DNA of 64,000 nt. Source: Bacteroidota bacterium. GTDB taxonomy: Bacteria > Bacteroidota > Ignavibacteria > UBA10030 > UBA6906. Of this stretch, positions 1-64,000 are shown piece after piece. The stretch is from contig DATJPR010000205.1 of NCBI GenBank assembly GCA_035506295.1, forward strand, positions 5,053 through 69,052, read 5' to 3'. The notes under the pieces were generated by a model that worked only from the letters and a program-made list of their open reading frames with translations, did no database searches and was not told where the DNA came from. A program made the position numbers and the translations under genes. The stretch's first letter is position 1; every line of letters starts with the position of its first letter.

Positions 1-489
1 ATCCTGGGCGCTGATCCGCAGAAGTTCCCTCCGGTGAATGCGCCGCACCGCTGAGAGACGACGTTCTTCTTTCGCAAAAAGCCTGAAGGCGGACTGCACT
101 TCGTCGGTGATGGCATGCGGATCGACCGGCTCGGTAAGCGTCTCTCCTTCCCTGAGCCAGTCGAAGAGTTCCGGGTCCCTGATGAGCAGTTCGGCGAAAA
201 ATTGGGAATGACCGAAGATCCCGAGCAGCAGGTCAAGCACCGCCGGGTACACGGTAAGATCGGTAAAGACTCTCGCTGCGCCGAAGGACGATTCCACGAA
301 GCGGAGGAGATGCGCCACCACCCGGTCGGGGTCCGGAGCATGCCGGAGACGTCCCTCGATGGTGGACATAAACTTCTGCAGAGACTGCGACGTTCCCGAG
401 GAGACGAATGCTTCGCTGAGAATCCGCAGGTTCCTCGCACCGAGCGCGGGATCGGAAAAGGGGATCGCTGGCGGGGAAGGTCGTCGCAT
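1..489 (-). CDS. Glutamine synthetase adenylyltransferase (GlnE)-like nucleotidyltransferase, N-terminal 163 aa only; gene continues past the left edge
   Basis: Manual minus-strand translation from the ATG at 489 gives MRRPSPPAIPF...VYPAVLDLLLGIFGHSQFFAELLIRDPELFDWL...RRIHRRELLRISAQD. This is open to position 1 and matches the conserved GlnE N-terminal 'RRxxRREmLRIaxrDL' region. The ORF track does not list it because it is edge-truncated. The overlapping +strand ORF 115..513 is judged a shadow ORF. Confidence 0.45.
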   Translation of the reverse strand, partial: MRRPSPPAIPFSDPALGARNLRILSEAFVSSGTSQSLQKFMSTIEGRLRHAPDPDRVVAHLLRFVESSFGAARVFTDLTVYPAVLDLLLGIFGHSQFFAELLIRDPELFDWLREGETLTEPVDPHAITDEVQSAFRLFAKEERRLSAVRRIHRRELLRISAQD

Positions 490-658
490 GGGGCTAATAT
501 ACAAGAGAAATAGCTGAGTGTACAGGCGCACGTTCCGGCTTCGGTTGCATTTCGAACCATGCATTTCTATATTTCTCCCGAAGTGCATGCCCGAACCATC
601 GTGCTCGCCGGCTCGGACGCCTAATCTCCGATAGCAGCTCTTGACCGATCTCGCCGCC

Positions 659-961
659 ATGGTGAAGCTCATCGCACTCTACAAGGCTCCCCCCGATCCC
701 GAAGAATTCGATCGACACTTTCACACCATTCACGCTCCGCTCGTAAGAAACTACCCTGGGCTCCTCAAGCTCGAGATGACGGCGATTACCGGGGCTTCGC
801 TCGGGGACACTCCATATCATCTCATGGCCGAGATGTATTTTGCTTCGACGGAAGCCTTGCAGACTGCGCTCGCTTCACCTGCCGGAAAAGCCGTCGCGAA
901 AGACCTTATGAATTTCGCGGCTCCACTCGTGACGGTGCTTGTCGGCGAAGTGCGGGAGTGA
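659..961 (+). CDS. EthD-family protein (about 100 aa)
   Basis: MVKLIALYKAPPDPEEFDRHFHTIHAPLVRNYPGLLKLEM... matches the EthD domain. The track ORF starts at 641 on TTG; ATG at 659 preferred. Confidence 0.65.
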   Translation: MVKLIALYKAPPDPEEFDRHFHTIHAPLVRNYPGLLKLEMTAITGASLGDTPYHLMAEMYFASTEALQTALASPAGKAVAKDLMNFAAPLVTVLVGEVRE

Positions 962-973
962 ACAGTCGGCGAT

Positions 974-2947
974 ATGCAAGGCACGACCAACGTGAAAGGA
1001 ATGAAGGCCATGATTTCCCGCAGCTTCCTGCCCTGCCTGTGTCTGCTCGCCACGTGGTGCGTTGGATGCGGCACTTCACCCGAGGGAGAGGGGACCTGGA
1101 CGGCGATCAGCGGGCCCTATGCCCGGGAAGTGGCTGCCGTGGCATGTGATCCTTCCCGACCTGGCGTCGTCTATGCCGCGCTGGAGACAGGAGAGATTTT
1201 CCGGTCCGAAAACAGTGGCAGCTCCTGGATTCCTCTCGCCGCCGTGCGCAACGCTCATCCCTCTCGGTTCGTCATTTCGACCGAGTCACCGGCAGTGACC
1301 GCTCTCCTGACCGATGCCGGCGTCTTCATCGCGTCGCCGAACAAGCGCCAGTGGACGCCACTCAGTATCGAAGGCCTCCCCGCCGGCACCGCCGTGCGCG
1401 CGATCGCGTTCGACTCCTGGCGGCCTTCGACATGGTATGTGGGGACGGAGGGTCACGGCGTCTTCACTTCCACCAACGCGGGGCAAACCTGGACCGCGGA
1501 TAACGGCACCGGACCGGAGCTCGCAACGGCGACCATCGCCGATCTCGCCGTCGAGACCACGCACCCCAATGAAGTCATCGCAGCCGTGGATGGTCTGGGA
1601 CTGATGCTCTCCCCCGATGAAGGGTCGCACTGGACACGGCTGACCGAAGACTTCACCAGCACGGGGTCACAGATCATCCGCGTCCTCAGGCGCAATGCCG
1701 TCGTCGTGTACGCCACCACTTCAGGAGGAATGAGCCGGTCGATCGACGGCGGAAAGACATGGAGCCCGGCAAGAATTGCACGTGCCGGTGACGCGACCTA
1801 CTCCCTCGAGTCTTCGCCAGGGAATCCTGACATCCTTGCTGCTGGAACGGCTGAGGGACCGCTCTTATCGACCGACTACGGATCGACGTGGTCCGACCTG
1901 TCGGGTTCGCTTCCGCATCTCCCGTGTTCGGTGGCGTTCCGCTCCGATGTCCGATCCGGCGGTTTTATCGCGTTCGGTGAGGGGATCGGGGTTGAGCGGA
2001 CCTCGGACGGAGGGGCGACGTGGGAGGAGGCAGACAGCGATCTGGGAAGCGCCACGATTCGCCTCCTCGCGACGAACGAGAACTGCAGCATGATTTACGC
2101 GGCGTTGCGGGGTTCCATTTTGACCTTTGACCCCTCCTCCGGATCCTGGGAACCTGCGGGGATCGGGCTCGAAGGAGACAGCATTGCCTCGATCTCGGCG
2201 GCGATGGAAGCACCCCTGAAGGCCGTCGCCGCCACCAATCTGGGCGGGTTCAGAACTTCCGACGGCGGAAGGACATGGAGACCGCTCTCCCCTCGTCTTC
2301 CCGTCGTTCCGAAGACCGTCGCGCTGTACCCGCGACTGAAGACCCGTGTGTTCGCCGCCGGCGATCAGGGAATGTTCGTCTCGACGGATGACGGGATAAC
2401 ATGGGTGCATTCGTACCCGATCACCGATCGCTATGACATCCGCTCGTTCACGTTCATGCCGACCGACGTCAGCGTGGTCTACGCTGCTACCGCGAACACC
2501 GCTTCCGTGATCAGCCGCGACGGAGGGTTTCACTGGGAGCCCTCCCGCTATGGCATTGAGAGCAAGTCGATCGATCTCGTCTCGCTCGATGACCAGGACC
2601 CGTCGCTTGCGTATGCGTGGACCCCGCAGGGAGAATCGTTCCGGACGACGAACGGAGGCATGGAATGGAACCGCTATGCTCCCCCCTGGTCCGCCGGGGA
2701 CACCGTGGTCATCGCGGTCGATCGTTATCTCCCATCCAGCATGGTGGCGTGCGTCAACCACCGTCTCCTCTACTATGCTTCCAATGGCGGCGGCACATGG
2801 TTTCCTCTCGGCGTGCATGAATTGCCCGGGCCGGTGACTGCCCTGCTCTGGAATACCAGCACGGGAACGGCGTACGCCGCGGTTCGCCACCGCGGTCTCT
2901 ACATGATGTCGCTCCGCGCAACGATCGCATCGCTCACCGGCGAATGA
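974..2947 (+). CDS. BNR/Asp-box repeat beta-propeller lipoprotein (Ycf48/sialidase-like fold)
   Basis: Signal peptide and lipobox (LATWCVGC). At least 8 Asp-box motifs (S-x-D-x-G-x-T-W): TNAGQTWT, SIDGGKTW, STDYGSTW, TSDGGATW, TSDGGRTW, STDDGITW, SRDGGFHW, TTNGGMEW, SNGGGTW. Alternative start at 1001 (MKAMISR). Confidence 0.75.
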   Translation: MQGTTNVKGMKAMISRSFLPCLCLLATWCVGCGTSPEGEGTWTAISGPYAREVAAVACDPSRPGVVYAALETGEIFRSENSGSSWIPLAAVRNAHPSRFVISTESPAVTALLTDAGVFIASPNKRQWTPLSIEGLPAGTAVRAIAFDSWRPSTWYVGTEGHGVFTSTNAGQTWTADNGTGPELATATIADLAVETTHPNEVIAAVDGLGLMLSPDEGSHWTRLTEDFTSTGSQIIRVLRRNAVVVYATTSGGMSRSIDGGKTWSPARIARAGDATYSLESSPGNPDILAAGTAEGPLLSTDYGSTWSDLSGSLPHLPCSVAFRSDVRSGGFIAFGEGIGVERTSDGGATWEEADSDLGSATIRLLATNENCSMIYAALRGSILTFDPSSGSWEPAGIGLEGDSIASISAAMEAPLKAVAATNLGGFRTSDGGRTWRPLSPRLPVVPKTVALYPRLKTRVFAAGDQGMFVSTDDGITWVHSYPITDRYDIRSFTFMPTDVSVVYAATANTASVISRDGGFHWEPSRYGIESKSIDLVSLDDQDPSLAYAWTPQGESFRTTNGGMEWNRYAPPWSAGDTVVIAVDRYLPSSMVACVNHRLLYYASNGGGTWFPLGVHELPGPVTALLWNTSTGTAYAAVRHRGLYMMSLRATIASLTGE

Positions 2948-3012
2948 TATCCGCGGCATCGCATTGCGGATAATGGAGAGTTTTCGTTCCTTGACATGAT
3001 GAGTGAAACATC

Positions 3013-3717
3013 ATGGACATCTCCATGCGTACCTTCGCCCTGTCTGTTGCCGTCCTCCTTCTTTCCGTGTGCGCGCATTCCCAGCCGAGAATTTTCGTGG
3101 TCGGCGGGACCACCTTCTCGATTGGTTCCATTCCGCGCGGAAAGGTCGTTGATCACGAACTGACCCTCCAGAACCCCGGAAACGATACTCTGGTGATCAG
3201 CAGGGTCGATGTCTCCTGCGGATGCACGGGAAGCATGTTGTCGAGAGACCACATTCCCCCGGGCGGAAGCGGCACGTTACAGATCACCTTCAACTCCAAG
3301 AACTTCCACGGCCCCATTCACAAAACCGTCACGGTGAATTCCAATGCACCCGCCGATCCTGCCGTCCAGATTGCGTTCGAGGGGGACGTGGTTCAGGAGG
3401 TCGTGTACACGCCGGAGTTCCTCTGGTTTCAGGACGTAGCGGTGGGGTCCCGGGCGACCAAGACCATCGCGATCAAGAATGAAGGGAAGACAGACTTCCG
3501 TTTGACGGGATATTCCACGGGTGTGGCAGGCGTGAACATCAATCTCCCCGTCGGGGACATTCATCCGGGCGACAGTGTGGCGGTCCCGGTGGAGTTCGTT
3601 CCTCCGAAAAGCGGTCCGATGATCGCGGACCGGATCGTGATCCGAACGTCGCATCCCTCGCAGCCGGAAATCACGATCGGGTTCTACGGGAACATTCGGA
3701 CGGAGAGCAAGAAGTAA
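3013..3717 (+). CDS. DUF1573 domain protein (two tandem DUF1573 domains), secreted
   Basis: Signal peptide plus the diagnostic 'VDVSCGCT' motif of DUF1573. Confidence 0.75.
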   Translation: MDISMRTFALSVAVLLLSVCAHSQPRIFVVGGTTFSIGSIPRGKVVDHELTLQNPGNDTLVISRVDVSCGCTGSMLSRDHIPPGGSGTLQITFNSKNFHGPIHKTVTVNSNAPADPAVQIAFEGDVVQEVVYTPEFLWFQDVAVGSRATKTIAIKNEGKTDFRLTGYSTGVAGVNINLPVGDIHPGDSVAVPVEFVPPKSGPMIADRIVIRTSHPSQPEITIGFYGNIRTESKK

Positions 3718-3748
3718 CTCTTCACGCACGAGCCGAAAGGAGATCTCT

Positions 3749-4138
3749 ATGTCCTCGCGCGAAACAGCACTGGCGTTCGTTGATGCGATCAACAAGCACA
3801 GTGTGGGCGCGATCGGCGACCTTATCACCGATGATCACGTCCTGGTGGATTCTCTCGGAGCGCTGGTCGAAGGTCGGGATGCAATCAGGAACGCCTGGAT
3901 TGAGTACTTCTATCTTGTCCCCGATTTCACCATTCATTGCGATCATGTTTTCGAAGGGGCCGACATGGTCGCGCTCTTCGGCACCGCCGATGGAACATGC
4001 CGCATCGGCGCGCGCATCGACCCCCAGAACCACTGGTCGATGCCGGCGTCATGGCTGGCCGGCGTTCACGGCGGGCGCGTCGTGCGCTGGCAGGTCTTTG
4101 CCGACAACGAACCGGTCAGAAAGATCCTCGGCGCCTGA
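3749..4138 (+). CDS. NTF2-like / SnoaL-like (ketosteroid isomerase fold) protein
   Basis: 129 aa. 'ALAFVDAINKHSVGAIGDLITDDHVLVDSLGALVEGRDAIRNAW' is typical of the SnoaL/NTF2 fold. SD-like AAAGGAGA sits upstream of the ATG. Confidence 0.6.
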   Translation: MSSRETALAFVDAINKHSVGAIGDLITDDHVLVDSLGALVEGRDAIRNAWIEYFYLVPDFTIHCDHVFEGADMVALFGTADGTCRIGARIDPQNHWSMPASWLAGVHGGRVVRWQVFADNEPVRKILGA

Positions 4139-4258
4139 TCCCCGCGAGTCACTTCGCGGTCCCTGCGGCGCATTAAACGAATCCGTGGCAGGCTTGTCTA
4201 ATATATTCTGGCCTTGGTCAGAATCGTGAACATCAACTCTCTCCCAAGAAATCCGCAT

Positions 4259-5311
4259 ATGAAGCGCAGATTGAAAATCGTCATCCCCGTTGTCCTCATT
4301 CTCGGCCTGATTTCCATCGTCGTCTACCGCTTCGCCAAGGGAACTTCTTCTGCAGACCCCCGGCGCGCGCAGATCCCGCTTGTCCAGGTCGAAAACCCTC
4401 TGAAACAGCTCGTCGTTTACGAATTGCATTTCACAGGCGACGTCAATGCGGTGCAACAGGCGGGCGTGTACGCCAAGGTCACCGGAAACCTCGAAAAAGT
4501 GTATGTCGACATGGGGGCACTGGTGTCACGGGGACAACTTCTTGCGCAGATTGACACCACCGAACTGGCCCAGCAACGTCAACAGGCGGCCGCAACGTAT
4601 GAGAACGCATTGCTCCTCTACAATCGGAACAAGGGGCTGTTCGAACAGAATCTCGTCGCCCGACAGGACCTGGACAATGCAGAAGCCGCGTTGAAGGTCG
4701 CGTCGGCCGGATACGACGCTGCAAAAACACGCCTGGGGTACGCCTACATCACGGCACCGTTCGCCGGGTACATCACCAAACGGTTCCTCGACCCCGGCGC
4801 GGTCGTCGAGCAAAACAACGCCACCCTCTTCACCCTGCAGGACATCGACAAGCTCAAGGTGATCATCAACATACTCGAGAAGGACATTCCGCGCGTCCGG
4901 ATGGGCATGAAAGCGGTCGTCACCGTCGACGCCTTCCCCGGGAAGCAGTTCACGGGCACCGTCGTGCGGTACAGCCAGGCAGTCGACGAGGCCACGCGGA
5001 CGATGGCTGTGGAGATCGACATTGACAACCATGACCACTTCCTGAAGCCGGGCATGTTCTCCAATGTCGCCATTGCGGTCGACGAGCACCCGGATGCAAT
5101 CACCGTCCCGACCATGGCGATCCTTAAGGACGATCAGGGGCAATATCTCTTCACCGTTGCGGGCGATACCGCCTACCGCGTCGCCGTGCAGACCGGACTC
5201 GAACTCAACGGTCGGACCGAGATTCTTTCCTCGCTCGGCGCCTCGACGCCGGTGATCACTTCGGGTCAGCAGTTCGCGAAGGATCACAGTCCCGTCCGGA
5301 TCGAGAAGTGA
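4259..5311 (+). CDS. Efflux RND transporter periplasmic adaptor subunit (HlyD/MFP family)
   Basis: N-terminal TM segment, coiled-coil and beta-barrel/lipoyl motifs ('YITAPFAGYITKRFLDPGAVV'). Directly precedes an RND permease. ATG at 4259 verified (MKRRLKIV). Confidence 0.85.
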   Translation: MKRRLKIVIPVVLILGLISIVVYRFAKGTSSADPRRAQIPLVQVENPLKQLVVYELHFTGDVNAVQQAGVYAKVTGNLEKVYVDMGALVSRGQLLAQIDTTELAQQRQQAAATYENALLLYNRNKGLFEQNLVARQDLDNAEAALKVASAGYDAAKTRLGYAYITAPFAGYITKRFLDPGAVVEQNNATLFTLQDIDKLKVIINILEKDIPRVRMGMKAVVTVDAFPGKQFTGTVVRYSQAVDEATRTMAVEIDIDNHDHFLKPGMFSNVAIAVDEHPDAITVPTMAILKDDQGQYLFTVAGDTAYRVAVQTGLELNGRTEILSSLGASTPVITSGQQFAKDHSPVRIEK

Positions 5312-5324
5312 GGAGGATCAAACC

Positions 5325-8300
5325 ATGTGGCTTACACGTCTTGCCCTGCGATATCCCATTTCGACGTTTCTTTTTGCCGCGACAGTCTTGATTTTCGGTT
5401 ACGTTTCATTCTCCCAGCTGCCCATCGATCTCCTCCCCAATATCACGATCCCGACCGTCAGCGTCATCACGTACTACACCGGTGCGAGTCCGCTCGATAT
5501 GGAACAGACGGTCACGCGACTGATCGAAAGAACGGTCGCGTCGGTCAACGATGTCAGCTACGTCCAATCGAGCACCCGGGAGGGCATCTCGTCGGTGCGG
5601 GTGAACTTCAACTGGGATGCGAACGTCGACGCGGGGCTCGTCGACGTGGTGCAACGCATCAACCGGATCATGTCCCAGCTCCCGACCGGCATCGTGCAGC
5701 CATCCGCGCTGCGGTTCGACATCACCCAGCTGCCGGTGTGCGTCGTGGCCGTCTCCGGCGACATGGATGAGCGGGACCTGTACGACCTCGCCTTCAATAC
5801 CATCGAGCCCCAGCTCGAGCACATCGACGGGGTGGCGTCGGCGCAGGTCATCGGGGGAAAGATCCGGGAAATCCACGTGACCCTCGATCGCGACCGGCTC
5901 GAAGCCCTGCAGCTTCCGGTGTTGACGGTGATGAATGCCGTCGCCAATGCCAACATCATCATCCCGTCGGGCGATCTGAAGACCGGGCAGTTCGACTACT
6001 CCCTGAAGACCGAGAGCGAGTTCAACGTCGTCAGGCCGATGGAAGACATCGTCATCAAGAGCGTCAATGGAATCCCCATCAGGATTAAGGACGTCGGTTC
6101 CGTCCAGGACAGCTATCAGGAACAGACGGAAATGATCCGCGTGAACGGCCGCCCCGGGCTGAACCTTCGCGTCCAGAAACTCTCGAATGCCAACACGGTG
6201 GAGGTCGTCGACAACGTCGTCAAGGCGCTGCCAAAACTCAGCGGGATCCCGCCGAACGTCAACTTGAGCATCTCTTTCGATCAATCCGTCTACATCCGAC
6301 AGACCATCGCGGGGCTGCAACGCGAAGCGTTGCTGGGCGCGACGCTCGCGATGATCGTGATCCTGCTGTTCCTCCGAAACATCCGGGGGACAACGATCGT
6401 CCTGGTCGCCATTCCTCTCTCGATCCTGATCACGTTTATCTGGTTCCGGTTCGGCGGGTCGACCCTGAACATCATGACCTTCGGCGGCCTCGCATTGGCC
6501 GTGGGACGGCTCGTCGACGACTCCATCGTCGAGCTGGAGGCGATTTCCCGGCATTACAATGAGCGCAAGACCGGGCAAACCAAGATCGAGGCCACCCTGG
6601 AAGCGGCTAAGGAGGTGGCCGCCCCGATCTTCGTGTCCACGCTGACAACGGTGATCGTCTTCCTGCCGATCGTCTTTCTGACCGGCATCGCCAAGCTGCT
6701 GTTCATTCCCCTTACCATCACGATCGCTGTCGCCCTGTTCGGATCGTTTTTTGTGTCGAGGACCGTCACCCCGCTCATGTGCCTCCGGTTTCTTCCACCG
6801 GAGAAGCACCTCGACCGCACATCGGAGCAATTCTCCGATCGCATGCGCGTGAAAGCGCATGACGCGCTGGAAGCCGTCGACCAATGGTATGAGGCACGTC
6901 TCGAATGGGTCCTTCGTCACCGGCGGATGGTCATCTACGGCATCCTCGGTCTTGCGGTGGTCTCCCTCGGGCTGTTGAAATTCATCGGGACGGAATTCTT
7001 CCCCGATCAGGATGAAGGGCAATTCACGGTCAACTTCAAGCTCCCCGTCGGTTCCCGCATCGAGGAGACGCTCAAGACCGCACAAACGCTGGAGAAGATC
7101 ATTCAGAAGAATGTCCCCGAGACGCAGACGATCATCGCCGATCTTGGTGTGCCTGCCGCGAAATCGGGGACGGTCTTCGGAAGGAACTCCGGGACGCACG
7201 CGGGGAACATCCAGGTCGGGCTGATCCCCTCAGACGAGCGAAAGCGGAGTGTCTTCGAGATCGCCAATGCGCTGCGGCCCAGGCTCGCTTCAGTGCCGGG
7301 GGTTGCTACCTTTGTGACACCCGGCGGATTTCTCCGTTTCCTTCTGAACTTCGGTTCGAACGCTCCCATCGACGTGGAGATCCGCGGGTACGATCTGGCA
7401 ACCGGCTCGGCCATCGCGAAGCAGGTCTATGCGGCGGTGCGTTCCACTCCCGGCGCCACCGACGTGCAGGTCAGCCGCGAGGACGACCTTCCCGAGCTGC
7501 GCATTCAGATCGACCGCGACAAGGCCGGGACCCTCGGTGTCAACGTCGCCGATATCTCCAACACCATCAATACGTCCATCAACGGCGCGGTCGCCTCGCT
7601 GTTTACCGACCCGGTGTCGGGCAACCAGTATAACATCCTTGTCCGGCTGAACGAGACCGACAGGTCGAATATCGACGACCTTCGCAGTCTGATGGTCCCC
7701 TCGTCGGGAGGACAGCAGGTTCGCCTCGGCAACATCGCGCGCATCGAGAAGGCGGCATCGCCCGTGCAGGTCGACAGGAAATATCAGCAGCGTATCATCG
7801 ATGTGACCGCCAACGTCACCGGCAGGGACCTTGGCAGCGTCGCCAGCGACATCAACGGCAAGCTCGCGCAGATCTCTGTTCCCCCGGGGTTTGAGGTGAA
7901 GCAGACCGGGAACGTGGAGCAGCAACAGCAGACATTCCGCGATCTCACGCTGGCCTTCGGACTCGCGATCATCCTGGTGTACGTGGTGATGGCCTCGCAA
8001 TTTCAGTCGCTCATGGATCCGTTCATCATCATGTTCACGGTCCCGCTGGGGATCATCGGGGTGTTCTGGATGCTTGCGTTGACGGGGACGACTCTTTCCG
8101 TGACGTCGTTCCAGGGCGTCATCGTGATGGTCGGCATCGTCGTCAGCAACGGCATTCTCCTCGTCGATTACACGAACCACATGCGGCTGCGCGGGATCGA
8201 GCTGCATCAGGCGGTCATCAAAGCAAGCCGCACGCGGTTGAAGCCCATTCTTATGACGTCGCTCGCGACGGTGCTGGGGCTGATCCCCATGGCGGCGGGG

Positions 8301-8498
8301 ATCGGGGGTGAGTCGACACAGGCACCTCTCGCGATCGCCGTCATCGGCGGGCTCACGGTCTCGACGGCGCTGACGCTTTTCTTCGTCCCCGTGTTGTACA
8401 CGGTGTTCGAGGAGCGGTTCAAACGCGTCTTGAACAAGGAAGAGGGGGATGCGCCGTCTGTCGATACCTTCGGCGTTGAACCGGCGAACGTGAAGTAG
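5325..8498 (+). CDS. Efflux RND transporter permease subunit (AcrB/CzcA superfamily, 1057 aa)
   Basis: 12-TM RND architecture with two large periplasmic loops and conserved TM4 region. Sits between the MFP and TolC genes. Confidence 0.9.
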   Translation: MWLTRLALRYPISTFLFAATVLIFGYVSFSQLPIDLLPNITIPTVSVITYYTGASPLDMEQTVTRLIERTVASVNDVSYVQSSTREGISSVRVNFNWDANVDAGLVDVVQRINRIMSQLPTGIVQPSALRFDITQLPVCVVAVSGDMDERDLYDLAFNTIEPQLEHIDGVASAQVIGGKIREIHVTLDRDRLEALQLPVLTVMNAVANANIIIPSGDLKTGQFDYSLKTESEFNVVRPMEDIVIKSVNGIPIRIKDVGSVQDSYQEQTEMIRVNGRPGLNLRVQKLSNANTVEVVDNVVKALPKLSGIPPNVNLSISFDQSVYIRQTIAGLQREALLGATLAMIVILLFLRNIRGTTIVLVAIPLSILITFIWFRFGGSTLNIMTFGGLALAVGRLVDDSIVELEAISRHYNERKTGQTKIEATLEAAKEVAAPIFVSTLTTVIVFLPIVFLTGIAKLLFIPLTITIAVALFGSFFVSRTVTPLMCLRFLPPEKHLDRTSEQFSDRMRVKAHDALEAVDQWYEARLEWVLRHRRMVIYGILGLAVVSLGLLKFIGTEFFPDQDEGQFTVNFKLPVGSRIEETLKTAQTLEKIIQKNVPETQTIIADLGVPAAKSGTVFGRNSGTHAGNIQVGLIPSDERKRSVFEIANALRPRLASVPGVATFVTPGGFLRFLLNFGSNAPIDVEIRGYDLATGSAIAKQVYAAVRSTPGATDVQVSREDDLPELRIQIDRDKAGTLGVNVADISNTINTSINGAVASLFTDPVSGNQYNILVRLNETDRSNIDDLRSLMVPSSGGQQVRLGNIARIEKAASPVQVDRKYQQRIIDVTANVTGRDLGSVASDINGKLAQISVPPGFEVKQTGNVEQQQQTFRDLTLAFGLAIILVYVVMASQFQSLMDPFIIMFTVPLGIIGVFWMLALTGTTLSVTSFQGVIVMVGIVVSNGILLVDYTNHMRLRGIELHQAVIKASRTRLKPILMTSLATVLGLIPMAAGIGGESTQAPLAIAVIGGLTVSTALTLFFVPVLYTVFEERFKRVLNKEEGDAPSVDTFGVEPANVK

Positions 8499-8583
8499 CA
8501 CCGCTGATCCCGATGGCGGACCCATTCCCTGGCGAAACTGGTCCATGCATGTCCACGAATACTGAAACTTCAAACGAAGCACC

Positions 8584-9903
8584 GTGAAGAACGTCCTCAT
8601 CGCACGCATCACCCTGTCAGCATTGATCTGTCTTTCTTCCCGCAGTATCGCTCAGACCAACGATCTTCCCATCGACACGTTGACGGTCGAGAGCGCCATG
8701 GCCCTCGCCGTTGAGCATCAGCCTTTGCTCCAGGCGGCGGATGCCGAAGTCGCTTCTGCAGAAGCGGGGAAACGTCTCGCGCTCTCAAACTACTGGCCGC
8801 AACTTTCCTTCTCGGCGTCGGGGACGCACACCGAAGGGATCTTCGTGTTCAACCCTTCGATCGCGGCGAGGAACCAGATCTACAGCACTTACACCACCGG
8901 GTTCACTGCCAGCCAGCTCATCTATGATTTCGGCAAAACGAGCTCTCGCGTGGGCGCGAACACCGACCTCGTGACCGCCTCGAAGCAGGATTCCCGCCTC
9001 GCCTCCATGACGGTTGCCACAGGCGTCGAGGTGGCATTCTATGCCGCCATGCAGGCGAAGGAGCTCACGGTCGTCAACCAGGAAACCGTCAAACAAAATG
9101 AGGACCATCTTCGGATGGCGCAGGCGTTCTACAAGGCGGGAACCCGGCCTCTGCTTGACGTTACCCAGGCGGAGGTCAATCTGGCCAATGCGAACGTCGG
9201 ATTGATCACGGCACGCAACGCCGAGCGCGTCGCGCTTCTCCAGCTCGAGAACTCGATGGGCGTGCATCTGCGGCCGGGGTATGTGCTGAAGGGGAACGTC
9301 AACACCTCACCCCTCGACATTTCCCTTGATTCCGCGAGAACGGTGGCGATGCAGCAACGGCCCGACATCCTCAGCGCGCGTGCGCACTACGACGCGCTTT
9401 CCGCGTTTGCGAGCGCCACCTTTGGTCTCCACCTCCCGACGATTGCGGCGACCGGGACCTACAATTGGAGCGGCTTCGACGTGAAGCTGTACGGCAGGTG
9501 GACCGCCGGCCTGACATTTTCTCTCCCCATTTTCCAGGGCTTCGGCATCAATGCGCAGGTGGATCAGGCGAATGCCGCCGTGCAGGCCCAGTTCGCCCAG
9601 GTGCGGCTGATCTACGAAAGCGCCATGCTCGACGTCGAGCAGAACTATCTCGCCGTCGATGCGGCCGCCGAGCGCATTGCAGCGACGAGCAAGCTCGTGG
9701 AACAGGCTGACGAGAGCCTTCGCCTCGCGGAAAAGCAATACGCCGCCGGCGTCGGGACCGCCATCGAAGTGACGGACGCTCAGGTGGCGCGAGCCAATGC
9801 GCGTATTACCGCCATCCAGGCGGTCTACGACCACACGATTGCGATCACGCGTTTGCGGGAATCCATGGGAACGATTTCCACGCAACATCCCAATGGGCAA
9901 TAG
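8584..9903 (+). CDS. TolC-family outer membrane efflux protein
   Basis: Signal peptide, two OEP repeats, and position at the 3' end of the RND operon. Confidence 0.85.
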   Translation: MKNVLIARITLSALICLSSRSIAQTNDLPIDTLTVESAMALAVEHQPLLQAADAEVASAEAGKRLALSNYWPQLSFSASGTHTEGIFVFNPSIAARNQIYSTYTTGFTASQLIYDFGKTSSRVGANTDLVTASKQDSRLASMTVATGVEVAFYAAMQAKELTVVNQETVKQNEDHLRMAQAFYKAGTRPLLDVTQAEVNLANANVGLITARNAERVALLQLENSMGVHLRPGYVLKGNVNTSPLDISLDSARTVAMQQRPDILSARAHYDALSAFASATFGLHLPTIAATGTYNWSGFDVKLYGRWTAGLTFSLPIFQGFGINAQVDQANAAVQAQFAQVRLIYESAMLDVEQNYLAVDAAAERIAATSKLVEQADESLRLAEKQYAAGVGTAIEVTDAQVARANARITAIQAVYDHTIAITRLRESMGTISTQHPNGQ

Positions 9904-10072
9904 TCAGTAGTCGATGGGCAATGGTCGATGCGTTGCCCCCCCACTTCCCCGAAACATTGTCCCTCTTTTTCTCGTTTATCGCTTCGGGGCCGTTCCTCCG
10001 GCAGAGGCGCCCCCTTCCCCACAACCAACCCAATGCAGCCTTCCCCGGCACCCGCCGAATCCTGAGGTTCAT

Positions 10073-10101
10073 GTCAACGGATTGCCGGGCGAGGCTGTCT
10101 A
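10073..10101 (+). promoter_or_regulatory. Putative ECF-type promoter (GTCAAC-N17-GTCTAA) upstream of the ECF sigma gene; possible autoregulation
   Basis: 'AAC' -35 core and 'GTCTAA' -10 core with a 17-nt spacer, about 30 nt upstream of the sigma ATG at 10133. Motif-level match only. Confidence 0.3.
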
Positions 10102-10132
10102 ATCAGTAAAGGCCATTCACTCGAGGCTGGGA

Positions 10133-10687
10133 ATGCCTGACGTCGACGAGCACCGACTCGTCCTTGAAGCTCGTAAAGGCAGTCAGGAGGCTTTTCGCTG
10201 CCTCGTAGAACGCCATATGCGGCGCGCGTATGCCCTCGCATTTCGATTTGTCAACGATCACCATGACGCCGAGGAGATCGCGCAGGAGGCCTTTGTCCGT
10301 GCATTCGAGTCGCTCGACGGGTTTCGGGCCGAGGCGGAGTTTGGGACCTGGCTCTATCGGATCATCACCAATCTTTCGCTCAACCGTCTAAAGGACGGGA
10401 AGCGACGACGGGAACGCAGTGTTGACATGAACTTCGCGGCGACGGTACCGGACGAGACAGTGTTTCAGGCTTCGCACAACGACGACGTGAGGATGCACAT
10501 CGAGCGTGCTCTGCATGAGCTGCCGACGCTCCAGAGAGCCGTTGTCATCCTCCGTCATCTTCACGGGCTCTCGACGAGAGAGGTCAGCGTGATTCTTCAT
10601 TGCACCGAAGGGACGGTAAAGACACATCTCTTCCGAGGGATGGAAAAAATGCGTCTCAAGTTGAACTTCCTCCGGGAGGAAGTCTGA
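10133..10687 (+). CDS. RNA polymerase ECF (sigma-70 family group 4) sigma factor
   Basis: Sigma70_r2 ('FRCLVERHMRRAYALAFRFVNDHHDAEEIAQEAFVRAF') and Sigma70_r4_2 ('LPTLQRAVVILRHLHGLSTREVSVILHCTEGTVKTHLFRGMEKMR'). Confidence 0.85.
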   Translation: MPDVDEHRLVLEARKGSQEAFRCLVERHMRRAYALAFRFVNDHHDAEEIAQEAFVRAFESLDGFRAEAEFGTWLYRIITNLSLNRLKDGKRRRERSVDMNFAATVPDETVFQASHNDDVRMHIERALHELPTLQRAVVILRHLHGLSTREVSVILHCTEGTVKTHLFRGMEKMRLKLNFLREEV

Positions 10688-11595
10688 TGAACAGGCACCA
10701 GGAGACGAGAAATGCGTTGTACGAGTACCTCACGGAAGAACTCGATCCGGCCGAACGCGCGCGGGTCGAGGAGCACCTCCTCACGTGCAGTGTCTGCCGC
10801 GATAGTCTGACGGTCCTCCGCGAAGCCTTTGCCGTTCTTCCGAAGCCAGAGACGGATCCCGCCGCCGAAAGGCCCGAGGAATTCTGGGAGTCATTCCCCG
10901 CCCTCGTGGAACGACGTCTCCGTGTTCGCCCGCTTCGTCGATGGGAAGGTATCATCGCACGCATTCGCGATGAGCTTCTGTCCTTCGCGGTCATGCGCAG
11001 AGGGCACATCGCGCTGACCGGCATCGCCACCGGGTTGTGCGCGATCGCGCTGGCCCTCCTGCTCCGCCCTGCAGCGCCCCCCGTCGCTCTCCCGCAGCAA
11101 CAGAATCTCCCGACGGCGGTCGCAGAAGAACAACCTCCGACGACGAGCGAGCCAGCGGTATCCACGCCGTCGATCAGCGCCCCCAGGCTTTCGCCTGCCG
11201 TGCCGCCAAGCAAGATCAGCGCGGAGCGGGTTTCGGACTATTTTCGCAAATCCAAAATCCTCCTGATCGGCGTCACCAATCTGAAGAACGACCAGGACTC
11301 GACGCCCGATCTCAGCACCGAACAGCATGTGTCCCGCGCGCTCGTGCGGGAGGCGCGCTATCTCAGGCAGGAACCGAGCCTCTCGCCGAAAGCAAAAGAA
11401 CTCATCGACGAGCTCAATCGCGTCCTTATTCAACTCGCCAATCTTTCGGAACACAATGACGCGTCGGGGATCGAGATTGTCCGTGGAGGCATCCGGCAGG
11501 AGAATCTCCTTTTCAAAATCCGCATGGCGGAGTCCGCCATCAATGTCGCGCGGCCCGTACCAGTGTCGCTTAAGAAAGAGGGATCACCACTATGA
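10687..11595 (+). CDS. Anti-sigma factor with N-terminal zf-HC2 zinc finger; membrane protein
   Basis: ATG overlaps the sigma stop (TGATG). 'EEHLLTCSVCRD' matches the H-x3-C-x2-C anti-sigma motif. A single TM follows (IALTGIATGLCAIALALLL). The track ORF begins upstream at 10600 inside the sigma gene. Confidence 0.7.
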   Translation: MNRHQETRNALYEYLTEELDPAERARVEEHLLTCSVCRDSLTVLREAFAVLPKPETDPAAERPEEFWESFPALVERRLRVRPLRRWEGIIARIRDELLSFAVMRRGHIALTGIATGLCAIALALLLRPAAPPVALPQQQNLPTAVAEEQPPTTSEPAVSTPSISAPRLSPAVPPSKISAERVSDYFRKSKILLIGVTNLKNDQDSTPDLSTEQHVSRALVREARYLRQEPSLSPKAKELIDELNRVLIQLANLSEHNDASGIEIVRGGIRQENLLFKIRMAESAINVARPVPVSLKKEGSPL

Positions 11596-12797
11596 AACGA
11601 TTCTCGTTGATGTCGCTCGTTGCGGTGTCCGGTGCCGCGCTTCTCGTTCCCTTGCCGGCGCAGTGCCGTGAGCCGGGCGGTAAGGCCAGTGCCTTCGCCT
11701 ATGTCCGAAACGACGAAGGGGATCCCGGACAGACCCTCTACAAGAGCGGGTACAGCGATATTCTGTCCGAACAGTGGGCGAAAGCCCGAAAAACCTTTGC
11801 GGATCTGTTGAAGCGCTTCCCGCACAGCACCTATGCAGACGACGCCAGGTACTGGTCCGCGTACGCCCTCATGCACATGGACAAACAAAAGGCCCTCGCG
11901 GAATACCGTCAGTTCATCAACCGCCATCCTAAGAGCGCTTACCTCAGCGATGCCGTCGCCGATCTTGGCAACGCCGAGCGAGAGCTCGAAGCGGCGAAAG
12001 TCAGACGCGAGTTCGAAATGATGGCAAGGCACAGGGGGATGAATGATTCATTGATGCGGGATTCCAAAGACCGGATCCGACAGGCCATGGAGGGGGACAT
12101 GGATGCGGAAAACCTCGCGAGGCTTTCGCAGCTCGGTGTGGTGTACGACAGTGCATTCAGCCAGTTCCCATCCTTCGGATCAGGGATAGGACGCGGATTT
12201 GAAGGGATGAATTTCCGCGGCCTGGCAATGAACATGAGACGCCTGGGATGGCAGGTGCGGCGGACGTTCGGCCCCGGCTCGTCATCCGCGATCGACAAGA
12301 ACACGCAGTTGCGTCTGGAGGCGCTGTCAGCCATCGGACACGGAGAGGAGGATGATCGTGGATTCACCACGCTGAAGGACGTGGCGGTCGACCGCTCTCA
12401 GCCGGTCGTCATCCGGTTGGAGGCCATGGATCAGCTCGCCGACTTCACAAAGCACGACGTCTCGGCCGTTTTTCTCGATCTCGCGCGCACCGATTCCAGC
12501 GAGGAAATTCAGTCGGAGTCGCTGGACCATCTGTGCGACTGCATCAAGGACAAGGACAAGTCGGTCCAGACCCTGGCGACGCTCTACCGTTCCGTTCCCT
12601 CGGCGCATGGCAGTCAGCGCTCCATGATTCTGTTCGAGGTTGCCGATATCGGCAACGACCCCGCGGTTGATTTCCTCAGCAGTGTTGCTAAACAGGATAC
12701 CAGCTATGAACGTCGGGCGGAAGCAATCTATTACCTTGGCAACATCGGCGGCGAGAAGGCGCGGTCGGTCCTGTACGACGTGCTGTTAAACAAATAA
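11592..12797 (+). CDS. Secreted TPR plus HEAT-repeat (PBS-lyase-like) protein
   Basis: Signal peptide, N-terminal TPR-like helices and C-terminal HEAT repeats. ATGA overlap with the anti-sigma stop. Confidence 0.55.
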   Translation: MKRFSLMSLVAVSGAALLVPLPAQCREPGGKASAFAYVRNDEGDPGQTLYKSGYSDILSEQWAKARKTFADLLKRFPHSTYADDARYWSAYALMHMDKQKALAEYRQFINRHPKSAYLSDAVADLGNAERELEAAKVRREFEMMARHRGMNDSLMRDSKDRIRQAMEGDMDAENLARLSQLGVVYDSAFSQFPSFGSGIGRGFEGMNFRGLAMNMRRLGWQVRRTFGPGSSSAIDKNTQLRLEALSAIGHGEEDDRGFTTLKDVAVDRSQPVVIRLEAMDQLADFTKHDVSAVFLDLARTDSSEEIQSESLDHLCDCIKDKDKSVQTLATLYRSVPSAHGSQRSMILFEVADIGNDPAVDFLSSVAKQDTSYERRAEAIYYLGNIGGEKARSVLYDVLLNK

Positions 12798-12816
12798 TGA
12801 TGCTCTGGAGGAATGT

Positions 12817-13746
12817 ATGAAGACTGGCATGGCAGTGCTCATCGCCTGTGCGCTCATCGGGGGTATGCCGACCGCTTCTTCAGCTCAGTTCCATCAGCGG
12901 GCCCGCACTTTTGTCAACGCTTCGCATTCCGACAACGGCGGGTGGTTGGGCATCACGATCGAGGACCTTACCCCCGAGATCAGGAACGAGTTGAAGACCA
13001 GCACGCGGGAAGGCGTTGTCGTCCTCTCCGTGCAGGAGAACAGTCCGGCGGAAAAAGCCGGGTTGAGGAAGAACGACGTCATCGTCGCAGTGAATGGTCA
13101 CGTGGTGAACGATCGATGGGACCTCCTGAAGAGGATCCGATCGGAGGAACCGGGGACTTCGGTGTCACTCAAGATCATCCGGGACAATGCGGACAAGGAA
13201 TTGACTGCGGAACTCGATGAAGCCCGGGACCACGAGGTCCGCGTGTTTCCGATGCTCGGGACCATCACGCATCCCTTCTATATGGTTTCAGAGTCCGCGA
13301 CACAGGGCTTGCGGATGATGGAGTTGAACGAGCAGCTCGGCGAATACTTCGGCGCGCCCGATGGCAGGGGGGTTCTCGTGGAAGAAGTGCGCCACAACAG
13401 CCCCGCGGCCAAGGCGGGTTTCAGGGCGGGGGACGTAATTATCCGTGTCGGCAACGATCCCATCGAAGACATCATGGACGTCCGCAACGCCCTGCGTCAC
13501 TTCGAGAGCGGGGACTCCGCCCGATTCGGAATCCTGCGCAAGGGTTCATCTCTGACGCTGGTTCTCAGGCTCGGCGACCGCGACGGTTTTGATTTCCGGT
13601 CGGAGGAGGGGTGGAACCCCTCCGAATTCCAGGGCCACATGCGCGAATTTGGCGAACGCATGCGACAGTTTGGGAAAGACCTCCAGCTGAGGATGAAGGG
13701 CCTTGGAGACCGTATTCGCGCCAATCTCCTCCGAATGGAGATCTGA
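12817..13746 (+). CDS. Periplasmic protein with two PDZ domains; no protease domain recognisable
   Basis: Signal peptide plus two PDZ cores ('GVVVLSVQENSPAEKAGLRKNDVIVAVNG' and 'GVLVEEVRHNSPAAKAGFRAGDVIIRVGN'). Confidence 0.7.
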   Translation: MKTGMAVLIACALIGGMPTASSAQFHQRARTFVNASHSDNGGWLGITIEDLTPEIRNELKTSTREGVVVLSVQENSPAEKAGLRKNDVIVAVNGHVVNDRWDLLKRIRSEEPGTSVSLKIIRDNADKELTAELDEARDHEVRVFPMLGTITHPFYMVSESATQGLRMMELNEQLGEYFGAPDGRGVLVEEVRHNSPAAKAGFRAGDVIIRVGNDPIEDIMDVRNALRHFESGDSARFGILRKGSSLTLVLRLGDRDGFDFRSEEGWNPSEFQGHMREFGERMRQFGKDLQLRMKGLGDRIRANLLRMEI

Positions 13747-13849
13747 AGCAGAGGGTGCAGCAACCCCCGTTCCTCCTCCCTCCCTCATCCGCTGTTGAGG
13801 AATTACCCTTTTTTGTCTATCTTCCTGCTGTCCTTCAGGAACCCTCCTC

Positions 13850-14332
13850 ATGTATCCAATTTACTTTACCTTGCTGTTCCATTTCGTCGGCATCGGGATG
13901 TTGTTCACGGCGCTTTTCGGCGGTTGGATCGTTGGCAGCCAATATCGCTCCGCGCCTGATTGGCAAACGAAGGCCCTACACCTGAAATCCCTTCGTCGTA
14001 TCGGCCTGATGAGCCCCATTGGCGTTCTCGTGATGTTGCTGAGCGGCATTGGAAACATGACCCTCGGCCCTCATAAGTACACCTTGTTTTCCGATGGATG
14101 GCTCAGCGCCAAGCTAGCGCTTTTCCTGGTGGCTATTCTCATCGGCGCCCTGTCTTCGGTACAGGCGATGCGACGCTCCAGAGCGGTCACCAAACTCGCC
14201 GCCGGGGACACGGAACATCCGCATGAAAATACGCTGCGGTCCGTGGAGACCCAGTTGAAGATCTCTTCGACCTTGCAGTTTCTGTTGATCATCGCCATTA
14301 TTTTATTGTCGATCGTGCGCCCTCTCGGGTAA
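13850..14332 (+). CDS. Integral membrane protein (4 TM, DUF2269-like)
   Basis: Four hydrophobic helices over 160 aa; no catalytic motif. Confidence 0.5.
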   Translation: MYPIYFTLLFHFVGIGMLFTALFGGWIVGSQYRSAPDWQTKALHLKSLRRIGLMSPIGVLVMLLSGIGNMTLGPHKYTLFSDGWLSAKLALFLVAILIGALSSVQAMRRSRAVTKLAAGDTEHPHENTLRSVETQLKISSTLQFLLIIAIILLSIVRPLG

Positions 14333-14421
14333 CAAAGGCGGCAGCGGCAGGGACACGCCCGGAGTAGTGATCCCCACAAACGAAATTCAACGAACATAGT
14401 TCAATCAACCTTCACCATACG

Positions 14422-15438
14422 ATGGGTACGATCATGCGAAAGCTCTCTGTCTCCACGCTCGCACTACTCACACTGTTGGCGTTCCTGTCGCTGACGGGAT
14501 GCGGGAAAAAGGAGGTGGCTCCGCTCCCGGTCCCGGAAATGTCGGATTACCGGGATCCAGGGTACGGGTTCCACATTTCGTTTCCGAAAACCTGGCTCAC
14601 CAATGCGGAAGTCGGCCGCGCCCTTTTCTTCAGCTCCCAGGACGTGGACAAGCGTTTCCTTGACCCGGAAGGCGCCTTTCCCGATGGCGCCATCATCGAC
14701 ATTTCGCTGGTCAAGACGCCGAATCCCGGCGCCCTTCGTGACAGCATGGTCTCGCAGATGAAATCGGTCGGGTTCCAGGTCGCGCCAGCCGAAGAGATCA
14801 CCGTTGCCGGGAAAAAAGCGGAGCGCTTCCCCTATACCGCACGGTACACCTCCGGGATGTCGGAAGGCGAACACGTCTATCTCGACGCCGATTCCATTTT
14901 GTATGATTTCTGGTTTGCCGGGTTCGGCGACTTCTACAAAGCCAACAAGGATATTTTTGCCGCGTCGCTCGCGTCGTTCCAGTTCCCGAAACCTGTCGCG
15001 CAAGGCGTGGACGCGACACTGCCGTCCGAAACCTTCACCGAAGGAGAAACCAAGTACTTCTCCTTCCGCTATCCGGAGAATTTCAATTTCAATCCCGACG
15101 TCAAGAAAGGGACATTCGAGTTTTCCACAGAGCTGCATGGATACCGGGAAGACTGCTCGATCCGGTTCGACGTGTTCGACGCGAAGGGCCAGGGGGTTGA
15201 CAAGGTGTTTGCTCAGAACAAAGGAAAGTACCGCGCCCTGGAGACGGGGAAAGAGACCATTGCGGGCGAGCAAGCGATGTTTGTCAGCTATTCGCCGTCC
15301 CGGGACGTTGTCAGCAGAGCGTACTTCCTGGTCCACAACGGCAAGGCGTTCCGGGTGACGACGAACTCGTATCGGCCGCAAGAGAAGGAATACGCCGGTG
15401 CGTTCTCCAAGATCCTTTCCTCCATCAAATTTAAATGA
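14422..15438 (+). CDS. Lipoprotein, hypothetical
   Basis: Lipobox 'LSLTGCGKKE'. No recognised domain. Alternative start at 14434. Confidence 0.55.
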   Translation: MGTIMRKLSVSTLALLTLLAFLSLTGCGKKEVAPLPVPEMSDYRDPGYGFHISFPKTWLTNAEVGRALFFSSQDVDKRFLDPEGAFPDGAIIDISLVKTPNPGALRDSMVSQMKSVGFQVAPAEEITVAGKKAERFPYTARYTSGMSEGEHVYLDADSILYDFWFAGFGDFYKANKDIFAASLASFQFPKPVAQGVDATLPSETFTEGETKYFSFRYPENFNFNPDVKKGTFEFSTELHGYREDCSIRFDVFDAKGQGVDKVFAQNKGKYRALETGKETIAGEQAMFVSYSPSRDVVSRAYFLVHNGKAFRVTTNSYRPQEKEYAGAFSKILSSIKFK

Positions 15439-15454
15439 CCAGCGAGGTACTCCC

Positions 15455-15796
15455 ATGTCCCCTGTAGATCTTCCCATGGTCACCACGGCCTTCACGCTCG
15501 ACGGTTACAAGATTGTGAAAAACCTCGGGATTGTCCGCGGCATCACGGTGCGCTCTCGCTCGATCGTCGGGAATATCGGTGCCGGGCTCCAGACGTTGTT
15601 CGGCGGGAATATCTCGATCCTGCAGGAGCTCTGCGAACGTACCCGGGCCGAAGCGTTCATGCTGATGGCCCAGCACGCGGCGGAAATCGGCGCGAATGCC
15701 GTTGTCGGCATGCGCTACGATGCCAACGAGGTGATGTCAGGTGTTACGGAAGTACTCGCGTACGGAACGGCTGTCGTCGTGGAGAAGGAGCGGTAG
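15455..15796 (+). CDS. YbjQ/UPF0145 family (putative heavy-metal-binding) protein
   Basis: 113 aa. 'GYKIVKNLGIVRGITVRSRSIVGNIGAGLQTLFGGN...AVVGMRYD' is characteristic of the YbjQ_1 domain. Confidence 0.8.
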   Translation: MSPVDLPMVTTAFTLDGYKIVKNLGIVRGITVRSRSIVGNIGAGLQTLFGGNISILQELCERTRAEAFMLMAQHAAEIGANAVVGMRYDANEVMSGVTEVLAYGTAVVVEKER

Positions 15797-15932
15797 AGCT
15801 GTTCCGAACTCTTCTCTGAAGAAGATGGCTGGTGAAGCAGTGAAAACTCCCCGCAGGCGGCGGCATCAGAAGGCCGCCGCCCGCGCGTCGGAGTTGGCCC
15901 CCCCTTTGTTCGCCCACTTGCAGGAGCTCCCT

Positions 15933-16904
15933 ATGTTCGCCCGCATCGTTTTCGTCGCCCTCTTTCTGCTTGGATCTACCACCCAGGCGCAGGAAAGAAA
16001 AATCTTGAGCCCCCGGGATTCGGTCTTCCTCACACTCGGCAAGGACACCATCTCTGTCAACTATGGCCGTCCCTCCATCCGGGGACGCGTGATCATGGGA
16101 AAGCTCGTCCCGTGGGATGCGGTGTGGCGGACCGGGGCAAACCTTGCGACACATCTCCGGACGACGTTTGATGCCATGATCGACGGCGTTCCGCTTCCCA
16201 AGGGGCTTTACACGCTGTGGACCCTGCCATCGCAGGACGGATGGAAATTTATCATCAACAAGCAGACAGGGCAGTGGGGCACCATGTATGACGAACGGCA
16301 GGACCTTGCGCGCTTCGATGGGACGGTCGAGCGTCTCACAGCGACCGTCGACACCTTCTCGATTTCGCTCCCCGCCACCGGGCCGTCCAGCGGAAGGCTC
16401 GTCCTTTCCTGGGAGAACACCCGCGTCTGGGTGCCCTTCGAAAAAAACGATCATATCCGTCCGATCAGTCCCCTCGATTCCTCCGAGACCACGATTGGCG
16501 CGGCGAATGTGAAGATTGTCTATTCGAAACCGTTCATCCGCGGACGAAAAATCTGGGGAGTCGTCGTCCCCTTCGACTCGCTCTGGCGTACCGGGGCGAA
16601 TCTTTCGACCCTTCTCACGACAAGCGGAGCGGTCAGCATAGGCAGCGTCCGTCTTGAAGCAGGGAGTTACGTGCTTCGCTCGATCCCGACGGCTCAATCA
16701 CTCACGCTGCTGATCAGCAAGCGTCCCGCATCTCCGGGACCGATCCCGGACAGCCTGCTTGTGGGCCGTGCGGTGATGACCGCAAGCACCGCAACCCGGG
16801 CCATTGATCCCTTCCGGATCTGGTTTACCGTCGGGACAGAAGGAGAATCGGTGCTCAAAATCGGTTGGGCAGACCGGGAGTTCAGCACAAAGGTATCGCG
16901 CTGA
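15933..16904 (+). CDS. DUF2911 domain protein (two tandem DUF2911 copies), secreted
   Basis: ATG at 15933 verified (MFARIVFVALFLLGSTTQAQ signal peptide). Internal repeat of 'VPWD/FDSLWRTGANL'. The track ORF starts earlier at 15741. Confidence 0.65.
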   Translation: MFARIVFVALFLLGSTTQAQERKILSPRDSVFLTLGKDTISVNYGRPSIRGRVIMGKLVPWDAVWRTGANLATHLRTTFDAMIDGVPLPKGLYTLWTLPSQDGWKFIINKQTGQWGTMYDERQDLARFDGTVERLTATVDTFSISLPATGPSSGRLVLSWENTRVWVPFEKNDHIRPISPLDSSETTIGAANVKIVYSKPFIRGRKIWGVVVPFDSLWRTGANLSTLLTTSGAVSIGSVRLEAGSYVLRSIPTAQSLTLLISKRPASPGPIPDSLLVGRAVMTASTATRAIDPFRIWFTVGTEGESVLKIGWADREFSTKVSR

Positions 16905-16956
16905 TCCTCATTGAGCGACGGAAGGACGTTCCCGAAATAGAGAATCGGACACTCTT

Positions 16957-18669
16957 ATGGATATTCAAGGCAAGACCGTCCTCGTCATCGGCGGCTGGGG
17001 GCTCGTTGGATCCGCCATTTGCCGCAGATTCATGGAAGAACATCCACGCCGCATTATCCTCACGTCGCTTCGCAAAGAGGAGGCGGAAGAGGCGGTAAGT
17101 ACTCTCCGCGCAGACTTCCCGAATGCGCGTGCGGACTTTTTCATTCCCTGGTGGGGAAACATCTTCGTGCGGGAGGATCTGAAGGACCTCCCACGGAAGG
17201 AAATCCTGGGGAGGGCGAAGAACCGGGCGATGCTCATCGAGGACATCGTCGAGGAGCTTTCCACAACCGTGCTCCACCGGTCAAGCCTGCACCGGCTGTT
17301 GATGAAATACAAACCTGAAGTCGTTGTCGACTGCGTGAACTCGGCGACGGGAATCGCCTATCAGGACATCTTCGAGGTTTCCCGCGACGTCATCAGTGAG
17401 CTGCGGCGAGCACGGGGCCGCCGCGGGCGCCAGGAAGCGCTCATCGAAGCGACCGAGAGGCTTCTCTGCACCCTCTACATCCCCCAATTGATCCGCCATG
17501 TCCAGATCATGTACCGGTCGATGTCGGACGTAGGAACGAAGATCTATGTCAAGATCGGCACGAGCGGCACGGGCGGAATGGGATTGAACATCCCGTACAC
17601 CCACAGCGAGGAGCGCCCTTCGCGAGTGCTGCTTTCCAAGTCAGCAGTGGCGGGCGCGCACACCTTGCTGCTCTTTTTGATGGGCCGGACGCCGGACGCA
17701 CCGATCACGAAGGAAATAAAGCCCACGGCGGCGATCGCCTGGAAGAGAATCGGCTACGGCGAGATCAAACGTCAGGGACGTCCCATTGTGCTCTACGATT
17801 GCCCCGTCTCCAGGCCGGTCAAGCTTCGCAAGAAACTCATCCTGCAGCAGCCCGACGTCTCAGCCTCGACAGGGCAACAACTGAAGTCCGTCTTCATCGA
17901 CACGGGAGAAAACGGCTTCTTCTCCCGCGGCGAATTCGAGGCAATCTCGACGCCCGGGCAGATGGAATTCGTCACCCCCGAAGAGATCGCGGAGAATGCG
18001 ATCTTCGAGATCAAAGCGGGGAACACCGGGCACGACATCATCAACGCCCTGGACAACGCAACGCTCTCGCCGACCTATCGTGCCGGATTCATGTTCACAG
18101 GCGCTGTCTCCACCATGAAGAAGCTGGAGATGAAACACGGCGTTGATTCCGTGGCGTTCGAGATGCTCGGCCCGCCCCGGCTTTCGAAACTGCTTTATGA
18201 GGCGTACCTTCTCAAGACGTGCTTCGGCGACATTCGTAGCGCGACCGCAGCGACACCGCGGATCCTGAGCCAACGACTGTTCGATCTCCTCCGGGACGAT
18301 CAGGAATTGCGCGCAAGGATCATCTCCATCGGCATCCCCATTCTCCTGCCGGACGGCGAGTCATTGCTCCGCGCGGAGATGATCAAAATCCCTCCGTTCC
18401 GCGGCCGTGCAGAATTGCCGGTAACACCGGAGAGCATCGATCGCTGGGCACACGATGGCTGGGTCGATTTGCGCGAGGCGAACATGCGGGTCTGGAAGGG
18501 GCGCCTCGCCGAAATTGTGACGATGGTCGAGAACCTTCCTTCGGATGAAACCAGTTCGCGCACGATGCACAATCGCGAGTACTGGGACAATCTGCTGGCG
18601 ATCGATCCGGGGAAAATTTGCGGGTGGATTTTTACGTATGAGGAGAAGGGGCGGAGGATGAAGGCCTGA
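16957..18669 (+). CDS. NAD(P)-binding Rossmann-fold protein, 570 aa, unclassified
   Basis: N-terminal 'KTVLVIGGWGLVGSAICRRF' is a GxGxxG dinucleotide-binding motif. The rest is not recognised. Confidence 0.55.
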   Translation: MDIQGKTVLVIGGWGLVGSAICRRFMEEHPRRIILTSLRKEEAEEAVSTLRADFPNARADFFIPWWGNIFVREDLKDLPRKEILGRAKNRAMLIEDIVEELSTTVLHRSSLHRLLMKYKPEVVVDCVNSATGIAYQDIFEVSRDVISELRRARGRRGRQEALIEATERLLCTLYIPQLIRHVQIMYRSMSDVGTKIYVKIGTSGTGGMGLNIPYTHSEERPSRVLLSKSAVAGAHTLLLFLMGRTPDAPITKEIKPTAAIAWKRIGYGEIKRQGRPIVLYDCPVSRPVKLRKKLILQQPDVSASTGQQLKSVFIDTGENGFFSRGEFEAISTPGQMEFVTPEEIAENAIFEIKAGNTGHDIINALDNATLSPTYRAGFMFTGAVSTMKKLEMKHGVDSVAFEMLGPPRLSKLLYEAYLLKTCFGDIRSATAATPRILSQRLFDLLRDDQELRARIISIGIPILLPDGESLLRAEMIKIPPFRGRAELPVTPESIDRWAHDGWVDLREANMRVWKGRLAEIVTMVENLPSDETSSRTMHNREYWDNLLAIDPGKICGWIFTYEEKGRRMKA

Positions 18670-18686
18670 ACCGAGGCGGCTTGCGT

Positions 18687-18709
18687 GGGGACGTTTTATG
18701 AAACGTCCC
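18687..18709. terminator. Bidirectional hairpin terminator between convergent genes
   Basis: GGGGACGTTTT-ATG-AAACGTCCC inverted repeat in the 54-nt gap between the + gene ending 18669 and the - gene ending 18724. Confidence 0.5.
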
Positions 18710-18723
18710 TCCAGGCGTATTCG

Positions 18724-20226
18724 CTAAAATGTCGTTGCGACTTTGAATTCTTCCCCTGCCGGCCTTACCTGGTCATACATCCGCCGCAACGCCCGATACG
18801 CATCCTGACTTCCCCGCGAGGCGGCGGTGCGATAATACGAGGCGGCTTCCCCTGCATCCTGGCGCGCACCGATTCCCTGCTCATAGGCATAGCCGAGCGC
18901 GAACTCCGCAAGCAGACTCCCTTCTGTCGCCGCGGTCTTGAGAAGCGCAACCTGCGCGGAATGCATCTGCGGATCGGTTGGATCCCGGAGTGCGGTCACC
19001 GCAAGACGAATCGACGCCTCCATGCTTCCTAGCGATGCGGCCTTGTACCACATGTCTTTCGCAGCCGCCTGATCCTGCGTCACCAGTTTCCCTGAATAGT
19101 GCCACAGGCCCAGCTCCACCATTGCAGGTACATACCCGGCGTCGACCGATTTGTGCAGGAGCTGCACAGCCTTCGCATCAGAGACACCGGATTCGATGCC
19201 AAGCCCCGCGAACCCCGCGGTCACAAATTCCGCAATACGATCACCCCGCTCGGCCCGTCCCTTCAACGCATTGGCGAACGACACGCTCTTGAGCAGAGAG
19301 AGAATAAGATCCAGCGCTCTTGGTGAGTCCATCCTGAGCGCTCGCACGTAGTACGCCGCCGCCTCCACGGAATCCAATTTGACTTCAATTCCCCGTTCAT
19401 AGCATCGGCCAAGAACCATCAGCGCTTCGGGGCTCCCATAACGAGCTGCTCGGCGAACGACATCCAGACCGACCGAATCCACGCCCGAGCTGTCCTCGAT
19501 CATTTTGGAAATCCCCAGCGATCGCCGGAGTTCGTCGGCGCCGTGAAACACGTCCTTGAGCAGTCTCGGGTTGGACTCGCCTTTCGCGGTGTCGAGGACG
19601 TCGGCGACAATGGGAAGGGGCGCTTCATTCAGGCGCTGGGTTTCGGCCTTCAGGTGCGCGGCAAATTCCGGCAGCGCCTTCTTGGCCGGTTCGTAGTCAG
19701 CATCCGCGGACTTCTTGACCCAATCGTATGCCTTCTGCCAGTCACGGGGGACGGTCAGGTCTTCGGTGAGCATCTCGCCGAGGAAAAACTCCGCCTCGGG
19801 CATTTCCGCGTCGGCACACTCCTTCACGAGCCGATACGATTCAAAAGGATTCCAGGGGGTGCCCCAGCCGTGAAAGGCGAGGATCGCAAGATTGAACGTC
19901 GATGCCGTGAGCCCCTGTTCAGAGGCTTTCTGGAACCAGTAGGCTGCCTTCGCGGTGTCGCGTTCCACGCCCCGGCCCACAATATACCGGAGCCCGAGCT
20001 CGTGCTGGGCAAACTTGTCGCCGGCCTGAGCCTTCCGGGCAACGACGAACGCCTGCCAGATCTGCTCGAGCGCGTCGGATTCGGGGACCTGAGGGACAAC
20101 GAGGGGGGGACGCTTATTCTTGAAGACCGGGCTGTCCGGCTCCTGCTTCGGCGACTGTGGGAGGACCGGGGAGGTCGCAAGAACAACGAAAGCGAGCGCC
20201 TCAGCACAAATAACTCGAACCTTCAT
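18724..20226 (-). CDS. Sel1-repeat (TPR-like) secreted protein
   Basis: Multiple Sel1 motifs (e.g. 'KAAYWFQKASEQG', 'AMVELGLWHYSGK', 'AEFALGYAYEQGIG'). ATG at 20226 verified (MKVRVICAEALAFVVLATS signal peptide). The track ORF extends to 20370. Confidence 0.7.
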   Translation of the reverse strand: MKVRVICAEALAFVVLATSPVLPQSPKQEPDSPVFKNKRPPLVVPQVPESDALEQIWQAFVVARKAQAGDKFAQHELGLRYIVGRGVERDTAKAAYWFQKASEQGLTASTFNLAILAFHGWGTPWNPFESYRLVKECADAEMPEAEFFLGEMLTEDLTVPRDWQKAYDWVKKSADADYEPAKKALPEFAAHLKAETQRLNEAPLPIVADVLDTAKGESNPRLLKDVFHGADELRRSLGISKMIEDSSGVDSVGLDVVRRAARYGSPEALMVLGRCYERGIEVKLDSVEAAAYYVRALRMDSPRALDLILSLLKSVSFANALKGRAERGDRIAEFVTAGFAGLGIESGVSDAKAVQLLHKSVDAGYVPAMVELGLWHYSGKLVTQDQAAAKDMWYKAASLGSMEASIRLAVTALRDPTDPQMHSAQVALLKTAATEGSLLAEFALGYAYEQGIGARQDAGEAASYYRTAASRGSQDAYRALRRMYDQVRPAGEEFKVATTF

Positions 20227-20308
20227 TCCACAACAGCCTGCGATGTGAATCTCCGGGTGTGCCTCCTCATAATGAACGCAAATCCGCTCCCCAAAGCAAC
20301 CCGGAATC

Positions 20309-21568
20309 TCACTCGTAGCGGAGTGACTCAATCGGATCAAGCGCCGCCGCTTTCCAGGCGGGATAGACACCGAAGATCAATCCGACGAGCGAAGTCACGC
20401 CGACACCGATGGCAGCCCAGTCCCACGGGATCACCGCGGGCGCGCTGACCAGCAGACCGACCACATTTCCACCGAGAATCCCGAGGACGATTCCCACGAT
20501 GCCGCCGATTTCACACAGGATGACGGCTTCAATAATGAACTGTGCGAGGATGTCCCGCTTCATGGCACCGACCGATTTCCTTATGCCGATCTCGCGGGTC
20601 CGCTCGGTCACAGACACGAGCATGATGTTCATGATGCCGACGCCGGCGGCGAGCAGGGCGATGGAACTCACCAGGAGGACGCCCAGTCTCAGGTAGAGCG
20701 TGAACTCGTTGAACTGTGTCACGAGAGAGTCGTTGGAGAAATAGCCGAAGTCGTCATCATCACCGGGCGCCACCTTGCGCGCCGTGCGGAGAATCAGCCG
20801 TGCCTCCTCGATGCAATCGTCAAGCACTTCCCGGCTCTTCGCCTTCACCATGATATGAATATCCGTGGACTCCTTGCCGTACGCATTGAAAAACGTCGTA
20901 ATGGGCATGACCAGGAAGTTGTCCTGGTTCCCACCGAGGGCGCCGCCTTTCTTCTGAAAGACGCCGATGATCTGATAGATCGCGCCGTCGAGGCGGATCG
21001 ACTGTCCGACGGGGTCGATATTTTCCGGAAAGAGCTTTTCGGTGAGCGTGCTGCCAAGGACCACCACTTTCGCGGCGTTCTGCAGGTCCTGCTGGCCGAT
21101 GGCCCGTCCGTTCATCACGCTCCAGTCGTTTGTCGGGATCCCTTCGACGTCTTCCCCCGCCACCTGGATGTTCGGATTGGTCTTCTGTCCGTTCCAGACC
21201 ACGGTCTTGCCGAACCTCCACCCCTCGATCCCGACCATCTCAGCATGAGTGATTTTCTCCTTCACGGCCGAAGCCTGTTCATAGGAGATGTTCTTCCGGT
21301 TCCTGTATTTCCTCCGCATCGCGCGCTCGTCTCCCATCACCACGGGGAATTTCTGCATCTGGAAGGTGTTTGCGCCGAGCTGGGAGATCCCTTCCTCGAT
21401 GGCATTGCGGAGGACGGAGACTGCGGTCATCACCGCGATAATGGAGAACACGCCGACAGCGATGCCGAGGAGAGTCAGGATGGAGCGAAGCTTCGAAGAC
21501 CGCACCGCGGCAAGCGCCATGGCGGTGCTTTCGCGGATCTGGGACCACTCATGCGTGAACCAGCTCAT
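20309..21568 (-). CDS. ABC transporter permease, FtsX/MacB-like (paralog 1 of 3 near-identical copies)
   Basis: MacB periplasmic domain plus C-terminal FtsX 4-TM region ('GIRKSVGAMKRDILAQF'). ATG verified. Confidence 0.85.
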   Translation of the reverse strand: MSWFTHEWSQIRESTAMALAAVRSSKLRSILTLLGIAVGVFSIIAVMTAVSVLRNAIEEGISQLGANTFQMQKFPVVMGDERAMRRKYRNRKNISYEQASAVKEKITHAEMVGIEGWRFGKTVVWNGQKTNPNIQVAGEDVEGIPTNDWSVMNGRAIGQQDLQNAAKVVVLGSTLTEKLFPENIDPVGQSIRLDGAIYQIIGVFQKKGGALGGNQDNFLVMPITTFFNAYGKESTDIHIMVKAKSREVLDDCIEEARLILRTARKVAPGDDDDFGYFSNDSLVTQFNEFTLYLRLGVLLVSSIALLAAGVGIMNIMLVSVTERTREIGIRKSVGAMKRDILAQFIIEAVILCEIGGIVGIVLGILGGNVVGLLVSAPAVIPWDWAAIGVGVTSLVGLIFGVYPAWKAAALDPIESLRYE

Positions 21569-21631
21569 AGCGAACCTCCAACAAATGAGTGGTGTGCGCC
21601 TGTCAAGGTACGTACGACAAGAAAGAACAGT

Positions 21632-22894
21632 TCACTCGTAACGGAGCGATTCGATGGGATCGAGCGCCGACGCCTTCCACGCAGGATACACGCCGAAGAC
21701 AAGCCCGACGAAGGAGCAAACGGCGATCCCGATTCCCGCCCAATCCCACGGCATCACGGCCGGCGCGTGCACAACCAGTCCGACGACATTTCCCCCGAGA
21801 ATACCGAGGATGATACCGGCAATGCCCCCGATCTCGCACAGGACCACCGCCTCCGCCATGAACTGGGCAAGAATATCGCGTTTCATCGCCCCGACGGATT
21901 TCCTGATGCCGATCTCATGCGTCCGCTCCGTGACCGACACCAACATGATATTCATGACCCCGACGCCTGCAGCGATCAACGCTATGGAACTTACCAGGAG
22001 GACGCCGAGACGCAGCGAGAGCGTAAACTCATTGAACTGCTTCACGAGCAAGTCGTTGGAGAAATACCCGAAATCGTCGTCCTCGCCCGGCGGGACATTT
22101 CGCGCCGCGCGGAGGATCATTCTCGCCTCTTCAATGCAGTCATCGATCGCTTCGCGACTCTGCGCTTTCACGAGAATGTGCAGATCCGTCGATGCCTTCC
22201 CGTACGTGCTGAAGAACGTCGTGAGAGGAATCGCAAGAAAGTTGTCCTGCGTGCCGCCGAGGGATCCCCCTCTTTTCTGGAACAGTCCGATCACTTGATA
22301 GAGGGAACCGTCCAGGCGGATGGTCTCGCCGATCGGATTGATATTCGGCGGGAAGAGCTTCTCCCGGAGCGCGCTTCCGAGAACGGCGACACGAGATGCC
22401 CTCTGCAGGTCCTGCGCGCCGAGCGCGCGCCCCTCGCTGACCGTCCAGGCGTTCGTGCGGATTCCATCGATGTCTTCGCCCGCCAACTGCACGTTGGGAT
22501 TTGTCCGCTGCCCGTTCCACACCACCACTTTTCCGTACCGCCATCCGTCCACGCCGACCATCTCCGCCAGGGAGGTCCTTTCCTTCACTGCGAGCGCCTC
22601 CTCATAGGTAATGTTCTTGCGGTTCCTGTAATTCCGGTGGACGCCATGATGATCATCGCCCATGACAGCCGGAAATTTCTGGATCTGGAAGGTATTCACG
22701 CCAAGCTGGGAGATGCCTGAGTCGATGGCGTTCCGCAGGAGAGAGACCGCGGTCATGACCGTCATGATGGAGAACACGCCGATCGCGACGCCCAGGAGGG
22801 TCAACATCGACCTGAGCTTCGATGAACGCATGGCAGCAAGTGCCATGGCGGCGCTCTCGCGAAACTGCGACCAGAGATGTGGTCCCTGGTTCAT
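21632..22894 (-). CDS. ABC transporter permease, FtsX/MacB-like (paralog 2)
   Basis: About 75-80% identical to its neighbours. ATG at 22894 verified (MNQGPHLWSQFRESAAMALAAMRSSKLRS). The track ORF extends further 5' to 23059. Confidence 0.8.
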   Translation of the reverse strand: MNQGPHLWSQFRESAAMALAAMRSSKLRSMLTLLGVAIGVFSIMTVMTAVSLLRNAIDSGISQLGVNTFQIQKFPAVMGDDHHGVHRNYRNRKNITYEEALAVKERTSLAEMVGVDGWRYGKVVVWNGQRTNPNVQLAGEDIDGIRTNAWTVSEGRALGAQDLQRASRVAVLGSALREKLFPPNINPIGETIRLDGSLYQVIGLFQKRGGSLGGTQDNFLAIPLTTFFSTYGKASTDLHILVKAQSREAIDDCIEEARMILRAARNVPPGEDDDFGYFSNDLLVKQFNEFTLSLRLGVLLVSSIALIAAGVGVMNIMLVSVTERTHEIGIRKSVGAMKRDILAQFMAEAVVLCEIGGIAGIILGILGGNVVGLVVHAPAVMPWDWAGIGIAVCSFVGLVFGVYPAWKASALDPIESLRYE

Positions 22895-22947
22895 AAGGGT
22901 ACCGCTCCCTCTGCAAGGGTGGGGACTGGACGGTACAGTGTTACGGA

Positions 22948-24207
22948 CTATTCGTAGCGAAGCGATTCGATGGGATCGAGCGCCGATGCCTTCCACGCAG
23001 GATATACGCCGAAGATCAGGCCCACCAGGGAACAGACGCCGATCCCGATGCCGGCCCAATCCCAGGGAATCACGGCCGGTGCATTGACCAGCAATCCCAC
23101 CACGTTTCCTCCGATGACGCCGAGAACGATGCCCACTAATCCGCCGATCTCGCAGAGGATCACAGCCTCCACCATGAATTGCGTGAGAATGTCGCGCTTC
23201 ATGGCGCCGATGGACTTTCGAATTCCGATCTCCCGGGTGCGTTCGGTGACGGAGACCAGCATGATATTCATGATCCCGACGCCGGCGGCAAGCAGAGCGA
23301 TGGAACTCACCAGCAGAACGCCCATACGGAGGTAGAAGGTGAACTCGTTGAACTGCGAGACCAGTGAATCGTTCGAGAAGTAGCCAAAGTCGTCGTCGGC
23401 GCCTGGCGGGACCTTCCTCGCGGTGCGAAGGATCATCCGCGCCTGCTCGATGCAGTCATCCAAAACTTCGCGGCTCTTCGCCTTGACCATGATATGAAGA
23501 TCGACGTTGTCCTTGCCATAGACATTGAAGAATGTCGACAAGGGGATAATCATGAAGTTGTCCTGGTTTCCGCCGAGCGATCCGCCCTTCTTCTGCAGCA
23601 CGCCAATGATCTGAAACAGATTCCCGTCGACACGAATGGTCTCGCCGACCGGATTGATGTTTTCGGGGAACAGTTTTTCCGACAACGTGCTTCCGATGAT
23701 AGCCACCTTGGCCGCCATCTCCATGTCCTGCTGCCCGATGGTCCGGCCGTTGGCAATCGACCAGTCGTTCGTCGGGATTCCCTCGACATTCTCTCCCCCC
23801 ACGCTCACGTTCGGGTTGGTCTTCTGTCCCTGCCAGACCACCACACGCCCGCCGCGCCACCCTTCGATGCCGACGAGCTCGGCCAGTGTCGCTTTTTCGT
23901 GCACGGCCATGGCTTCTTCGTACGTGATGTTCCTGCGGTTGCGGTATTTCATCCGCATCGCATGGTTGTCGCCCATGACCACGGGATACTTCTGCAACTG
24001 AAAGGTATTGACGCCGAGCTGGGACATCCCTTCTTCGATCGCGTTCCGAAGGACCGTCACCGCGGTCATCACCGCAATGATCGAAAACACGCCTACGGCA
24101 ATCCCGAGGAGCGTCAGGATCGAGCGCAGTTTCGCCGAGCGCACGGCCGCAATGGCCATCGCCATGCTTTCACGGATTTGCGACAGCTGCTGGACGAGTC
24201 TACTCAT
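22948..24207 (-). CDS. ABC transporter permease, FtsX/MacB-like (paralog 3)
   Basis: About 80% identical to paralog 1. ATG verified. Overlaps the upstream permease gene by 8 nt. Confidence 0.85.
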   Translation of the reverse strand: MSRLVQQLSQIRESMAMAIAAVRSAKLRSILTLLGIAVGVFSIIAVMTAVTVLRNAIEEGMSQLGVNTFQLQKYPVVMGDNHAMRMKYRNRRNITYEEAMAVHEKATLAELVGIEGWRGGRVVVWQGQKTNPNVSVGGENVEGIPTNDWSIANGRTIGQQDMEMAAKVAIIGSTLSEKLFPENINPVGETIRVDGNLFQIIGVLQKKGGSLGGNQDNFMIIPLSTFFNVYGKDNVDLHIMVKAKSREVLDDCIEQARMILRTARKVPPGADDDFGYFSNDSLVSQFNEFTFYLRMGVLLVSSIALLAAGVGIMNIMLVSVTERTREIGIRKSIGAMKRDILTQFMVEAVILCEIGGLVGIVLGVIGGNVVGLLVNAPAVIPWDWAGIGIGVCSLVGLIFGVYPAWKASALDPIESLRYE

Positions 24208-25423
24208 AGCGGAGCGCTTCCACGGGATCCATTTTTGCAGCGCGGTATGCCGGGAGGAACCCCGATATCACACCGACAAAGAGCGAAATCAAGATGGAGA
24301 TCGCCACTACCGACAGCGGCATCGCGGTCGGGAGAAATTGATTCACAATCAGGCTCAACGGGAAGGCGAACATCAGGCCGATAATTCCTCCTATCAGACA
24401 GATCGAGGCAGACTCTGCAAGGAATTGCAGCAGGATGGTCCTCCGTTTTGCGCCGATGGCTTTCCGGATCCCAATCTCTTTCGTCCGCTCGGTCACAGAA
24501 ACAAACATGATATTCATGATCCCGATGCTGCCGACAAACAGCGACAGGCCGGTGATGAAGAGCCCGATGATCGCAATCGTCGTGCTGATCGGATCGAAGA
24601 ATTGCAGGAGAACATCCTGCTGGTTCACATTGAAATCGTTGCTCTTGCCGGGAGGAAGGTCGCGGATCTGACGCATGATTCCCTCAATCTCAATCTTGGC
24701 GTCGTCCATTTCCTTCTGATTTTGCACGCGGACCTGGATCGTCACGTCCCGCCGCGCCCCGAAATGGTTTTCGAATGATATGAGGGGAACGAAGACGCGT
24801 GAATCGCTCGTGAAGGTTCCGAACATGCCGCCCTGTTTCTCGAACACGCCAACGATCGTATACGGATACCCGGCCACCCGGATGGTCTTGCCGATCGGGT
24901 CTTCATTATAGAAGAGGTTCTCGACGATGCTCGCGCCGACAGCACAGACCGGACGACCTCCCGCCGATTCTTCCGCGGTGAAAAATCTCCCGTCCGCTAT
25001 GGTTCCGCCCGACGCATTGAGATACTGGTTCGTCGTTCCGCTGATGAACGCGGATTCCACCGAGTTGCTGCCGTACGAAACGCGGCGGACCGTCCCGATC
25101 ACGGGCGCCACCGCATCGACGAGCGTGGCCTGGCGTTCGATCTTCGCCGCGTACTGGACCTTGATGTTGCGGCGGTTCCGGATCGTCGACCAGTCTTCAT
25201 TCGACACCCATGGCCATTTCTGGACATACAGCACATCGGTCCCGAACGCCGCGGCGCTCCTGTCGAACGCCCTGTTGATTCCCTCGATGGCCGTCGCCAT
25301 CACCGTGACCGAAACGATGCCGATGACGATGCCGAGCGTGGTGAGAATCGAGCGCATCTTGTTCGCGCGAATGGCGCGGAACGAAATCGCGAGACCCTCG
25401 ACGAGTTCCTGAAAGAAATACAT
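24200..25423 (-). CDS. ABC transporter permease, FtsX family (divergent fourth permease)
   Basis: N-terminal TM, large periplasmic domain and C-terminal FtsX TMs ('GIRKAIGAKRRTILLQFLAES'). Confidence 0.8.
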   Translation of the reverse strand: MYFFQELVEGLAISFRAIRANKMRSILTTLGIVIGIVSVTVMATAIEGINRAFDRSAAAFGTDVLYVQKWPWVSNEDWSTIRNRRNIKVQYAAKIERQATLVDAVAPVIGTVRRVSYGSNSVESAFISGTTNQYLNASGGTIADGRFFTAEESAGGRPVCAVGASIVENLFYNEDPIGKTIRVAGYPYTIVGVFEKQGGMFGTFTSDSRVFVPLISFENHFGARRDVTIQVRVQNQKEMDDAKIEIEGIMRQIRDLPPGKSNDFNVNQQDVLLQFFDPISTTIAIIGLFITGLSLFVGSIGIMNIMFVSVTERTKEIGIRKAIGAKRRTILLQFLAESASICLIGGIIGLMFAFPLSLIVNQFLPTAMPLSVVAISILISLFVGVISGFLPAYRAAKMDPVEALRYE

Positions 25424-25435
25424 CGGACCTCCTCG

Positions 25436-26161
<726 letters not shown>

Positions 26162-26182
26162 TGGTCGTTCCTTGTTATACAC

Positions 26183-27463
26183 TCACGAGGGGTTGGGCGT
26201 TGTTTGACCGGGCTTCTTCGCCTCTTCGACTTTCACCTTCGACCCGTCTTCGATCTCCCGGTTGATCGCTTTGTAGCTTCCGGATACCACCTGCGCCCCT
26301 TCCTGCGGTCCCTGGACCAGCTCGACGTACGAATCATTGCTGATGCCGCGTTTCACAGGCACGGCCTTCGCGACCCCATTCTCCACGACGAACACGATCT
26401 CCTTCGGCTTGTTCTCTGCACGGGACCGCAGGCTCTGAGTAGTAGTGGTGGACGTGGTCGTCACCTGACCCGACTGCTGGTCGCCCTGACCTTCTTTCAT
26501 TTCCATCTTGGGCATGCGGGTCGTCACGCTCTGGATTGGCACGCAAAGCACGTTGTCTTTCGTCTGGCACTCGATGTCCGCCGTCATCGACATCCCCGGG
26601 CGCAACGGCACGTCCTTATCAAGAACCCGCATCTTGACCGTAAAGTTCGTGACTTCCTCTTGCGTCCCGGCGCCGGTGGTGGTGCCGGTGTTGGCGATTT
26701 CATACACCACCGCGTTCACCTTCCTGTCCGGAATTGCATCGACCGCCACCCTTGCCGTGTCCCCGATGTGGACCAGAATCACGTCGTTCTCGCTCACGTC
26801 CACCTGTGCTTCCATCCGGGTCAGGTCGGCGATCGTCATGACGTTGGTGCCCTGGAACTGTTGTGTTCCGAGCACGCGCTCGCCCAGCTCGGAATTCAAC
26901 TGGCTGACCGTTCCGTCCATGGGGGCAGTGACCGTCGTTTTTCTAAGACTCTCTTCCGCCTGATCCAGTGAAGCCTGTGCCTGGGCATAGCTGGCTTTCG
27001 CGGACTCGTACGCCGCGCGCGACTGGTCGAAATCGGACTGGGAGATCAGCCCCTTCTTGAAGAGTGCCTCGCTGCGCTGGAAGTCGGGTTGCGTCTTCCC
27101 GAGCGTGGACTTCGCCTGGAGCACTGCCGCGGCGAACTGGTTTCGCTGGGCAATGTACACGTCCGGTTTGATCTTCATGAGAAGATCACCCTTTTTGACG
27201 TGGTACCCTTCCTTCACCGGGAGAGAGACGATTTCACCGGAGACTTCGGGGGAGATATCCACCTTGACTTCCGGTTGGATCTTCCCGGTGGCCGTCACCA
27301 CCTGCGTGATCGTGCGCCGCGCAACCTTTTCCACCTGCACGGAAATAATCGGCTCCTTCTTGCTGCCCATCAAGACGATGATTGCCAGGGCGACGATGAC
27401 GATGCCGAGCACTGAGAAGATGATGATTTTTTTCCGTTTGGACTTCTTGCCGTTCGTGGCCAT
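26183..27463 (-). CDS. Efflux transporter periplasmic adaptor (HlyD/MacA family)
   Basis: N-terminal TM, long coiled-coil, beta-barrel domain and C-terminal Ser/Thr-rich tail. Confidence 0.85.
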   Translation of the reverse strand: MATNGKKSKRKKIIIFSVLGIVIVALAIIVLMGSKKEPIISVQVEKVARRTITQVVTATGKIQPEVKVDISPEVSGEIVSLPVKEGYHVKKGDLLMKIKPDVYIAQRNQFAAAVLQAKSTLGKTQPDFQRSEALFKKGLISQSDFDQSRAAYESAKASYAQAQASLDQAEESLRKTTVTAPMDGTVSQLNSELGERVLGTQQFQGTNVMTIADLTRMEAQVDVSENDVILVHIGDTARVAVDAIPDRKVNAVVYEIANTGTTTGAGTQEEVTNFTVKMRVLDKDVPLRPGMSMTADIECQTKDNVLCVPIQSVTTRMPKMEMKEGQGDQQSGQVTTTSTTTTQSLRSRAENKPKEIVFVVENGVAKAVPVKRGISNDSYVELVQGPQEGAQVVSGSYKAINREIEDGSKVKVEEAKKPGQTTPNPS

Positions 27464-27503
27464 TGACGCTGCTCCTTCGAAAAATGAGGGATCGGTCGAT
27501 CCG

Positions 27504-28862
27504 TTAGTATTGATGCTCCCCGATCACGTATTCGACGTTCTTCTTGGAGATCAGATAGTTGTAGGACGCATTCACCAGGTTCGCCTGGGCATTCACGAGG
27601 TTCGCGCTGGCGGTAAGGAGATCGAGAAGCGTGCCGGCGCCCAGATTGTATTTTTCTTCGGCAATCTTCCGGTCCTCAGTTGCGGACCGCACGCCATCCT
27701 GACTCACCTGATACTGCTTCCGGGCGGCGTCGAGATTCAAAAGGGCCTTTTTGACGTCCACCATGATGTTCAACTGCGTCTGAGAAAGATTCACCTGGGC
27801 GTTGCGCTGTTGTGTCAGGGCGCTCTGGAGCGACTGGTTCGTCTGGAACGCATCAAAGAGATTCCATCGCAGCTGGAGTCCCCAGTTGAGGCCACGATAG
27901 TCGCCGATGGTGTTGAGCTCCGTTGCGGGGCCCAACCCCCAACCGGCGAATGCGCTGATGGAGGGGAAATATCCGCTGCGCGCGGAGGTGACGCCGGACT
28001 CCGCAGCACTCAGCTGCTCATTCGCACTCAGATAATCAGGACGCGCGTCCATTGCCCGCTGGCTCAGCGCGGCAATATCCGAGTAGGCCTTCGTCGTGGA
28101 GTCGATGTCCGCCTTTGTCACCACGGTCGAGACCGTGGAGTCCGTGATCGTGTAGTCTTCCCCCGCATTGAGTCCCACAAGGGCAAGAAGATCGGCCTTC
28201 GCTCCGTCGTAATTGTTTTGTGCGGTAATCACCGCGAGCTCATCGGCGGCGACGGTCGACTGCTGACGGTACACATCGGCGATCGCCGCGGCCCCCACCT
28301 TGTTCGATTCCACGATGCGCTCGAGCTGACGGTTGTCGCGCTTGAGGTTTTCCTCGTTGACACTGACCAGCTGTTGGTTCCGGAGAACGTTCAGGTAGTC
28401 GCTTTCGACCTGGTATATCACACTCTGGCGAGTCCTCTGTCCGACGTGCTCCGTCGACACTGCGTTCATCTTGGCACGGTTGAACTGCCCTTCGCGATTG
28501 AGTCCGTCGAAGAGAAGGTAGTTCACACTGACATTGGTCGTAAATTGATTTTGCACCGTGAGCCCGCTTGAGCCGGAACTGATGGGTATGCCGTTAAAGT
28601 AAACCGGCTGGCTTGCGGGCCGCTGTGACTGGTACCGCTCCGCAGTCGCACTCGCAGAGAGCGTTGGGAGATAGCTGCCATAGGCCGCGAGGACAGACCC
28701 TTGCGCGGAGCTGACATTATTGTCGGCCTGCACAACTGACAGGTTCCTTTCCAGCGCCATGGCCTTTGCTTCGCTCAAAGTGAGCACTTTCGATTGGCCA
28801 AAAAAGGTGGCAGGATACATCGTGATCATCGCGAGCACTAGGCCGCCGGACAGTCGCTTCAT
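27504..28862 (-). CDS. TolC-family outer membrane protein (first gene of the ABC efflux operon)
   Basis: ATG at 28862 verified (MKRLSGGLVLAMITMYPATFFGQ signal peptide). Two OEP repeats. Confidence 0.8.
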   Translation of the reverse strand: MKRLSGGLVLAMITMYPATFFGQSKVLTLSEAKAMALERNLSVVQADNNVSSAQGSVLAAYGSYLPTLSASATAERYQSQRPASQPVYFNGIPISSGSSGLTVQNQFTTNVSVNYLLFDGLNREGQFNRAKMNAVSTEHVGQRTRQSVIYQVESDYLNVLRNQQLVSVNEENLKRDNRQLERIVESNKVGAAAIADVYRQQSTVAADELAVITAQNNYDGAKADLLALVGLNAGEDYTITDSTVSTVVTKADIDSTTKAYSDIAALSQRAMDARPDYLSANEQLSAAESGVTSARSGYFPSISAFAGWGLGPATELNTIGDYRGLNWGLQLRWNLFDAFQTNQSLQSALTQQRNAQVNLSQTQLNIMVDVKKALLNLDAARKQYQVSQDGVRSATEDRKIAEEKYNLGAGTLLDLLTASANLVNAQANLVNASYNYLISKKNVEYVIGEHQY

Positions 28863-29047
28863 CGTTGGCTCCAGGGAATATTTCTCGAAGGTCGACCCCG
28901 ATTTGGGGGCTCTATCCACCCCCTCAGGCGGGGGACCAGTGGTGGGTGGAAATGCACCAAAAACCGCCATTCTGAGGTCAAATACTACATCATTAGACGG
29001 TCAATAAAGGTGAAAGTTTCATCATGAAAAACGGAAAAACGGCCCGG

Positions 29048-30451
29048 TTACCTTTCTGTGTACGTATCTTTTATTGAGAGAAGGTACGCCAGCGCGGCAT
29101 CATGTTCGTTGGGTATGGTTCCTTCGAGTATTGCCTCTTCAATCGCCTTCTTCAGAACGCCGACGGCCTTGCCGGGCGCAAGTCCACAGACCTGCATGAT
29201 CTCATCTCCCTTCACCGGCGGTTGCCAGTTGCGGAGCCTGTCCTTCTCCTCCACTTCGACAATCTTCTTCATGACGAGATCGTAGTTCTTCAGGTACTGC
29301 CGCACGAGCCTGGGATTCTTCGAGGTGATGTCGGCGCGGCACAGCTTCATCAGATCGTCGATGTCGTTCCCCGTGTCGAAGACCAGCCGGCGTACCGCGG
29401 AGTCCGTTACCGAGCTGTCGACGAGCGCCATCGGCCTCAAATGGAACCGCACCAGTTTCTCGACATACGGCAGGGCATCGAACGGCAGGCGCATGCGCTG
29501 GAAAATCTTCCGCATCATGCGCGCGCCGATTTCCTCGTGCCCATGAAACGTCCAACCCACCCCCTCCTTGAAGGCTTTGGTCCTCGGCTTCGCGATGTCA
29601 TGGACGAGCGCCACAAACCGGAGCCAGACATTGTCGGTCGTCCCGGCAATATTGTCAACCACCGTGCAGGTGTGAAGGAAGACATCCTTGTGGTGATGGT
29701 CCCTCCGTTGATCCACACCGGCCATCTGGGCGATCTCCGGGAAGACGATGTGGAGCACGCCGGTCTCATACATCAGGATGAGGCCCGTTGACGGCTTTGC
29801 GCTCTGGAGGAGCTTCAGCAGCTCTTCGGTGATCCGTTCCTGCGAGACCACCTGCAGCCGATCCTTCATCGCCTTGATCGCATCAAGCGCAGGAGCGTCG
29901 AGCTCGAATCCGAGTTGTGCCACGAAGCGAATCGCCCGCAGAATTCGCAACGGGTCGTCCTCGAAGGTCTGCACGGGGTCGAGCGGCGTCCGGAGAATCC
30001 GGCGCGAGATGTCCTCTTCGCCATGCAGCGGATCCGCAAGTGCACCGAACCTGCCTGCATTCAGTGATGCAGCGATTGCATTCACAGTGAAGTCCCTGCG
30101 CAGGAGATCCTCCTGAAGCGTCGCGGCCTGCACGTCGGGATTCCGCGAGTCGGGATGATAGGCCTCTTTCCGGGCACCCACAAATTCCACCTTGCCCTGC
30201 GTGAACGGAATCATGGCCGTCCCGAACCGATCGAAGGTCACCACCGTCTGTTGTCCGAGCTTCTTTGCGACCGCTCGGGCGAAAGCGATGCCGTCGCCGA
30301 CAATGACGATGTCGATGTCCTTCACCGCCCGCCCCATGATCACGTCGCGGACGAACCCGCCCACCGCATACGCCTCAACTCCCAGTTCATCCGCCACCGC
30401 ACCGATGCGTTGCAGAAGCTCGTTCCCGACCGGCAACACCCGTGGACTCAT
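29048..30451 (-). CDS. CCA-adding tRNA nucleotidyltransferase (PolyA_pol head domain plus HD domain)
   Basis: 'AYAVGGFVRDVIMGRAVKDIDIVI' is the NTase head motif. HD motif 'FVALVHDIAKP' plus a C-terminal tail. Confidence 0.8.
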   Translation of the reverse strand: MSPRVLPVGNELLQRIGAVADELGVEAYAVGGFVRDVIMGRAVKDIDIVIVGDGIAFARAVAKKLGQQTVVTFDRFGTAMIPFTQGKVEFVGARKEAYHPDSRNPDVQAATLQEDLLRRDFTVNAIAASLNAGRFGALADPLHGEEDISRRILRTPLDPVQTFEDDPLRILRAIRFVAQLGFELDAPALDAIKAMKDRLQVVSQERITEELLKLLQSAKPSTGLILMYETGVLHIVFPEIAQMAGVDQRRDHHHKDVFLHTCTVVDNIAGTTDNVWLRFVALVHDIAKPRTKAFKEGVGWTFHGHEEIGARMMRKIFQRMRLPFDALPYVEKLVRFHLRPMALVDSSVTDSAVRRLVFDTGNDIDDLMKLCRADITSKNPRLVRQYLKNYDLVMKKIVEVEEKDRLRNWQPPVKGDEIMQVCGLAPGKAVGVLKKAIEEAILEGTIPNEHDAALAYLLSIKDTYTER

Positions 30452-31438
30452 CTACAGTGCGATTTTCTGTTCTTCAATTTTCCGGAGAATCAGGTTTGCG
30501 ACTTCGAGGGCTCTCCTCCCATCATCGCCGCTGACGATCGGCCGTTCCCCCCGGGCAATGCACCTCGCGAACGATTCCAGTTCGTAGCGCAGGGCATTCA
30601 CTTCCTTCACTTCCGGTTGTTCGTACACGATCTTCCGCCGGTGTTTGCCTGATCCGAGCTCGCCGAGCATCAGTGTTCCCTCAATATGCTCGTCCTCGCT
30701 TTCCACGAGGCGGAAGACCTCTGCGATTCCCTGGGAGAAGTCGATGGAGATGTATCCGTTCTGCTGGAAGAGCCTCATCTTCCTCATCTTCTTCTGGGAG
30801 ATCCGGCTTGCGGTCACATTCGCCACGCAGCCGTTGTCGAACTGCAGCCGCGCATTGGCGATGTCGACGCTGTCCGAGACGACGGCGATCCCGCTGGCGT
30901 CCACTTGCTTTACCGGCGATTGGACGAAGCTGAGAATCAGGTCGATGTCGTGGATCATGAGATCGAGGACGACCGCGACGTCCGTTCCACGAGGGTTGAA
31001 CTGGGCAAGCCGGTGCGACTCCACGAACATGGGGGCCAGCCGGTACGACTCCAGCGCGAGGATTGCAGGGTTGAACCGCTCGACATGGCCGACCTGGAGG
31101 ACCAGTTTTCCCGCGGCCGCGGCGGAGCACAATTCCTCGGCTTGAGCGACCGTTTCCGTGATCGGCTTTTCCACGAACACATGTTTTCCGCGTTTCAGGG
31201 CGTGGAGCGCGATGGCGTGATGGGCGCTTGTCGGTGCGGCAACCGTGACGGCCTCGACGCGGTCAAGCAGTGCGTCCATCGTGGGGAACACCTGCGTCTT
31301 GAGTTCTGCGGCCAGTGCGGCGGCCTTGGATGCGTCCGCATCGGTGACTCCGCCAAACGTCACGTCCGGGATCGCTGCAAGCATTTTTGCATGGAGAGAG
31401 CCGAGATGGCCGACGCCGATGACTCCGATCGCTGTCAT
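30452..31438 (-). CDS. Gfo/Idh/MocA family NAD(P)-dependent oxidoreductase
   Basis: 'IGVIGVGHLGSLHAK' Rossmann motif, 'EKP' motif and GFO_IDH_MocA C-terminal region. ATG at 31438 verified. Confidence 0.8.
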   Translation of the reverse strand: MTAIGVIGVGHLGSLHAKMLAAIPDVTFGGVTDADASKAAALAAELKTQVFPTMDALLDRVEAVTVAAPTSAHHAIALHALKRGKHVFVEKPITETVAQAEELCSAAAAGKLVLQVGHVERFNPAILALESYRLAPMFVESHRLAQFNPRGTDVAVVLDLMIHDIDLILSFVQSPVKQVDASGIAVVSDSVDIANARLQFDNGCVANVTASRISQKKMRKMRLFQQNGYISIDFSQGIAEVFRLVESEDEHIEGTLMLGELGSGKHRRKIVYEQPEVKEVNALRYELESFARCIARGERPIVSGDDGRRALEVANLILRKIEEQKIAL

Positions 31439-32100
31439 GATATTCCGTTCTGAAGATGGATGTCCAGCCACTGCCCGAATTGTCCCACCGTCTCGAACCA
31501 GTACTCCGGCCGCGCATCGGCAAGGCGCGCGCGGTCATAGGAATCCCACAGCACGGCCGCCATCGGCACGCCGGCGGCACGGGAAGCCCGCAAATCACCC
31601 AGCGTATCTCCCACCATCAACGCTCTCCCCGGGGGGACCGCGAATGCGTTCAGCACCTGCTCGATCCCTTCGGGATCAGGTTTATGTCGGCGGACATCGT
31701 TGCCGGACACGACGAGATCGAAGCTGTTGGCGAGCCCGATCTTCTTCAGCGTAATCTCCGTCGTCCTTCGTCCCTTCCCCGTGAACACCGCGGTCTTTCC
31801 CTTTCTCTCCCGGATGAGCGCCACCACTCCGTCGATGCCAGGATGGAGCGACGCCATCGTGTCGTGTTCGCGCTCGTAGAACGCGCAGAGCTCATCCAGC
31901 GCAGGCGCCACGAGCTCCGGGGGAAAGATCCGCGCCAGCGCGCCTTCTTCCGGCGGGCCGAAGAGCGGAATGATTTCCGCGGGTGTATACTCGCGGTCGA
32001 GATATTTTCTTGTCACGTGATTGAAGCTTGCATAGATCAACTCGCTGGTCCGTGTCAGCGTTCCATCCATATCGAAAATCACGCAGTCGAACAATCGCAT
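31435..32100 (-). CDS. HAD-superfamily hydrolase (phosphatase, subfamily IA)
   Basis: Motif I 'VIFDMDGTL', motif II S/T and motif IV 'GDTLGDL'. ATGA overlap with the downstream gene. Confidence 0.75.
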   Translation of the reverse strand: MRLFDCVIFDMDGTLTRTSELIYASFNHVTRKYLDREYTPAEIIPLFGPPEEGALARIFPPELVAPALDELCAFYEREHDTMASLHPGIDGVVALIRERKGKTAVFTGKGRRTTEITLKKIGLANSFDLVVSGNDVRRHKPDPEGIEQVLNAFAVPPGRALMVGDTLGDLRASRAAGVPMAAVLWDSYDRARLADARPEYWFETVGQFGQWLDIHLQNGIS

Positions 32101-32212
32101 GAAGAGCGTCTCATTTTCTTTCTTAGCTTGGAAATATATCCAGTCCTGCGGGCAATAGCAACGACAGCGGCCGGCGGGTTGCTATTCCCTTCCCTTCTTC
32201 ATATTTTTTCCC

Positions 32213-33403
32213 ATGACCGATCACCATCTCCCTTTCCAGGTCGTCCTCAAGAAGAATGAGGACCGCCGGGTCGTGAGGGGACATCCCTGGGTCTTCAGCA
32301 ACGAGATCAGGGACATCGCAGGCCAGCCGGCCATCGGCGACGTCGTGGAAGTCCTCAGCGCGGGCCGGAAATCGATCGGCGTCGGATTCTACAACCCCCA
32401 TTCTCTCATCGCCGTCCGCCTGCTCTCGCGCACCATCGAGACGATCGATGCGCCGTTCCTGCAGAGAAGACTCGAACAGGCAATCCAGCTCCGCCAATCG
32501 GTGTGCCCCGGCGCCGAGGCGTGCCGCCTCGTGCATGGAGAAGCAGACTTCCTCCCTGGACTCGTCGTCGACAAATTCCGTGACCATCTTTCCGTCCAGG
32601 CCTCTTCGTACGGCATGGATTCCCGCTTGCCGGCGATCTGCGATGCGCTCGAAGACTTGCTTCACCCCGTCGCGGTCATCGAGAGGAATGAGACTTCACT
32701 GAGAACGATGGAGCATCTGCCGTTGCGACGCGGCATCCTCCGCGGTTCGCCTGCGCCAACCGTGACATTCACCGAGAACAACGTTCAGTTCGAAATCGAT
32801 CCGATGAAGGGGCAGAAGACAGGATTCTTTCTCGACCAGCGGGAGAACCGTGCTCTCGTCGCACCGCTCTGTCGTGAAAAAAGAGTGCTGGACTGCTATT
32901 GTAACGACGGCGGGTTTGCCCTCAACGCGGCGAAGGCCGGAGCCGCATCGGTCGTCGGCATCGACAGCTCGGCCGAAGCGATTGAGGCCGCCTCCCACAA
33001 TGCGTCGATCAACGGATTCTCGAACATTTCTTTCAAGCGCGAAGATGTTCTGGATGCCGTTGCAGCGTTCATGGAGGACGGCCCGTTTGACGTCGTCATC
33101 CTCGACCCGCCTTCCTTCACGCGAAACCGGAAATCGGTTCCCGCAGCACGCCAGGCCTATCGGGATCTGAACGCCAAGGCCATGCGCCTCGTACGCTCCG
33201 GGGGATTCCTCGCGACGGCCTCCTGTTCGCACCACATCGAACCGCAGGCGTTCCTGGAAGACCTCATGACGGCGGGAAGAAAGGCCGAAAAGCGGCTTCA
33301 ATTGCTGGAATGGCGGGGAGCTCCGGCAGACCATCCCACACTGCCCATGGTCCCGGAAACCTCGTATCTCAAGTTTGCTGTTTTCAGGATTGGAAAGGGG
33401 TAG
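32213..33403 (+). CDS. 23S rRNA (cytosine-C5) methyltransferase RlmI-like (PUA plus class I SAM methyltransferase)
   Basis: 'VVLKKNEDRRVVRGHPWVFSNEI' is the RlmI N-terminus. SAM-binding 'VLDCYCNDGGFAL' and 'DPP' motifs. Confidence 0.8.
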   Translation: MTDHHLPFQVVLKKNEDRRVVRGHPWVFSNEIRDIAGQPAIGDVVEVLSAGRKSIGVGFYNPHSLIAVRLLSRTIETIDAPFLQRRLEQAIQLRQSVCPGAEACRLVHGEADFLPGLVVDKFRDHLSVQASSYGMDSRLPAICDALEDLLHPVAVIERNETSLRTMEHLPLRRGILRGSPAPTVTFTENNVQFEIDPMKGQKTGFFLDQRENRALVAPLCREKRVLDCYCNDGGFALNAAKAGAASVVGIDSSAEAIEAASHNASINGFSNISFKREDVLDAVAAFMEDGPFDVVILDPPSFTRNRKSVPAARQAYRDLNAKAMRLVRSGGFLATASCSHHIEPQAFLEDLMTAGRKAEKRLQLLEWRGAPADHPTLPMVPETSYLKFAVFRIGKG

Positions 33404-33487
33404 GAAGGGACAATGCAGGGATGCTCGACGGAGAAACCTGCATCGTCCAGGAAGCGTTACATTGAGTGTGAGGGAAAGGAAGAAGCT

Positions 33488-34249
33488 ATGAAATCGCTCA
33501 TGTGGGCCGCCGCGTTCACGCTCTTCTTCTGTGGATTTGCATCACGCCTGGAAGCTCAATCGACAGGAACAACCTCACCGAACGCGATGAGGCAGCCTCA
33601 ACAAAAGCCTCCCACAACCACGCTGGCCGAGGGAGAGGAGCCGTACAAGAACGTCTGGGGAGCGGATATCATGGTGTCCAACGACGGGTTCGGCCTCGGA
33701 ACGTTCTACCGCCGCGCCCTGACCCCTGACCTGTCCGGGGTCATCCAATTCTCGATTTCCGAATCGAAAGACAGCCGGGAGATCGAGCAATACGACCCGT
33801 ACTTCAATACCACGTACATTCCGGGGAAACTCAACCGCTTCCTCGTCCTCCCTCTCACCTTCGGGGTTCAGTACCGATTGTTTCGCGAAGACATCGTAGA
33901 AACGTTCCGGCCGTACGTCACGGCGGGCGTCGGACCGGCGATGATCTACGAGATGCCGTTTGTCACCCTCGACAAGACGGTGTATCCGGTCAATGCAACG
34001 CAGGTGGATTTCTTCAAGGCGATCGGGAGGGGGCATCCGCACTACACCGGCACAGCGTTCATCGGCGCGGGGGCGAACTTCGGATCTGACCAGTCAAGCG
34101 TCTTCGGCCTGAACTTTCGGTACTATTTCACCTACGTCTATTCGGGTGGCCTGCCGTCAATGTATGATCTCTACACCGGCGACGTCGATGCAACAAAGAA
34201 CGATTTCGGCGGGTTTGTGATTACGCTGAACCTCGGCATCGGCTATTAG
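33488..34249 (+). CDS. Outer membrane beta-barrel protein, hypothetical
   Basis: ATG at 33488 verified (MKSLMWAAAFTLFFCGFASRLEAQ signal peptide). Alternating amphipathic beta-strands; C-terminal '...ITLNLGIGY' aromatic terminus. Confidence 0.5.
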   Translation: MKSLMWAAAFTLFFCGFASRLEAQSTGTTSPNAMRQPQQKPPTTTLAEGEEPYKNVWGADIMVSNDGFGLGTFYRRALTPDLSGVIQFSISESKDSREIEQYDPYFNTTYIPGKLNRFLVLPLTFGVQYRLFREDIVETFRPYVTAGVGPAMIYEMPFVTLDKTVYPVNATQVDFFKAIGRGHPHYTGTAFIGAGANFGSDQSSVFGLNFRYYFTYVYSGGLPSMYDLYTGDVDATKNDFGGFVITLNLGIGY

Positions 34250-34583
34250 CAGCTCGGGTACGTCGTGTCCGCCGGGTGTAGGCAGTAAGCTGTAGGCGGT
34301 AGGCAGAAAGATATTGCGGCGAATCGTCGCCCGAGATTACTTTTTTTCTGCATGCTGCATACTCCCTACCCCTTACCGCCTACTTCGAATGCCGCATTCG
34401 CCCTCTCCTGCCCAAAAATGGAAAGGGCAACAGCCCGCTTCTGGACCTCCCCTAAATCCATCCACGAGCCTATGCCCTTATAAATTCCAAAGACAATATA
34501 CTTCATGGATGAAGGGAGTGCGGTGATAAAAGTCACCTCACCGATGAACAAACACCGGTAACGCCCACCCTCTGATTGACGAA

Positions 34584-37460
34584 TTATCTCTTCGTTTGCC
34601 TGACAAGCGGACGGAGAAACCGACCGGTGTGCGAAGATGCGTTCGCCGCGATTTCTTCGGGCGGACCTACTGCCACGACGTTTCCTCCCTCGTCTCCCGC
34701 TTCGGGTCCGAGATCGATCACCCAGTCCGCCGATTTGATCACATCAAGATTGTGTTCGATGATGAGAACGGAATTGCCGGCGTCAATCAGCGCATTAAAG
34801 CACTGGAGAAGCCGCGCGATGTCGTCGAAGTGCAAACCCGTCGTCGGCTCGTCAAGGATGAATAACGTATGCCGCTCACCATCCGATGTGCCGAGATGCG
34901 CTGCGAGCTTGACTCTCTGTGCTTCCCCGCCTGACAGGGTCGTCGCTGCCTGACCGAGCCGGATGTATCCCAGCCCGACATCGTCCAGCACTTTGAGCTT
35001 CTTTGCGATTCTCCGCCCTTGTGCTTCCGCTTGAAAGAACGCGATCGCTTCAGTCACGGTCATCCCGAGAACTTCGTCGATATTTTTCCCCCGATAGCGA
35101 ACCTCAAGGATTTCCGCTTTGTAGCGTTTCCCCTTGCAGACGTCGCACGGAAGATACAGGTCTGCGAGGAACTGCATTTCCACCTTGATCACGCCGTCGC
35201 CCTCGCATGCCTCGCACCGTCCGCCAGGGACGTTGAACGAGAACGCTCCGGGTTGAAGTCCCTGGATCTTCGCGGCCTGAGTCGACGCAAAGAGCGTCCT
35301 GATCAGGTCGAAGACACCGATATAGGTGACAGGGTTGGACCTGGGGGTTCGACCGATGGGCGACTGGTCCACGAGCTCGACCGCGCTGAGCGACTGATAT
35401 CCGTCGAAGCGTCGAAACGTGCCCGGCCGGGCCGCGAAGTCTCCGAGGGCTCGCTTGAGCCCCTCGGCGACGATGTTGTGCACCAGGGTGCTCTTCCCGC
35501 TTCCGCTTACGCCGGTCACGCACACAAGCATATGCAGCGGAACGGCGACGTCAATTTCCCGAAGGTTGTGTTGGGCCGCCCCTTCCACCTTCAACTGTTC
35601 GCCCGAGGGTTGCCTGCGGGTTTTCGGCACCGGAATCGTTCGCGCTCCGTTCAGATATGCCGCCGTGAGCGAATCCGGGTGACGTCGGACCTCTTCGAGC
35701 GTTCCGCTCACCACCACCTCACCTCCCCGCTCTCCCGCCAGGGGTCCCATGTCCACGATGACGTCCGCTTCGCGGATCATGTCCGCGTCATGCTCGACAA
35801 CCATCACGGTGTTTCCGATGTCGCGCAGTTTCTTCAGGATGGCGATGAGGCGGGCGTTGTCGCGGGGGTGAAGCCCGATGCTAGGCTCATCGAGCACGTA
35901 CAGCGCTCCGACCAGGGAGGATCCGAGGGACGTCGCAAGGTTGATGCGCTGTGATTCTCCTCCTGAAAGTGTCGTCGAGAGCCTGTCGAGCGTGAGATAC
36001 CCGATGCCAACCTCATCGAGATAGGCCAATCGCCGGCGAAGCTCGGCGAGGATTCTTCTGGCAATTTCGATCTCATGGGGGGTGAGGGAGAGAGAATCGA
36101 TAAACCCGCGGGCCCGGCTGATCGTCAGGGACGTCACCTCCGCGATGTTCTTTCCTTCGACTTTCACCAGCAAAGAATCCGGTCGAAGGCGTGCCCCGCC
36201 GCAGGCGGGACACGTGGTGTATCCACGGTAACGCGCGAGAAGCACTCTATAATAGATCTTGTATGCCTTCTTTTCGAGGAAGGCGAAAAAGCCCTTGATC
36301 CCCTCGTACTGCCCATGCCCATCAACAATGAGGTCCTTTTCCCGCTGCGAGAGATCCTTGTAGGGCAGATCAAGACGGAGACGTGCCGCAGAAGCGGCGC
36401 GGGCCAAATCCCCATACCATTCGCGGAATTTGGGCGTTGTCCACGGCTGGATCGCGCCTTCAGCCAGTGTCTTCGTTGTGTCGGGAACAACCTTGTCCAT
36501 ATCGATCCCCATCGCCCGTCCGAACCCCTGGCATTCCGGGCATGCCCCCACCGGATTGTTGAAGGAGAACATCCTGGGATCGGGCTCGTCATACACGATA
36601 TGGCAATCGGGACAGGCGAACACCTGGTTGAACCGAAGCGTCGCAGAGAGGTCCGGGAGGACCAGCACGGCATGTCCGCTCCCCGAGGTGAATGCCGTCT
36701 CGAGGGAGTCGACAAACCGGGGATCTTCTTCGCCTTTCCGGAACACCAGTCGGTCGACGAGCACCAGCACGGATTCGGGCTTGGTCGTCCGGGGAAGGGC
36801 CTCCTCGTTCAGGTCGACGATTCCACCATCGACGACGACTCTGAAGAATCCCTCTTTCTTGAGATTGTTGATAGCGCCGGCGAGCTTGTCACCGGTATGC
36901 ACCGGAAGAGGGAACGTGAGCAGGACGCGGAGCGACGGGTCTTTGGCGGATTGCGCGTTGAGAGCTGCCAGAACCGTTTCCACGGAGTCCCGGGTCACGA
37001 GACGTCCGCATTGCCGGCAATAGGTCTTGCCGATGCGGGCAAAGAGGAGGCGGAGATAGTCGTTCACTTCCGTGGTGGTGCCGACGGTGGAGCGGGGGTT
37101 ACGCGTTGTCGTGCGCTGTTCGATCGCCATCGCCGGACTGATTCCCTGGATGACGTCGACATCGGGCTTGTCCATGCGTTCGAGGAACTGGCGGGCGTAG
37201 GACGACAGGCTTTCGACGTAGCGCCGCTGGCCTTCTGCATAAATGGTATCGAACGCGAGACTGGATTTCCCCGAACCGCTGACGCCGGTGATGACGATGA
37301 GCTTGTTCCGCGGAAGAGTGAGGGAAACGTTCTTGAGGTTATGAACGCGGGCGCCGCGGATGACAATATCGGTGGTCACGCTGGCAAGAGTATCTGAAGA
37401 GTGATTCGGGAACGACGAGAGGTTGTTATTCAAGCTACAAGAAACGGTGGGGAAAATCAA
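34584..37460 (-). CDS. uvrA: Excinuclease ABC subunit A
   Basis: Two ABC ATPase modules (GVSGSGKSSL; [12 protein letters not shown]) and zinc-finger CxxC pairs. Full UvrA length. An in-frame GTG at 37379 ('VTTDIVIRGARVHNLKN') is a plausible true start. Confidence 0.95.
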   Translation of the reverse strand: MIFPTVSCSLNNNLSSFPNHSSDTLASVTTDIVIRGARVHNLKNVSLTLPRNKLIVITGVSGSGKSSLAFDTIYAEGQRRYVESLSSYARQFLERMDKPDVDVIQGISPAMAIEQRTTTRNPRSTVGTTTEVNDYLRLLFARIGKTYCRQCGRLVTRDSVETVLAALNAQSAKDPSLRVLLTFPLPVHTGDKLAGAINNLKKEGFFRVVVDGGIVDLNEEALPRTTKPESVLVLVDRLVFRKGEEDPRFVDSLETAFTSGSGHAVLVLPDLSATLRFNQVFACPDCHIVYDEPDPRMFSFNNPVGACPECQGFGRAMGIDMDKVVPDTTKTLAEGAIQPWTTPKFREWYGDLARAASAARLRLDLPYKDLSQREKDLIVDGHGQYEGIKGFFAFLEKKAYKIYYRVLLARYRGYTTCPACGGARLRPDSLLVKVEGKNIAEVTSLTISRARGFIDSLSLTPHEIEIARRILAELRRRLAYLDEVGIGYLTLDRLSTTLSGGESQRINLATSLGSSLVGALYVLDEPSIGLHPRDNARLIAILKKLRDIGNTVMVVEHDADMIREADVIVDMGPLAGERGGEVVVSGTLEEVRRHPDSLTAAYLNGARTIPVPKTRRQPSGEQLKVEGAAQHNLREIDVAVPLHMLVCVTGVSGSGKSTLVHNIVAEGLKRALGDFAARPGTFRRFDGYQSLSAVELVDQSPIGRTPRSNPVTYIGVFDLIRTLFASTQAAKIQGLQPGAFSFNVPGGRCEACEGDGVIKVEMQFLADLYLPCDVCKGKRYKAEILEVRYRGKNIDEVLGMTVTEAIAFFQAEAQGRRIAKKLKVLDDVGLGYIRLGQAATTLSGGEAQRVKLAAHLGTSDGERHTLFILDEPTTGLHFDDIARLLQCFNALIDAGNSVLIIEHNLDVIKSADWVIDLGPEAGDEGGNVVAVGPPEEIAANASSHTGRFLRPLVRQTKR

Positions 37461-37470
37461 TCACGCGAAA

Positions 37471-37508
37471 ATGCCCAACCATCCCGTCCGCGCGGGATGA
37501 TTGGGCAT
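37471..37508 (-). terminator. Rho-independent terminator downstream of the pilQ-lipoprotein operon
   Basis: 16-bp near-perfect inverted repeat ATGCCCAA(C/T)CATCCCG with a 6-nt loop. On the minus strand it is followed by a U-rich run (UUUCGCGUGAUUGAUUUUCC). Coordinates +/-2. Confidence 0.55.
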
Positions 37509-37551
37509 TCCCTGGCTGCACGCGACCGACAGGGTCGCGGAACGATCGTCG

Positions 37552-39003
37552 CTAATGCACAACGCCGGTGATGGTGGCCGTCAACGGGTTGACCGCGTTG
37601 GGACCGCTCACCGTGATCGCGATGTTGACCGGCGTGCCGGCGGCGTCAACAATCCCCCACGAACCATCCTGGACGATCATCGAGAACTGCGTGAGGCCCG
37701 GTCCCTTGGACCGTGTATCGGGCAGCGTGACCCGTCCCTGGTCCCCGAAGATCAGGAAGACTTTGTTTTGTTCCACCCCGTCCATCGGTGGAGGCGGAAT
37801 GGTGGCGACGACGTTGATGGATGTTCCGGCCGCCAGCGGATTGCCGTTGATATCGTCGACAGTGAAGTTGATCGTCGTGGAACCGGCGTTGGGAATGCTG
37901 AACGTCGCCGGACTGATATTCTCGATGATTGCCCCGCCGCTCCAGACGATCAGCAGGCTGTCCTGCACCGCGACCCCATTTTGACCGAGGGTCCTGGCGA
38001 CCACCCAATGGAAGCCATTCCCGAACACCGGATCGGCGTTCGACCCCATGGGAAGCGGGTTGCCGCTGATAAGATCCACCGTTCCCTGGCCATCCTGCGT
38101 CGTGATCGCGCCGGACACCGTGCCCTGGATGACACCGGCTGTCGTTCGGAAATAGACCGCGGACGGTGAAGAAGGATTGCTGTACTTGTCCCCCACGATC
38201 ACGGAAATCTGGTCGCGCATGCCTGCGATGCCGAGCGCCGGGAAATTGAATTCCACGGCGGCAATCGTGAAGTGGGCCTGGTCCGGGAACCCTCCATGTA
38301 CCACCAGTCGCACCGGAGAAGACTGGATCGTCTTCGTGCCGGATACCACCGTCGCCAGGATCTCCACCACGCCGGCCCGTGTGCCCGAATTGAACGTCAC
38401 CGCAGCTGAGCCCGTAGCGTCGGTTTGGATTGTTGTCGGTGAAATGTACTCGCCGCCGCCCAGCGGCGTGACGATGCTGAGATTGATCGTCGCAGGGCTG
38501 AAGGCATCCATGGGATTCCCCAGGCTGTCGCGCACCTGCCAGCTCAGCACCGAAGTCTCTTTGCCGCCGACGCCGCTCACCGACAGCTCCGGGGGAGCGG
38601 CGCTGAGGAACGCGATCATCTGCGGCGTGCCGGTCCCTCCACTGACGGACTGGATCGAGCTCATGAGGACGTTCAGTTTTGTCGTCGAACCCTCGAACAC
38701 CTGAAGCGTCATCGTGGTGTCCCGATATCTGTCGCGGCTCATCGTGATGGTGACCGTGGCGATACTGTCGACGGTGAACTTCACGGTGTAAGCGCCGCTG
38801 GCATCGGTGGTCACCGACGGCGGGCTGGCGAAGTTACCGCTGACCGCGACGGATACACCTTCCAACGCGAGTCCGGACGTTTTGTCTTTGACCGTGCCGG
38901 AAATCGCCCCTTCACCGGCTGCCGGCGCCGTCGTGTCATTGCTGCACGACCACACTCCCATCGCCACCATGACGAGAAGCGGAACAAGAATACGATTTTT
39001 CAT
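37552..39003 (-). CDS. Lipoprotein with carboxypeptidase-regulatory-like and Ig-like beta-sandwich domains; co-oriented directly downstream of the secretin
   Basis: ATG at 39003 verified (MKNRILVPLLVMVAMGVWSCS lipobox). 'ISGTVKDKTSGLALEGVSVAVSG' is a CarboxypepD_reg-like motif. Several Ig-like repeats follow. Confidence 0.55.
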   Translation of the reverse strand: MKNRILVPLLVMVAMGVWSCSNDTTAPAAGEGAISGTVKDKTSGLALEGVSVAVSGNFASPPSVTTDASGAYTVKFTVDSIATVTITMSRDRYRDTTMTLQVFEGSTTKLNVLMSSIQSVSGGTGTPQMIAFLSAAPPELSVSGVGGKETSVLSWQVRDSLGNPMDAFSPATINLSIVTPLGGGEYISPTTIQTDATGSAAVTFNSGTRAGVVEILATVVSGTKTIQSSPVRLVVHGGFPDQAHFTIAAVEFNFPALGIAGMRDQISVIVGDKYSNPSSPSAVYFRTTAGVIQGTVSGAITTQDGQGTVDLISGNPLPMGSNADPVFGNGFHWVVARTLGQNGVAVQDSLLIVWSGGAIIENISPATFSIPNAGSTTINFTVDDINGNPLAAGTSINVVATIPPPPMDGVEQNKVFLIFGDQGRVTLPDTRSKGPGLTQFSMIVQDGSWGIVDAAGTPVNIAITVSGPNAVNPLTATITGVVH

Positions 39004-39034
39004 ACTATCCGTCCTTTCCATTCCTCGATCATCG

Positions 39035-40282
39035 TTAGCGTTGAGGTGTATTGTCGGGGATGATATGCTGCTCCATCCGCTCTTGTTCGCGCAGCCAGCG
39101 GTCGAAGATGCCGTCCTCCTTCTTCTTCTGGGCGATCCGTTCCTGGATCGTCGGCACAAGCTCCGCCTTCATGAGAATGATCAGCTCTTTCTTGTCGACC
39201 TCGTTCTTGTCATACCCGAAAACATACCGCAAGCCGAGCACATACCACGGCAGGTCCTTCAGGAACGGAACGCCGGTACGGACCGTGATGGTCTGATCGC
39301 TGTACAATCCCCCGATGATGCTTTCCTCCCCGTCGAGCAGGAGCAAATTGGTGTTCGCCCGGGTGCGGTTGACGATTGTGCTGATGGCCCCCGGCGTGAC
39401 ATCGCTACGCTCCACTTCTACTCTCAAATGGATGAAACTGACGCCTTGTTCCGTGATCACCTGGGGTTTGACGGTGATGATGGTTCCTGCGCTGTAGAAC
39501 TTGTCAATCAGGTTTCCCGCAAAGTCGCGTTCCCTGATGGAGAAGTCCTGGCCGACCTGAATTCTCCCTTCTTCGCCGGACCGGACGACCACCTGCGGAC
39601 CCGACAGAATTTCCCCGAGGTTATAGTTGGAGAAGATCTTCGCCAGGAAATCGATGTTGGCGAAGCTGACTCTCGGCGTCACGGATGTCTGAAACATGTT
39701 GTCGGAGACCTTGTCCGCCCCGCCGAAGCTCGAGGACACGGATACGTTGTTGGAGCTCTTCATGAAATTCCAGTTGAGGCCGACCTCATCCATTTTGGTG
39801 AGATTGACTTCCAGGAAATAGGCGTAGATCTTCACCTCCCTGCTGCTGAGGTTTGCAGGCTCTTCGTGGAAGCCGACCTTCCCCGTGGGCGCCTGCCCTT
39901 CAGCGTTCCCCTTCGCTTCGGTCGACGTCGAGATGATCTGAATATAGTCGTCGTATTCGTTGTACCACAGGTCGTTTTTCTTGCAGATCGCCTCCAGCGC
40001 GTCGCGCCACTGCATCCCCTGAATATCCAGCTTGATGGGGAAGGTGTGATGATCGGCGTCAATCACGATCTTGCCGGTGAACCGCTTGCTCACTTCGCTG
40101 ATAATCAGCAGCGCACGGTCAAACGGTGTCGTCGGCGCAATCGACACCAGCTCCTGCGGCGACGTGTACTGACGCAGCTGGCGCCGTTCCGCCTGACTTC
40201 CTCCCTGAACCTGTGCGAACGTCGGTCCCGCACAAATGACCATCAATGCCACGACGAAGAAAAATGACGTTTTCATGTCCAC
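39035..40282 (-). CDS. Type IV pilus / T2SS-family secretin (PilQ-like), short form of 415 aa
   Basis: Signal peptide, one N-domain, and a C-terminal secretin domain ('IIGGLYSDQTITVRTGVPFLKDLPWYVLGLRYVFGYD'). Confidence 0.8.
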   Translation of the reverse strand: MDMKTSFFFVVALMVICAGPTFAQVQGGSQAERRQLRQYTSPQELVSIAPTTPFDRALLIISEVSKRFTGKIVIDADHHTFPIKLDIQGMQWRDALEAICKKNDLWYNEYDDYIQIISTSTEAKGNAEGQAPTGKVGFHEEPANLSSREVKIYAYFLEVNLTKMDEVGLNWNFMKSSNNVSVSSSFGGADKVSDNMFQTSVTPRVSFANIDFLAKIFSNYNLGEILSGPQVVVRSGEEGRIQVGQDFSIRERDFAGNLIDKFYSAGTIITVKPQVITEQGVSFIHLRVEVERSDVTPGAISTIVNRTRANTNLLLLDGEESIIGGLYSDQTITVRTGVPFLKDLPWYVLGLRYVFGYDKNEVDKKELIILMKAELVPTIQERIAQKKKEDGIFDRWLREQERMEQHIIPDNTPQR

Positions 40283-40303
40283 CTCGATGTCGGTTTGTTT
40301 CTC

Positions 40304-41188
40304 TTAATTCTGCACGGGACCAAAGTTGATGCTCAATTCCACCTTGTTGATGATCCCCCCCTTGTTCAGCGTGCATTCCACCTTGCCATTCTGGGGATCA
40401 ATGCGGGTGACGTATCCGAGATACACTTCGTCGCCTTCCTGCAACGTGCGGATGGACTTCGTCTGGTCTTCGACGAACGCCTTCCCGGGGATGACAGCCT
40501 TCAACGATGACCGTTCGATCTCCACCAACGACCGCACGTTCGGCGGGATCCCGCTCGAGATGCCCGGCATGAACGGATCGACGTACAGCGGGTTCGGCGT
40601 GAGATCGCGGTCGATCAGCGAGCTCGAAAGCTCCGCTACCGTCGAATAGTAGGCCTGCACTGACATGTCAAACGTGACAAGCACCTCCCCCGCTTTCTTG
40701 TCGGTCGGCGCAACCTCGACACCCCGGAGCGTCAGCTGGCTCACCTTGTAGAGCCGCCTGCCGTTTTCGAGGTACCAGAGGAAGCGATAGAAATTGTCAA
40801 ACGTGCCCTCTCCCTTGAGCGAATACGAATTGAAGCCGAAGTTCCCTTTGTTCTGGTTGCCGGCGTATGCCATATCGAGGCGGATCGGGCCACTGATGTC
40901 GATCAGATGGCTGAAGTAGGAATAGCTCTCGGCCGTCGCATCGCTGGCGGGGATGATTTTGTTCCTCGCGCTCCACCGCTTCTGCGTGTCATTCAACGTC
41001 GTGCTCAGATCATTGAATTGATTGACGAGGTTCGGCGTGTTCTGGAGCTCGTCGTCGATCTTCTTGATCGTTGCCTGGATCTGCTTGATCTTCCGCGGTT
41101 GATTGAATGCCCGGATATAGGTCCCGACGGCGACGATCAGGAACAGCAGGATCCCGAGGGCAATGCTGTTTCGGATTTTGTACGACAC
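40304..41188 (-). CDS. Type IV pilus assembly protein; PilO-like N-terminal part fused to a PilP-like C-terminal domain
   Basis: N-terminal TM, coiled coil and ferredoxin-like core ('FDNFYRFLWYLENGRRLYKVSQLTL'). C-terminal approximately 90 aa form a beta-sandwich with a PilP-like pattern ('GDEVYLGYVTRIDPQNGKVECTLNKGGIINKVEL'). Confidence 0.55.
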   Translation of the reverse strand: MSYKIRNSIALGILLFLIVAVGTYIRAFNQPRKIKQIQATIKKIDDELQNTPNLVNQFNDLSTTLNDTQKRWSARNKIIPASDATAESYSYFSHLIDISGPIRLDMAYAGNQNKGNFGFNSYSLKGEGTFDNFYRFLWYLENGRRLYKVSQLTLRGVEVAPTDKKAGEVLVTFDMSVQAYYSTVAELSSSLIDRDLTPNPLYVDPFMPGISSGIPPNVRSLVEIERSSLKAVIPGKAFVEDQTKSIRTLQEGDEVYLGYVTRIDPQNGKVECTLNKGGIINKVELSINFGPVQN

Positions 41189-41213
41189 GGGTTAGTCTCC
41201 TTATACTGTTCCT

Positions 41214-42788
41214 CTATTGACCCGCAGGACCCGCGGGAACTTCAACGGAATAATGGAACACTTCCTGGTCCCGGATTGCCTGGACGGTGACCTCTTTCAG
41301 GACCGCGTTATCGAACAGGCCGGTGAACCGCGGGATGCGCATCCGGTACTGGGCGAACCCGGTCAGCCCGATGTTGGCATCCTTGCCGGCGTTCACTTCC
41401 ACCACCCAGATTGAATTAATGTCTTCCACGCCATGGCTCAGACGCGTGAGGACCCGGCTCCACCGCTCGCTCCCTGGGACCAGCGAATCATACAGCGCGA
41501 GCGACGTCTTGTATTTCCCCAACTGGCCCTGCAACGATTCGATGGAGTTCGCCAGCTGCAGGTTTTCGGCCTGCTGGCTCTCCTTTAGCGTGAGCGACTC
41601 CCGCATCTCGCGCAGGTCCCTCGACTTCGAAGAGACTTGCCATGTGAAGAACAACGTCGAAGCAAACAACAGCATCAACAGCAGATAGCCGTGCCACGCC
41701 AGTTTGAATACCCGTTGCCCTTCCCGTACGACATCCGGCAACAGGTTCACGTGATAAAAGGCCTTGTTGTTCTGTTCGAGGGTCCGCCATGCGGCGCCGA
41801 TCGGAACGGCGAAGGCCGAGATTTCGGCCTGCTGCTCCGGCGGGAGCGGCGAGCTGTCGACCAGCGGCATCAGGAGATAATCGATCTCCTGGCCCGGCAG
41901 CTGCTGCAGCAGGAAGTCCTTGAAATCGATCCTGTGGCTCTCCCCTGCGAGCACGATCCGGTTGATCCGCGGGATCCCCAGATTGTCCTGCTCCAGAAGC
42001 AGCCTGCTGTACACCGTGTTGTGCAGGTTCGGTGAGTCGTATCCTTCGCCGAGGATCGGGGCGAACTGGTAGAAGTTCGCGCCGCGCATGAAGATCAAGC
42101 GCGTGTATTCGACCCCGACATAGATGATGACGGTGACCTCGTTCGGGCTCAGCTCGTAGTTGCGACGGACAACGTTCATCAACGACACGTCGGCGCTGTC
42201 GATCCCTGCAATCAGCGGCATGCGGCCGCCGAGGAAGTTCTTGATGCCTTCGAGCGAGTTGATGAGGCTCAGGCCGTCTTCCCGGACAATCGTGAGCAGG
42301 CCGCCTTCGTCGGTCTCGATCGTGTCGACGGCGTCGATCGCGGGCTGGAAAGCGCGGATATTGCGCAGCTCCTCCAGGATCCTCTGCTTCAACTTGAGCC
42401 CTTTCAAGCCGAAGTTGCTTTCGACACCATGATAGTAGATGGCAGGCTCAGCCAGACTGTAGATCAGCGAGTACTTGCTCACCGGGTACGATGCCAGCAG
42501 ACTCAACAGCACCGAGTCATTGTCATCGCTGTGCATCTCCGTGGTGGGACCCTCGGTCACGGGCAGCGATTGGAGCGAAAACCCGTCCGATCCGTCCAGC
42601 CCGGCCGACGCCCCGAGGTCCACGCTTTTGTGCTCCGCCATCTTGGTGGCAAGCGTTGCCGTGCGAAGCTCTTCGACAACCACCCTTTTCCCCCGGAGGG
42701 AGAGATGGGCCAGCTTGATATCGAGACCATCGACAAATAGTCCGATGACGCTGTTTTTACGACCTTTCATTTTCGCCATGCGTTTCAC
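41214..42788 (-). CDS. Type IV pilus assembly PilM (actin-like ATPase fold) fused to PilN (TM plus coiled coil plus periplasmic domain)
   Basis: About 350-aa PilM-like N-terminal region, a TM helix (HGYLLLMLLFASTLFFTWQV), then a PilN-like region. The track start is GTG; an in-frame ATG (MAKMKGRK) lies 9 nt downstream. Confidence 0.7.
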   Translation of the reverse strand: MKRMAKMKGRKNSVIGLFVDGLDIKLAHLSLRGKRVVVEELRTATLATKMAEHKSVDLGASAGLDGSDGFSLQSLPVTEGPTTEMHSDDNDSVLLSLLASYPVSKYSLIYSLAEPAIYYHGVESNFGLKGLKLKQRILEELRNIRAFQPAIDAVDTIETDEGGLLTIVREDGLSLINSLEGIKNFLGGRMPLIAGIDSADVSLMNVVRRNYELSPNEVTVIIYVGVEYTRLIFMRGANFYQFAPILGEGYDSPNLHNTVYSRLLLEQDNLGIPRINRIVLAGESHRIDFKDFLLQQLPGQEIDYLLMPLVDSSPLPPEQQAEISAFAVPIGAAWRTLEQNNKAFYHVNLLPDVVREGQRVFKLAWHGYLLLMLLFASTLFFTWQVSSKSRDLREMRESLTLKESQQAENLQLANSIESLQGQLGKYKTSLALYDSLVPGSERWSRVLTRLSHGVEDINSIWVVEVNAGKDANIGLTGFAQYRMRIPRFTGLFDNAVLKEVTVQAIRDQEVFHYSVEVPAGPAGQ

Positions 42789-42824
42789 CTTGATCTATCG
42801 TGGAACCCTGTAGCACCCCGGGGG

Positions 42825-44060
42825 TCAGTCTGCGGCGTTCCCCGGCATATTCAGGATCTGCTGGAGGCGCCTCTTATTGTTTGCCGACACCATCGCGTTT
42901 TCCAGCGAGATCTTCTTCCCGAAGTAGAGCCGTTTCAGATCCTGCTCCAGCGTGATCATCCCGAGATCGGATGACTCCGCCATCATCTGGTAGATTTCGC
43001 CTGTGTTGTTGTTTTTGATCGCCGCCCGGACAGACGGTGTCATCACCATGATTTCCTTCGCGAGGATCCGCTTGCCGTCGAGGCTCGGGACAAGTTTCTG
43101 AGACATGACGCAGCTGAGGGTGTCCGCCAGCCGCAGCCGAACGCGCTCCTGCTCGATCGGCGGCATTTCGCCGATGATCCTGTCCACTGTTTCCACGGCC
43201 GACCCCGTGTGCAGCGTTGAGAACACCTTGTGACCGCTATCGGTGATTTCGAGCGCGGTCATGATCGTATCCGGATCGCGCATTTCTCCGATGACGATGA
43301 TATCGGGGTCCTGGCGCAGCGCCTGGACAGCGCCATCCTTGAACGAGAGGACATCGCGGCCCACCTCGCGGTGTCGGATGATGCAGCGATCCGGCTTGTG
43401 CACATATTCGACCGGCGAGGCGATGATGATGACATGGCCGTCGACCGTGTGGTTGTTCGCATCGATGATGCTGTCGAGCGTCGTACTCTTGCCGGAGCCG
43501 GTGATCCCCGTGATCAACGTCAGACCCTGCTCGGTGTAGGCCAGGCTGAGAACCTTGGTGACATTCGCGTGCAGATCGAGATTCTTATAGGGACGGATGA
43601 CGTTGTTGATCGCGCGCATGTTGAGCGCGAGGTGGTCCAGATCGAAGGCTGCGTTGGCGCGGAAACGAAACATCGTATCGCCTTCAACGATGCTGTAGGA
43701 GAAATCGAGGTTGCGGTTCTCGTACAGGAAGAGGCGCTGGCGCTCGATCAGGATCGCCTGGATCAGCACGTTGAATTCGTCGAGCGTGAACTGACCGAGG
43801 TCCCGCGTAGGCTTTTTGTCTCCGAAAACGCGATACCAGATCCAACCGGCACACCCGTACCCGCCGATATCGATGTCCGACGCATTCACATGTGCCATGT
43901 TCCGGAGGTAACTGTCCATCAACATCCGGAGCGTCGTTCGCTCGGCGGGGGAAAGCTTGGCCACGAGGTCTCCGATCAGCATCTGTCGCTCCATGCCGGG
44001 GATAGAATCGGGGACCGTCGATGCGATCTCTCTCAAAACCTTTATGGCGGTCTGAATCAT
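42825..44060 (-). CDS. PilT/PilU-family type IV pilus retraction ATPase
   Basis: Walker A 'GITGSGKSTT', Asp box, Walker B 'IIVIGEMRD', His box 'TLHTGSA' and the PilT C-terminal region. ATG verified. Confidence 0.85.
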   Translation of the reverse strand: MIQTAIKVLREIASTVPDSIPGMERQMLIGDLVAKLSPAERTTLRMLMDSYLRNMAHVNASDIDIGGYGCAGWIWYRVFGDKKPTRDLGQFTLDEFNVLIQAILIERQRLFLYENRNLDFSYSIVEGDTMFRFRANAAFDLDHLALNMRAINNVIRPYKNLDLHANVTKVLSLAYTEQGLTLITGITGSGKSTTLDSIIDANNHTVDGHVIIIASPVEYVHKPDRCIIRHREVGRDVLSFKDGAVQALRQDPDIIVIGEMRDPDTIMTALEITDSGHKVFSTLHTGSAVETVDRIIGEMPPIEQERVRLRLADTLSCVMSQKLVPSLDGKRILAKEIMVMTPSVRAAIKNNNTGEIYQMMAESSDLGMITLEQDLKRLYFGKKISLENAMVSANNKRRLQQILNMPGNAAD

Positions 44061-44306
44061 CTCTCTTTCAAGTTTAGTCTGGGACCGGTTGCCGTCACGT
44101 CGTTCCGGCGGGGATATACTCCGGCGTAGTAATGCAGGACAAGAGCTGTGCCACCTGTCACATCGTGGAAAACTGCTCTATTCACAACGAATCAACGAGG
44201 TTGCACCGGAGGGGAGAGAGGGGGGTGATGACTATTCGCCAAAGTACCGAAGTTGTTCACTGCGAAAATGAAGCGGGATGGGGATTTATCTCTCTTTCGT
44301 GGGAGA

Positions 44307-44340
44307 AACAGAATGCCCCGGGGACATCGATCGTGTGCCG
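44307..44340 (-). terminator. Candidate terminator hairpin downstream of the pilin/pilB/pilC transcription unit
   Basis: Perfect 10-bp inverted repeat CCCCGGGGAC/GTCCCCGGGG with a 14-nt loop, about 50 nt past the TAG of the gene ending at 44393. On the minus strand it is followed by CAUUCUGUUUCU. A 12-bp palindrome CAGAGATCTCTG lies adjacent at approximately 44358-44369. Confidence 0.45.
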
Positions 44341-44392
44341 TCCCCGGGGCGGATTATCAGAGATCTCTGGCCCTGCTTCGGTGAGTCCAGAT

Positions 44393-45646
44393 CTACTCGT
44401 ACCAGGCCAGAATCTCGTAGGTTTTCGTCGTCGGATAGAATGGGGGAGACCGTGTCCGGAGACGTTCATCGTAGATAATCCGAACGGAGAGTCCGTGGGA
44501 AATCCCTGAGTCCGTCGTCGCCGCCAAATCCTGTACCGTCCAGCCGCCGAGTGTGGTGAGAATCCCGAGGGGGCGGGTTGTGAGGTTTTCAATCTTCACC
44601 GTGGAGGTGTCACTGAACAGCGAGGCCATGACCGTCACGTTGTTCCCGTTGGTGGTATGATGGTCCATGATCGTGATGTCACTGTTCGCCACGATGCCGA
44701 GCATGTCGGTAGACGCTGGATTCGTTCGCGGATCCGAATCGTACGTGATATTGTTCTCGATGTCGATTTTGCCGCGACTGGGGCTCGTGGTGTCGACTGC
44801 CCCGACGGTGTATTGCCCCTTGACCACCCCCTGAATGTGGATGACGCCGGTGCTGTTTTTCAATACGATGGCGCCGTTCGGTGCAAAGGCGGAGGCAAGC
44901 ATCGTGGTATCCGGCGCGGCGGCAGCCCCCTGATGATACTTGATGGAGTCTCCCGCAAATTTCAGGTAGACATCATTGTTCCCTGAAAAAGTCTTCCCTC
45001 CTGTCGCTGCTTTGCCGATCAATGTAGAAAAATCCTTGTTGATGGGAACGCTGACCCCATCTTCCTCGCCAGCATTAAAAATAGGATGTCCCGACCACGA
45101 TGTGCTGTCCACGCCCTTCCATGTTGTGACTTTTCCACCGAAATACGGCGTACCGTGCGTTGTGAGGGTGCCCTGGACATGCACGGGTCCACCAAGCGTG
45201 GAGTCGCCCGTTGCCCAATATACCGCCGCCGCCGAGGTTCCCGCGTACAGAGCAAACTTCGAGAAACTGCTGGGACGAAGGATGACCCTGACAGTGGACG
45301 TGCTGTCCCGGTACGTGCTCGTGCAGCGCATCGTGAGCCGGCGTTCGCCGGTGAGCGGGTCAACGCTCGACGTTGAATCCACCGATGCGGTGAACGTGCC
45401 TCCGTCGAAGGAGATGGGCGAGGTGTAACCGTCCCACCACGGGTTCCCGTTCATCTTCGGCGGATTCAGAAAGATGAAGTTGGCCGCGATGTTCGCGCCC
45501 GATATGGCGATATTTCGGGCGATCGCTCCCTCGTAGTAGTCCATGGCGTTGTCATACGCCTGCACGCTCGTGTCGGAAAGGTCCTTTCCCGTCCGAAGAA
45601 AGAGGAGGATTGTTCCAATGACAAGAATGAGCGCAGATTTCCCCAT
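44393..45646 (-). CDS. Pilin-like protein, 417 aa (PilX-like minor pilin or pilus-tip candidate); 'MG' class N-terminus
   Basis: ATG verified; an in-frame TAA lies 6 codons upstream; SD AGAGGGA. N-terminus MGKSALILVIGTILLFL. 'AYDNAMDYYEGAIARNIAISGANIAANF' resembles a PilX_N helix. Sits inside the pilus cluster. Confidence 0.4.
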   Translation of the reverse strand: MGKSALILVIGTILLFLRTGKDLSDTSVQAYDNAMDYYEGAIARNIAISGANIAANFIFLNPPKMNGNPWWDGYTSPISFDGGTFTASVDSTSSVDPLTGERRLTMRCTSTYRDSTSTVRVILRPSSFSKFALYAGTSAAAVYWATGDSTLGGPVHVQGTLTTHGTPYFGGKVTTWKGVDSTSWSGHPIFNAGEEDGVSVPINKDFSTLIGKAATGGKTFSGNNDVYLKFAGDSIKYHQGAAAAPDTTMLASAFAPNGAIVLKNSTGVIHIQGVVKGQYTVGAVDTTSPSRGKIDIENNITYDSDPRTNPASTDMLGIVANSDITIMDHHTTNGNNVTVMASLFSDTSTVKIENLTTRPLGILTTLGGWTVQDLAATTDSGISHGLSVRIIYDERLRTRSPPFYPTTKTYEILAWYE

Positions 45647-45657
45647 AAGATTCCCTC

Positions 45658-46299
45658 TTACCTGTTACTGTAATTTCGCGTCGACATCCGCATCTGCTGC
45701 CAGAATGCCGAGGAATATTGCGTGTTGAGCGGCGCCGTCTCCGAAATCGTTGAGGCGTACACGTTCTCGACACTCAGCGTGATCTGGATCGTTTGAATCC
45801 TTTGGAGGTTTGTTGCAGAAACCGGCGTCGGAATCTGATTCCCCGAGGCGTCGTAGTATTTGAGCTTGAATGAGGTTATTCCGAGGTTCGCACCCTTCGC
45901 CGGGACGACGTTCACTTTGCGGTAGAGAAATCTGTCTCTCGGATTCGGCGTCATCGAAAGCTCGCTCGCCGGACCGAGATAGTAGTAGATGCTGTCGATG
46001 TTTCCGTCCGGCCCGCCGTTGTCGGCAACGTCTGTCAGGAATTTGATCGAACTGGTGTCGGCGGCAAGGATCGCCTTCGTGGGGTCGGGCAGGTTGTTCG
46101 GCTCATTACAGAAGCCGATCTTTCGGAAATCATATTCGAGCAACCGCGTGACCTCCACAAGGTTCTCCTGGACGAGGAGATCCCCTTTCAGCGTCTGGAT
46201 ATTCTCGCTGTTGGCAACATTCCCCTGGAGCGTCATCAGGAAAAGCCACCCGAACACCACGATGGATCCGATGATATCCATGATTGTTTGACTGCCCAT
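45658..46299 (-). CDS. Minor pilin-like protein, 213 aa; 'MG' class N-terminus
   Basis: ATG verified; in-frame TAG 4 codons upstream; SD AGAGGGA. N-terminus MGSQTIMDIIGSIVVFGWLFLMTLQ, then a beta-rich C-terminal domain. Confidence 0.4.
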   Translation of the reverse strand: MGSQTIMDIIGSIVVFGWLFLMTLQGNVANSENIQTLKGDLLVQENLVEVTRLLEYDFRKIGFCNEPNNLPDPTKAILAADTSSIKFLTDVADNGGPDGNIDSIYYYLGPASELSMTPNPRDRFLYRKVNVVPAKGANLGITSFKLKYYDASGNQIPTPVSATNLQRIQTIQITLSVENVYASTISETAPLNTQYSSAFWQQMRMSTRNYSNR

Positions 46300-46308
46300 G
46301 GCATCCCT

Positions 46309-46833
46309 CTATCGAAAGTACCAATAACTATACACAGTCTGGTACGACACGGTATCGTTCATGCTCGGACTCGTGACCCACACTGTGAGACGTTTATGAT
46401 ACGTCTTCACCGATGACGTATCGATCGTGCTCGTCCCGAGGTTCAGGTTTACGTACTGGACTTTCACCTTGATGAGAAAATTCGCCGTGGGAAGCGCGAG
46501 CGTGTCGCCCGAGACCGTCTTCTGGAATCCGTTGTAGTCGTCTATGTCGTTGAACTTTGCATCAGAACCCGGGGTAGTTCCTTCCGTCCCATCAGGGCCG
46601 AGGGTGGTGCTCAGGTCATTGGGTGTGTAGACGTCGCCGGTGATCGTATGCTGATCGAAGGAAAGGGACGTCGCCTTCTCGACGATAGACGTCGCAAGCG
46701 ATGAAGCGACGATTTCCCACTCCGCGCTCTCAATAGCCTGGCGCTGGTCCAGCGTGTTCCTGTTGTTCGTCAGGAACAGCGACCCCAGCAGCGCAAGGGC
46801 GAGAATGGTAAGCAGGGTCTGGCCGGTCCCCAT
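46309..46833 (-). CDS. Minor pilin-like protein, 174 aa; 'MG' class N-terminus
   Basis: ATG verified; in-frame stop TGA 6 codons upstream; SD AGGAGGG. N-terminus MGTGQTLLTILALALLGSLFL. Confidence 0.4.
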   Translation of the reverse strand: MGTGQTLLTILALALLGSLFLTNNRNTLDQRQAIESAEWEIVASSLATSIVEKATSLSFDQHTITGDVYTPNDLSTTLGPDGTEGTTPGSDAKFNDIDDYNGFQKTVSGDTLALPTANFLIKVKVQYVNLNLGTSTIDTSSVKTYHKRLTVWVTSPSMNDTVSYQTVYSYWYFR

Positions 46834-46848
46834 GAGATTCCCTCCTGA

Positions 46849-48639
46849 TCAGTCGTCGGTTGTCGCCGAAGCAATTTCTTCGAGCGTGGTAGTTCCTTCG
46901 AGCATGCGTTCGATCCCAGCCCGCCTGAGCGTCCACATGCCGTCCTTCATCGCCTGCTGACGTACCGCCTCTTCATCGACTTCCTTCCCTGAACGGATGA
47001 TCAGAGTGCGGATCTCCTTCGTGAAGTAAAGCGCCTCGTGGATTGCCGCCCTCCCCTTGTACCCGCCGTTGCATTTGTCGCACCCGGCCGCTCCGTAGAA
47101 GGTGTGTGAATCGAGGTCTTCCTTTGTCAGGCCGAACTTGAGGTACGAGTCCCGGTCGAGCTCTTCCGGCGGGATCGGCCGTTTACAGGCCTTGCACAGA
47201 GTTCTGATCAAGCGCTGTGCCACGATAATATTGATCGCATACGCAATCAGGAAGGGCTCGATCCCCATTTTGTACAAACGGGATACCGCACTTGGCGCAT
47301 CATTGGTATGAAGTGTGGAGAATGTCAGGTGACCGGTATTTGCCAGCTTGATGGCAATCTCGGCCGTTATCTTGTCGCGCATTTCTCCCACCAGCACGAT
47401 ATCGGGGTCGTGTCGCAGGATGCCCCTGATCGCGTCGTCGAAACTCATCTTCGGGCCGATCTTCAGCTGACGCGCGCCCCTGATGATGTACTCGACCGGA
47501 TCCTCGACCGTCAGAACGTTGACCGACGGATCGATCACCTGATGCAGAGCGGCGACGAGGGTCGTGCTTTTGCCGCTTCCGGTCGGACCGGTCAGGATCA
47601 CGATGCCCTGCGGCTTGGCGATCGCCTTGTCGAAGAACTCGCGCGCCGGTCCACCCAATCCCAACTTGTTCAGGTCGGTGATGACTTTCCGGTCGTCGAG
47701 AACGCGGATGACGATGCTTTCGAATTTGTGTCGGAACTCCACGCCGACCATCGGCAGGATGGAGACGCGGAACCGGATCATGTGATCGTCGATCGAGCGC
47801 TGGATGAACCCGTCCTGTGCCGCCTCGCGTTCGAACCGGTCGACATTTTTCGACCGGTCTTTGACGACGGCGGCGACGGCCTCCGGCATCGTGCGTTCCT
47901 GCACATGCCAGAGACGGAGCGCTCCATCGATCCGGAACCAGAACTCGGTCCGGTTTCCTTCCTTCGCGGTGATGTGAATGTCGCTTGCGCCCTGCCGGAC
48001 AGCCTCCACCAGCGCGCCTTCGACAAGGTTAATGAGCGCGCTCTTGGTGATTTCCGCTTCGAGCGCTTCCTCGTCGACGTTCCCTTCGTCGTCCTCCTTG
48101 ACCTGGATACCGACATCGGACGATTCGAGCTGTTTGAGGAACTCGTTCTCCGGAGGAACAACCTGCTCGATGAGCGCCTGGACTTCCTTCATCCGACAGT
48201 AGGCGACCTCGTACTTCTTGGCGCCGAAGTTCCGGGCGATCAGCGGGATCTGACGGTCCGTCGGGTCCGCCGCGACAATGATCAGCTTGTCCGGCTGCTT
48301 TTCGTCGAACCGCAGCGGCAGCATGCGCGTCTGCGTCAGCATGTCGCGGACGTTCTGCGGCAGGGCCTCGATATACCGGCGGATGAAGTCGATCCGTGTC
48401 TGATCGATCTTCTCGTCGGCGAGGTAGATCTCGCGGAACGCGTACAGGTCGGCCACTTCGCGGAACACCGCATCGTGGTCTGCGTTGAAATCATTGACAA
48501 GAATCTGCCCGAGATTCCGCCGGTTCTTTTTCTCCTCCGAATCCTTGACGCGCAGGGATTTCTCGAGCGTCTCGTAGTCGATGATCCCCTTCTTCAGGAG
48601 AGCGAAACCGATTTTGTCTGTTATGTCCAGATTTGCCAT
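46849..48639 (-). CDS. pilB: Type IV pilus assembly ATPase PilB (GspE family) with N-terminal T2SSE_N domains
   Basis: Walker A 'GPTGSGKSTT', Asp boxes, Walker B, His box, and a tetracysteine motif (CKAC...C...CDKC). Confidence 0.9.
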   Translation of the reverse strand: MANLDITDKIGFALLKKGIIDYETLEKSLRVKDSEEKKNRRNLGQILVNDFNADHDAVFREVADLYAFREIYLADEKIDQTRIDFIRRYIEALPQNVRDMLTQTRMLPLRFDEKQPDKLIIVAADPTDRQIPLIARNFGAKKYEVAYCRMKEVQALIEQVVPPENEFLKQLESSDVGIQVKEDDEGNVDEEALEAEITKSALINLVEGALVEAVRQGASDIHITAKEGNRTEFWFRIDGALRLWHVQERTMPEAVAAVVKDRSKNVDRFEREAAQDGFIQRSIDDHMIRFRVSILPMVGVEFRHKFESIVIRVLDDRKVITDLNKLGLGGPAREFFDKAIAKPQGIVILTGPTGSGKSTTLVAALHQVIDPSVNVLTVEDPVEYIIRGARQLKIGPKMSFDDAIRGILRHDPDIVLVGEMRDKITAEIAIKLANTGHLTFSTLHTNDAPSAVSRLYKMGIEPFLIAYAINIIVAQRLIRTLCKACKRPIPPEELDRDSYLKFGLTKEDLDSHTFYGAAGCDKCNGGYKGRAAIHEALYFTKEIRTLIIRSGKEVDEEAVRQQAMKDGMWTLRRAGIERMLEGTTTLEEIASATTDD

Positions 48640-48686
48640 GAGATCATGTGCTCATGTGGGGGAAGCCGAACCCGGAAGACGACGCC

Positions 48687-50072
48687 CTACGTGAGTCGCA
48701 CGTCTTCGTGCACGCGCACGACCGGCGTCAGCGCCCCCATCCCGGGGTTCTTGGGCCGGATCGTCGCGGTCTCGGATGAGACGATGGTCAGGGCCGTCAA
48801 CACGATCATAATCACCATCGAGATCATGAGTTGAATGAAATCGATGGCGTTCCGCATCTTGTACGTCGTCTCCTTCTCATAATATTCCGCAAGCTGCAGG
48901 GCGGTGTTCTTCACCGTACCGGTTTCGGCGCCCGAATGGAACCGGGAAATCGCTGTCTTCGTGAAGACGCCCGTGGCTTCAAACGCCTCCGTGATGCCGG
49001 CGCCTTTCTCGATCATCAAGGGAATCGCGATGGACTTGATGCGGCTCTCCATGAACTTGTTCCCGCAGGCCTCGGAAGCCAGACGGATGACTTCGATGTT
49101 CTCTCCCGCGCCCGAGTACAGGGCGTAGAACACGCGGCAGAAAATCTCGATCGACTGTTTGTGCATCAAATTGCCGATGACGGGGACGTTCCACAAATAC
49201 CGGTCGAGGATGAATCGCCCCTTCTCCGTGGTAAAGAACCGCACCAGAAGCACGGTGGGGATGAGGATCATGAAACAGATGATCACAATATGCGCCGTGA
49301 GAAAGTCGCTGATCGCCAGCGTCGCTTTGGTCATCGGCGGCAGATCGATGCCGAACTTGCGGAACAATCCCGCTGTCGCGGGGAAGATGTATCCTACGTA
49401 ATAGACCACGGCGCCGAACAGCACGAACAGGGTGACAATCGGCGTGATCAACGCGGATTTCAAATTCTTTCTGAACTCTGTCTGGCGTTCCAGGAAACGC
49501 GCGGTGCTGTCGTAGATCTCCGCCATGTTACCGCTTTTGGAGGCCAGACCGAGCATGTGCGCGGTGAAGCGGCCGAGCACGCTCTCGTGCTTGATGAAGG
49601 CCTTTTCACTGTCCTTCCCCTGCTTCAGCTCGGTATTGATGTCCTTGATGGATTCCCGCAGCGTCCGGTTCTCGATGTCGTTGACCAGCAGCTGCATGAT
49701 TTCGTTGAACGGCAGCTTCTGCCTGATCAGGTCGGCGCTGACGCGGACGAACGTGACGATCTCCGCCGCCGGCGGCTTCATCTTGAAATCGATGAAGCGC
49801 TTCTGGACGGAAAGTACCCGGTATCCCATTTTCACCAGGGCCTCCTGCACCTCGGCCTTGGTGAACGCTTTTTGTTCTCCCGTGAAGGGTTTCTCCGTTC
49901 CCCTCTGCACCCTGTAGAGGAACGTCGACCGTCGGAGGATCTGCACGAGCTTGAATTTCCTCTGCACGGCGAGCTGCTGCGCCTTCTTCCTGGCCTGTCG
50001 GCCGTTTTCCGCTTCGATCACGCCCTGGACGGGCTTCCCTGCAAGCGAAATACCTTCGATCCTGTATTCCAT
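48687..50072 (-). CDS. pilC: Type IV pilus platform protein PilC (GspF family)
   Basis: Two T2SSF domains with 3 TM segments. ATG at 50072 verified (MEYRIEGISL). The track ORF extends to 50168. Confidence 0.85.
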   Translation of the reverse strand: MEYRIEGISLAGKPVQGVIEAENGRQARKKAQQLAVQRKFKLVQILRRSTFLYRVQRGTEKPFTGEQKAFTKAEVQEALVKMGYRVLSVQKRFIDFKMKPPAAEIVTFVRVSADLIRQKLPFNEIMQLLVNDIENRTLRESIKDINTELKQGKDSEKAFIKHESVLGRFTAHMLGLASKSGNMAEIYDSTARFLERQTEFRKNLKSALITPIVTLFVLFGAVVYYVGYIFPATAGLFRKFGIDLPPMTKATLAISDFLTAHIVIICFMILIPTVLLVRFFTTEKGRFILDRYLWNVPVIGNLMHKQSIEIFCRVFYALYSGAGENIEVIRLASEACGNKFMESRIKSIAIPLMIEKGAGITEAFEATGVFTKTAISRFHSGAETGTVKNTALQLAEYYEKETTYKMRNAIDFIQLMISMVIMIVLTALTIVSSETATIRPKNPGMGALTPVVRVHEDVRLT

Positions 50073-50249
50073 GAGCTCTTTCCGTCTGAGTGGTAAACAC
50101 ATTGATGAAACGCGCACAGGGCGGCACCCGACGATTACGCGGCCTTTCGCTTCGGCCGGATCCCCCACCCAGCCGAACGGTCGCCCATCGATCGCAGTGC
50201 CCCCCTGTTGTGCTGTACATCGTCCGGCCTGCTGCCAGGCCGCAAGTGC

Positions 50250-50657
50250 CTAGTGTCCTTCTGCTTCCACCGTGAACATGCTGTCCGGCATTACCTGCAT
50301 GACCACCTTGACGTGCTGCCCATCGTCCGCAACTTCGGTCCCAATCCCGGTGATCTTGACGAAGGACGTGCCTCCCGGAACGGGATCCGGATCGAGGGAG
50401 TAACTGCCGTTCAGATTGTTCACCCGGCTTGTGAGCTTCTGCATTGTCAGCCCAGAGAATGATCCACCGCCGCCACCAAGGGTTGTCGGCCTGCGAAAAT
50501 ACGTCTGAGCTCGTACCCCGAGCTGCGCAAGATCCATTTCCAGCTCATCGCGATTGCTCGACGCCGCTTGGTCGCGGAACATCGTCACACCGACGGCAAC
50601 AGCGACGGCCAGGACGACGGCAGCAATGGCGATGATTAACAACTGTTGGTTACCCAT
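50250..50657 (-). CDS. Major-pilin-like protein (135 aa), noncanonical 'MG-NQQLL' N-terminus
   Basis: ATG verified; in-frame TGA 2 codons upstream. N-terminus MGNQQLLIIAIAAVVLAVAVAVGVTMF, then NRDxxxxDLxxLxxRAQxYFRRPTxLGGGG. Located immediately upstream of pilC/pilB, as pilA normally is. Confidence 0.55.
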   Translation of the reverse strand: MGNQQLLIIAIAAVVLAVAVAVGVTMFRDQAASSNRDELEMDLAQLGVRAQTYFRRPTTLGGGGGSFSGLTMQKLTSRVNNLNGSYSLDPDPVPGGTSFVKITGIGTEVADDGQHVKVVMQVMPDSMFTVEAEGH

Positions 50658-50686
50658 GGATCATGACCTCAGCGTGAAACATCGGA

Positions 50687-50711
50687 CGGGCCTCCGGCTC
50701 CGGAGACCCGC
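50687..50711 (-). promoter_or_regulatory. Intergenic stem-loop between the two tandem pilin paralogs (possible attenuator or processing site)
   Basis: GGGTCTCCGG-AGC-CGGAGGCCC: a 10-bp stem (one G-U pair) with a 3-nt loop in the 66-nt spacer. No U-tract follows. Coordinates +/-2. Confidence 0.35.
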
Positions 50712-50723
50712 CTTCCAGTTCAG

Positions 50724-51143
50724 TTAGTGGACGACCACAAGGCTGTCCGGCCGACCCGCGTCGCGGCAGAAGATCTGCTGCGTCACTTTGTTGCCGTCAG
50801 GGGCGGTTTCCGTCCCGATACCCTGGATCGTTACCTGGTTCGCCGTACCGGCCGTGGTAATCGTGTACGTGCCGTTCGCATTTGCACCGCCCGGCATGTT
50901 CGTCAGCTTGGAAAGACCAGCCGCATCAGCAGTCAGTCCGACGAAGCTGTTGCCGCCACCGCCCAAAGCCGTCGGGCGACGATAGAACTGCTGCGCACGC
51001 GCAGCGAGGTTGACCAGGTCGTTCGACACCGCGTCGCGGTTCGCATTGACGGCGTTGTCCGAAAACATGGTGATACCAACGGCGACCGCAATACCGACCA
51101 CGATCACGCCGAGGATGATGAGCAGAAGTTGTTGCTGTCCCAT
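50724..51143 (-). CDS. Major-pilin-like protein (139 aa), paralog with an 'MG-QQQLL' N-terminus
   Basis: ATG verified; AGGAG SD 7 nt upstream; in-frame TAG 4 codons upstream. N-terminus MGQQQLLLIILGVIVVGIAVAVGITMF. Shares 'NRDxxxxDLxxLAxRAQxYxRRPTxLGGGG' with its paralog. Confidence 0.55.
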   Translation of the reverse strand: MGQQQLLLIILGVIVVGIAVAVGITMFSDNAVNANRDAVSNDLVNLAARAQQFYRRPTALGGGGNSFVGLTADAAGLSKLTNMPGGANANGTYTITTAGTANQVTIQGIGTETAPDGNKVTQQIFCRDAGRPDSLVVVH

Positions 51144-51418
51144 AACGCACTCCTATGAATTGATGATTGATGATGTTGCTGGATGTAGAGGAATATTGTT
51201 GTATTGTCGCGCTTCGCTCATGAACTCTGAAATCCATATTTCAAGACCTGTGCCACGGCCCTCGAGAATGCTGCAGGTCACACTGACCTTGAAATTTCTG
51301 CGATTCGCGTCAATACTCGCAGAATATGTCCTCGTTGGGGGTAAATTTTTCCGATGAAGTTTTTTCTTCTCGGCGCATCCCGCCCATGCTGACATGGGAA
51401 AAGGGCTCAAGAAAAAGG

Positions 51419-53233
51419 CTAGGTCAACACCGACCAGACTTCTTCCAGCGTTGTCAAGCCTGCTTTCACTATATCTGCGGCCGCCTCGACGAGAGTGCTT
51501 CCTCCATTTGCGCGCACGGCCGCCCGGAGTTCATCCTCCTCTGACGATCCTCCCTTGAGAATAAGCTCCTGCACCTGCGAGATCACCGGGAGGGTCTCGT
51601 GCAGCGGGACCCGGCCGTCGAACCCTTGCCGGCACTCGGAACAACCGACATTCTTGTAGAGGGGCACGCCCGGCATTTGCATTCCCAGTCGTGCAAGCCG
51701 GTCTGTTTCCGCAGTGGAGACGGTCTTGCATTTCGGACAGAGCCGGCGAACCAGGCGTTGTGCGTGGATCACCGAGAGCCCGCGAGACATCAGATACGGG
51801 TCAACGCCCATCGTCTGCAGCCAGACGACCGCGCCAGCGGTATCGCGCGCGGACATCGTGGCAAAGATCTGGCGCCCTTCAAGCGACAGGCGGAGCGCGC
51901 GGGTCGCCACGTCTCGATCCGTGAGTTCTCCAATTAACATGATGTCCGCGTCGGTCCGATCGAGCATGTCGAGCGAACCGGACTTGCTGAATTTCTGCGT
52001 CCGCCGGACGTGCGAGACGCCCTCGATCATCCACGAAGAAGCGCCCTCGAGAGCGATCGCGCGGACGTTAGCCGCCATCGCGAGACGCACGAGCATCGCG
52101 ATCGTGGTCGATCTTCCCGAACCGGAAGGGCCCGTGATCAGGAACAACCCTGTGTGGCGGAAGAGATATTCACGGAAGGCGGCGGCGGAAGGTTCGGGCA
52201 TGCCCAAACCCTCGAGCGAATAGAGAGCTTCGGGTTCCTGGTTCACCTCCACGACAACCGCCTCGAACTTCCCCGGATGGTCACGCAACGCCACCGGCAC
52301 GGAGGTGACGCGAAGGTGCACGGACCGGCCGTCGATATTCTTGCCGATGTGACCTTCCTGTGCGGCGAGGCGTTCATACCGGTCCATCCCCGGCGTACGC
52401 GCCTTCACTGCGGCGGCAACGGCCTCCGCACGAACCTCATCGATGGACATCCAGTGCGACAACGCGCCGTTGACGCGGAATTCCACGTCGGTCCTGCGCA
52501 CCGTCCTCGGGATCAAATGCACCGCTGTCGCGCCGGCCTTGATCGCTTCGTTCAGGATCTTCTCGAACAGCGGGGCGAGTTGTGCGCGCGCGATCTCGCG
52601 ATCCAGGATGGCATCGAGGTCAGGCTCGATGATCTCCGGCGGGACATCGGTGATGACCTGCGCCTGCTTCTGCGGAACTTTGTCCGTGGACATCGACTTG
52701 TACAGCTCATCCCATTCCCGTTCCTTCATGTAACAGATTTCGAATTTCTTGAAGGGGAACGTCCGGGCGACTTCCGTCACTTCCCGATCTGAAGGATTCG
52801 GCGTCACAATGACGAGCTTGTCGGCCTGGCTGTCGACGATGTCATACGGAAGGATCTTATGGCGCAACGCGATCGTCCGGACCGATTCCGGCAGCCCTCG
52901 AAGAAGCTTCATCACATCGGCGATGGTGAGCTTTCGGGGCGACCGGTCGTTGAGGTCGATGGTGCGGAACGCGTAGAACTGGGCGATTTGATATTGCAGC
53001 ACGTCGCGGGGAACTTTGAATTCTTCCTGGAGGATCTCAGTGACGCTTCGACGGTCGGCCGGGTTCTGCTGCTTCAGAGCGATCGCTTTTTGTGCCACGT
53101 CCGCGTGAACGATGGCGTTGCGGACGAGATGGTCGAGAAACGAGGCCATGAACGGCCTGGCACCGTTTCCGCCTGTCTTCGCGCTCCGTTCGTCCACTCC
53201 CTTCCCGACTACCGAGTTATCCATATTCGGCAT
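51419..53233 (-). CDS. Second GspE/PilB-family secretion ATPase (paralog of pilB)
   Basis: T2SSE_N repeats, Walker A 'GPSGSGRSTT', and a C-terminal tetracysteine (CPKC...CSEC). Confidence 0.85.
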   Translation of the reverse strand: MPNMDNSVVGKGVDERSAKTGGNGARPFMASFLDHLVRNAIVHADVAQKAIALKQQNPADRRSVTEILQEEFKVPRDVLQYQIAQFYAFRTIDLNDRSPRKLTIADVMKLLRGLPESVRTIALRHKILPYDIVDSQADKLVIVTPNPSDREVTEVARTFPFKKFEICYMKEREWDELYKSMSTDKVPQKQAQVITDVPPEIIEPDLDAILDREIARAQLAPLFEKILNEAIKAGATAVHLIPRTVRRTDVEFRVNGALSHWMSIDEVRAEAVAAAVKARTPGMDRYERLAAQEGHIGKNIDGRSVHLRVTSVPVALRDHPGKFEAVVVEVNQEPEALYSLEGLGMPEPSAAAFREYLFRHTGLFLITGPSGSGRSTTIAMLVRLAMAANVRAIALEGASSWMIEGVSHVRRTQKFSKSGSLDMLDRTDADIMLIGELTDRDVATRALRLSLEGRQIFATMSARDTAGAVVWLQTMGVDPYLMSRGLSVIHAQRLVRRLCPKCKTVSTAETDRLARLGMQMPGVPLYKNVGCSECRQGFDGRVPLHETLPVISQVQELILKGGSSEEDELRAAVRANGGSTLVEAAADIVKAGLTTLEEVWSVLT

Positions 53234-53280
53234 TCAAGTCTCCTCAAACCGCGAGGTGGTTCCAACAACGCTTGTGACTC

Positions 53281-53661
53281 TCATGTTGACTGCATCCGCG
53301 CCGTACGTTCAAGGGAGTCGAGAAGTCTGAGGATCGTGTCCACAGGCGTTGTCTTCGAGAAAAAGAAATCCTTGTCGGGTTCGACGATGAGCGAACGCGT
53401 TCGTTCGTCATCGTACCCCGAGATAAAGATGAACGGAATGTCGGTCTTCTGACTGAATTCCCGGACGTAGCTGTGGAACCGCGCGCCATCGAGCGTGGGC
53501 ATGAAGACGTCCGACATAATGACATCGATCTTCTCCTCCTCAAGCAGCTCGCGAGCGACTTTGCCGTCCGTCGCGACTACTACGGCATGACCGGCATCCC
53601 GCAGGACATCTCCCATGACGTTCAGAAAGCCGCTTTCGTCATCCACCAGCAGTATTCGCAT
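53281..53661 (-). CDS. Single-domain response regulator (CheY-like receiver)
   Basis: 'RILLVDDE', 'IDVIMSDVFMP' (phospho-Asp), conserved T/S and K positions. 48 nt upstream of the second PilB-like ATPase. Confidence 0.8.
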   Translation of the reverse strand: MRILLVDDESGFLNVMGDVLRDAGHAVVVATDGKVARELLEEEKIDVIMSDVFMPTLDGARFHSYVREFSQKTDIPFIFISGYDDERTRSLIVEPDKDFFFSKTTPVDTILRLLDSLERTARMQST

Positions 53662-54070
53662 ATGGCTCCCACCAGAGAAATGGCATATTTATGCAAAGAG
53701 AAGATGTACAAAGAGTACGCCAGCAGCGGTAAGTGGTTGAATCACAATGGGAGAAGGTGAAATCGGCGAAAAGTGGGGAAAACTGGAGGGAGACAATGTG
53801 AAACGGCCGGCCTTTTCCGCACGTGTACAAAAGTGGCCACCCGCACCGCAGGAAGCAGCGGGGTCCGGTCAGTCATTTGAAGACTCCTCTCTTTGCGAAG
53901 ACACAGAGAGGGCGGACGGAGGTGACCTTCCAACCGGTCGCCCCTTATCGAGCGGCCGGGATGGCGGTGCGGATTGATGCGACTGGAAAGAGGAACAATG
54001 AACTTTCCGCAGGCACAGGAGGTTCTTCTGACACAAGGGTGATTGCTGAAGCGGGGAAAGAGACGATTGG

Positions 54071-54146
<76 letters not shown>

Positions 54147-54323
54147 CTGAAAAACGGTCACAAGGGATCAAAGATACTCACCCGTCAATTCAATCGCAAG
54201 TCCCCATCTTGACTCTCTAGGCGGCTCTTCGTATCTTAACATTCAGAAGTGCCGCTAGGCTCCCCGTTCATCCCCGGACCGGACACACCAAGGGCAGGTT
54301 TCTTCATTTTCATGGAGGTAAGG

Positions 54324-54710
54324 ATGGCAAAGGGAAAGAGTATTCTCCATCATTGTACCCATTGTGACCGAACCACAAAGATGGAGAGTGTCGGCACGGT
54401 CGAGAATCAACCATCAAAAACCTGGTATCGCTGCACGCGGTGCCGGCATGCCATGCTGATCGATCAGGAATCGCTCCAGCATGAAATCGAGGAGTCCCGC
54501 AAGAAGCTGGACCGTGCGACATGTTCGGAATACCGTCCGGACAAAACCTACAGTGTGGGAGACGCCATCTTTCACTCCGAGCTTGACGATATCGGCAAGA
54601 TCGTCTCGAAGGAGCGGACGTCGGGAGGAGGCAGGGCGATTGTCGTGAAGTTTGAACGCGAAGGTGAACGGCGGCTGCTCGAAAGCGTCGCGCCGGAAAG
54701 CCTGGAATAA
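54324..54710 (+). CDS. Zinc-ribbon hypothetical protein
   Basis: GGAGGTAAGG SD before the ATG at 54324. CxxC...CxxC ('HCTHCDRT...YRCTRCRH'). Confidence 0.5.
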   Translation: MAKGKSILHHCTHCDRTTKMESVGTVENQPSKTWYRCTRCRHAMLIDQESLQHEIEESRKKLDRATCSEYRPDKTYSVGDAIFHSELDDIGKIVSKERTSGGGRAIVVKFEREGERRLLESVAPESLE

Positions 54711-54770
54711 GCGCGGAGCCAGACGCTGAACGAATTGCTACAATGGATTGACCGGAAGGAGGTGGATTGA

Positions 54771-54965
54771 ATGGTCGGCATCGTGGTCGCCGAGGGCGAA
54801 CCCATCGATCGCGCGATAAAGCGTTTCAAGAAAAAGTATGAGCGCTCAGGAGTCTTGAAGGAGTTCAAGAAGCGCGCCTACTTCACAAAACCTTCCGTGA
54901 AGAAGCGCATGAAGAAACTCAAAGCTATCCGTCGCGCCCAACGAACCATCGCGGAACAGATGTAA
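54771..54965 (+). CDS. rpsU: 30S ribosomal protein S21
   Basis: 64 aa. 'AIKRFKKKYERSGVLKEFKKRAYFTKPSVKKRMKK' matches the bS21 family. Confidence 0.9.
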   Translation: MVGIVVAEGEPIDRAIKRFKKKYERSGVLKEFKKRAYFTKPSVKKRMKKLKAIRRAQRTIAEQM

Positions 54966-54974
54966 CAGCGAACG

Positions 54975-55001
54975 AAAAAACCCACCATCGGTGGGTTTTT
55001 T
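54975..55001. terminator. Bidirectional Rho-independent terminator
   Basis: AAAAAA-CCCACC-ATC-GGTGGG-TTTTTT between convergent rpsU (+) and the HC1-like gene (-). Confidence 0.8.
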
Positions 55002-55015
55002 CGTTCTTCAGGAGC

Positions 55016-55234
55016 TTATTCCTTCGGCGCCGACTCTCCCGAACCCTCGGGCGTCCCTTCCATCTTCGCCTTGATTTCCTGAACTTCTTTGCGGATTTCC
55101 TGCGCCTTCCGCTTGAGCTCGTTCATGTGCTTGCGGACGCGGGTGCCCGCGGATTTGTTCCCTTTCTCATAGAACTTCGAGAAGTCCTTCTCGAACGTCA
55201 CGAGAAGATCCCTCAATTCCTGTAAGCGGTTCAT
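55016..55234 (-). CDS. Histone H1-like nucleoid protein (HC1/Hc1 family)
   Basis: 72 aa, Lys/Glu-rich. 'FEKDFSKFYEKGNKSAGTRVRKHMNELKRKAQEIRKE' matches the bacterial histone-H1-like N-terminal domain. Confidence 0.65.
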   Translation of the reverse strand: MNRLQELRDLLVTFEKDFSKFYEKGNKSAGTRVRKHMNELKRKAQEIRKEVQEIKAKMEGTPEGSGESAPKE

Positions 55235-55293
55235 TGCAACCTCCTTTGGTTGATGGGGTGGCGATTCTGTCCCTGAAATCCAGAAGGACGTCC

Positions 55294-56397
55294 CTAGTGC
55301 TTCTTTTTCTGCGCTCGAAGATACTCCAATCGCAACTTCTGTGTCAGCTCTTCCCTGCGGTCATACAAACGCCGGAGCTTCCTCGGCCTTCGTCGCCCAA
55401 GCGCATACGAGGTGAGAATCGGCATCGCGACCGTCGAGTCGAGGTAGACGACCACCGTATCGGGAAGCTGATCGGGATCGATCTTTCCCCAACTCACCGC
55501 TTCCGAGGGTGTCGCCCCCGAGAGACCACCGGTGTCAGGCCTTGCATCGGTAATTTGCAGGAAAAAGTCGTGCCCCTTTTCATCGATATTCAGCACTTCC
55601 TGAATCTGGGGTTCTGTCTGGAGCATGAAATTCTTTGGCGACCCGCCACCAAAAATGAGAACTCCGCTCTTCCCTCCGGATCTTTTCGCTTCCAGCACGA
55701 TCGCAGCCGTTTCATTCACGTCGAGCAGGACGTCAATCCTGTTTCTGAATCCGGCCAGCGCCGTTTCTGCGATGTTCATCCCGATCGAGCTATCGCCCGG
55801 GGATGACGTGTAGACAGGCACGCCGCACCGGTACGCGGTGGCCAGAACCGAGCTGTGTCTGATGCGAAGGACCCGTTCACGTTCCGCGACGTACCGTCCA
55901 AGCCGGAAATGAAGCTCCGCGGTTCCCATCTCTCTTTGGAATTCTTCCTTCCTGAGCAAAGATCGAAAAAACTCATCCGTATCCAGGAGGACCGAATAAT
56001 CGAAGAGAATGTCGTAAATTCTGATGACGCCCTGCTTCCGGAGGACCCTGTCGTCCATGAAGGGGCTTCCACGATGGAGCGAATGTCCGATGGCAAAATG
56101 CGTGTCGTGGTAGAGGTTTGCCCCCGTGCTGACGATCCAATCCACAAATCCGCTCTTCATCAGAGGAACGATGCACGAGCCGAGTCCGGCAGGAGTCAAG
56201 GCCCCGGTCAGGCTCATGCCGATGAACACATCCCTCTCCAACATCTTCCCGGCGTAAAGCTGGCACCCTTCGCGGAGTCGCGCCGCGTTGTACGCCTGAA
56301 AATACGAATCGACAAGTGCATCAACCCGAATATTCTTCGCCATCGGCGAATGGCTGATTTCCTTGCCTCTGATGTGCGGATTCCTTGTCGATTTCAT
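55294..56397 (-). CDS. Deoxyhypusine synthase family protein (DHS-like NAD-dependent aminobutyl transferase homolog)
   Basis: '[39 protein letters not shown]' and the C-terminal 'GGGSPKNF' region match the DHS fold. Confidence 0.75.
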
Positions 56398-56573
56398 CTA
56401 CTTTCGAACTCGATTCTTGCGCTCAATCGTACACACAAAAGAACGCGAAATCTCTCCAAAAAATCAAGGTAATTCGCTCGATTCTCGCGCATCATGATAC
56501 CTGCATGGCGGGTATTGACATGATCGGAGGGATACCTTATATTGATTTGGACTAAATCTAAATAAGGAAAACG

Positions 56574-57017
56574 ATGGACGGAGAAGCTGCGCGCGATATT
56601 CTCGCGAAGTATCTCAAAAGCACTGGGAACAAGCGTGCCACTCAGGAGCGCAATGCCATCCTTGATGCGGTCATGGCAACGCAGGGACATTTCGATGCGG
56701 AAGGTCTTTTCTATCGTCTCGTCTCCAACGGGGTCAAGGTGAGTCGCGCCACCGTCTATAACACCCTGGATCTTCTTCAGGATTGCGGTCTCGTCTCAAA
56801 ATACCGTTTTACCGAAAACAGTTCCCGCTACGAGCGATCGTTCGGCCGACCGCATCACCATCATATGATTTGCCTGGAATGCGGCGACATCATCGAATTT
56901 GTGAATGAGCGGCTGGAGCGGATTCAAAACGAGGTTTGCACGGAGAAGAATTTCGCCGCGCAGAGTTCCACGGTCCAGATCTTCGGCCTCTGTGCGCGGT
57001 GCAAGAAAAAGGAATAG
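56574..57017 (+). CDS. fur: Fur-family transcriptional regulator (ferric uptake regulator)
   Basis: Winged-HTH N-terminus, 'HHHHMICLECG' and a C-terminal 'CARC' metal site. Confidence 0.85.
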   Translation: MDGEAARDILAKYLKSTGNKRATQERNAILDAVMATQGHFDAEGLFYRLVSNGVKVSRATVYNTLDLLQDCGLVSKYRFTENSSRYERSFGRPHHHHMICLECGDIIEFVNERLERIQNEVCTEKNFAAQSSTVQIFGLCARCKKKE

Positions 57018-57022
57018 TCTTC

Positions 57023-57283
57023 ATGGAGTTCAGCGATCAATGTTCAACGCTCGGTGAGGTCCCGATCGGCTGTGATGTTATCGTCAAAAGGCTTCGGCAT
57101 AGCGTGCCGGGGGTCTCGACGCGATTGAGGGAACTCGGCATTTGCGAGAATGCAACCATTCTCCCGTTGCTCCGCGCAAACGGGAACATGATTTGCGTGG
57201 TCAATAATATGCGGATCGGGATCGACGAATCGCTGGCACGCGCGATTCTTGTCACCCCGCGTCTTCACCACGTGTCTGCATGA
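57023..57283 (+). CDS. feoA: FeoA (ferrous iron transport protein A, SH3-like)
   Basis: 86 aa. 'LGEVPIGCDVIVKRL...LRELGICENATI' is the FeoA pattern. ATG at 57023 verified. Confidence 0.8.
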   Translation: MEFSDQCSTLGEVPIGCDVIVKRLRHSVPGVSTRLRELGICENATILPLLRANGNMICVVNNMRIGIDESLARAILVTPRLHHVSA

Positions 57284-59445
57284 GATCATCGACTTCGGAA
57301 ATCAGAGGATCCATGCGACGCTGGAGGATGAGGAGACGGGGAGAGGCAGTACCTTCGAGGGTTGTCGCATTCATCGGCAACCCGAACTCAGGAAAGACCA
57401 CGCTGTTCAACGCCCTCACCGGGCTCCGTCAAAAAGTTGCCAACTATCCCGGCGTGACCGTCGAGAAAAAAGAAGGGCGCCTGTTGCTGCCCGACGGCCC
57501 CCCGGTCCTCCTCATCGATCTCCCGGGAACCTACAGCCTCACCGCCAACTCGCCCGACGAGCAAATCGCGGTCGACGTGCTTCTCGGTAGGACGGACCAC
57601 ACTCCGCCGCCCCAACTCGTCGTTTGCGTCGTCGATGCATGCAACCTCGAGCGCAGCCTCTATCTCGTGAGTCAGCTTCTCGACCGGGGGATTCCTCTCG
57701 TGGTGGCGCTGAATATGGTCGACGCCGCCCAACACGCAGGCATCACGGTCAACTCACGGATCCTTGCCAGAGAGCTGGGCGTGCCGGTCGTGCCGACTGT
57801 CGCCACGAAACGCGGCGGAATCCAGGAACTGAAGTCGGCCATCGCACAAACACAGACAGCGAGCGGTCGCGGCAATCAATGGCGGCTGCCGGAGCCGGTG
57901 GAACGGGAAACCGACGAGCTGATGGCCCTGTTGCATCAGCATCACGGCATCGACGGCGCCGACGCCTACGAGGCCGCGGTCGGCCTGCTGTCAGGAGAAA
58001 GCGTTCGCATCGATGAAGAGCATCGCTACGTCGACGAGATCCGCAGGCATGTGCATCGCGATCATCAGAAGCTGGATTTCCTCGGCTTCGACAGGCGATC
58101 GGTCTTCGTGGAATCCCGCTACCAGTGGATCCGGCGCATCTGCAGGGAAGCGGTCCAGCAGCGCGGATCCCACGAACGAAACCTCAGTGACAGGATCGAC
58201 GCATTCGTCACACATCCGTTCTGGGGAATGGTCGTCTTCATGGGCGTCATGGCGCTGTTGTTCCAGTCTATTTTTACCTGGGCCCAGGCGCCGATGACCT
58301 GGATTCACGACGGCTTCGACGCTCTCGGGCTGGGGGTCGCCGGCCTGATCCCCCCCGGGGATTTGCAGGATCTCATCGTGAAGGGCGCCATCGGGGGCGT
58401 CTCCGCCGTTGTCTCCTTCCTCCCCCAGATCCTTCTGCTCTTCTTCTTTATCGGGATCCTCGAGGACAGCGGCTACATGGCCCGTGCGGCATTCATCATG
58501 GATCGCGTCATGGGCAAGGTCGGTCTCCACGGGAAATCGTTCATTCCGCTCCTGAGTTCGTTCGCATGCGCGATCCCCGGGATCATGGCCACGCGCACGA
58601 TCGAGAGTCCAAAGGACCGGCTTGCGACGATGCTGGTCGCCCCGCTCATGAGCTGCAGCGCCAGGTTGCCGGTGTACACGTTGTTGATCGCTGCATTCAT
58701 CCCGCCCGTGACCGTCCTGGGCCTGTTCTCGCTTGCCGGCATCACGCTCCTCTCCATGTATCTCCTGGGACTGGTCGCGGCTCTCGCGAGCGCGTGGTTG
58801 TTCAAGAAGACATTTCTGAAGAGCCCCCCACCCGTCTTCCTCATGGAGCTGCCACAGTACAAGATCCCCTCGCTGAAATCGGTGGTCCTTCACATGATTG
58901 AACGCGCGATGGCCTTTCTCCAGCGGGCAGGAACAATCATCCTCGGTGCTTCCATCATCCTCTGGTTCCTTGCCACGTATCCCAAGACGCCGGGCACAGC
59001 TCCGTCCGAAAATCTTCAGCACAGCTTTGCCGGGATGGCCGGACGCGTCATTGCCCCGGTCATCAAGCCTCTCGGGTTCGATTGGAAGATCGGGATTGGC
59101 CTTGTCAGTTCGCTCCTGCAACGCGAAGTGTTCGTGAGTACCATGGGCACAATCTATGGCATCAACACAGCCCAGGGAGAACAGGAGAGGACTTACCTGG
59201 GCGACCGGATGCGGGCAGACAAGGATCCGGCCACGGGGAAGCCCGTGTTCAGCGTCTTGACTGCGATCTGTATCATGGTATATTACGTCCTGGCAATGCA
59301 GTGTCTCTCGACCGTTGCCGTCATGCGCCGGGAAACGAATAGTTGGCGCTGGCCTCTTTTCCAGATCGGCTACATGACAGCCCTGGCGTACCTCGTTACG
59401 TATGCCGTGTACCGCGGGGGGTTGATCCTGGGACTGGGGGGATAG
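57280..59445 (+). CDS. feoB: Ferrous iron transporter FeoB (N-terminal G-protein plus membrane permease)
   Basis: G1 'GNPNSGKTT', G2 through G4 motifs, and two gate-like membrane domains. ATGA overlap with feoA. Confidence 0.9.
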   Translation: MRSSTSEIRGSMRRWRMRRRGEAVPSRVVAFIGNPNSGKTTLFNALTGLRQKVANYPGVTVEKKEGRLLLPDGPPVLLIDLPGTYSLTANSPDEQIAVDVLLGRTDHTPPPQLVVCVVDACNLERSLYLVSQLLDRGIPLVVALNMVDAAQHAGITVNSRILARELGVPVVPTVATKRGGIQELKSAIAQTQTASGRGNQWRLPEPVERETDELMALLHQHHGIDGADAYEAAVGLLSGESVRIDEEHRYVDEIRRHVHRDHQKLDFLGFDRRSVFVESRYQWIRRICREAVQQRGSHERNLSDRIDAFVTHPFWGMVVFMGVMALLFQSIFTWAQAPMTWIHDGFDALGLGVAGLIPPGDLQDLIVKGAIGGVSAVVSFLPQILLLFFFIGILEDSGYMARAAFIMDRVMGKVGLHGKSFIPLLSSFACAIPGIMATRTIESPKDRLATMLVAPLMSCSARLPVYTLLIAAFIPPVTVLGLFSLAGITLLSMYLLGLVAALASAWLFKKTFLKSPPPVFLMELPQYKIPSLKSVVLHMIERAMAFLQRAGTIILGASIILWFLATYPKTPGTAPSENLQHSFAGMAGRVIAPVIKPLGFDWKIGIGLVSSLLQREVFVSTMGTIYGINTAQGEQERTYLGDRMRADKDPATGKPVFSVLTAICIMVYYVLAMQCLSTVAVMRRETNSWRWPLFQIGYMTALAYLVTYAVYRGGLILGLGG

Positions 59446-59447
59446 GG

Positions 59448-59615
59448 ATGAACTGGCAATCCGTCGCATCCATCAGCATCGTCGCAGTGACGGCTGTTCT
59501 CATGGTCCGGGGAGCGTTCCGGAGGCGCACGCACAAGGCCTCGTGCTGTGACGTCTGCGTCCAATCGCGGCGGGCGGGCTTCACGTCGCCGCTCCACCGC
59601 GGACCGGGCGCGTGA
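59448..59615 (+). CDS. FeoB-associated Cys-rich small membrane protein
   Basis: 55 aa. One TM (SVASISIVAVTAVLMV) followed by 'CCDVC'. Starts 2 nt after the feoB stop. Confidence 0.5.
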   Translation: MNWQSVASISIVAVTAVLMVRGAFRRRTHKASCCDVCVQSRRAGFTSPLHRGPGA

Positions 59616-59679
59616 TGAGCCGAGGGGACGATCTCTCGCTGTAGGCACTGACTCAACAACGATGAAGTCTGGAGATCCT

Positions 59680-60000
59680 ATGGAAAGTCAAAGCGCAACC
59701 ACGGTCACGGAAGAGCAGGTGTACGCGGCGTTGCGAAACTGCTATGACCCGGAAATCCCCGTCAACGTCGTCGAGCTGGGGTTGATCTATGAAGTGAAAA
59801 TCATCGACGATTGGGTGGGAGTGAAAATGACGCTGACCGCACCCGGCTGCGGAATGAGCGGCATGATCTCACGAAGCATCCGGGACCAACTTCTCTCTCT
59901 TCCCGGGGTTAAAGACGCCGATGTGAGGATTGTGTGGGACCCGGTGTGGACTCCGGCAATGATGTCGGAGGAGGCCAGAAAGCGGCTCGGGATCGCATGA
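59680..60000 (+). CDS. DUF59 / MIP18-family Fe-S cluster assembly protein (SufT-like)
   Basis: GGAG SD 6 nt upstream. 'LRNCYDPEIPVNVVELGLIYEV...TLTAPGCGMSGMI' matches the DUF59 core. Confidence 0.75.
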   Translation: MESQSATTVTEEQVYAALRNCYDPEIPVNVVELGLIYEVKIIDDWVGVKMTLTAPGCGMSGMISRSIRDQLLSLPGVKDADVRIVWDPVWTPAMMSEEARKRLGIA

Positions 60001-60007
60001 CGGCGGA

Positions 60008-61105
60008 TCACACGTTGAACCGCACCAGGATGACGTCGCCGTCCTGTACAAGATAGTCTCTCCCCTCGACGCGCAGCGTCCCGGTCTCGCGAAGGTGATG
60101 CTCCCCGCCGACGCGAAGGAGATCATCACTCTTCATCACTTCCGCACAGATAAATCCACGTTCGAAATCGGAGTGGATTTTCCCGGCTGCCGTAAGGACG
60201 CTCGTCCCCCGTTTCACCGTCCACGCGTGGACCTCTTTCGTTCCCACCGTAAAGAACGTTACAAGATCGAGCAGCGCATACCCCGACCGAACCACCCGAT
60301 CCAAACCGGAGTCGCTCAGTCCCAGGGCGTCAACGAATTCTTTCCGATCGGCGGGTGACAGCCCGACGATCTCCGCTTCAATCGCGGCGCTGACGAGCAC
60401 AAGGGGTGCGCTCTCCTTCCCGGCATGCGCACGAACGCTTTCGACGTACGCATTACCTCTGCCGACATCACTCTCCGGCACATTGCATACATACATCACG
60501 GGTTTGTCGGTCAGCAGATGCAGTTCCCTCCGCCACTGGACTTCTTCGTTGTTGGCGGGAATGGCATAACGCGCAAGCCGTCCCCCGCCGAGATGGTGTT
60601 TGAGTCGTTCCCAGCACTCCGCCTCGAGCCGCGCCTTTTTGTCTCCGCTCCGGGCATGGCGAATGATCTCGCTCAACCGTCGTTCCACCGCATCGAGGTC
60701 TTTGAGCAGTAACTCAGTTTCGACGATCTCGATATCGCGTGTGGGATTCACATCGCCATCGACGTGGATAACGGCGGGGTCGTCGAAGCAACGGACGACG
60801 TGGGCGATCGCGTCGACTTCTCGAATATGCGAGAGGAATGTATTGCCGAGCCCTTCCCCTTTGTTCGCCCCGCGCACAAGCCCCGCAATATCGATGAACT
60901 CCAGCGTGGTCGGAACCACCTTTTCGGGGCGGTAGATGCTGGCGAGTCCATCTAGCCGGGGATCAGGCAGGGGCACAATCCCGAGATTCGGTTCGATCGT
61001 GCAGAACGGATAGTTCGAACATTCTGCATGACCTGCAGTGAGGGCATTGAAGAGCGTGGACTTGCCCACATTCGGCAGGCCGACAATGCCGCAGAGGAAT
61101 CCCAT
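60008..61105 (-). CDS. ychF: Redox-regulated ribosome-binding ATPase YchF (Obg-family P-loop)
   Basis: 'GIVGLPNVGKSTLFNALT' G1 motif, TGS domain and the 'VRCFDD' motif. 365 aa. Confidence 0.9.
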   Translation of the reverse strand: MGFLCGIVGLPNVGKSTLFNALTAGHAECSNYPFCTIEPNLGIVPLPDPRLDGLASIYRPEKVVPTTLEFIDIAGLVRGANKGEGLGNTFLSHIREVDAIAHVVRCFDDPAVIHVDGDVNPTRDIEIVETELLLKDLDAVERRLSEIIRHARSGDKKARLEAECWERLKHHLGGGRLARYAIPANNEEVQWRRELHLLTDKPVMYVCNVPESDVGRGNAYVESVRAHAGKESAPLVLVSAAIEAEIVGLSPADRKEFVDALGLSDSGLDRVVRSGYALLDLVTFFTVGTKEVHAWTVKRGTSVLTAAGKIHSDFERGFICAEVMKSDDLLRVGGEHHLRETGTLRVEGRDYLVQDGDVILVRFNV

Positions 61106-61128
61106 AGGGTGGTCCGAACAGAGATCTC

Positions 61129-62547
61129 TTACGAGATCTTCTGACTGAGGAGTTTGAGAACTTCGTTGCGAGGTGCAAAATCAGGGTCGGCGTTCTTCCA
61201 GAAATCCAGGAGCCGCCTGCCTATTTCCCCGGCGAGCCGATGGTCGCCGCTGGCAGCATAGAGACGGACGAGGGTCAGAAGAATATCGGGGGAGTTCGGA
61301 CTGAGAGCGAGGGCTTCTTCGCAGGCGCTGAGGCCGTCGTCAAAGGCATGCTGGCGGAGATTGACCTCGGCCATTTGCCGGTAGATGGCAGCGCGGGCCT
61401 GCGTCGTGGAATAGGCGAAGCCGCTGTCACACATGACCAGGGCGCCGGTCAGGTCGCCGCCGTACATCCTCACCACGGACGCCGACAGATAGTATCCGGC
61501 CATCGACGGAGATGTGAGCAGTCCCCTCCTGCCGAGTTCGCTCTGGATCCGTCGGAGCACGTCGCCGGCCTCTGCCACCCGCCCGCTCCGCGCCAGCGCA
61601 TGGACATAGCCGAAGGCGGCATCGACGTTCAACGTGTCGACGGCGAGCGCGTCACGGAACCGCGCCGCAGCCTCTTCGGGCTTCCCGCGCAAGAGGGCGA
61701 GCCTCCCCTCCACGCTCGACTCCGTTGCTTCGAGCTGACGGTTCCGCGGAAGCATGCCGAACGATGTGTGATACTGCGTCTCAGCCTCGCGAAGCATCCC
61801 CTTGATCGCGTCAATGTTGCCGATCTCGCGCACGGAATACCAGTAGTCGGGTTTGATCAGCAGGGATTGCCGGTATTGCTCAAGCGCTTCATCAAATCTT
61901 CCGGCGCGGACGAGGATATCTGCATAGCTGGCCCGCGGATCCGGCTCCTTCGGGGCAAGCTGGATATAGCGCTGCATCTGGGCGATCGCCTTGTCCCTGT
62001 CGCCGATGTTCGAATACGCATAGCCCAGCGTCATCACCGCGAGTGCATACCCCGTGTCCGCCTGCACGGCCTTTTGATAGCAGCGGATTGCCGCATCGAA
62101 ATTCTTCGCCTGCTCATAGAGATTGCCCCGGAAGAGATAGACTTCCTTCTCATCCGGATAGAGCATCGCGAGGGAGTCGGCCGTGGCGGCTGCGGCGCCT
62201 GCGTTGAAATGCAGACGATAGTACCACATGCGAATGAAGAGCTGTTCCCGCTTCGAAGCGTCTGCAGAGAGCGCCATAGCACGATCCACGCACTCGGTCG
62301 CGCGGCTCAAATCCTCGATCTGCAGGTGCACGAGGCCGAGCCGCAGCCAGGCCATGGCGAAGAGAGAATCGCCTGCGACGGCGCGCTCAAACGAAGACTT
62401 CGCCCCGGTGTAATCAAACTGTTCGGATTGGGTCAGGCCAGCGCGGTAGGCTTCGAGCGCGGGCTGCGACTGCGTGGAGAGGCGGCGGTCATGTTGACAT
62501 CCCCCTGCGATCAGGAGGAGAAGCAGGAAGGGGAACGCACGCTTCAT
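61129..62547 (-). CDS. TPR-repeat lipoprotein
   Basis: Signal peptide and lipobox (LIAGGCQH). At least 8 TPR-like repeats. Confidence 0.7.
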   Translation of the reverse strand: MKRAFPFLLLLLIAGGCQHDRRLSTQSQPALEAYRAGLTQSEQFDYTGAKSSFERAVAGDSLFAMAWLRLGLVHLQIEDLSRATECVDRAMALSADASKREQLFIRMWYYRLHFNAGAAAATADSLAMLYPDEKEVYLFRGNLYEQAKNFDAAIRCYQKAVQADTGYALAVMTLGYAYSNIGDRDKAIAQMQRYIQLAPKEPDPRASYADILVRAGRFDEALEQYRQSLLIKPDYWYSVREIGNIDAIKGMLREAETQYHTSFGMLPRNRQLEATESSVEGRLALLRGKPEEAAARFRDALAVDTLNVDAAFGYVHALARSGRVAEAGDVLRRIQSELGRRGLLTSPSMAGYYLSASVVRMYGGDLTGALVMCDSGFAYSTTQARAAIYRQMAEVNLRQHAFDDGLSACEEALALSPNSPDILLTLVRLYAASGDHRLAGEIGRRLLDFWKNADPDFAPRNEVLKLLSQKIS

Positions 62548-62558
62548 AGGAGGTCGGT

Positions 62559-62858
62559 TCAGAGAGAACCGTCGTTCTGATCCTTCTCAACTGAGGGGGA
62601 GCCGGCCATGATGCGAAGGGAGCGGATCAGGCCTTCGATCCGATCGATGTTTTTCCCCATCATCGCGTAATATTCTCCCCGTTTGCTCTCCTCCGGCTTG
62701 GCAGTCTCCAGGTAGTACACCGCCATCCGGAGGGTTCCCAGTGGATTGCTCATATCGTGAGCGAGCTGCCGGATGCTGATCTTCATCTCCTGCATCTCTT
62801 TTGCGGCGTCAGCACCGGCCCCGTTCGTTTCCGCGATAGGAGCAGTTTCCTTTTCCAT
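62559..62858 (-). CDS. Standalone HisKA-like (DHp) domain protein, 99 aa
   Basis: 'ISIRQLAHDMSNPLGTLRMAVYYLE' carries the histidine-kinase H-box (H-D-x-x-N-P-L). No ATPase domain. Gene begins 11 nt after the TPR gene... wait, lies between the hybrid HK (11-nt gap to TPR gene downstream) and the TPR lipoprotein. Confidence 0.5.
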   Translation of the reverse strand: MEKETAPIAETNGAGADAAKEMQEMKISIRQLAHDMSNPLGTLRMAVYYLETAKPEESKRGEYYAMMGKNIDRIEGLIRSLRIMAGSPSVEKDQNDGSL

Positions 62859-62963
62859 GAAACGATCCTTGGAGGGGATAAGTTGCGAACTTCAATGGCA
62901 TAATATACGGGAATTCCCGGGTGCAATCAAAAGGATTCTTTCTCTTCCGCCCGGGGTATGCCT

Positions 62964-64000
62964 TCAGTGCCAGCGCGCGTTTTCGATGTTGCCAATTTCT
63001 CTGAGAAGATCGCGTTTGGTAAAGGACGACTTGCTCATCAGGCCCGTGACATACTCGCTCAACTGTTCCTGCGTATCCTCGTCAAGATCCATCGAAGTCA
63101 GGATGATGATAGGAATCCCGCGGGTGGCCGGGATCTGTTTCAGCTGGTGAGCCACATGGAAACCTGACATCTCGGGCATGATCAGATCGAGGATAATGAG
63201 GTCAGGCCGTTCCCGCGCTGCGAGCTCGACCCCGGCAGTTCCTTCATAGGCTTTCAACACCCGGTACCCTTCGTTCTCCAGGATCACCTGGACCAAATCC
63301 GTCGCCGCCCGGTCGTCATCGATGACCAACACCGTGGGCTTGTGTTCGCTCGATCGACGGATCAAATGGACGCGGTCCAGCGCCTGGACAAGCTCGTCCT
63401 TGTTGACGGGCTTCACGAAATAATCCACGGCGCCGAGGCTGAACCCGAGATTCTTCTCGTCGGCAATCGAAACGATGATTACCGGGATATTCTTGCACAG
63501 CGGATGGCGCTTCAGGTCTTTCAGGACCTGCCAGCCGTCCTTCACCGGGAGCATGAGATCGAGCGTGATCACGCTCGGGCGCAGGCGTTTCGCCATCTCG
63601 ACGGCGTCGACGCCGTTCGGTGCGACCGCCGTGCGATAGCCCGCCGATTCGATATGCATCTTCAGCAGCTCGCTTGCCTGCGGCGAATCTTCCACGATAA
63701 GGGCCAGCGGCTTCTCCCCGAGTTCCTTCGATCGGTGCTGGCGATCGAGCGCTTCGAGCAGCATGCCTGCCTGGCTCGCGCGCTCCGATGCTGTATCGAC
63801 GATAAGCGGGATCCGGAAGGCGATCGAAGTCCCTTTGCCGACTTCGCTCTCGACCCAGATTGAACCTCCGTGCAGCTCCACGAGTTTCTTCGTGATGGCG
63901 AGTCCGAGCCCGATCCCTTCCCGGTTCATCTCCCGTCCGGCGGAAGCCTGGCGGAACGGCTTGAAGAGGTTCGCTTGATCATTCTGCGCGATCCCGATCC
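62964..64000 (-). CDS. Hybrid sensor histidine kinase, C-terminal part (HATPase_c G2 box plus two receiver domains); gene continues past the right edge
   Basis: The in-frame minus-strand translation stays open to position 64000 (...FKPFRQASAGREMNREGIGLGLAITKKLVELHGGSIW...). Two REC domains follow with DxxxD...D...T...K patterns. The track ORF starts at an internal Met (63929). Confidence 0.8.
   Translation of the reverse strand, partial: IGIAQNDQANLFKPFRQASAGREMNREGIGLGLAITKKLVELHGGSIWVESEVGKGTSIAFRIPLIVDTASERASQAGMLLEALDRQHRSKELGEKPLALIVEDSPQASELLKMHIESAGYRTAVAPNGVDAVEMAKRLRPSVITLDLMLPVKDGWQVLKDLKRHPLCKNIPVIIVSIADEKNLGFSLGAVDYFVKPVNKDELVQALDRVHLIRRSSEHKPTVLVIDDDRAATDLVQVILENEGYRVLKAYEGTAGVELAARERPDLIILDLIMPEMSGFHVAHQLKQIPATRGIPIIILTSMDLDEDTQEQLSEYVTGLMSKSSFTKRDLLREIGNIENARWH

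Follow-up and report, generated by a model that had tools for sequence, protein, structure and literature searches.

A type IVa-like pilus gene cluster of uncultured Ignavibacteria whose leaderless pilins probably need no prepilin peptidase

Here we describe a gene cluster of an uncultured soil bacterium of the class Ignavibacteria, carried on a 64-kb stretch of DNA (the window). The cluster represents a type IVa pilus (T4aP) variant that is shared across the lineage and so far undescribed. It probably encodes a complete type IVa-like pilus machine, with pilins that have no need for a prepilin peptidase (PilD). The leaderless pilins, and not the fused assembly proteins, are the most unusual feature of the cluster, and no description of such pilins was found in the open-access literature. 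A check of the open reading frames of the window placed every cluster gene on the minus strand with the coordinates given in the initial annotation, and Pfam and NCBIfam models confirmed REC, PilB, PilB2, PilC, PilT and the secretin. The component order held as well, except that the lipoprotein gene (37552 to about 39021) lies just outside the range of 39035-53661 that had been assigned to the cluster. The features are as follows, in window coordinates:

53281-53661, minus strand: REC, single-domain response regulator and first gene of the cluster (Pfam Response_reg, 9.8e-18)
51419-53233, minus strand: PilB2, PilB/GspE-family paralogue (T2SSE, 1.3e-57)
51241-51255, minus strand: sigma-54-type -24/-12 element TGGCAC-N5-TTGA, 112 nt upstream of the first pilin gene
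50724-51143, minus strand: PilA1, major pilin candidate of 139 aa, with a type IV pilin fold and without leader peptide or Glu5
50250-50657, minus strand: PilA2, second pilin paralogue of 135 aa (MGNQQLL...), 52% identical to PilA1
48687-50072, minus strand: PilC/GspF platform protein, 461 aa from MEYRIEG (Pfam T2SSF in two stretches, 5.9e-29)
46849-48639, minus strand: PilB, canonical extension ATPase (T2SSE, 1.1e-98), catalytic motifs all intact
46309-46833, minus strand: minor-pilin-like protein 1, 174 aa (MGTGQTLL...), conserved M-x-x-G-Q followed by a hydrophobic stretch
45658-46299, minus strand: minor-pilin-like protein 2, 213 aa, N-terminus MGSQTIMD (MSVMLD in other loci)
44393-45646, minus strand: minor-pilin-like protein 3, 417 aa (MGKSALIL...), conserved N-terminal pattern; DUF4900 at 1.4e-6, just under the cut-off
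44315-44350, minus strand: terminator-like GC-rich hairpin separating pilT from the minor-pilin module, with a U-rich tail behind its 12-bp stem (fold z-score -2.35)
42825-44060, minus strand: PilT, retraction ATPase (NCBIfam TIGR01420, PilT/PilU family, 320.5 bits, cut-off 319.1)
41214-42788, minus strand: PilM-PilN fusion (assigned to 41214-42779), 524-aa ORF of GspL-like architecture, with PilM fold matches and an NLLP motif
40304-41188, minus strand: putative PilO-PilP fusion, 294-aa ORF (GspM 7.5e-4, IcmG/DotF 1e-5, DPFxP linker)
39035-40282, minus strand: PilQ-type secretin, 415 aa (Pfam Secretin, 1.2e-26)
37552-39021 (end approximate), minus strand: Ig-domain lipoprotein directly downstream of the secretin (Pfam Big_1 3.5e-13, CarboxypepD_reg 1.7e-8)
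37467-37512, minus strand: terminator-like 20-bp hairpin at the cluster end, before uvrA (fold z-score -4.08)

Synteny comparison with related genomes showed that the same cluster, in the same gene order, recurs in about 80 uncultured Ignavibacteria genomes at species level, which is far from chance. None of the matches came from a cultured or characterised organism. A link to the cultured Ignavibacteria M. roseus and I. album was sought with a distant-clade profile, and all 120 of the 120 matches listed were MAGs. These uncharacterised genomes, together with a literature in which no open-access account of the system was found, bear out the proposal of a lineage-specific or incompletely described filament variant. 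The lipoprotein gene follows the secretin gene in 61 loci, and its product may act as a pilotin or an accessory protein. The two terminators that had been predicted both exist as hairpins and were retained on folding energy; none of 200 shuffles folded as well as the one at the cluster end. A region-wide excess of terminator-like sites was rejected, as their count was not above that of shuffled sequence.

The pilin subunits of the cluster have the type IV pilin fold, and their closest structural matches are T4a pilins. A class III signal peptide consists of a hydrophilic leader of 6-26 aa that ends in Gly and is followed by a hydrophobic stretch with Glu5 (PMC4471445). Neither such a leader nor Glu5 is present in the cluster pilins. 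The pilin ORFs begin with MGQQQLLL and cannot be extended upstream, with an in-frame stop four codons before the ATG and a ribosome-binding site present. Across related loci, 100 of 101 pilin ORFs start with MG and only four of the 101 could be extended. None of 118 full-length homologues carries D, E, K or R within the first 27 residues, and this N-terminus is almost invariant across loci. The family comprises at least 1,883 clusters at 50% identity, and an MG start is found in 113 of the best 150 of these 1,883. The classical G↓FTLIE motif is absent from the window and from the 82 related loci scanned. The pilins had initially been described as aberrant, and the N-termini of the ORFs and of the 118 homologues agree with this. 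PilA2 is conserved in most loci.

The three minor-pilin-like proteins may also adopt pilin-like folds. In hhalign comparisons, protein 1 weakly resembled the pilin family (E 8e-4) as well as GspH (E 0.016), and protein 2 aligned with GspJ over 109 columns at a non-significant E of 0.004. Protein 2 is the sole one with a conserved acidic residue (Asp8) in its N-terminal helix. Protein 3 may serve as a tip subunit or an adhesin; nothing useful on DUF4900 emerged from the literature.

The 64-kb window, about 20 kb of additional contig flank and the 82 related loci yielded no Peptidase_A24/PilD gene, in line with the initial view that the locus lacks PilD. The search combined tblastn and phmmer with two queries and the Pfam-annotated genes of the contig flanks, and it covered about 84 kb of the window genome and, for every related locus, about 20 kb of surrounding sequence. 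Thus, the pilus is probably independent of PilD. Since the pilins are leaderless and no peptidase gene lies nearby, the bacterium seems able to do without a step of pilus assembly that was supposed to be universal. A bolder reading, nearly as likely as not, is that the whole lineage builds its retractile pili from subunits that undergo no processing at all, with no leader, no peptidase, no N-methylation and no Glu5.

One alternative is that these proteins are ordinary prepilins after all, their leader reduced to a minimum (M-G↓ or M-x-x-G↓) and cut after the conserved Gly by a PilD-type peptidase encoded elsewhere. Gly2 of the major pilins and Gly4 of minor pilin 1 are nearly invariant, recalling the essential Gly-1 of prepilins, and sub-threshold alignments to Geobacter PilA and GspG put pilin residues 1-3 at positions -3 to -1, with MG(Q) upstream of +1. 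A very short leader cut by an unlinked peptidase is therefore possible. There is precedent for leaders that are shortened in some systems, in which Gly-1 is the critical residue (PMC4471445), and for MSH loci, which have no peptidase gene of their own and use that of another system (PMC6668835). However, no peptidase gene was found in the window, the flanks or the 82 loci, the same sequence holds no classical prepilin that would need one, and an earlier genome paper reported M. roseus, whose pilus cluster may be homologous to this one, to be without pilD. The presumed leader would also contain no charged residue and fall below the 6-26 aa of known bacterial leaders, many orthologues of minor pilin 2 begin with MSVMLD and have no Gly, and Glu5 is missing whichever register is chosen. 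We therefore consider a short cleaved leader unlikely, but serious enough to be weighed against unprocessed pilins.

The motor components resemble those of T4aP. Walker A, Asp box, Walker B and His box of PilB are all canonical. Among NCBIfam models, type IV-A PilB (TIGR02538) ranks first with 415.9 bits versus 375.5 for GspE, although the protein falls below the PilB equivalog cut-off of 675 bits. The N-terminus of PilB, KIGFALLKKGIIDYETLEKSL, was compared with the 24-residue MshEN motif RLGxxLLxxGLLxxxxLxxxLxxQ; models of this c-di-GMP-binding domain gave E 0.03 (NF053729) and, under the Pfam cut-off, 1.4e-4 (MshEN). PilC matches Thermus-type PilC (2.5e-41) and GspF (3.1e-39), both under the equivalog cut-offs, and its homologues are annotated at 460-462 aa. 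The single PilT that had been reported reaches the cut-off of its family.

The cluster had also been credited with two extension ATPases. Two PilB/GspE-type proteins with a T2SSE domain are indeed encoded, but PilB2 is catalytically degenerate. Its Walker A reads GPSGSGRST, with Lys replaced by Arg, its Asp box (LEGASSW) is degenerate, and its His box, GRQIFATMSARDT, has lost both His residues, while the Cys4 zinc motif is retained. These losses make a second extension motor improbable, and PilB2 of the window genome is likely a pseudo-ATPase. Orthologues in other lineages have fully canonical motifs. In the tree, PilB2 has a long branch and belongs to the sister clade of PilB; it is a degenerate paralogue restricted to one sub-clade.

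The proposal that the 524-aa protein is a PilM-PilN fusion is supported. An actin-like region (residues ~1-340) is followed by the NLLP motif (348-351), a membrane helix (~366-386), a coiled coil and a C-terminal domain (453-517) with alpha-beta-beta-alpha-beta-beta secondary structure. N348, L349, L350 and P351 are invariant across homologues. An AlphaFold2 model built from 19 similar sequences was of low confidence (pLDDT 55), and only its Foldseek ranking was used, not its coordinates; the top ten matches in the PDB were all PilM (best 3.5e-6). The NCBIfam model of the PilM-like Amuc_1101 matches residues 337-470 (2.3e-7), and many homologues carry the JGI label PilN. A sequence-profile alignment against the PDB gave no match up to E 1, and Pfam gave none for this protein or for the 294-aa protein.

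The 294-aa protein is plausibly a PilO-PilP fusion. It contains a membrane helix (~9-27), a coiled coil, a GspM/PilO-like half, a DPFxP linker (203-208) and a small C-terminal beta domain. NCBIfam models for GspM (7.5e-4) and IcmG/DotF (1e-5) match residues 10-176 and 227-270, respectively, and the IcmG/DotF-like domain is found in 38 of 44 family members. These matches, the DPFxP linker and the position of the gene weakly favour the proposed fusion, but the family has no PilO or PilP match in Pfam or among PDB sequences. When the PilMN and PilOP alignments were compared by hhalign with single proteins from E. coli (HofM, N, O, P and GspC, L, M) and Ralstonia (PilMNOP-like), no match was significant; the best hit, a Ralstonia PilO-like protein, reached E 0.004 and a probability of 8%. 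References of this kind, with neither secondary structure nor depth, are too weak for the outcome to count for or against the assignment.

The best PDB profile matches of the secretin are the T4aP PilQ proteins of Myxococcus, Pseudomonas and Vibrio (3jc8, 3e-16). The protein had been thought to have only one N-domain, but it carries N0 (STN, ~45-120) and one ring domain (N1, ~147-215) ahead of the secretin core. Profile positions 50-125 align with Myxococcus PilQ 491-562, and the STN model matches 7 of 39 family members (6.7e-6). AMIN domains are absent. A tblastn search of plasmid records with the secretin returned weak GspD matches alone and no reference PilMNOPQ locus.

The GspL architecture of the PilM-PilN fusion and the weak GspM match of the 294-aa protein could also mean that the cluster builds a short pseudopilus in the periplasm for type II-like secretion instead of a surface pilus, paralleling the Bacteroidetes 'T2SS', which groups with T4aP (Denise et al., PMC6668835). 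A T2SS would comprise GspC-M, the classical pseudopilins GspG-K and GspO, without a retraction ATPase. In contrast, PilT lies inside the cluster, and no classical pseudopilins or GspO were found there. PilB and the secretin are closest to T4aP PilB and PilQ, and T4a pilins top the structural matches of the pilin. The Cytophaga-type cluster, for which no PilT is mentioned, encodes a peptidase itself, along with classical pseudopilins. A secretion system is thus improbable. That the cluster is an inactive remnant, its odd pilin starts reflecting decay or gene-calling artefacts, would fit the degenerate PilB2 and an earlier genome paper in which the pilus genes of Ignavibacteria were called 'probably not complete', but it is very hard to reconcile with intact ORFs in identical order in about 80 species, PilB identities of 71-95% across loci, an almost invariant 27-residue pilin N-terminus and a conserved ribosome-binding site and sigma-54 promoter.

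In about 32 loci the sigma-54-type element TGGCA[CT]-N5/6-TTG[CA] precedes the first pilin gene by 68-115 nt; the second pilin gene is never preceded by it. Its chance expectation is about 0.008 per upstream region. REC is a CheY-like receiver, a domain type marked by an acidic pocket and a phospho-acceptor Asp; DD at positions 7-8 and the Asp of IMSDVFMP are readable in the sequence. In 13 related loci a REC orthologue precedes the pilin genes, whether PilB2 is present or not; such orthologues are confined to the sub-clade containing the window, with none in the distant clade.

We then propose a model of unprocessed-pilin assembly. PilB and PilC would polymerise the pilins, and PilT would depolymerise them. 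The GspL-like PilM-PilN fusion and the PilO-PilP-like fusion would link this motor to the PilQ-type secretin (N0-N1-secretin). The pilins would be translated in an assembly-ready form, with one to three polar residues (MG... or M-x-x-G-Q...) right before the hydrophobic helix, and would be inserted into the membrane without a leader. With neither a positively charged leader nor Glu5, such pilins would not need peptidase cleavage or N-methylation. The sigma-54 promoter would drive the first pilin gene. The sub-clade of the window may have gained REC and the PilB paralogue upstream, and PilB2, having lost its catalytic residues in the window genome, would most likely serve as a regulator or scaffold. 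The pilus itself may function in adhesion or twitching.

Reviews count prepilin processing by a dedicated peptidase and Glu5 among the few features common to nearly all bacterial type IV filaments. The cluster represents a natural, widespread and strongly conserved system, probably without leader/peptidase processing and without Glu5. If this is true, the 'universal' core of type IV filaments shrinks from four parts (class III prepilin, peptidase, ATPase and platform) to three, and the leader-peptidase step would be a regulatory add-on and not a mechanistic requirement. With both features missing, the system would permit a direct test of the purpose of leader, peptidase and Glu5; candidate purposes are the timing of assembly, membrane extraction and charge neutralisation inside the filament. 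The cluster is also a minimal candidate for peptidase-free pilus expression in another host. Surveys that rely on the N_methyl motif or PilD will overlook the leaderless pilin family, and it is tempting to speculate that Ignavibacteria pilus gene sets have been called incomplete because standard models miss such pilins. Annotation models for leaderless pilins, fused PilMN and fused PilOP are needed.

Compared with the T4aP of Pseudomonas, Myxococcus and Thermus (PilABCTMNOPQ), the cluster shares a PilB-type ATPase, PilC, PilT, a PilQ-type secretin with N0 and a ring domain, PilM and PilN modules with NLLP, pilins of the type IVa fold and a major pilin gene preceded by a sigma-54 promoter. It differs in that its pilins have no leader peptide or Glu5, no PilD gene lies in or near the locus, PilM-PilN and probably also PilO-PilP are fused, the secretin has no AMIN domains, and an Ig-domain lipoprotein instead of a TPR pilotin accompanies the secretin. 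Identities to T4aP proteins are low, and a tblastn search with A. baumannii PilC did not detect the cluster PilC.

In T2SS, PilM and PilN are normally joined in one protein, named GspL; GspM corresponds to PilO and the HR domain of GspC to PilP (PMC4471445). The weak GspM match of the 294-aa protein is a further likeness to T2SS, whereas PilT, a pilin and secretin closest to T4aP, and the lack of GspO and classical pseudopilins set the cluster apart. The Cytophaga hutchinsonii 'T2SS' (CHU_3191-3201) is likewise a highly divergent type IV filament cluster of the same phylum-level group; its PilMNOP-like parts are visible only by HHpred, and it branches with T4aP. It was rejected as a known Bacteroidota equivalent because it includes a Peptidase_A24 gene (CHU_3197) and its pseudopilins have classical N-termini, and no PilT has been reported for it; an already characterised Bacteroidota T4aP of the same architecture, which would have spoken against a new variant, is thus not represented by this system.

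In Akkermansia, which unlike the host of the cluster belongs to the Verrucomicrobiota, the Amuc_1098-1102 cluster offers another parallel. The models of Amuc_1101 (PilM-like, 608 aa) and of the outer membrane protein Amuc_1098 weakly match the PilMN fusion (2.3e-7) and the secretin (7.1e-11), both far under the family cut-offs, which suggests that a similar fused PilM-PilN design is shared. MSH loci resemble the cluster in having no peptidase gene (PMC6668835), but MSH pilins retain a normal leader and use the peptidase of another system. Archaeal type IV pilins, like those described here, often lack Glu5 (PMC4471445), yet they still carry a cleaved class III signal peptide.

In this 64-kb window, from an uncultured member of the Ignavibacteria, the type IV filament genes form a tight row of ORFs on the minus strand at 37.5-53.7 kb, as the initial annotation had placed them. 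The parts with a recognizable family or pattern are as follows.

Minus strand: REC, a single-domain response regulator and first gene of the cluster (Response_reg 9.8e-18)
Minus strand: two GspE/PilB-family ATPases, PilB and its upstream paralogue PilB2 (T2SSE 1.1e-98 and 1.3e-57)
Minus strand: PilC (T2SSF 5.9e-29)
Minus strand: third ATPase (NCBI PilT/PilU family cut-off reached, 320.5 vs 319.1 bits)
Minus strand: secretin (family model 1.2e-26)
37552-39021, minus strand: lipoprotein with CarboxypepD_reg and Big_1 domains
51241-51255, upstream of the first pilin gene: sigma-54-type element (sequence pattern)

No Pfam family was found for the five pilin-like ORFs, the 524-aa protein or the 294-aa protein. 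An alignment of the 524-aa protein, used to scan one genome per species, returned 80 loci (41-92% identical to the query); all come from uncultured organisms whose genomes are labelled Ignavibacteria, Ignavibacteriota, Bacteroidota or Chlorobi. When the window proteins were mapped onto the ORFs of the related loci, the order was near-constant: pilins, PilC, PilB, usually three minor-pilin-like genes and PilT, followed by the 524-aa gene, the 294-aa gene, the secretin, the Ig-lipoprotein and often uvrA. Thus, the cluster is a conserved functional unit of the lineage, neither a chance arrangement nor a remnant. The Ig-domain lipoprotein gene lies downstream of the secretin gene in 61 related loci (32-70% identity), and this constant position suggests that its product may belong to the pilus machine, as a pilotin-like or surface component. 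uvrA (34584-37460, minus) directly follows the cluster in the window and in ~40 related loci, and GC content is flat over the whole window; the chromosomal context is stable and not a mobile island. The rest of the window is housekeeping (4214-9903, plus; 22948-26182, minus; 55294-59445), comprising an RND efflux pump with outer membrane factor, a MacB-type ABC transporter, a deoxyhypusine synthase homologue and Fur-FeoA-FeoB, and no second type IV filament system was found in the window.

An AGGAG ribosome-binding site stands 7 nt ahead of the ATG of the first pilin gene, and four codons upstream of this ATG an in-frame TAG closes the reading frame, so that the predicted protein must start MGQQQLLLIILGVIVVGIAVAVGITMF. 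An MG start is present in 100 of the 101 pilin ORFs of the related loci, only four of which could be extended upstream, and all 118 full-length homologues from the database lack acidic and basic residues within the first 27 positions. An exhaustive profile search gave 1,883 clusters at 50% identity; among the best 150, 113 start with MG and 84 with MGQQQ, and no classical G|FTLIE start occurs among the non-MG starts listed. The AlphaFold2 model of the pilin is confident (pLDDT 90.4, from 110 sequences) and has an N-terminal helix of 54 residues and, after it, a sheet of four strands, with full-length PAK pilin as top Foldseek match (TM 0.64). By predicted fold, the window pilins are genuine type IV pilins. 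They do not fit the class III signal peptide as defined in the standard review (PMC4471445), which requires a 6-26-residue leader with Gly as its last residue and a Glu5 within the hydrophobic stretch. The globular pilin domain, NRDA..DL..LA.RAQ.YYRRP..GGGG.SF.GL, was also seen behind ordinary Sec or lipoprotein signal peptides and, repeated three to five times in tandem, within longer proteins (P0268, P0296, P0309, P0241, P0299), so this domain exists outside pilins too.

The classical prepilin motif was found nowhere in the window or the 82 related loci scanned. Acinetobacter baumannii PilD gave no tblastn match (E up to 10) in the window and related loci, and neither PilD nor E. coli GspO matched any of their stop-to-stop ORFs by phmmer (E up to 10). 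Peptidase_A24 was absent from the Pfam-annotated flank genes, ~10 kb past the right and ~7 kb past the left end of the window. No prepilin peptidase was thus found for the cluster, at least locally. The main rival explanation is that the pilins carry an extremely short leader, which a peptidase encoded elsewhere in the genome would remove; we consider this rather unlikely and retain it because Gly2 of the pilins is so strongly conserved. The pilus gene set of Ignavibacteria was judged probably incomplete in an earlier genome paper (PMC3534657), and M. roseus was reported to lack pilD; standard annotation would overlook pilins of the kind encoded here. A profile of the distant clade gave no link between the M. 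roseus cluster and this one, as the hits listed (at least 120) were all MAGs.

The three minor-pilin-like proteins share the N-terminal style of the major pilins: M-x-x-G-Q before a hydrophobic stretch in the first, MGSQTIMD or MSVMLD in the second, and MG(K/R)... in the third. Only the second has a conserved acidic residue, and hhalign gave hints at most (e.g. the second vs GspJ, E 0.004). Their genes (44393-46833) behave as a movable cassette, located between PilB and PilT in the window and many loci, inverted in L060 and L068, and missing in at least eight others (L079, L039, L045, L081, L013, L015, L058, L061), where PilT directly follows PilB. Major-pilin paralogues number one to four per locus (L052, L003, L011, L013, L030, L060). 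In ~32 loci, the window among them, the first pilin gene is preceded, 68-115 nt upstream, by a sigma-54-type element, TGGCA[CT]-N5-TTG[CA]; in the loci scanned this element never precedes the second pilin gene, and multi-copy pilin loci have it before the first copy only. One strong hairpin lies after the minor-pilin module and another after the lipoprotein gene.

The 524-aa protein, 100% identical to the 'hypothetical protein' VMG09_13485 of a Bacteroidota bacterium (MAG TPA record), had been read as a PilM-PilN fusion, and this is supported. Its AlphaFold2 model is poor (pLDDT 55, 19 sequences), and the ten best Foldseek matches of this low-confidence model are all PilM (5eoy, 3jc8, 2ych; 3.5e-6 to 4.7e-5), with FtsA and ParM next. 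An invariant NLLP occupies residues 348-351, comparable to INFLPWR of E. coli HofN; an NLLP-type motif is the N-terminal hallmark of PilN. The motif is closely followed by a membrane helix, a long coiled coil and a domain of alpha-beta-beta-alpha-beta-beta topology. Many homologues are named PilN by JGI, and the NCBIfam Akkermansia 'PilM-like' model matches at 337-470. In architecture the fusion corresponds to GspL of the T2SS, which PMC4471445 describes as orthologous to the PilMN complex.

The proposed PilO-PilP fusion in the 294-aa protein is likely, though unproven. Its gene lies between the PilM-PilN and secretin genes, and the protein has an N-terminal membrane helix and coiled coil, a near end-to-end alignment to the NCBIfam GspM model (E only 7.5e-4), and a conserved DPFxP motif recalling RDPF of PilP and HofP. 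An IcmG/DotF-like C-terminal domain of ~45 residues occurs in 38 of 44 family members (best 4.9e-7); Pfam, PDB profile search and hhalign gave nothing significant.

The best matches of the secretin family profile are T4aP PilQ structures (Myxococcus 3e-16, Pseudomonas, Vibrio). Profile positions 50-125 align with Myxococcus PilQ 491-562, the Vibrio PilQ alignment begins at position 140, and the STN (N0) model matches 7 of 39 family members. On these alignments the secretin, described initially as having one N-domain, is instead predicted to have an N0 domain and a single ring domain ahead of the secretin core, and to lack AMIN domains. In size (415 aa) it is near E. coli HofQ (412 aa).

PilB2 had been taken for a second extension motor. 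In the window its Walker A (GPSGSGRST), Asp box (LEGASSW) and His box (GRQIFATMSARDT) are altered and its zinc-binding cysteines retained, arguing against this role; here its most likely role is that of a regulator or scaffold without catalytic activity. The paralogue at this position is fully canonical in other lineages. In a neighbour-joining tree all upstream paralogues form a clade sister to PilB, with degenerate members on long branches, and a distant clade lacks both REC and PilB2 and has a hydantoinase-like gene before the pilins. REC and PilB2 thus form an accessory module belonging to a single sub-clade. Residues 9-32 of PilB (46849-48639), KIGFALLKKGIIDYETLEKSL, resemble the MshEN c-di-GMP-binding motif (NF053729 E 0.03; Pfam MshEN below cut-off), and the corresponding PilB2 stretch is degenerate. 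A 472-aa TPR lipoprotein (61129-62547, minus) and an 810-aa PAS-GAF-HisKA-HATPase-REC hybrid kinase just past the window end (L087:7152-9584) lie 8-10 kb from the cluster; it is tempting to speculate that they are candidate pilotin and signalling partners for the orphan REC.

Its components indicate that the system works like a type IVa pilus: PilB, PilC, PilT, PilQ, PilM, PilN and the pilin fold are present, whereas neither a class III signal peptide containing Glu5 nor, at least locally, a prepilin peptidase was found. Together with the 80 loci from uncultured genomes, these two absences bear out the suggestion of a lineage-specific type IV filament variant. We found no description of leaderless type IV pilins or of this Ignavibacteria system in the open-access literature searched. 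Identity with the known Bacteroidetes 'T2SS' was rejected, since that system, unlike the window cluster, has its own peptidase and classical pseudopilins.

Follow-up and report, generated by a model that had tools for sequence, protein, structure and literature searches.

The window, that is, the whole 64-kb stretch of DNA analysed here, comes from an uncultured Ignavibacteria genome and contains the core genes of a type IVa-pilus-like machine conserved throughout this class. The N-terminus of its subunits, in which Met-Gly and one to three polar residues precede an uncharged helix without a hydrophilic leader and without Glu5, differs from that of every described type IV filament. We give a probability of roughly 0.5 to the reading that these pilins are made already mature, without a prepilin-peptidase cut, and that Met1...Gln5 stand in the register of Phe1...Glu5.

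Pfam and NCBIfam profiles identify the PilB-type and PilT-type ATPases, the PilC platform and the secretin of type IVa machinery, and the identical gene order recurs in about 35 loci of Ignavibacteriota MAGs. All features of the locus are on the minus strand. A single-domain response regulator (53281..53661; Pfam Response_reg 9.8e-18) heads the cluster and precedes the gene for the PilB paralog in the majority of syntenic loci. This paralog of the PilB/GspE family, PilB2 (51419..53233; T2SSE 1.3e-57), has a degenerate ATPase site, with a Walker A motif of GSGRST (Lys to Arg), GELTD instead of GEMRD and no His box, and the P-loops of its orthologues are still more degenerate. The genes for the major pilin A1 (50724..51143; 139 aa; N-terminus MGQQQLLLIILGVIVVGIAVAVG) and the second major-type pilin A2 (50250..50657; 135 aa; N-terminus MGNQQLLIIAIAAVV) are followed by those for the PilC/GspF platform protein (48687..50168; T2SSF 5.9e-29 in two stretches), which probably starts at the Met of MEYRIEG (near 50072), the listed ORF beginning further upstream, and for the PilB extension ATPase (46849..48639; T2SSE 1.1e-98), in which GSGKST, GEMRD and TLHTND are intact. 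Next come two minor pilin-like proteins of 174 aa (46309..46833; N-terminus MGTGQTLLTILALALLG) and 213 aa (45658..46299; N-terminus MGSQTIMDIIGSIVVFG), a ComZ-like tip pilin of 417 aa (44393..45646; N-terminus MGKSALILVIGTILLF; Pfam DUF4900 1.4e-6) and a PilT-like retraction ATPase extended by about 150 aa at its N-terminus (42825..44060; T2SSE 2.5e-34 over residues 158-328), in which GSGKST and the His box are intact. The pilin genes occupy the usual pilA and minor-pilin sites between PilB, PilC and PilT.

The 524-aa product of 41214..42788 is probably a PilM-PilN-like fusion, as a weak match to the NCBIfam Amuc_1101 PilM-like model (2.3e-7, far below cut-off) and a position kept in syntenic loci suggest, and the bitopic protein of 40304..41188 is probably PilO/GspM-like, judging from a weak sub-threshold NCBIfam GspM match (7.5e-4) and its conserved position. 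A secretin of the PilQ/GspD family (39035..40282; Pfam Secretin 1.2e-26; TIGR02515 PilQ 1.7e-22) is followed by a protein with Pfam Big_1 and CarboxypepD_reg matches (37552..39159), which also comes after the secretin in five other loci (L030, L033, L035, L042 and L050) and possibly belongs to the pilus system. If the locus encodes a pilus, as its gene content suggests, the two major pilins would build the filament, with the degenerate PilB paralog standing beside the extension ATPase PilB, the platform PilC and the retraction ATPase PilT. The three minor pilins would probably prime the filament and occupy its tip, and the β-solenoid predicted for the largest of them would suit adhesion or DNA binding.

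The preliminary description placed five pilin-like ORFs at these coordinates, each beginning with Met-Gly, and held that their N-termini are not mis-called; both points stand. Each ORF begins with ATG-GGN, and an in-frame stop lies one to six codons upstream, the intervening codons reading E-C-V (A1), S (A2), S-G-G-N-L (174-aa protein), R-D-A (213-aa protein) and Q-V-R-G-N-L (417-aa protein). With no ATG, GTG or TTG among them, a longer N-terminus is ruled out for all five. In about 30 syntenic loci the three larger genes have orthologues whose N-termini are just as short, most loci having a stop at most 12 codons upstream. Purine-rich sequences resembling Shine-Dalgarno motifs (AGGAG, GAGG, AGGAGGG, AGAGGGA) precede all five genes, at a spacing of 4-9 nt that is slightly looser than the 7-8 nt first reported. 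The string AGGGAATCT[C/T]ATGGGG, from which a duplication had been deduced, is present upstream of 46833 and 45646; the duplication is weakly founded because the 174-aa and 417-aa families have no detectable homology past the N-terminal helix (local hhalign probability <1%) and the shared string reads as a Shine-Dalgarno motif plus the conserved Met-Gly codons.

The major pilin family comprises 1,901 clusters at 50% identity in Ignavibacteriota MAGs and is unusually conserved, with 66-97% identity among the 120 closest clusters. The Met-Gly start is conserved in the homologues, MGQQQL beginning 114 of the 120 closest to the 139-aa protein. The N-terminus MGQQQLLL is uncharged and almost invariant: among 115 full-length representatives of the 50%-identity clusters, M1 is found in 114, G2 in 106, Q3 in 90, Q4 in 101 and Q5 in 110, so that, Met1 apart, no residue is better conserved than Gln5. 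More than 92% of these representatives lack charged residues in positions 1-24, where 112 of them have nothing acidic, and over 92% have an uncharged, hydrophobic stretch at residues 6-27, corresponding to the α1N segment of about 21 residues. This hydrophobic segment is near-invariant across more than 1,000 clusters, the start is always M-G/A, and the segment ahead of the helix never changes length. The N-terminal pattern lies far beyond chance. A2 is a paralog of A1 (52% identity over the full length), and the tandem pair is kept in most related loci. The globular domain of the family is also found in non-pilin architectures, namely lipoproteins with one to three copies and fusions with a zinc ribbon and two transmembrane segments (P0146, P0189, P0166 and P0173). 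A sigma-54-type -24/-12 promoter-like site (51240..51255; TGGCAC-N5-TTGAA) precedes the ATG of the first pilin gene by 112 nt, and motifs of this class (at most two mismatches) are found upstream of 67 of 125 pilin genes of the family (54%), compared with 4.2% of random 300-nt windows. A sigma-54 promoter probably drives the major pilin gene, as it does classical pilA genes.

Structure prediction and fold search confirm a pilin fold, a long N-terminal helix on an antiparallel β-sheet, for the 139-aa and 417-aa proteins. The AF2 models were built from shallow alignments of 18 and 33 sequences. The 139-aa model (helix 2-55) shows the type IVa pilin fold in full, α1 being 55 residues long, and matches full-length pilins and assembled pili best. 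The 417-aa model (pLDDT 88) has a helix at 2-60 and a 4-strand sheet followed by a β-rich domain, and Foldseek matches it to Thermus thermophilus ComZ (6qvi, E 5e-10, probability 1.00; 6qvi chains 5e-10 to 4e-9) and then to the ice-binding proteins 6eio and 4nu2, the latter being the nearest relative of the ComZ solenoid (PMC6561018). The 417-aa protein thus resembles ComZ (PDB 6QVI, with PilA1-3) in its predicted pilin domain bearing a large β-solenoid related to ice-binding proteins, in having its gene beside those of smaller minor pilins and in being missed by pilin sequence tools (PMC6561018), but it differs from ComZ in sequence (11-15% identity), in global TM-score (only 0.31-0.38) and in being about 100 residues shorter. 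No ComEA or ComEC gene was seen among the scanned ORFs of the window. The set of five described earlier as pilin-like holds by predicted fold for the 139-aa and 417-aa proteins, with the 135-aa protein as a paralog, whereas the 174-aa and 213-aa proteins, which have no family match and no PDB match, are pilin-like by N-terminal helix and conserved synteny only. In 174-aa orthologues, whose gene always lies between PilB and the 213-aa gene, M1, G4 and Q5 are each at least 90% conserved and are followed by the hydrophobic helix.

As the preliminary description stated, the canonical pattern of a charged leader ending in G followed by Glu+5 is absent in all five proteins. In place of a hydrophilic leader of about 6-26 residues ending in Gly, M-G (majors, 213-aa and 417-aa proteins) or M-G-T-G (174-aa protein) precedes the helix. 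In place of Glu at mature position 5, the majors have Gln5, the 213-aa family has Asp8 and the 417-aa family has nothing polar at that position, as expected of tip pilins of the GspK/ComZ type. The Gln is at position 5 from Met1 in both the majors and the 174-aa family, and at +3 and +1 from Gly, respectively; counting from Met1 therefore sets Gln at the canonical Glu5 site in the majors and the unrelated 174-aa family, whereas counting from Gly does not. Pfam N_methyl, T2SSG and Flp-type models and NCBIfam pilin models including TIGR02532 are unmatched at E<=1 in all five, the best sub-threshold scores being ComP_DUS 0.011 and GspG 0.13, both far below cut-offs.

Among the closest known systems is the type IVa pilus of P. 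aeruginosa, Neisseria, Myxococcus and Thermus (PilA-PilBCD-PilT-PilMNOPQ), from which the locus differs in the two-residue pre-helix segment in place of a 6-26-residue leader, Gln5 or nothing for Glu5, the lack of an N_methyl/TIGR02532-type match and of pilD, the additional PilB paralog whose ATPase site is degenerate and the unusually conserved major pilin. The Bacteroidetes 'T2SS' of Cytophaga hutchinsonii and Flavobacterium (CHU_3191-3202), which groups with type IVa pili in phylogenies, is likewise an FCB-group machine whose (pseudo)pilins have diverged strongly and whose PilM/N/O-like proteins, like the candidates here, lack Pfam matches (PMC5553014, PMC6668835); the Cytophaga cluster has a Peptidase_A24 gene (CHU_3197) between T2S-E and T2S-G, whereas the Ignavibacteria cluster has none but has PilT. 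Archaeal type IV pilins and archaellins also often lack Glu5 and have N-terminal motifs unseen by bacterial pilin models (PMC4471445), but they keep a charged leader and need PibD/FlaK/EppA peptidases, whereas the Ignavibacteria machinery is bacterial (secretin, PilT, candidate PilM/N/O). A type II secretion system, including the Bacteroidetes type, is rejected by the GspG model score (E 0.13), hhalign probabilities below 3% to E. coli GspG-K, the missing A24 gene and the presence of PilT. Tad/Flp pili (Flp pilin of about 50-80 aa, G|xxxxEY, TadA/B/C, TadV) do not fit pilins of 135-417 aa without that motif or a Flp Pfam match, encoded with PilB/PilC/PilT machinery.

The earlier claim that no PilD is encoded in the 64 kb was borne out, neither Pfam scans of the larger ORFs nor a phmmer comparison of E. 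coli GspO with every ORF of at least 80 aa detecting an A24 peptidase, and the sole small polytopic membrane ORF of the window (13850-14332) is CopD/DUF2269-like. The GspO query has no match in 1.3 Mb around 78 related loci (20-kb neighbourhoods, within 10 kb on each side), no small polytopic membrane protein recurs near these loci, and no PilD is encoded with pilB-pilC, PilC being the only polytopic membrane gene in the cluster here and in about 35 syntenic loci. Neither pilA nor pilD is reported in the complete M. roseus genome (Melioribacter genome paper). A canonical Geobacter-like prepilin is reported in one Ignavibacteriales MAG (PMC7399161), and some members of the class therefore probably have PilD.

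The alternatives named in the preliminary description, a leader of one or two residues or subunits that stay unprocessed, are still the right way to put the choice. If the pilins are made mature, they would insert via SRP/Sec as N-in signal anchors, escape cutting by prepilin peptidase and polymerise with Met1 in place of Phe1 and Gln5 in place of Glu5. The N-formyl group may stay on the N-terminus, as SRP binding shields such nascent chains. There would then be no charged N-terminal amine to neutralise, so that the buried Glu5 could be replaced by its amide, Gln. Several observations bear on this proposal. The unextendable starts, the Met1 register of Gln5, the missing A24 gene in the window and around the 78 loci, and a fixed M-G/A in the majors where cleaved leaders range over 6-26 aa (PMC4471445) agree with it, as do the apolar position 5 of the tip-type 417-aa family and a 213-aa subfamily starting M-[SA]-V-[ML]-L-D, which offers no Gly as a cleavage site. 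The near-N-terminal Gly conserved in four of the five families speaks against it, as do the acidic residue of the 213-aa family, conserved at position 8 or 6 rather than 5 (M1 and Asp8 being invariant in the orthologues), and the Gly-[Lys/Arg] unit of the 417-aa family (MGK, MGGK, MSGK, MFGK, MVGK, MNGK), which resembles a -1 Gly rather than the MetAP rule. So do the canonical prepilin of the Ignavibacteriales MAG and the scope of the A24 search, which covered the 64 kb and the 20-kb neighbourhoods; annotation has already overlooked a divergent A24 gene in Cytophaga, where CHU_3197 was at first labelled hypothetical (PMC5553014).

The main rival reading, which we hold to be less likely than not, keeps the pilus machine and the pilins but takes the one to four residues up to the conserved Gly (M-G|QQQ, M-x-x-G|Q, M-(x)-G|K/R) as a minimal class III leader, removed by a prepilin peptidase whose gene would lie in another part of the genome. 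Mature majors would then start with Gln, which could cyclise to uncharged pyroglutamate, again making Glu5 unnecessary. A Gly (or Ala) is conserved two to four residues from the start in four families, the Gly-[KR] of the 417-aa family is retained despite one residue inserted ahead of it, and a -1 Gly is the one residue that prepilin peptidases absolutely require, leaders being shortenable in some systems and still processed (PMC4471445). MSH-type loci also have no prepilin peptidase of their own and borrow that of a co-resident system (PMC6668835), but MSH pilins have normal class III signal peptides, unlike the Ignavibacteria pilins, and a canonical prepilin is reported in the Ignavibacteriales MAG. 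Against such a leader stand the missing A24 gene in the window and near the 78 loci, the M. roseus genome without a reported pilD, the uncharged segment whose length is the same across more than 1,000 clusters, the inconsistent Gln register from Gly and the 213-aa subfamily without Gly.

The failure of all sequence definitions of a type IV pilin, together with the occurrence of the major family's globular domain in lipoproteins and zinc-ribbon fusions, would also suit bitopic inner-membrane proteins (signal anchor plus periplasmic domain) that accompany the ATPase/secretin machine, such as parts of a pseudopilus-free secretion or DNA-uptake apparatus. We consider this improbable, given the predicted full pilin fold and its matches to assembled pili, a hydrophobic helix conserved far beyond the need of an ordinary membrane anchor, the placement of the genes at pilA and minor-pilin sites, the ComZ-like tip pilin in the set and the predicted sigma-54 promoters at the tandem major genes. 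An ordinary Sec (class I) signal peptide or mis-called start, leaving soluble periplasmic or secreted mature proteins, would account for the small residues (AVAVG-I) after the hydrophobic stretch but is very improbable, as in-frame stops without alternative starts rule out longer N-termini, a positively charged n-region is absent, the segment, unlike signal peptides, which drift, is near-invariant over more than 1,000 clusters, and AF2 makes it the first half of one continuous pilin α1 helix.

On the reading that the pilins are made mature, Ignavibacteria may be the first type IV filament lineage to do without either a class III signal peptide or a prepilin peptidase, with pilins translated mature as uncharged signal anchors in which (formyl-)Met and Gln5 take the place of N-methyl-Phe1 and Glu5, a claim for which we would offer slightly less than even odds. 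A large lineage may thus build pili without the usual prepilin-peptidase step, although the leader and Glu5 have been thought universal. If this is true, the Phe1-Glu5 charge pair and the PilD step would be one solution among several and not a requirement for pilus assembly.

The pilus genes of the window form one cluster in which every gene lies on the minus strand, from 53661 down to 37552. A response regulator (53281-53661; Response_reg, 9.8e-18) is followed by a PilB paralog (51419-53233; T2SSE, 1.3e-57) and by two small genes for the major pilins (50724-51143 and 50250-50657), assigned from the predicted fold of the 139-aa product and the paralogy of the 135-aa product. Next come PilC (48687-50168; T2SSF, 5.9e-29), PilB (46849-48639; T2SSE, 1.1e-98) and three larger pilin-like genes (46309-46833, 45658-46299 and 44393-45646) for proteins of 174, 213 and 417 aa, assigned from their N-terminal helix and position and, for the 417-aa protein, also from its fold. 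The remainder consists of a PilT-like ATPase (42825-44060; T2SSE, 2.5e-34), a 524-aa protein presumed to be a PilM-PilN fusion (41214-42788), a 294-aa PilO-like protein (40304-41188), a secretin (39035-40282; Secretin, 1.2e-26) and a protein with Pfam matches to Big_1 and CarboxypepD_reg (37552-39159). The predicted content is that of a type IVa pilus gene set, retraction ATPase included, and, judged from the genes, the machine should operate as type IVa pili do, with a ComZ-like protein as its largest minor pilin. The 524-aa and PilO-like proteins have no Pfam match and only weak matches to an Akkermansia Amuc_1101-type PilM and to GspM, respectively; they may be very divergent alignment-complex proteins, and the PilM, PilN and PilO assignments are putative. 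In the PilT-like ATPase, about 150 additional N-terminal residues match no family. The Big_1/carboxypeptidase-regulatory-domain protein lies 3' of the secretin in the window and in several related loci, and is a possible accessory of the pilus system, so far unrecognised, in the outer membrane or periplasm.

The PilB paralog has GSGRST as its Walker A motif and GELTD in place of GEMRD, and has lost the His box, although a weak MshEN-like match is retained at its N-terminus. The P-loop is more degraded in about 20 of its orthologues (GGGRTA, KSGASM, HYALRT). The protein looks like a conserved pseudo-ATPase and is perhaps a candidate regulator or scaffold. A sigma-54-type -24/-12 motif, TGGCAC-N5-TTGAA, is located at 51255..51240 on the minus strand, 112 nt upstream of the first pilin gene, and this motif class is found upstream of 67 of the 125 family pilin genes in the related loci L001-L080, as against 4.2% of random 300-nt windows. 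The other large ORFs of the window encode efflux pumps, an ECF sigma/anti-sigma pair, UvrA, FeoB and similar genes. Among them, four tandem FtsX/MacB-type permease paralogs of about 407-475 aa each (20309-28970, minus strand) are followed by an ABC ATPase, an HlyD-family adaptor and an outer-membrane efflux protein. A deoxyhypusine synthase homologue (55294-56397, minus strand; Pfam DS, 6.4e-70), here in a bacterial genome, adjoins the genes flanking the pilus cluster.

The preliminary description held that the five pilin-like genes have correctly called N-termini, and this is borne out: the minus strand carries all five ORFs at the stated positions, each opening with ATG-GGN, and an in-frame stop is reached 3, 1, 5, 3 and 6 codons 5' of the ATG, in gene order, with no intervening ATG, GTG or TTG in any of them. 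Longer N-termini are therefore impossible for the five proteins, and mis-called starts are ruled out. Shine-Dalgarno-like purine runs precede all five start codons, as had been claimed, at a spacing of 4-9 nt rather than 7-8 nt. The initiation string reported to be shared by two of the minor genes, AGGGAATCT[C/T]ATGGGG, is present at both the 174-aa and the 417-aa genes.

Family alignments show that these N-termini are conserved. Among 115 major pilins, Met1 is found in 114, Gly2 in 106 (Ala in 7, Met in 2), Gln3 in 90, Gln4 in 101 and Gln5 in 110, counted from the initiator Met. The segment after Gln5 is uncharged and carries Gly at positions 12, 17 and 23, and within positions 1-24 an acidic residue occurs in only 3 of the 115 sequences and a basic one in 6. 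The 174-aa family begins M-[G/N/S]-[L/T]-[G/A]-Q, with Gly4 and Gln5 each at least 90% conserved. The 213-aa family takes two forms, MG[S/A/N/T/G]Q[T/V]I.D and M[S/A]V[M/L]LD, both with an invariant Met1 and Asp; Gly is absent from the second form. The 417-aa family begins with MG[K/R] in 81 of 120 members, MGG[K/R] in 18 and MSG[K/R] in 8, and MFGK, MVGK, MNGK and MAGR also occur. A class III signal peptide is characterised by a hydrophilic leader of 6-26 residues, Glu5 and a sequence motif (PMC4471445). All three features are lacking in these proteins, whose N-termini retain the hydrophobic alpha1N and, in most cases, an early Gly. The MetAP rule is rejected as the sole cause of Gly2, since the MFGK, MNGK and MNLGQ variants retain a Gly that is not at position 2.

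Sequence comparison is uninformative on the identity of these proteins; structure prediction is clear. None of the five has a pilin match in Pfam or NCBIfam, where the scans gave only sub-threshold noise, in agreement with the claimed absence of the class III pattern. Profiles of the 174-aa and 213-aa families had no match among all PDB sequences, that of the 417-aa family nothing meaningful, and that of the majors only matches to Geobacter and S. sanguinis pilins at E 0.4-1.3. Local hhalign comparisons of the four family alignments with E. coli GspG/H/I/J/K and with each other gave probabilities of at most 4.5%, and the sequences therefore offer no evidence, outside the N-terminal helix, for kinship among the four families or with pseudopilins. 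An AlphaFold model of the 139-aa major pilin (shallow 18-sequence alignment, pLDDT 81.9) has a helix at residues 2-55 followed by a four-stranded sheet, and its top Foldseek match in the PDB is full-length PAK pilin (probability 0.99, TM 0.63/0.61). The 135-aa protein is a paralog, 52% identical. The model of the 417-aa protein (shallow 33-sequence alignment, pLDDT 88) has a helix at residues 2-60, a four-strand sheet and a large beta-rich domain; its sole strong PDB matches are three T. thermophilus ComZ chains (E 5e-10 to 4e-9, probability 1.00), followed by ice-binding proteins. The expected pilin fold is thus predicted for the 139-aa and 417-aa proteins and extended to the 135-aa protein by paralogy. 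In ComZ a beta-solenoid, most closely related to the ice-binding protein 4NU2, is inserted into a pilin domain; ComZ is thought to be a DNA-binding protein at the pilus tip, and was overlooked by PilFind (PMC6561018). The predicted architecture of the 417-aa protein fits this description and, like ComZ, it is overlooked by pilin sequence tools. The designation of the 174-aa and 213-aa proteins as pilin-like rests on a predicted N-terminal helix and a fixed place between PilB and the ComZ-like gene. Judged by leader, Glu5 and N_methyl motif, the five subunits fall outside the sequence-defined type IV pilins; they count as type IV pilins by predicted fold and context.

The reported absence of a PilD-type gene from the 64-kb window is confirmed by scans of the larger ORFs and by phmmer with E. 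coli GspO, and the only small polytopic membrane ORF of the window (13850-14332) is CopD/DUF2269-like. Across 7,075 ORFs of at least 80 aa from 78 related loci and the window (1.3 Mb), GspO returned nothing at E<=10. A search for the motif GxGD[..]K gave two matches, both in non-coding frames, and no peptidase; ten small polytopic membrane ORFs were counted, all singletons and none A24-like; and no canonical N-terminus of the G↓FTLIE type was present. A tblastn search of plasmids with GspO for an FCB-group A24 sequence returned only Proteobacteria. In the divergent Bacteroidetes 'T2SS' of Cytophaga, the cluster includes an A24 gene (PMC5553014), whereas the cluster here has none. Genome papers credit Ignavibacteria with pilB, pilC, pilT and pilQ and report 'no pilA and pilD'; the MGQQQ-type family explains the missing pilA. 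A canonical Geobacter-like prepilin reported in an Ignavibacteriales MAG (PMC7399161) speaks against a general lack of PilD. The literature searched on leaderless pilins, Ignavibacteria pili and class III signal peptides of Bacteroidota/Chlorobi contains no description of the family; the genome paper on I. album is silent about pili, and the TFF survey supplements name no Ignavibacteria genomes.

The major pilin family is large. A collection of 5.8 billion proteins contains 3,899 homologues of the 139-aa protein at E<=1e-3, and MGQQQL opens 114 of the 120 closest. When 1.84 billion cluster representatives (50% identity) were searched with a profile, 1,901 clusters passed E<=1e-3 and 1,120 passed E<=1e-10; the alignments of full-length members nearly always begin at residue 1. 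Some members are labelled 'PilE' by the JGI pipeline, and NCBI lists hypothetical proteins. The GTDB species genomes carrying the family are MAGs named Ignavibacteriota, Ignavibacteriae, Ignavibacteriales or 'Bacteroidota', apart from a few other labels that are probably mis-binned, and several pilin loci occur per genome. The gene order of the window from response regulator to PilO recurs in about 35 of the 78 loci, and some of the others carry an orphan major pilin. In L002/L004 (10001-16913), from a related genome with a 94% identical pilin, the orphan stands beside a second, divergent minor-pilin triple of 177, 205 and 425 aa (MNTGHMIQ..., (V)GTILDLL... and MVGKAGLIY...), adjoined by a PilS/PilR-like histidine kinase and sigma-54 activator, and these genomes therefore hold several pilin sets. 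The major pilin is unusually well conserved from end to end, globular domain included, at 66-97% identity among the 120 nearest 90%-identity clusters (P0001-P0120); fast diversification is the norm for surface-exposed major pilins. The globular domain (NRDA..DL..LA.RAQ.YYRRP..LGGGG.SF.GL) is also found without the MGQQQ helix (P0146, P0189, P0166, P0173, P0240), in lipoproteins with one to three tandem copies or behind a zinc-ribbon and two-TM N-terminal module. A divergent member from a candidate division KSB1 MAG (P0215), starting MEFSQKLLYVSGLIIVG, lacks Gly2 and keeps Gln at position 5. By sequence, the family extends beyond Ignavibacteria. Ten divergent representatives, traced through their clusters, led to no cultured organism; the records were 'hypothetical protein' entries and one KSB1 MAG.

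These observations lead to the hypothesis, to which we give a probability of roughly 0.5, that the pilins are born mature and are never cleaved, with Met1 taking the place of the classical Phe1 and Gln5 that of Glu5. N-terminal signal anchors can be shielded by SRP binding from deformylase and MetAP, and the N-terminus of the pilins may therefore remain formylated and uncharged, which would make a buried carboxylate unnecessary. This hypothesis is favoured because the conserved Gln is at position 5 from Met in both the majors and the 174-aa family, which have no detectable homology outside the helix, while the Gly is at position 2 in one and 4 in the other. It is also favoured by the stronger conservation of Gln5 than of Gly2 in the majors, by the constant length of their 'leader', by the lack of any Gly in one 213-aa subfamily, and by the lack of a polar residue at position 5 in the tip-type 417-aa family, as in GspK/ComZ-type tip pilins. 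Alternatively, and somewhat less probably, a mini-leader (M-G↓Q, M-x-x-G↓Q or M-(x)-G↓K/R) may be removed by an A24 enzyme encoded elsewhere, as the conserved Gly near the start and, chiefly, the Gly-[K/R] unit retained despite a one-residue insertion would suggest; a mature N-terminal Gln could then cyclise to pyroglutamate, likewise uncharged. That the proteins are non-polymerising membrane proteins or Sec substrates is, taken jointly, improbable: the occurrence of the globular domain in lipoproteins and zinc-ribbon/TM fusions speaks for the former, but the full predicted pilin fold, the extreme helix conservation and the operon position speak against it, and a Sec signal peptide is rejected by the missing n-region charge, the extremely conserved segment and the continuous helix.

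To our knowledge, all type IV filaments are taken to be defined, without exception, by a class III signal peptide, Glu5 and a dedicated prepilin peptidase, and pilin-finding tools rely on these features. In a widespread lineage of soils and sediments, a family of at least 1,900 clusters (50% identity) combines a predicted pilin fold and a pilus machine with none of those sequence features, which calls into question whether leader, Glu5 and PilD are a universal triad, is of real interest to pilus specialists, and means that current surveys under-count pili. The family offers a natural experiment on the roles of the leader, N-methylation and Glu5. If assembly works with uncleaved, born-mature subunits, models of membrane extraction and of charge neutralisation in the filament core would need revision, and, if this is true, an anti-pilus strategy aimed at the prepilin peptidase would not work universally. 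From the predicted ComZ-like tip pilin, a role in DNA uptake or adhesion may be suspected in these bacteria, which are ecologically abundant yet little studied.
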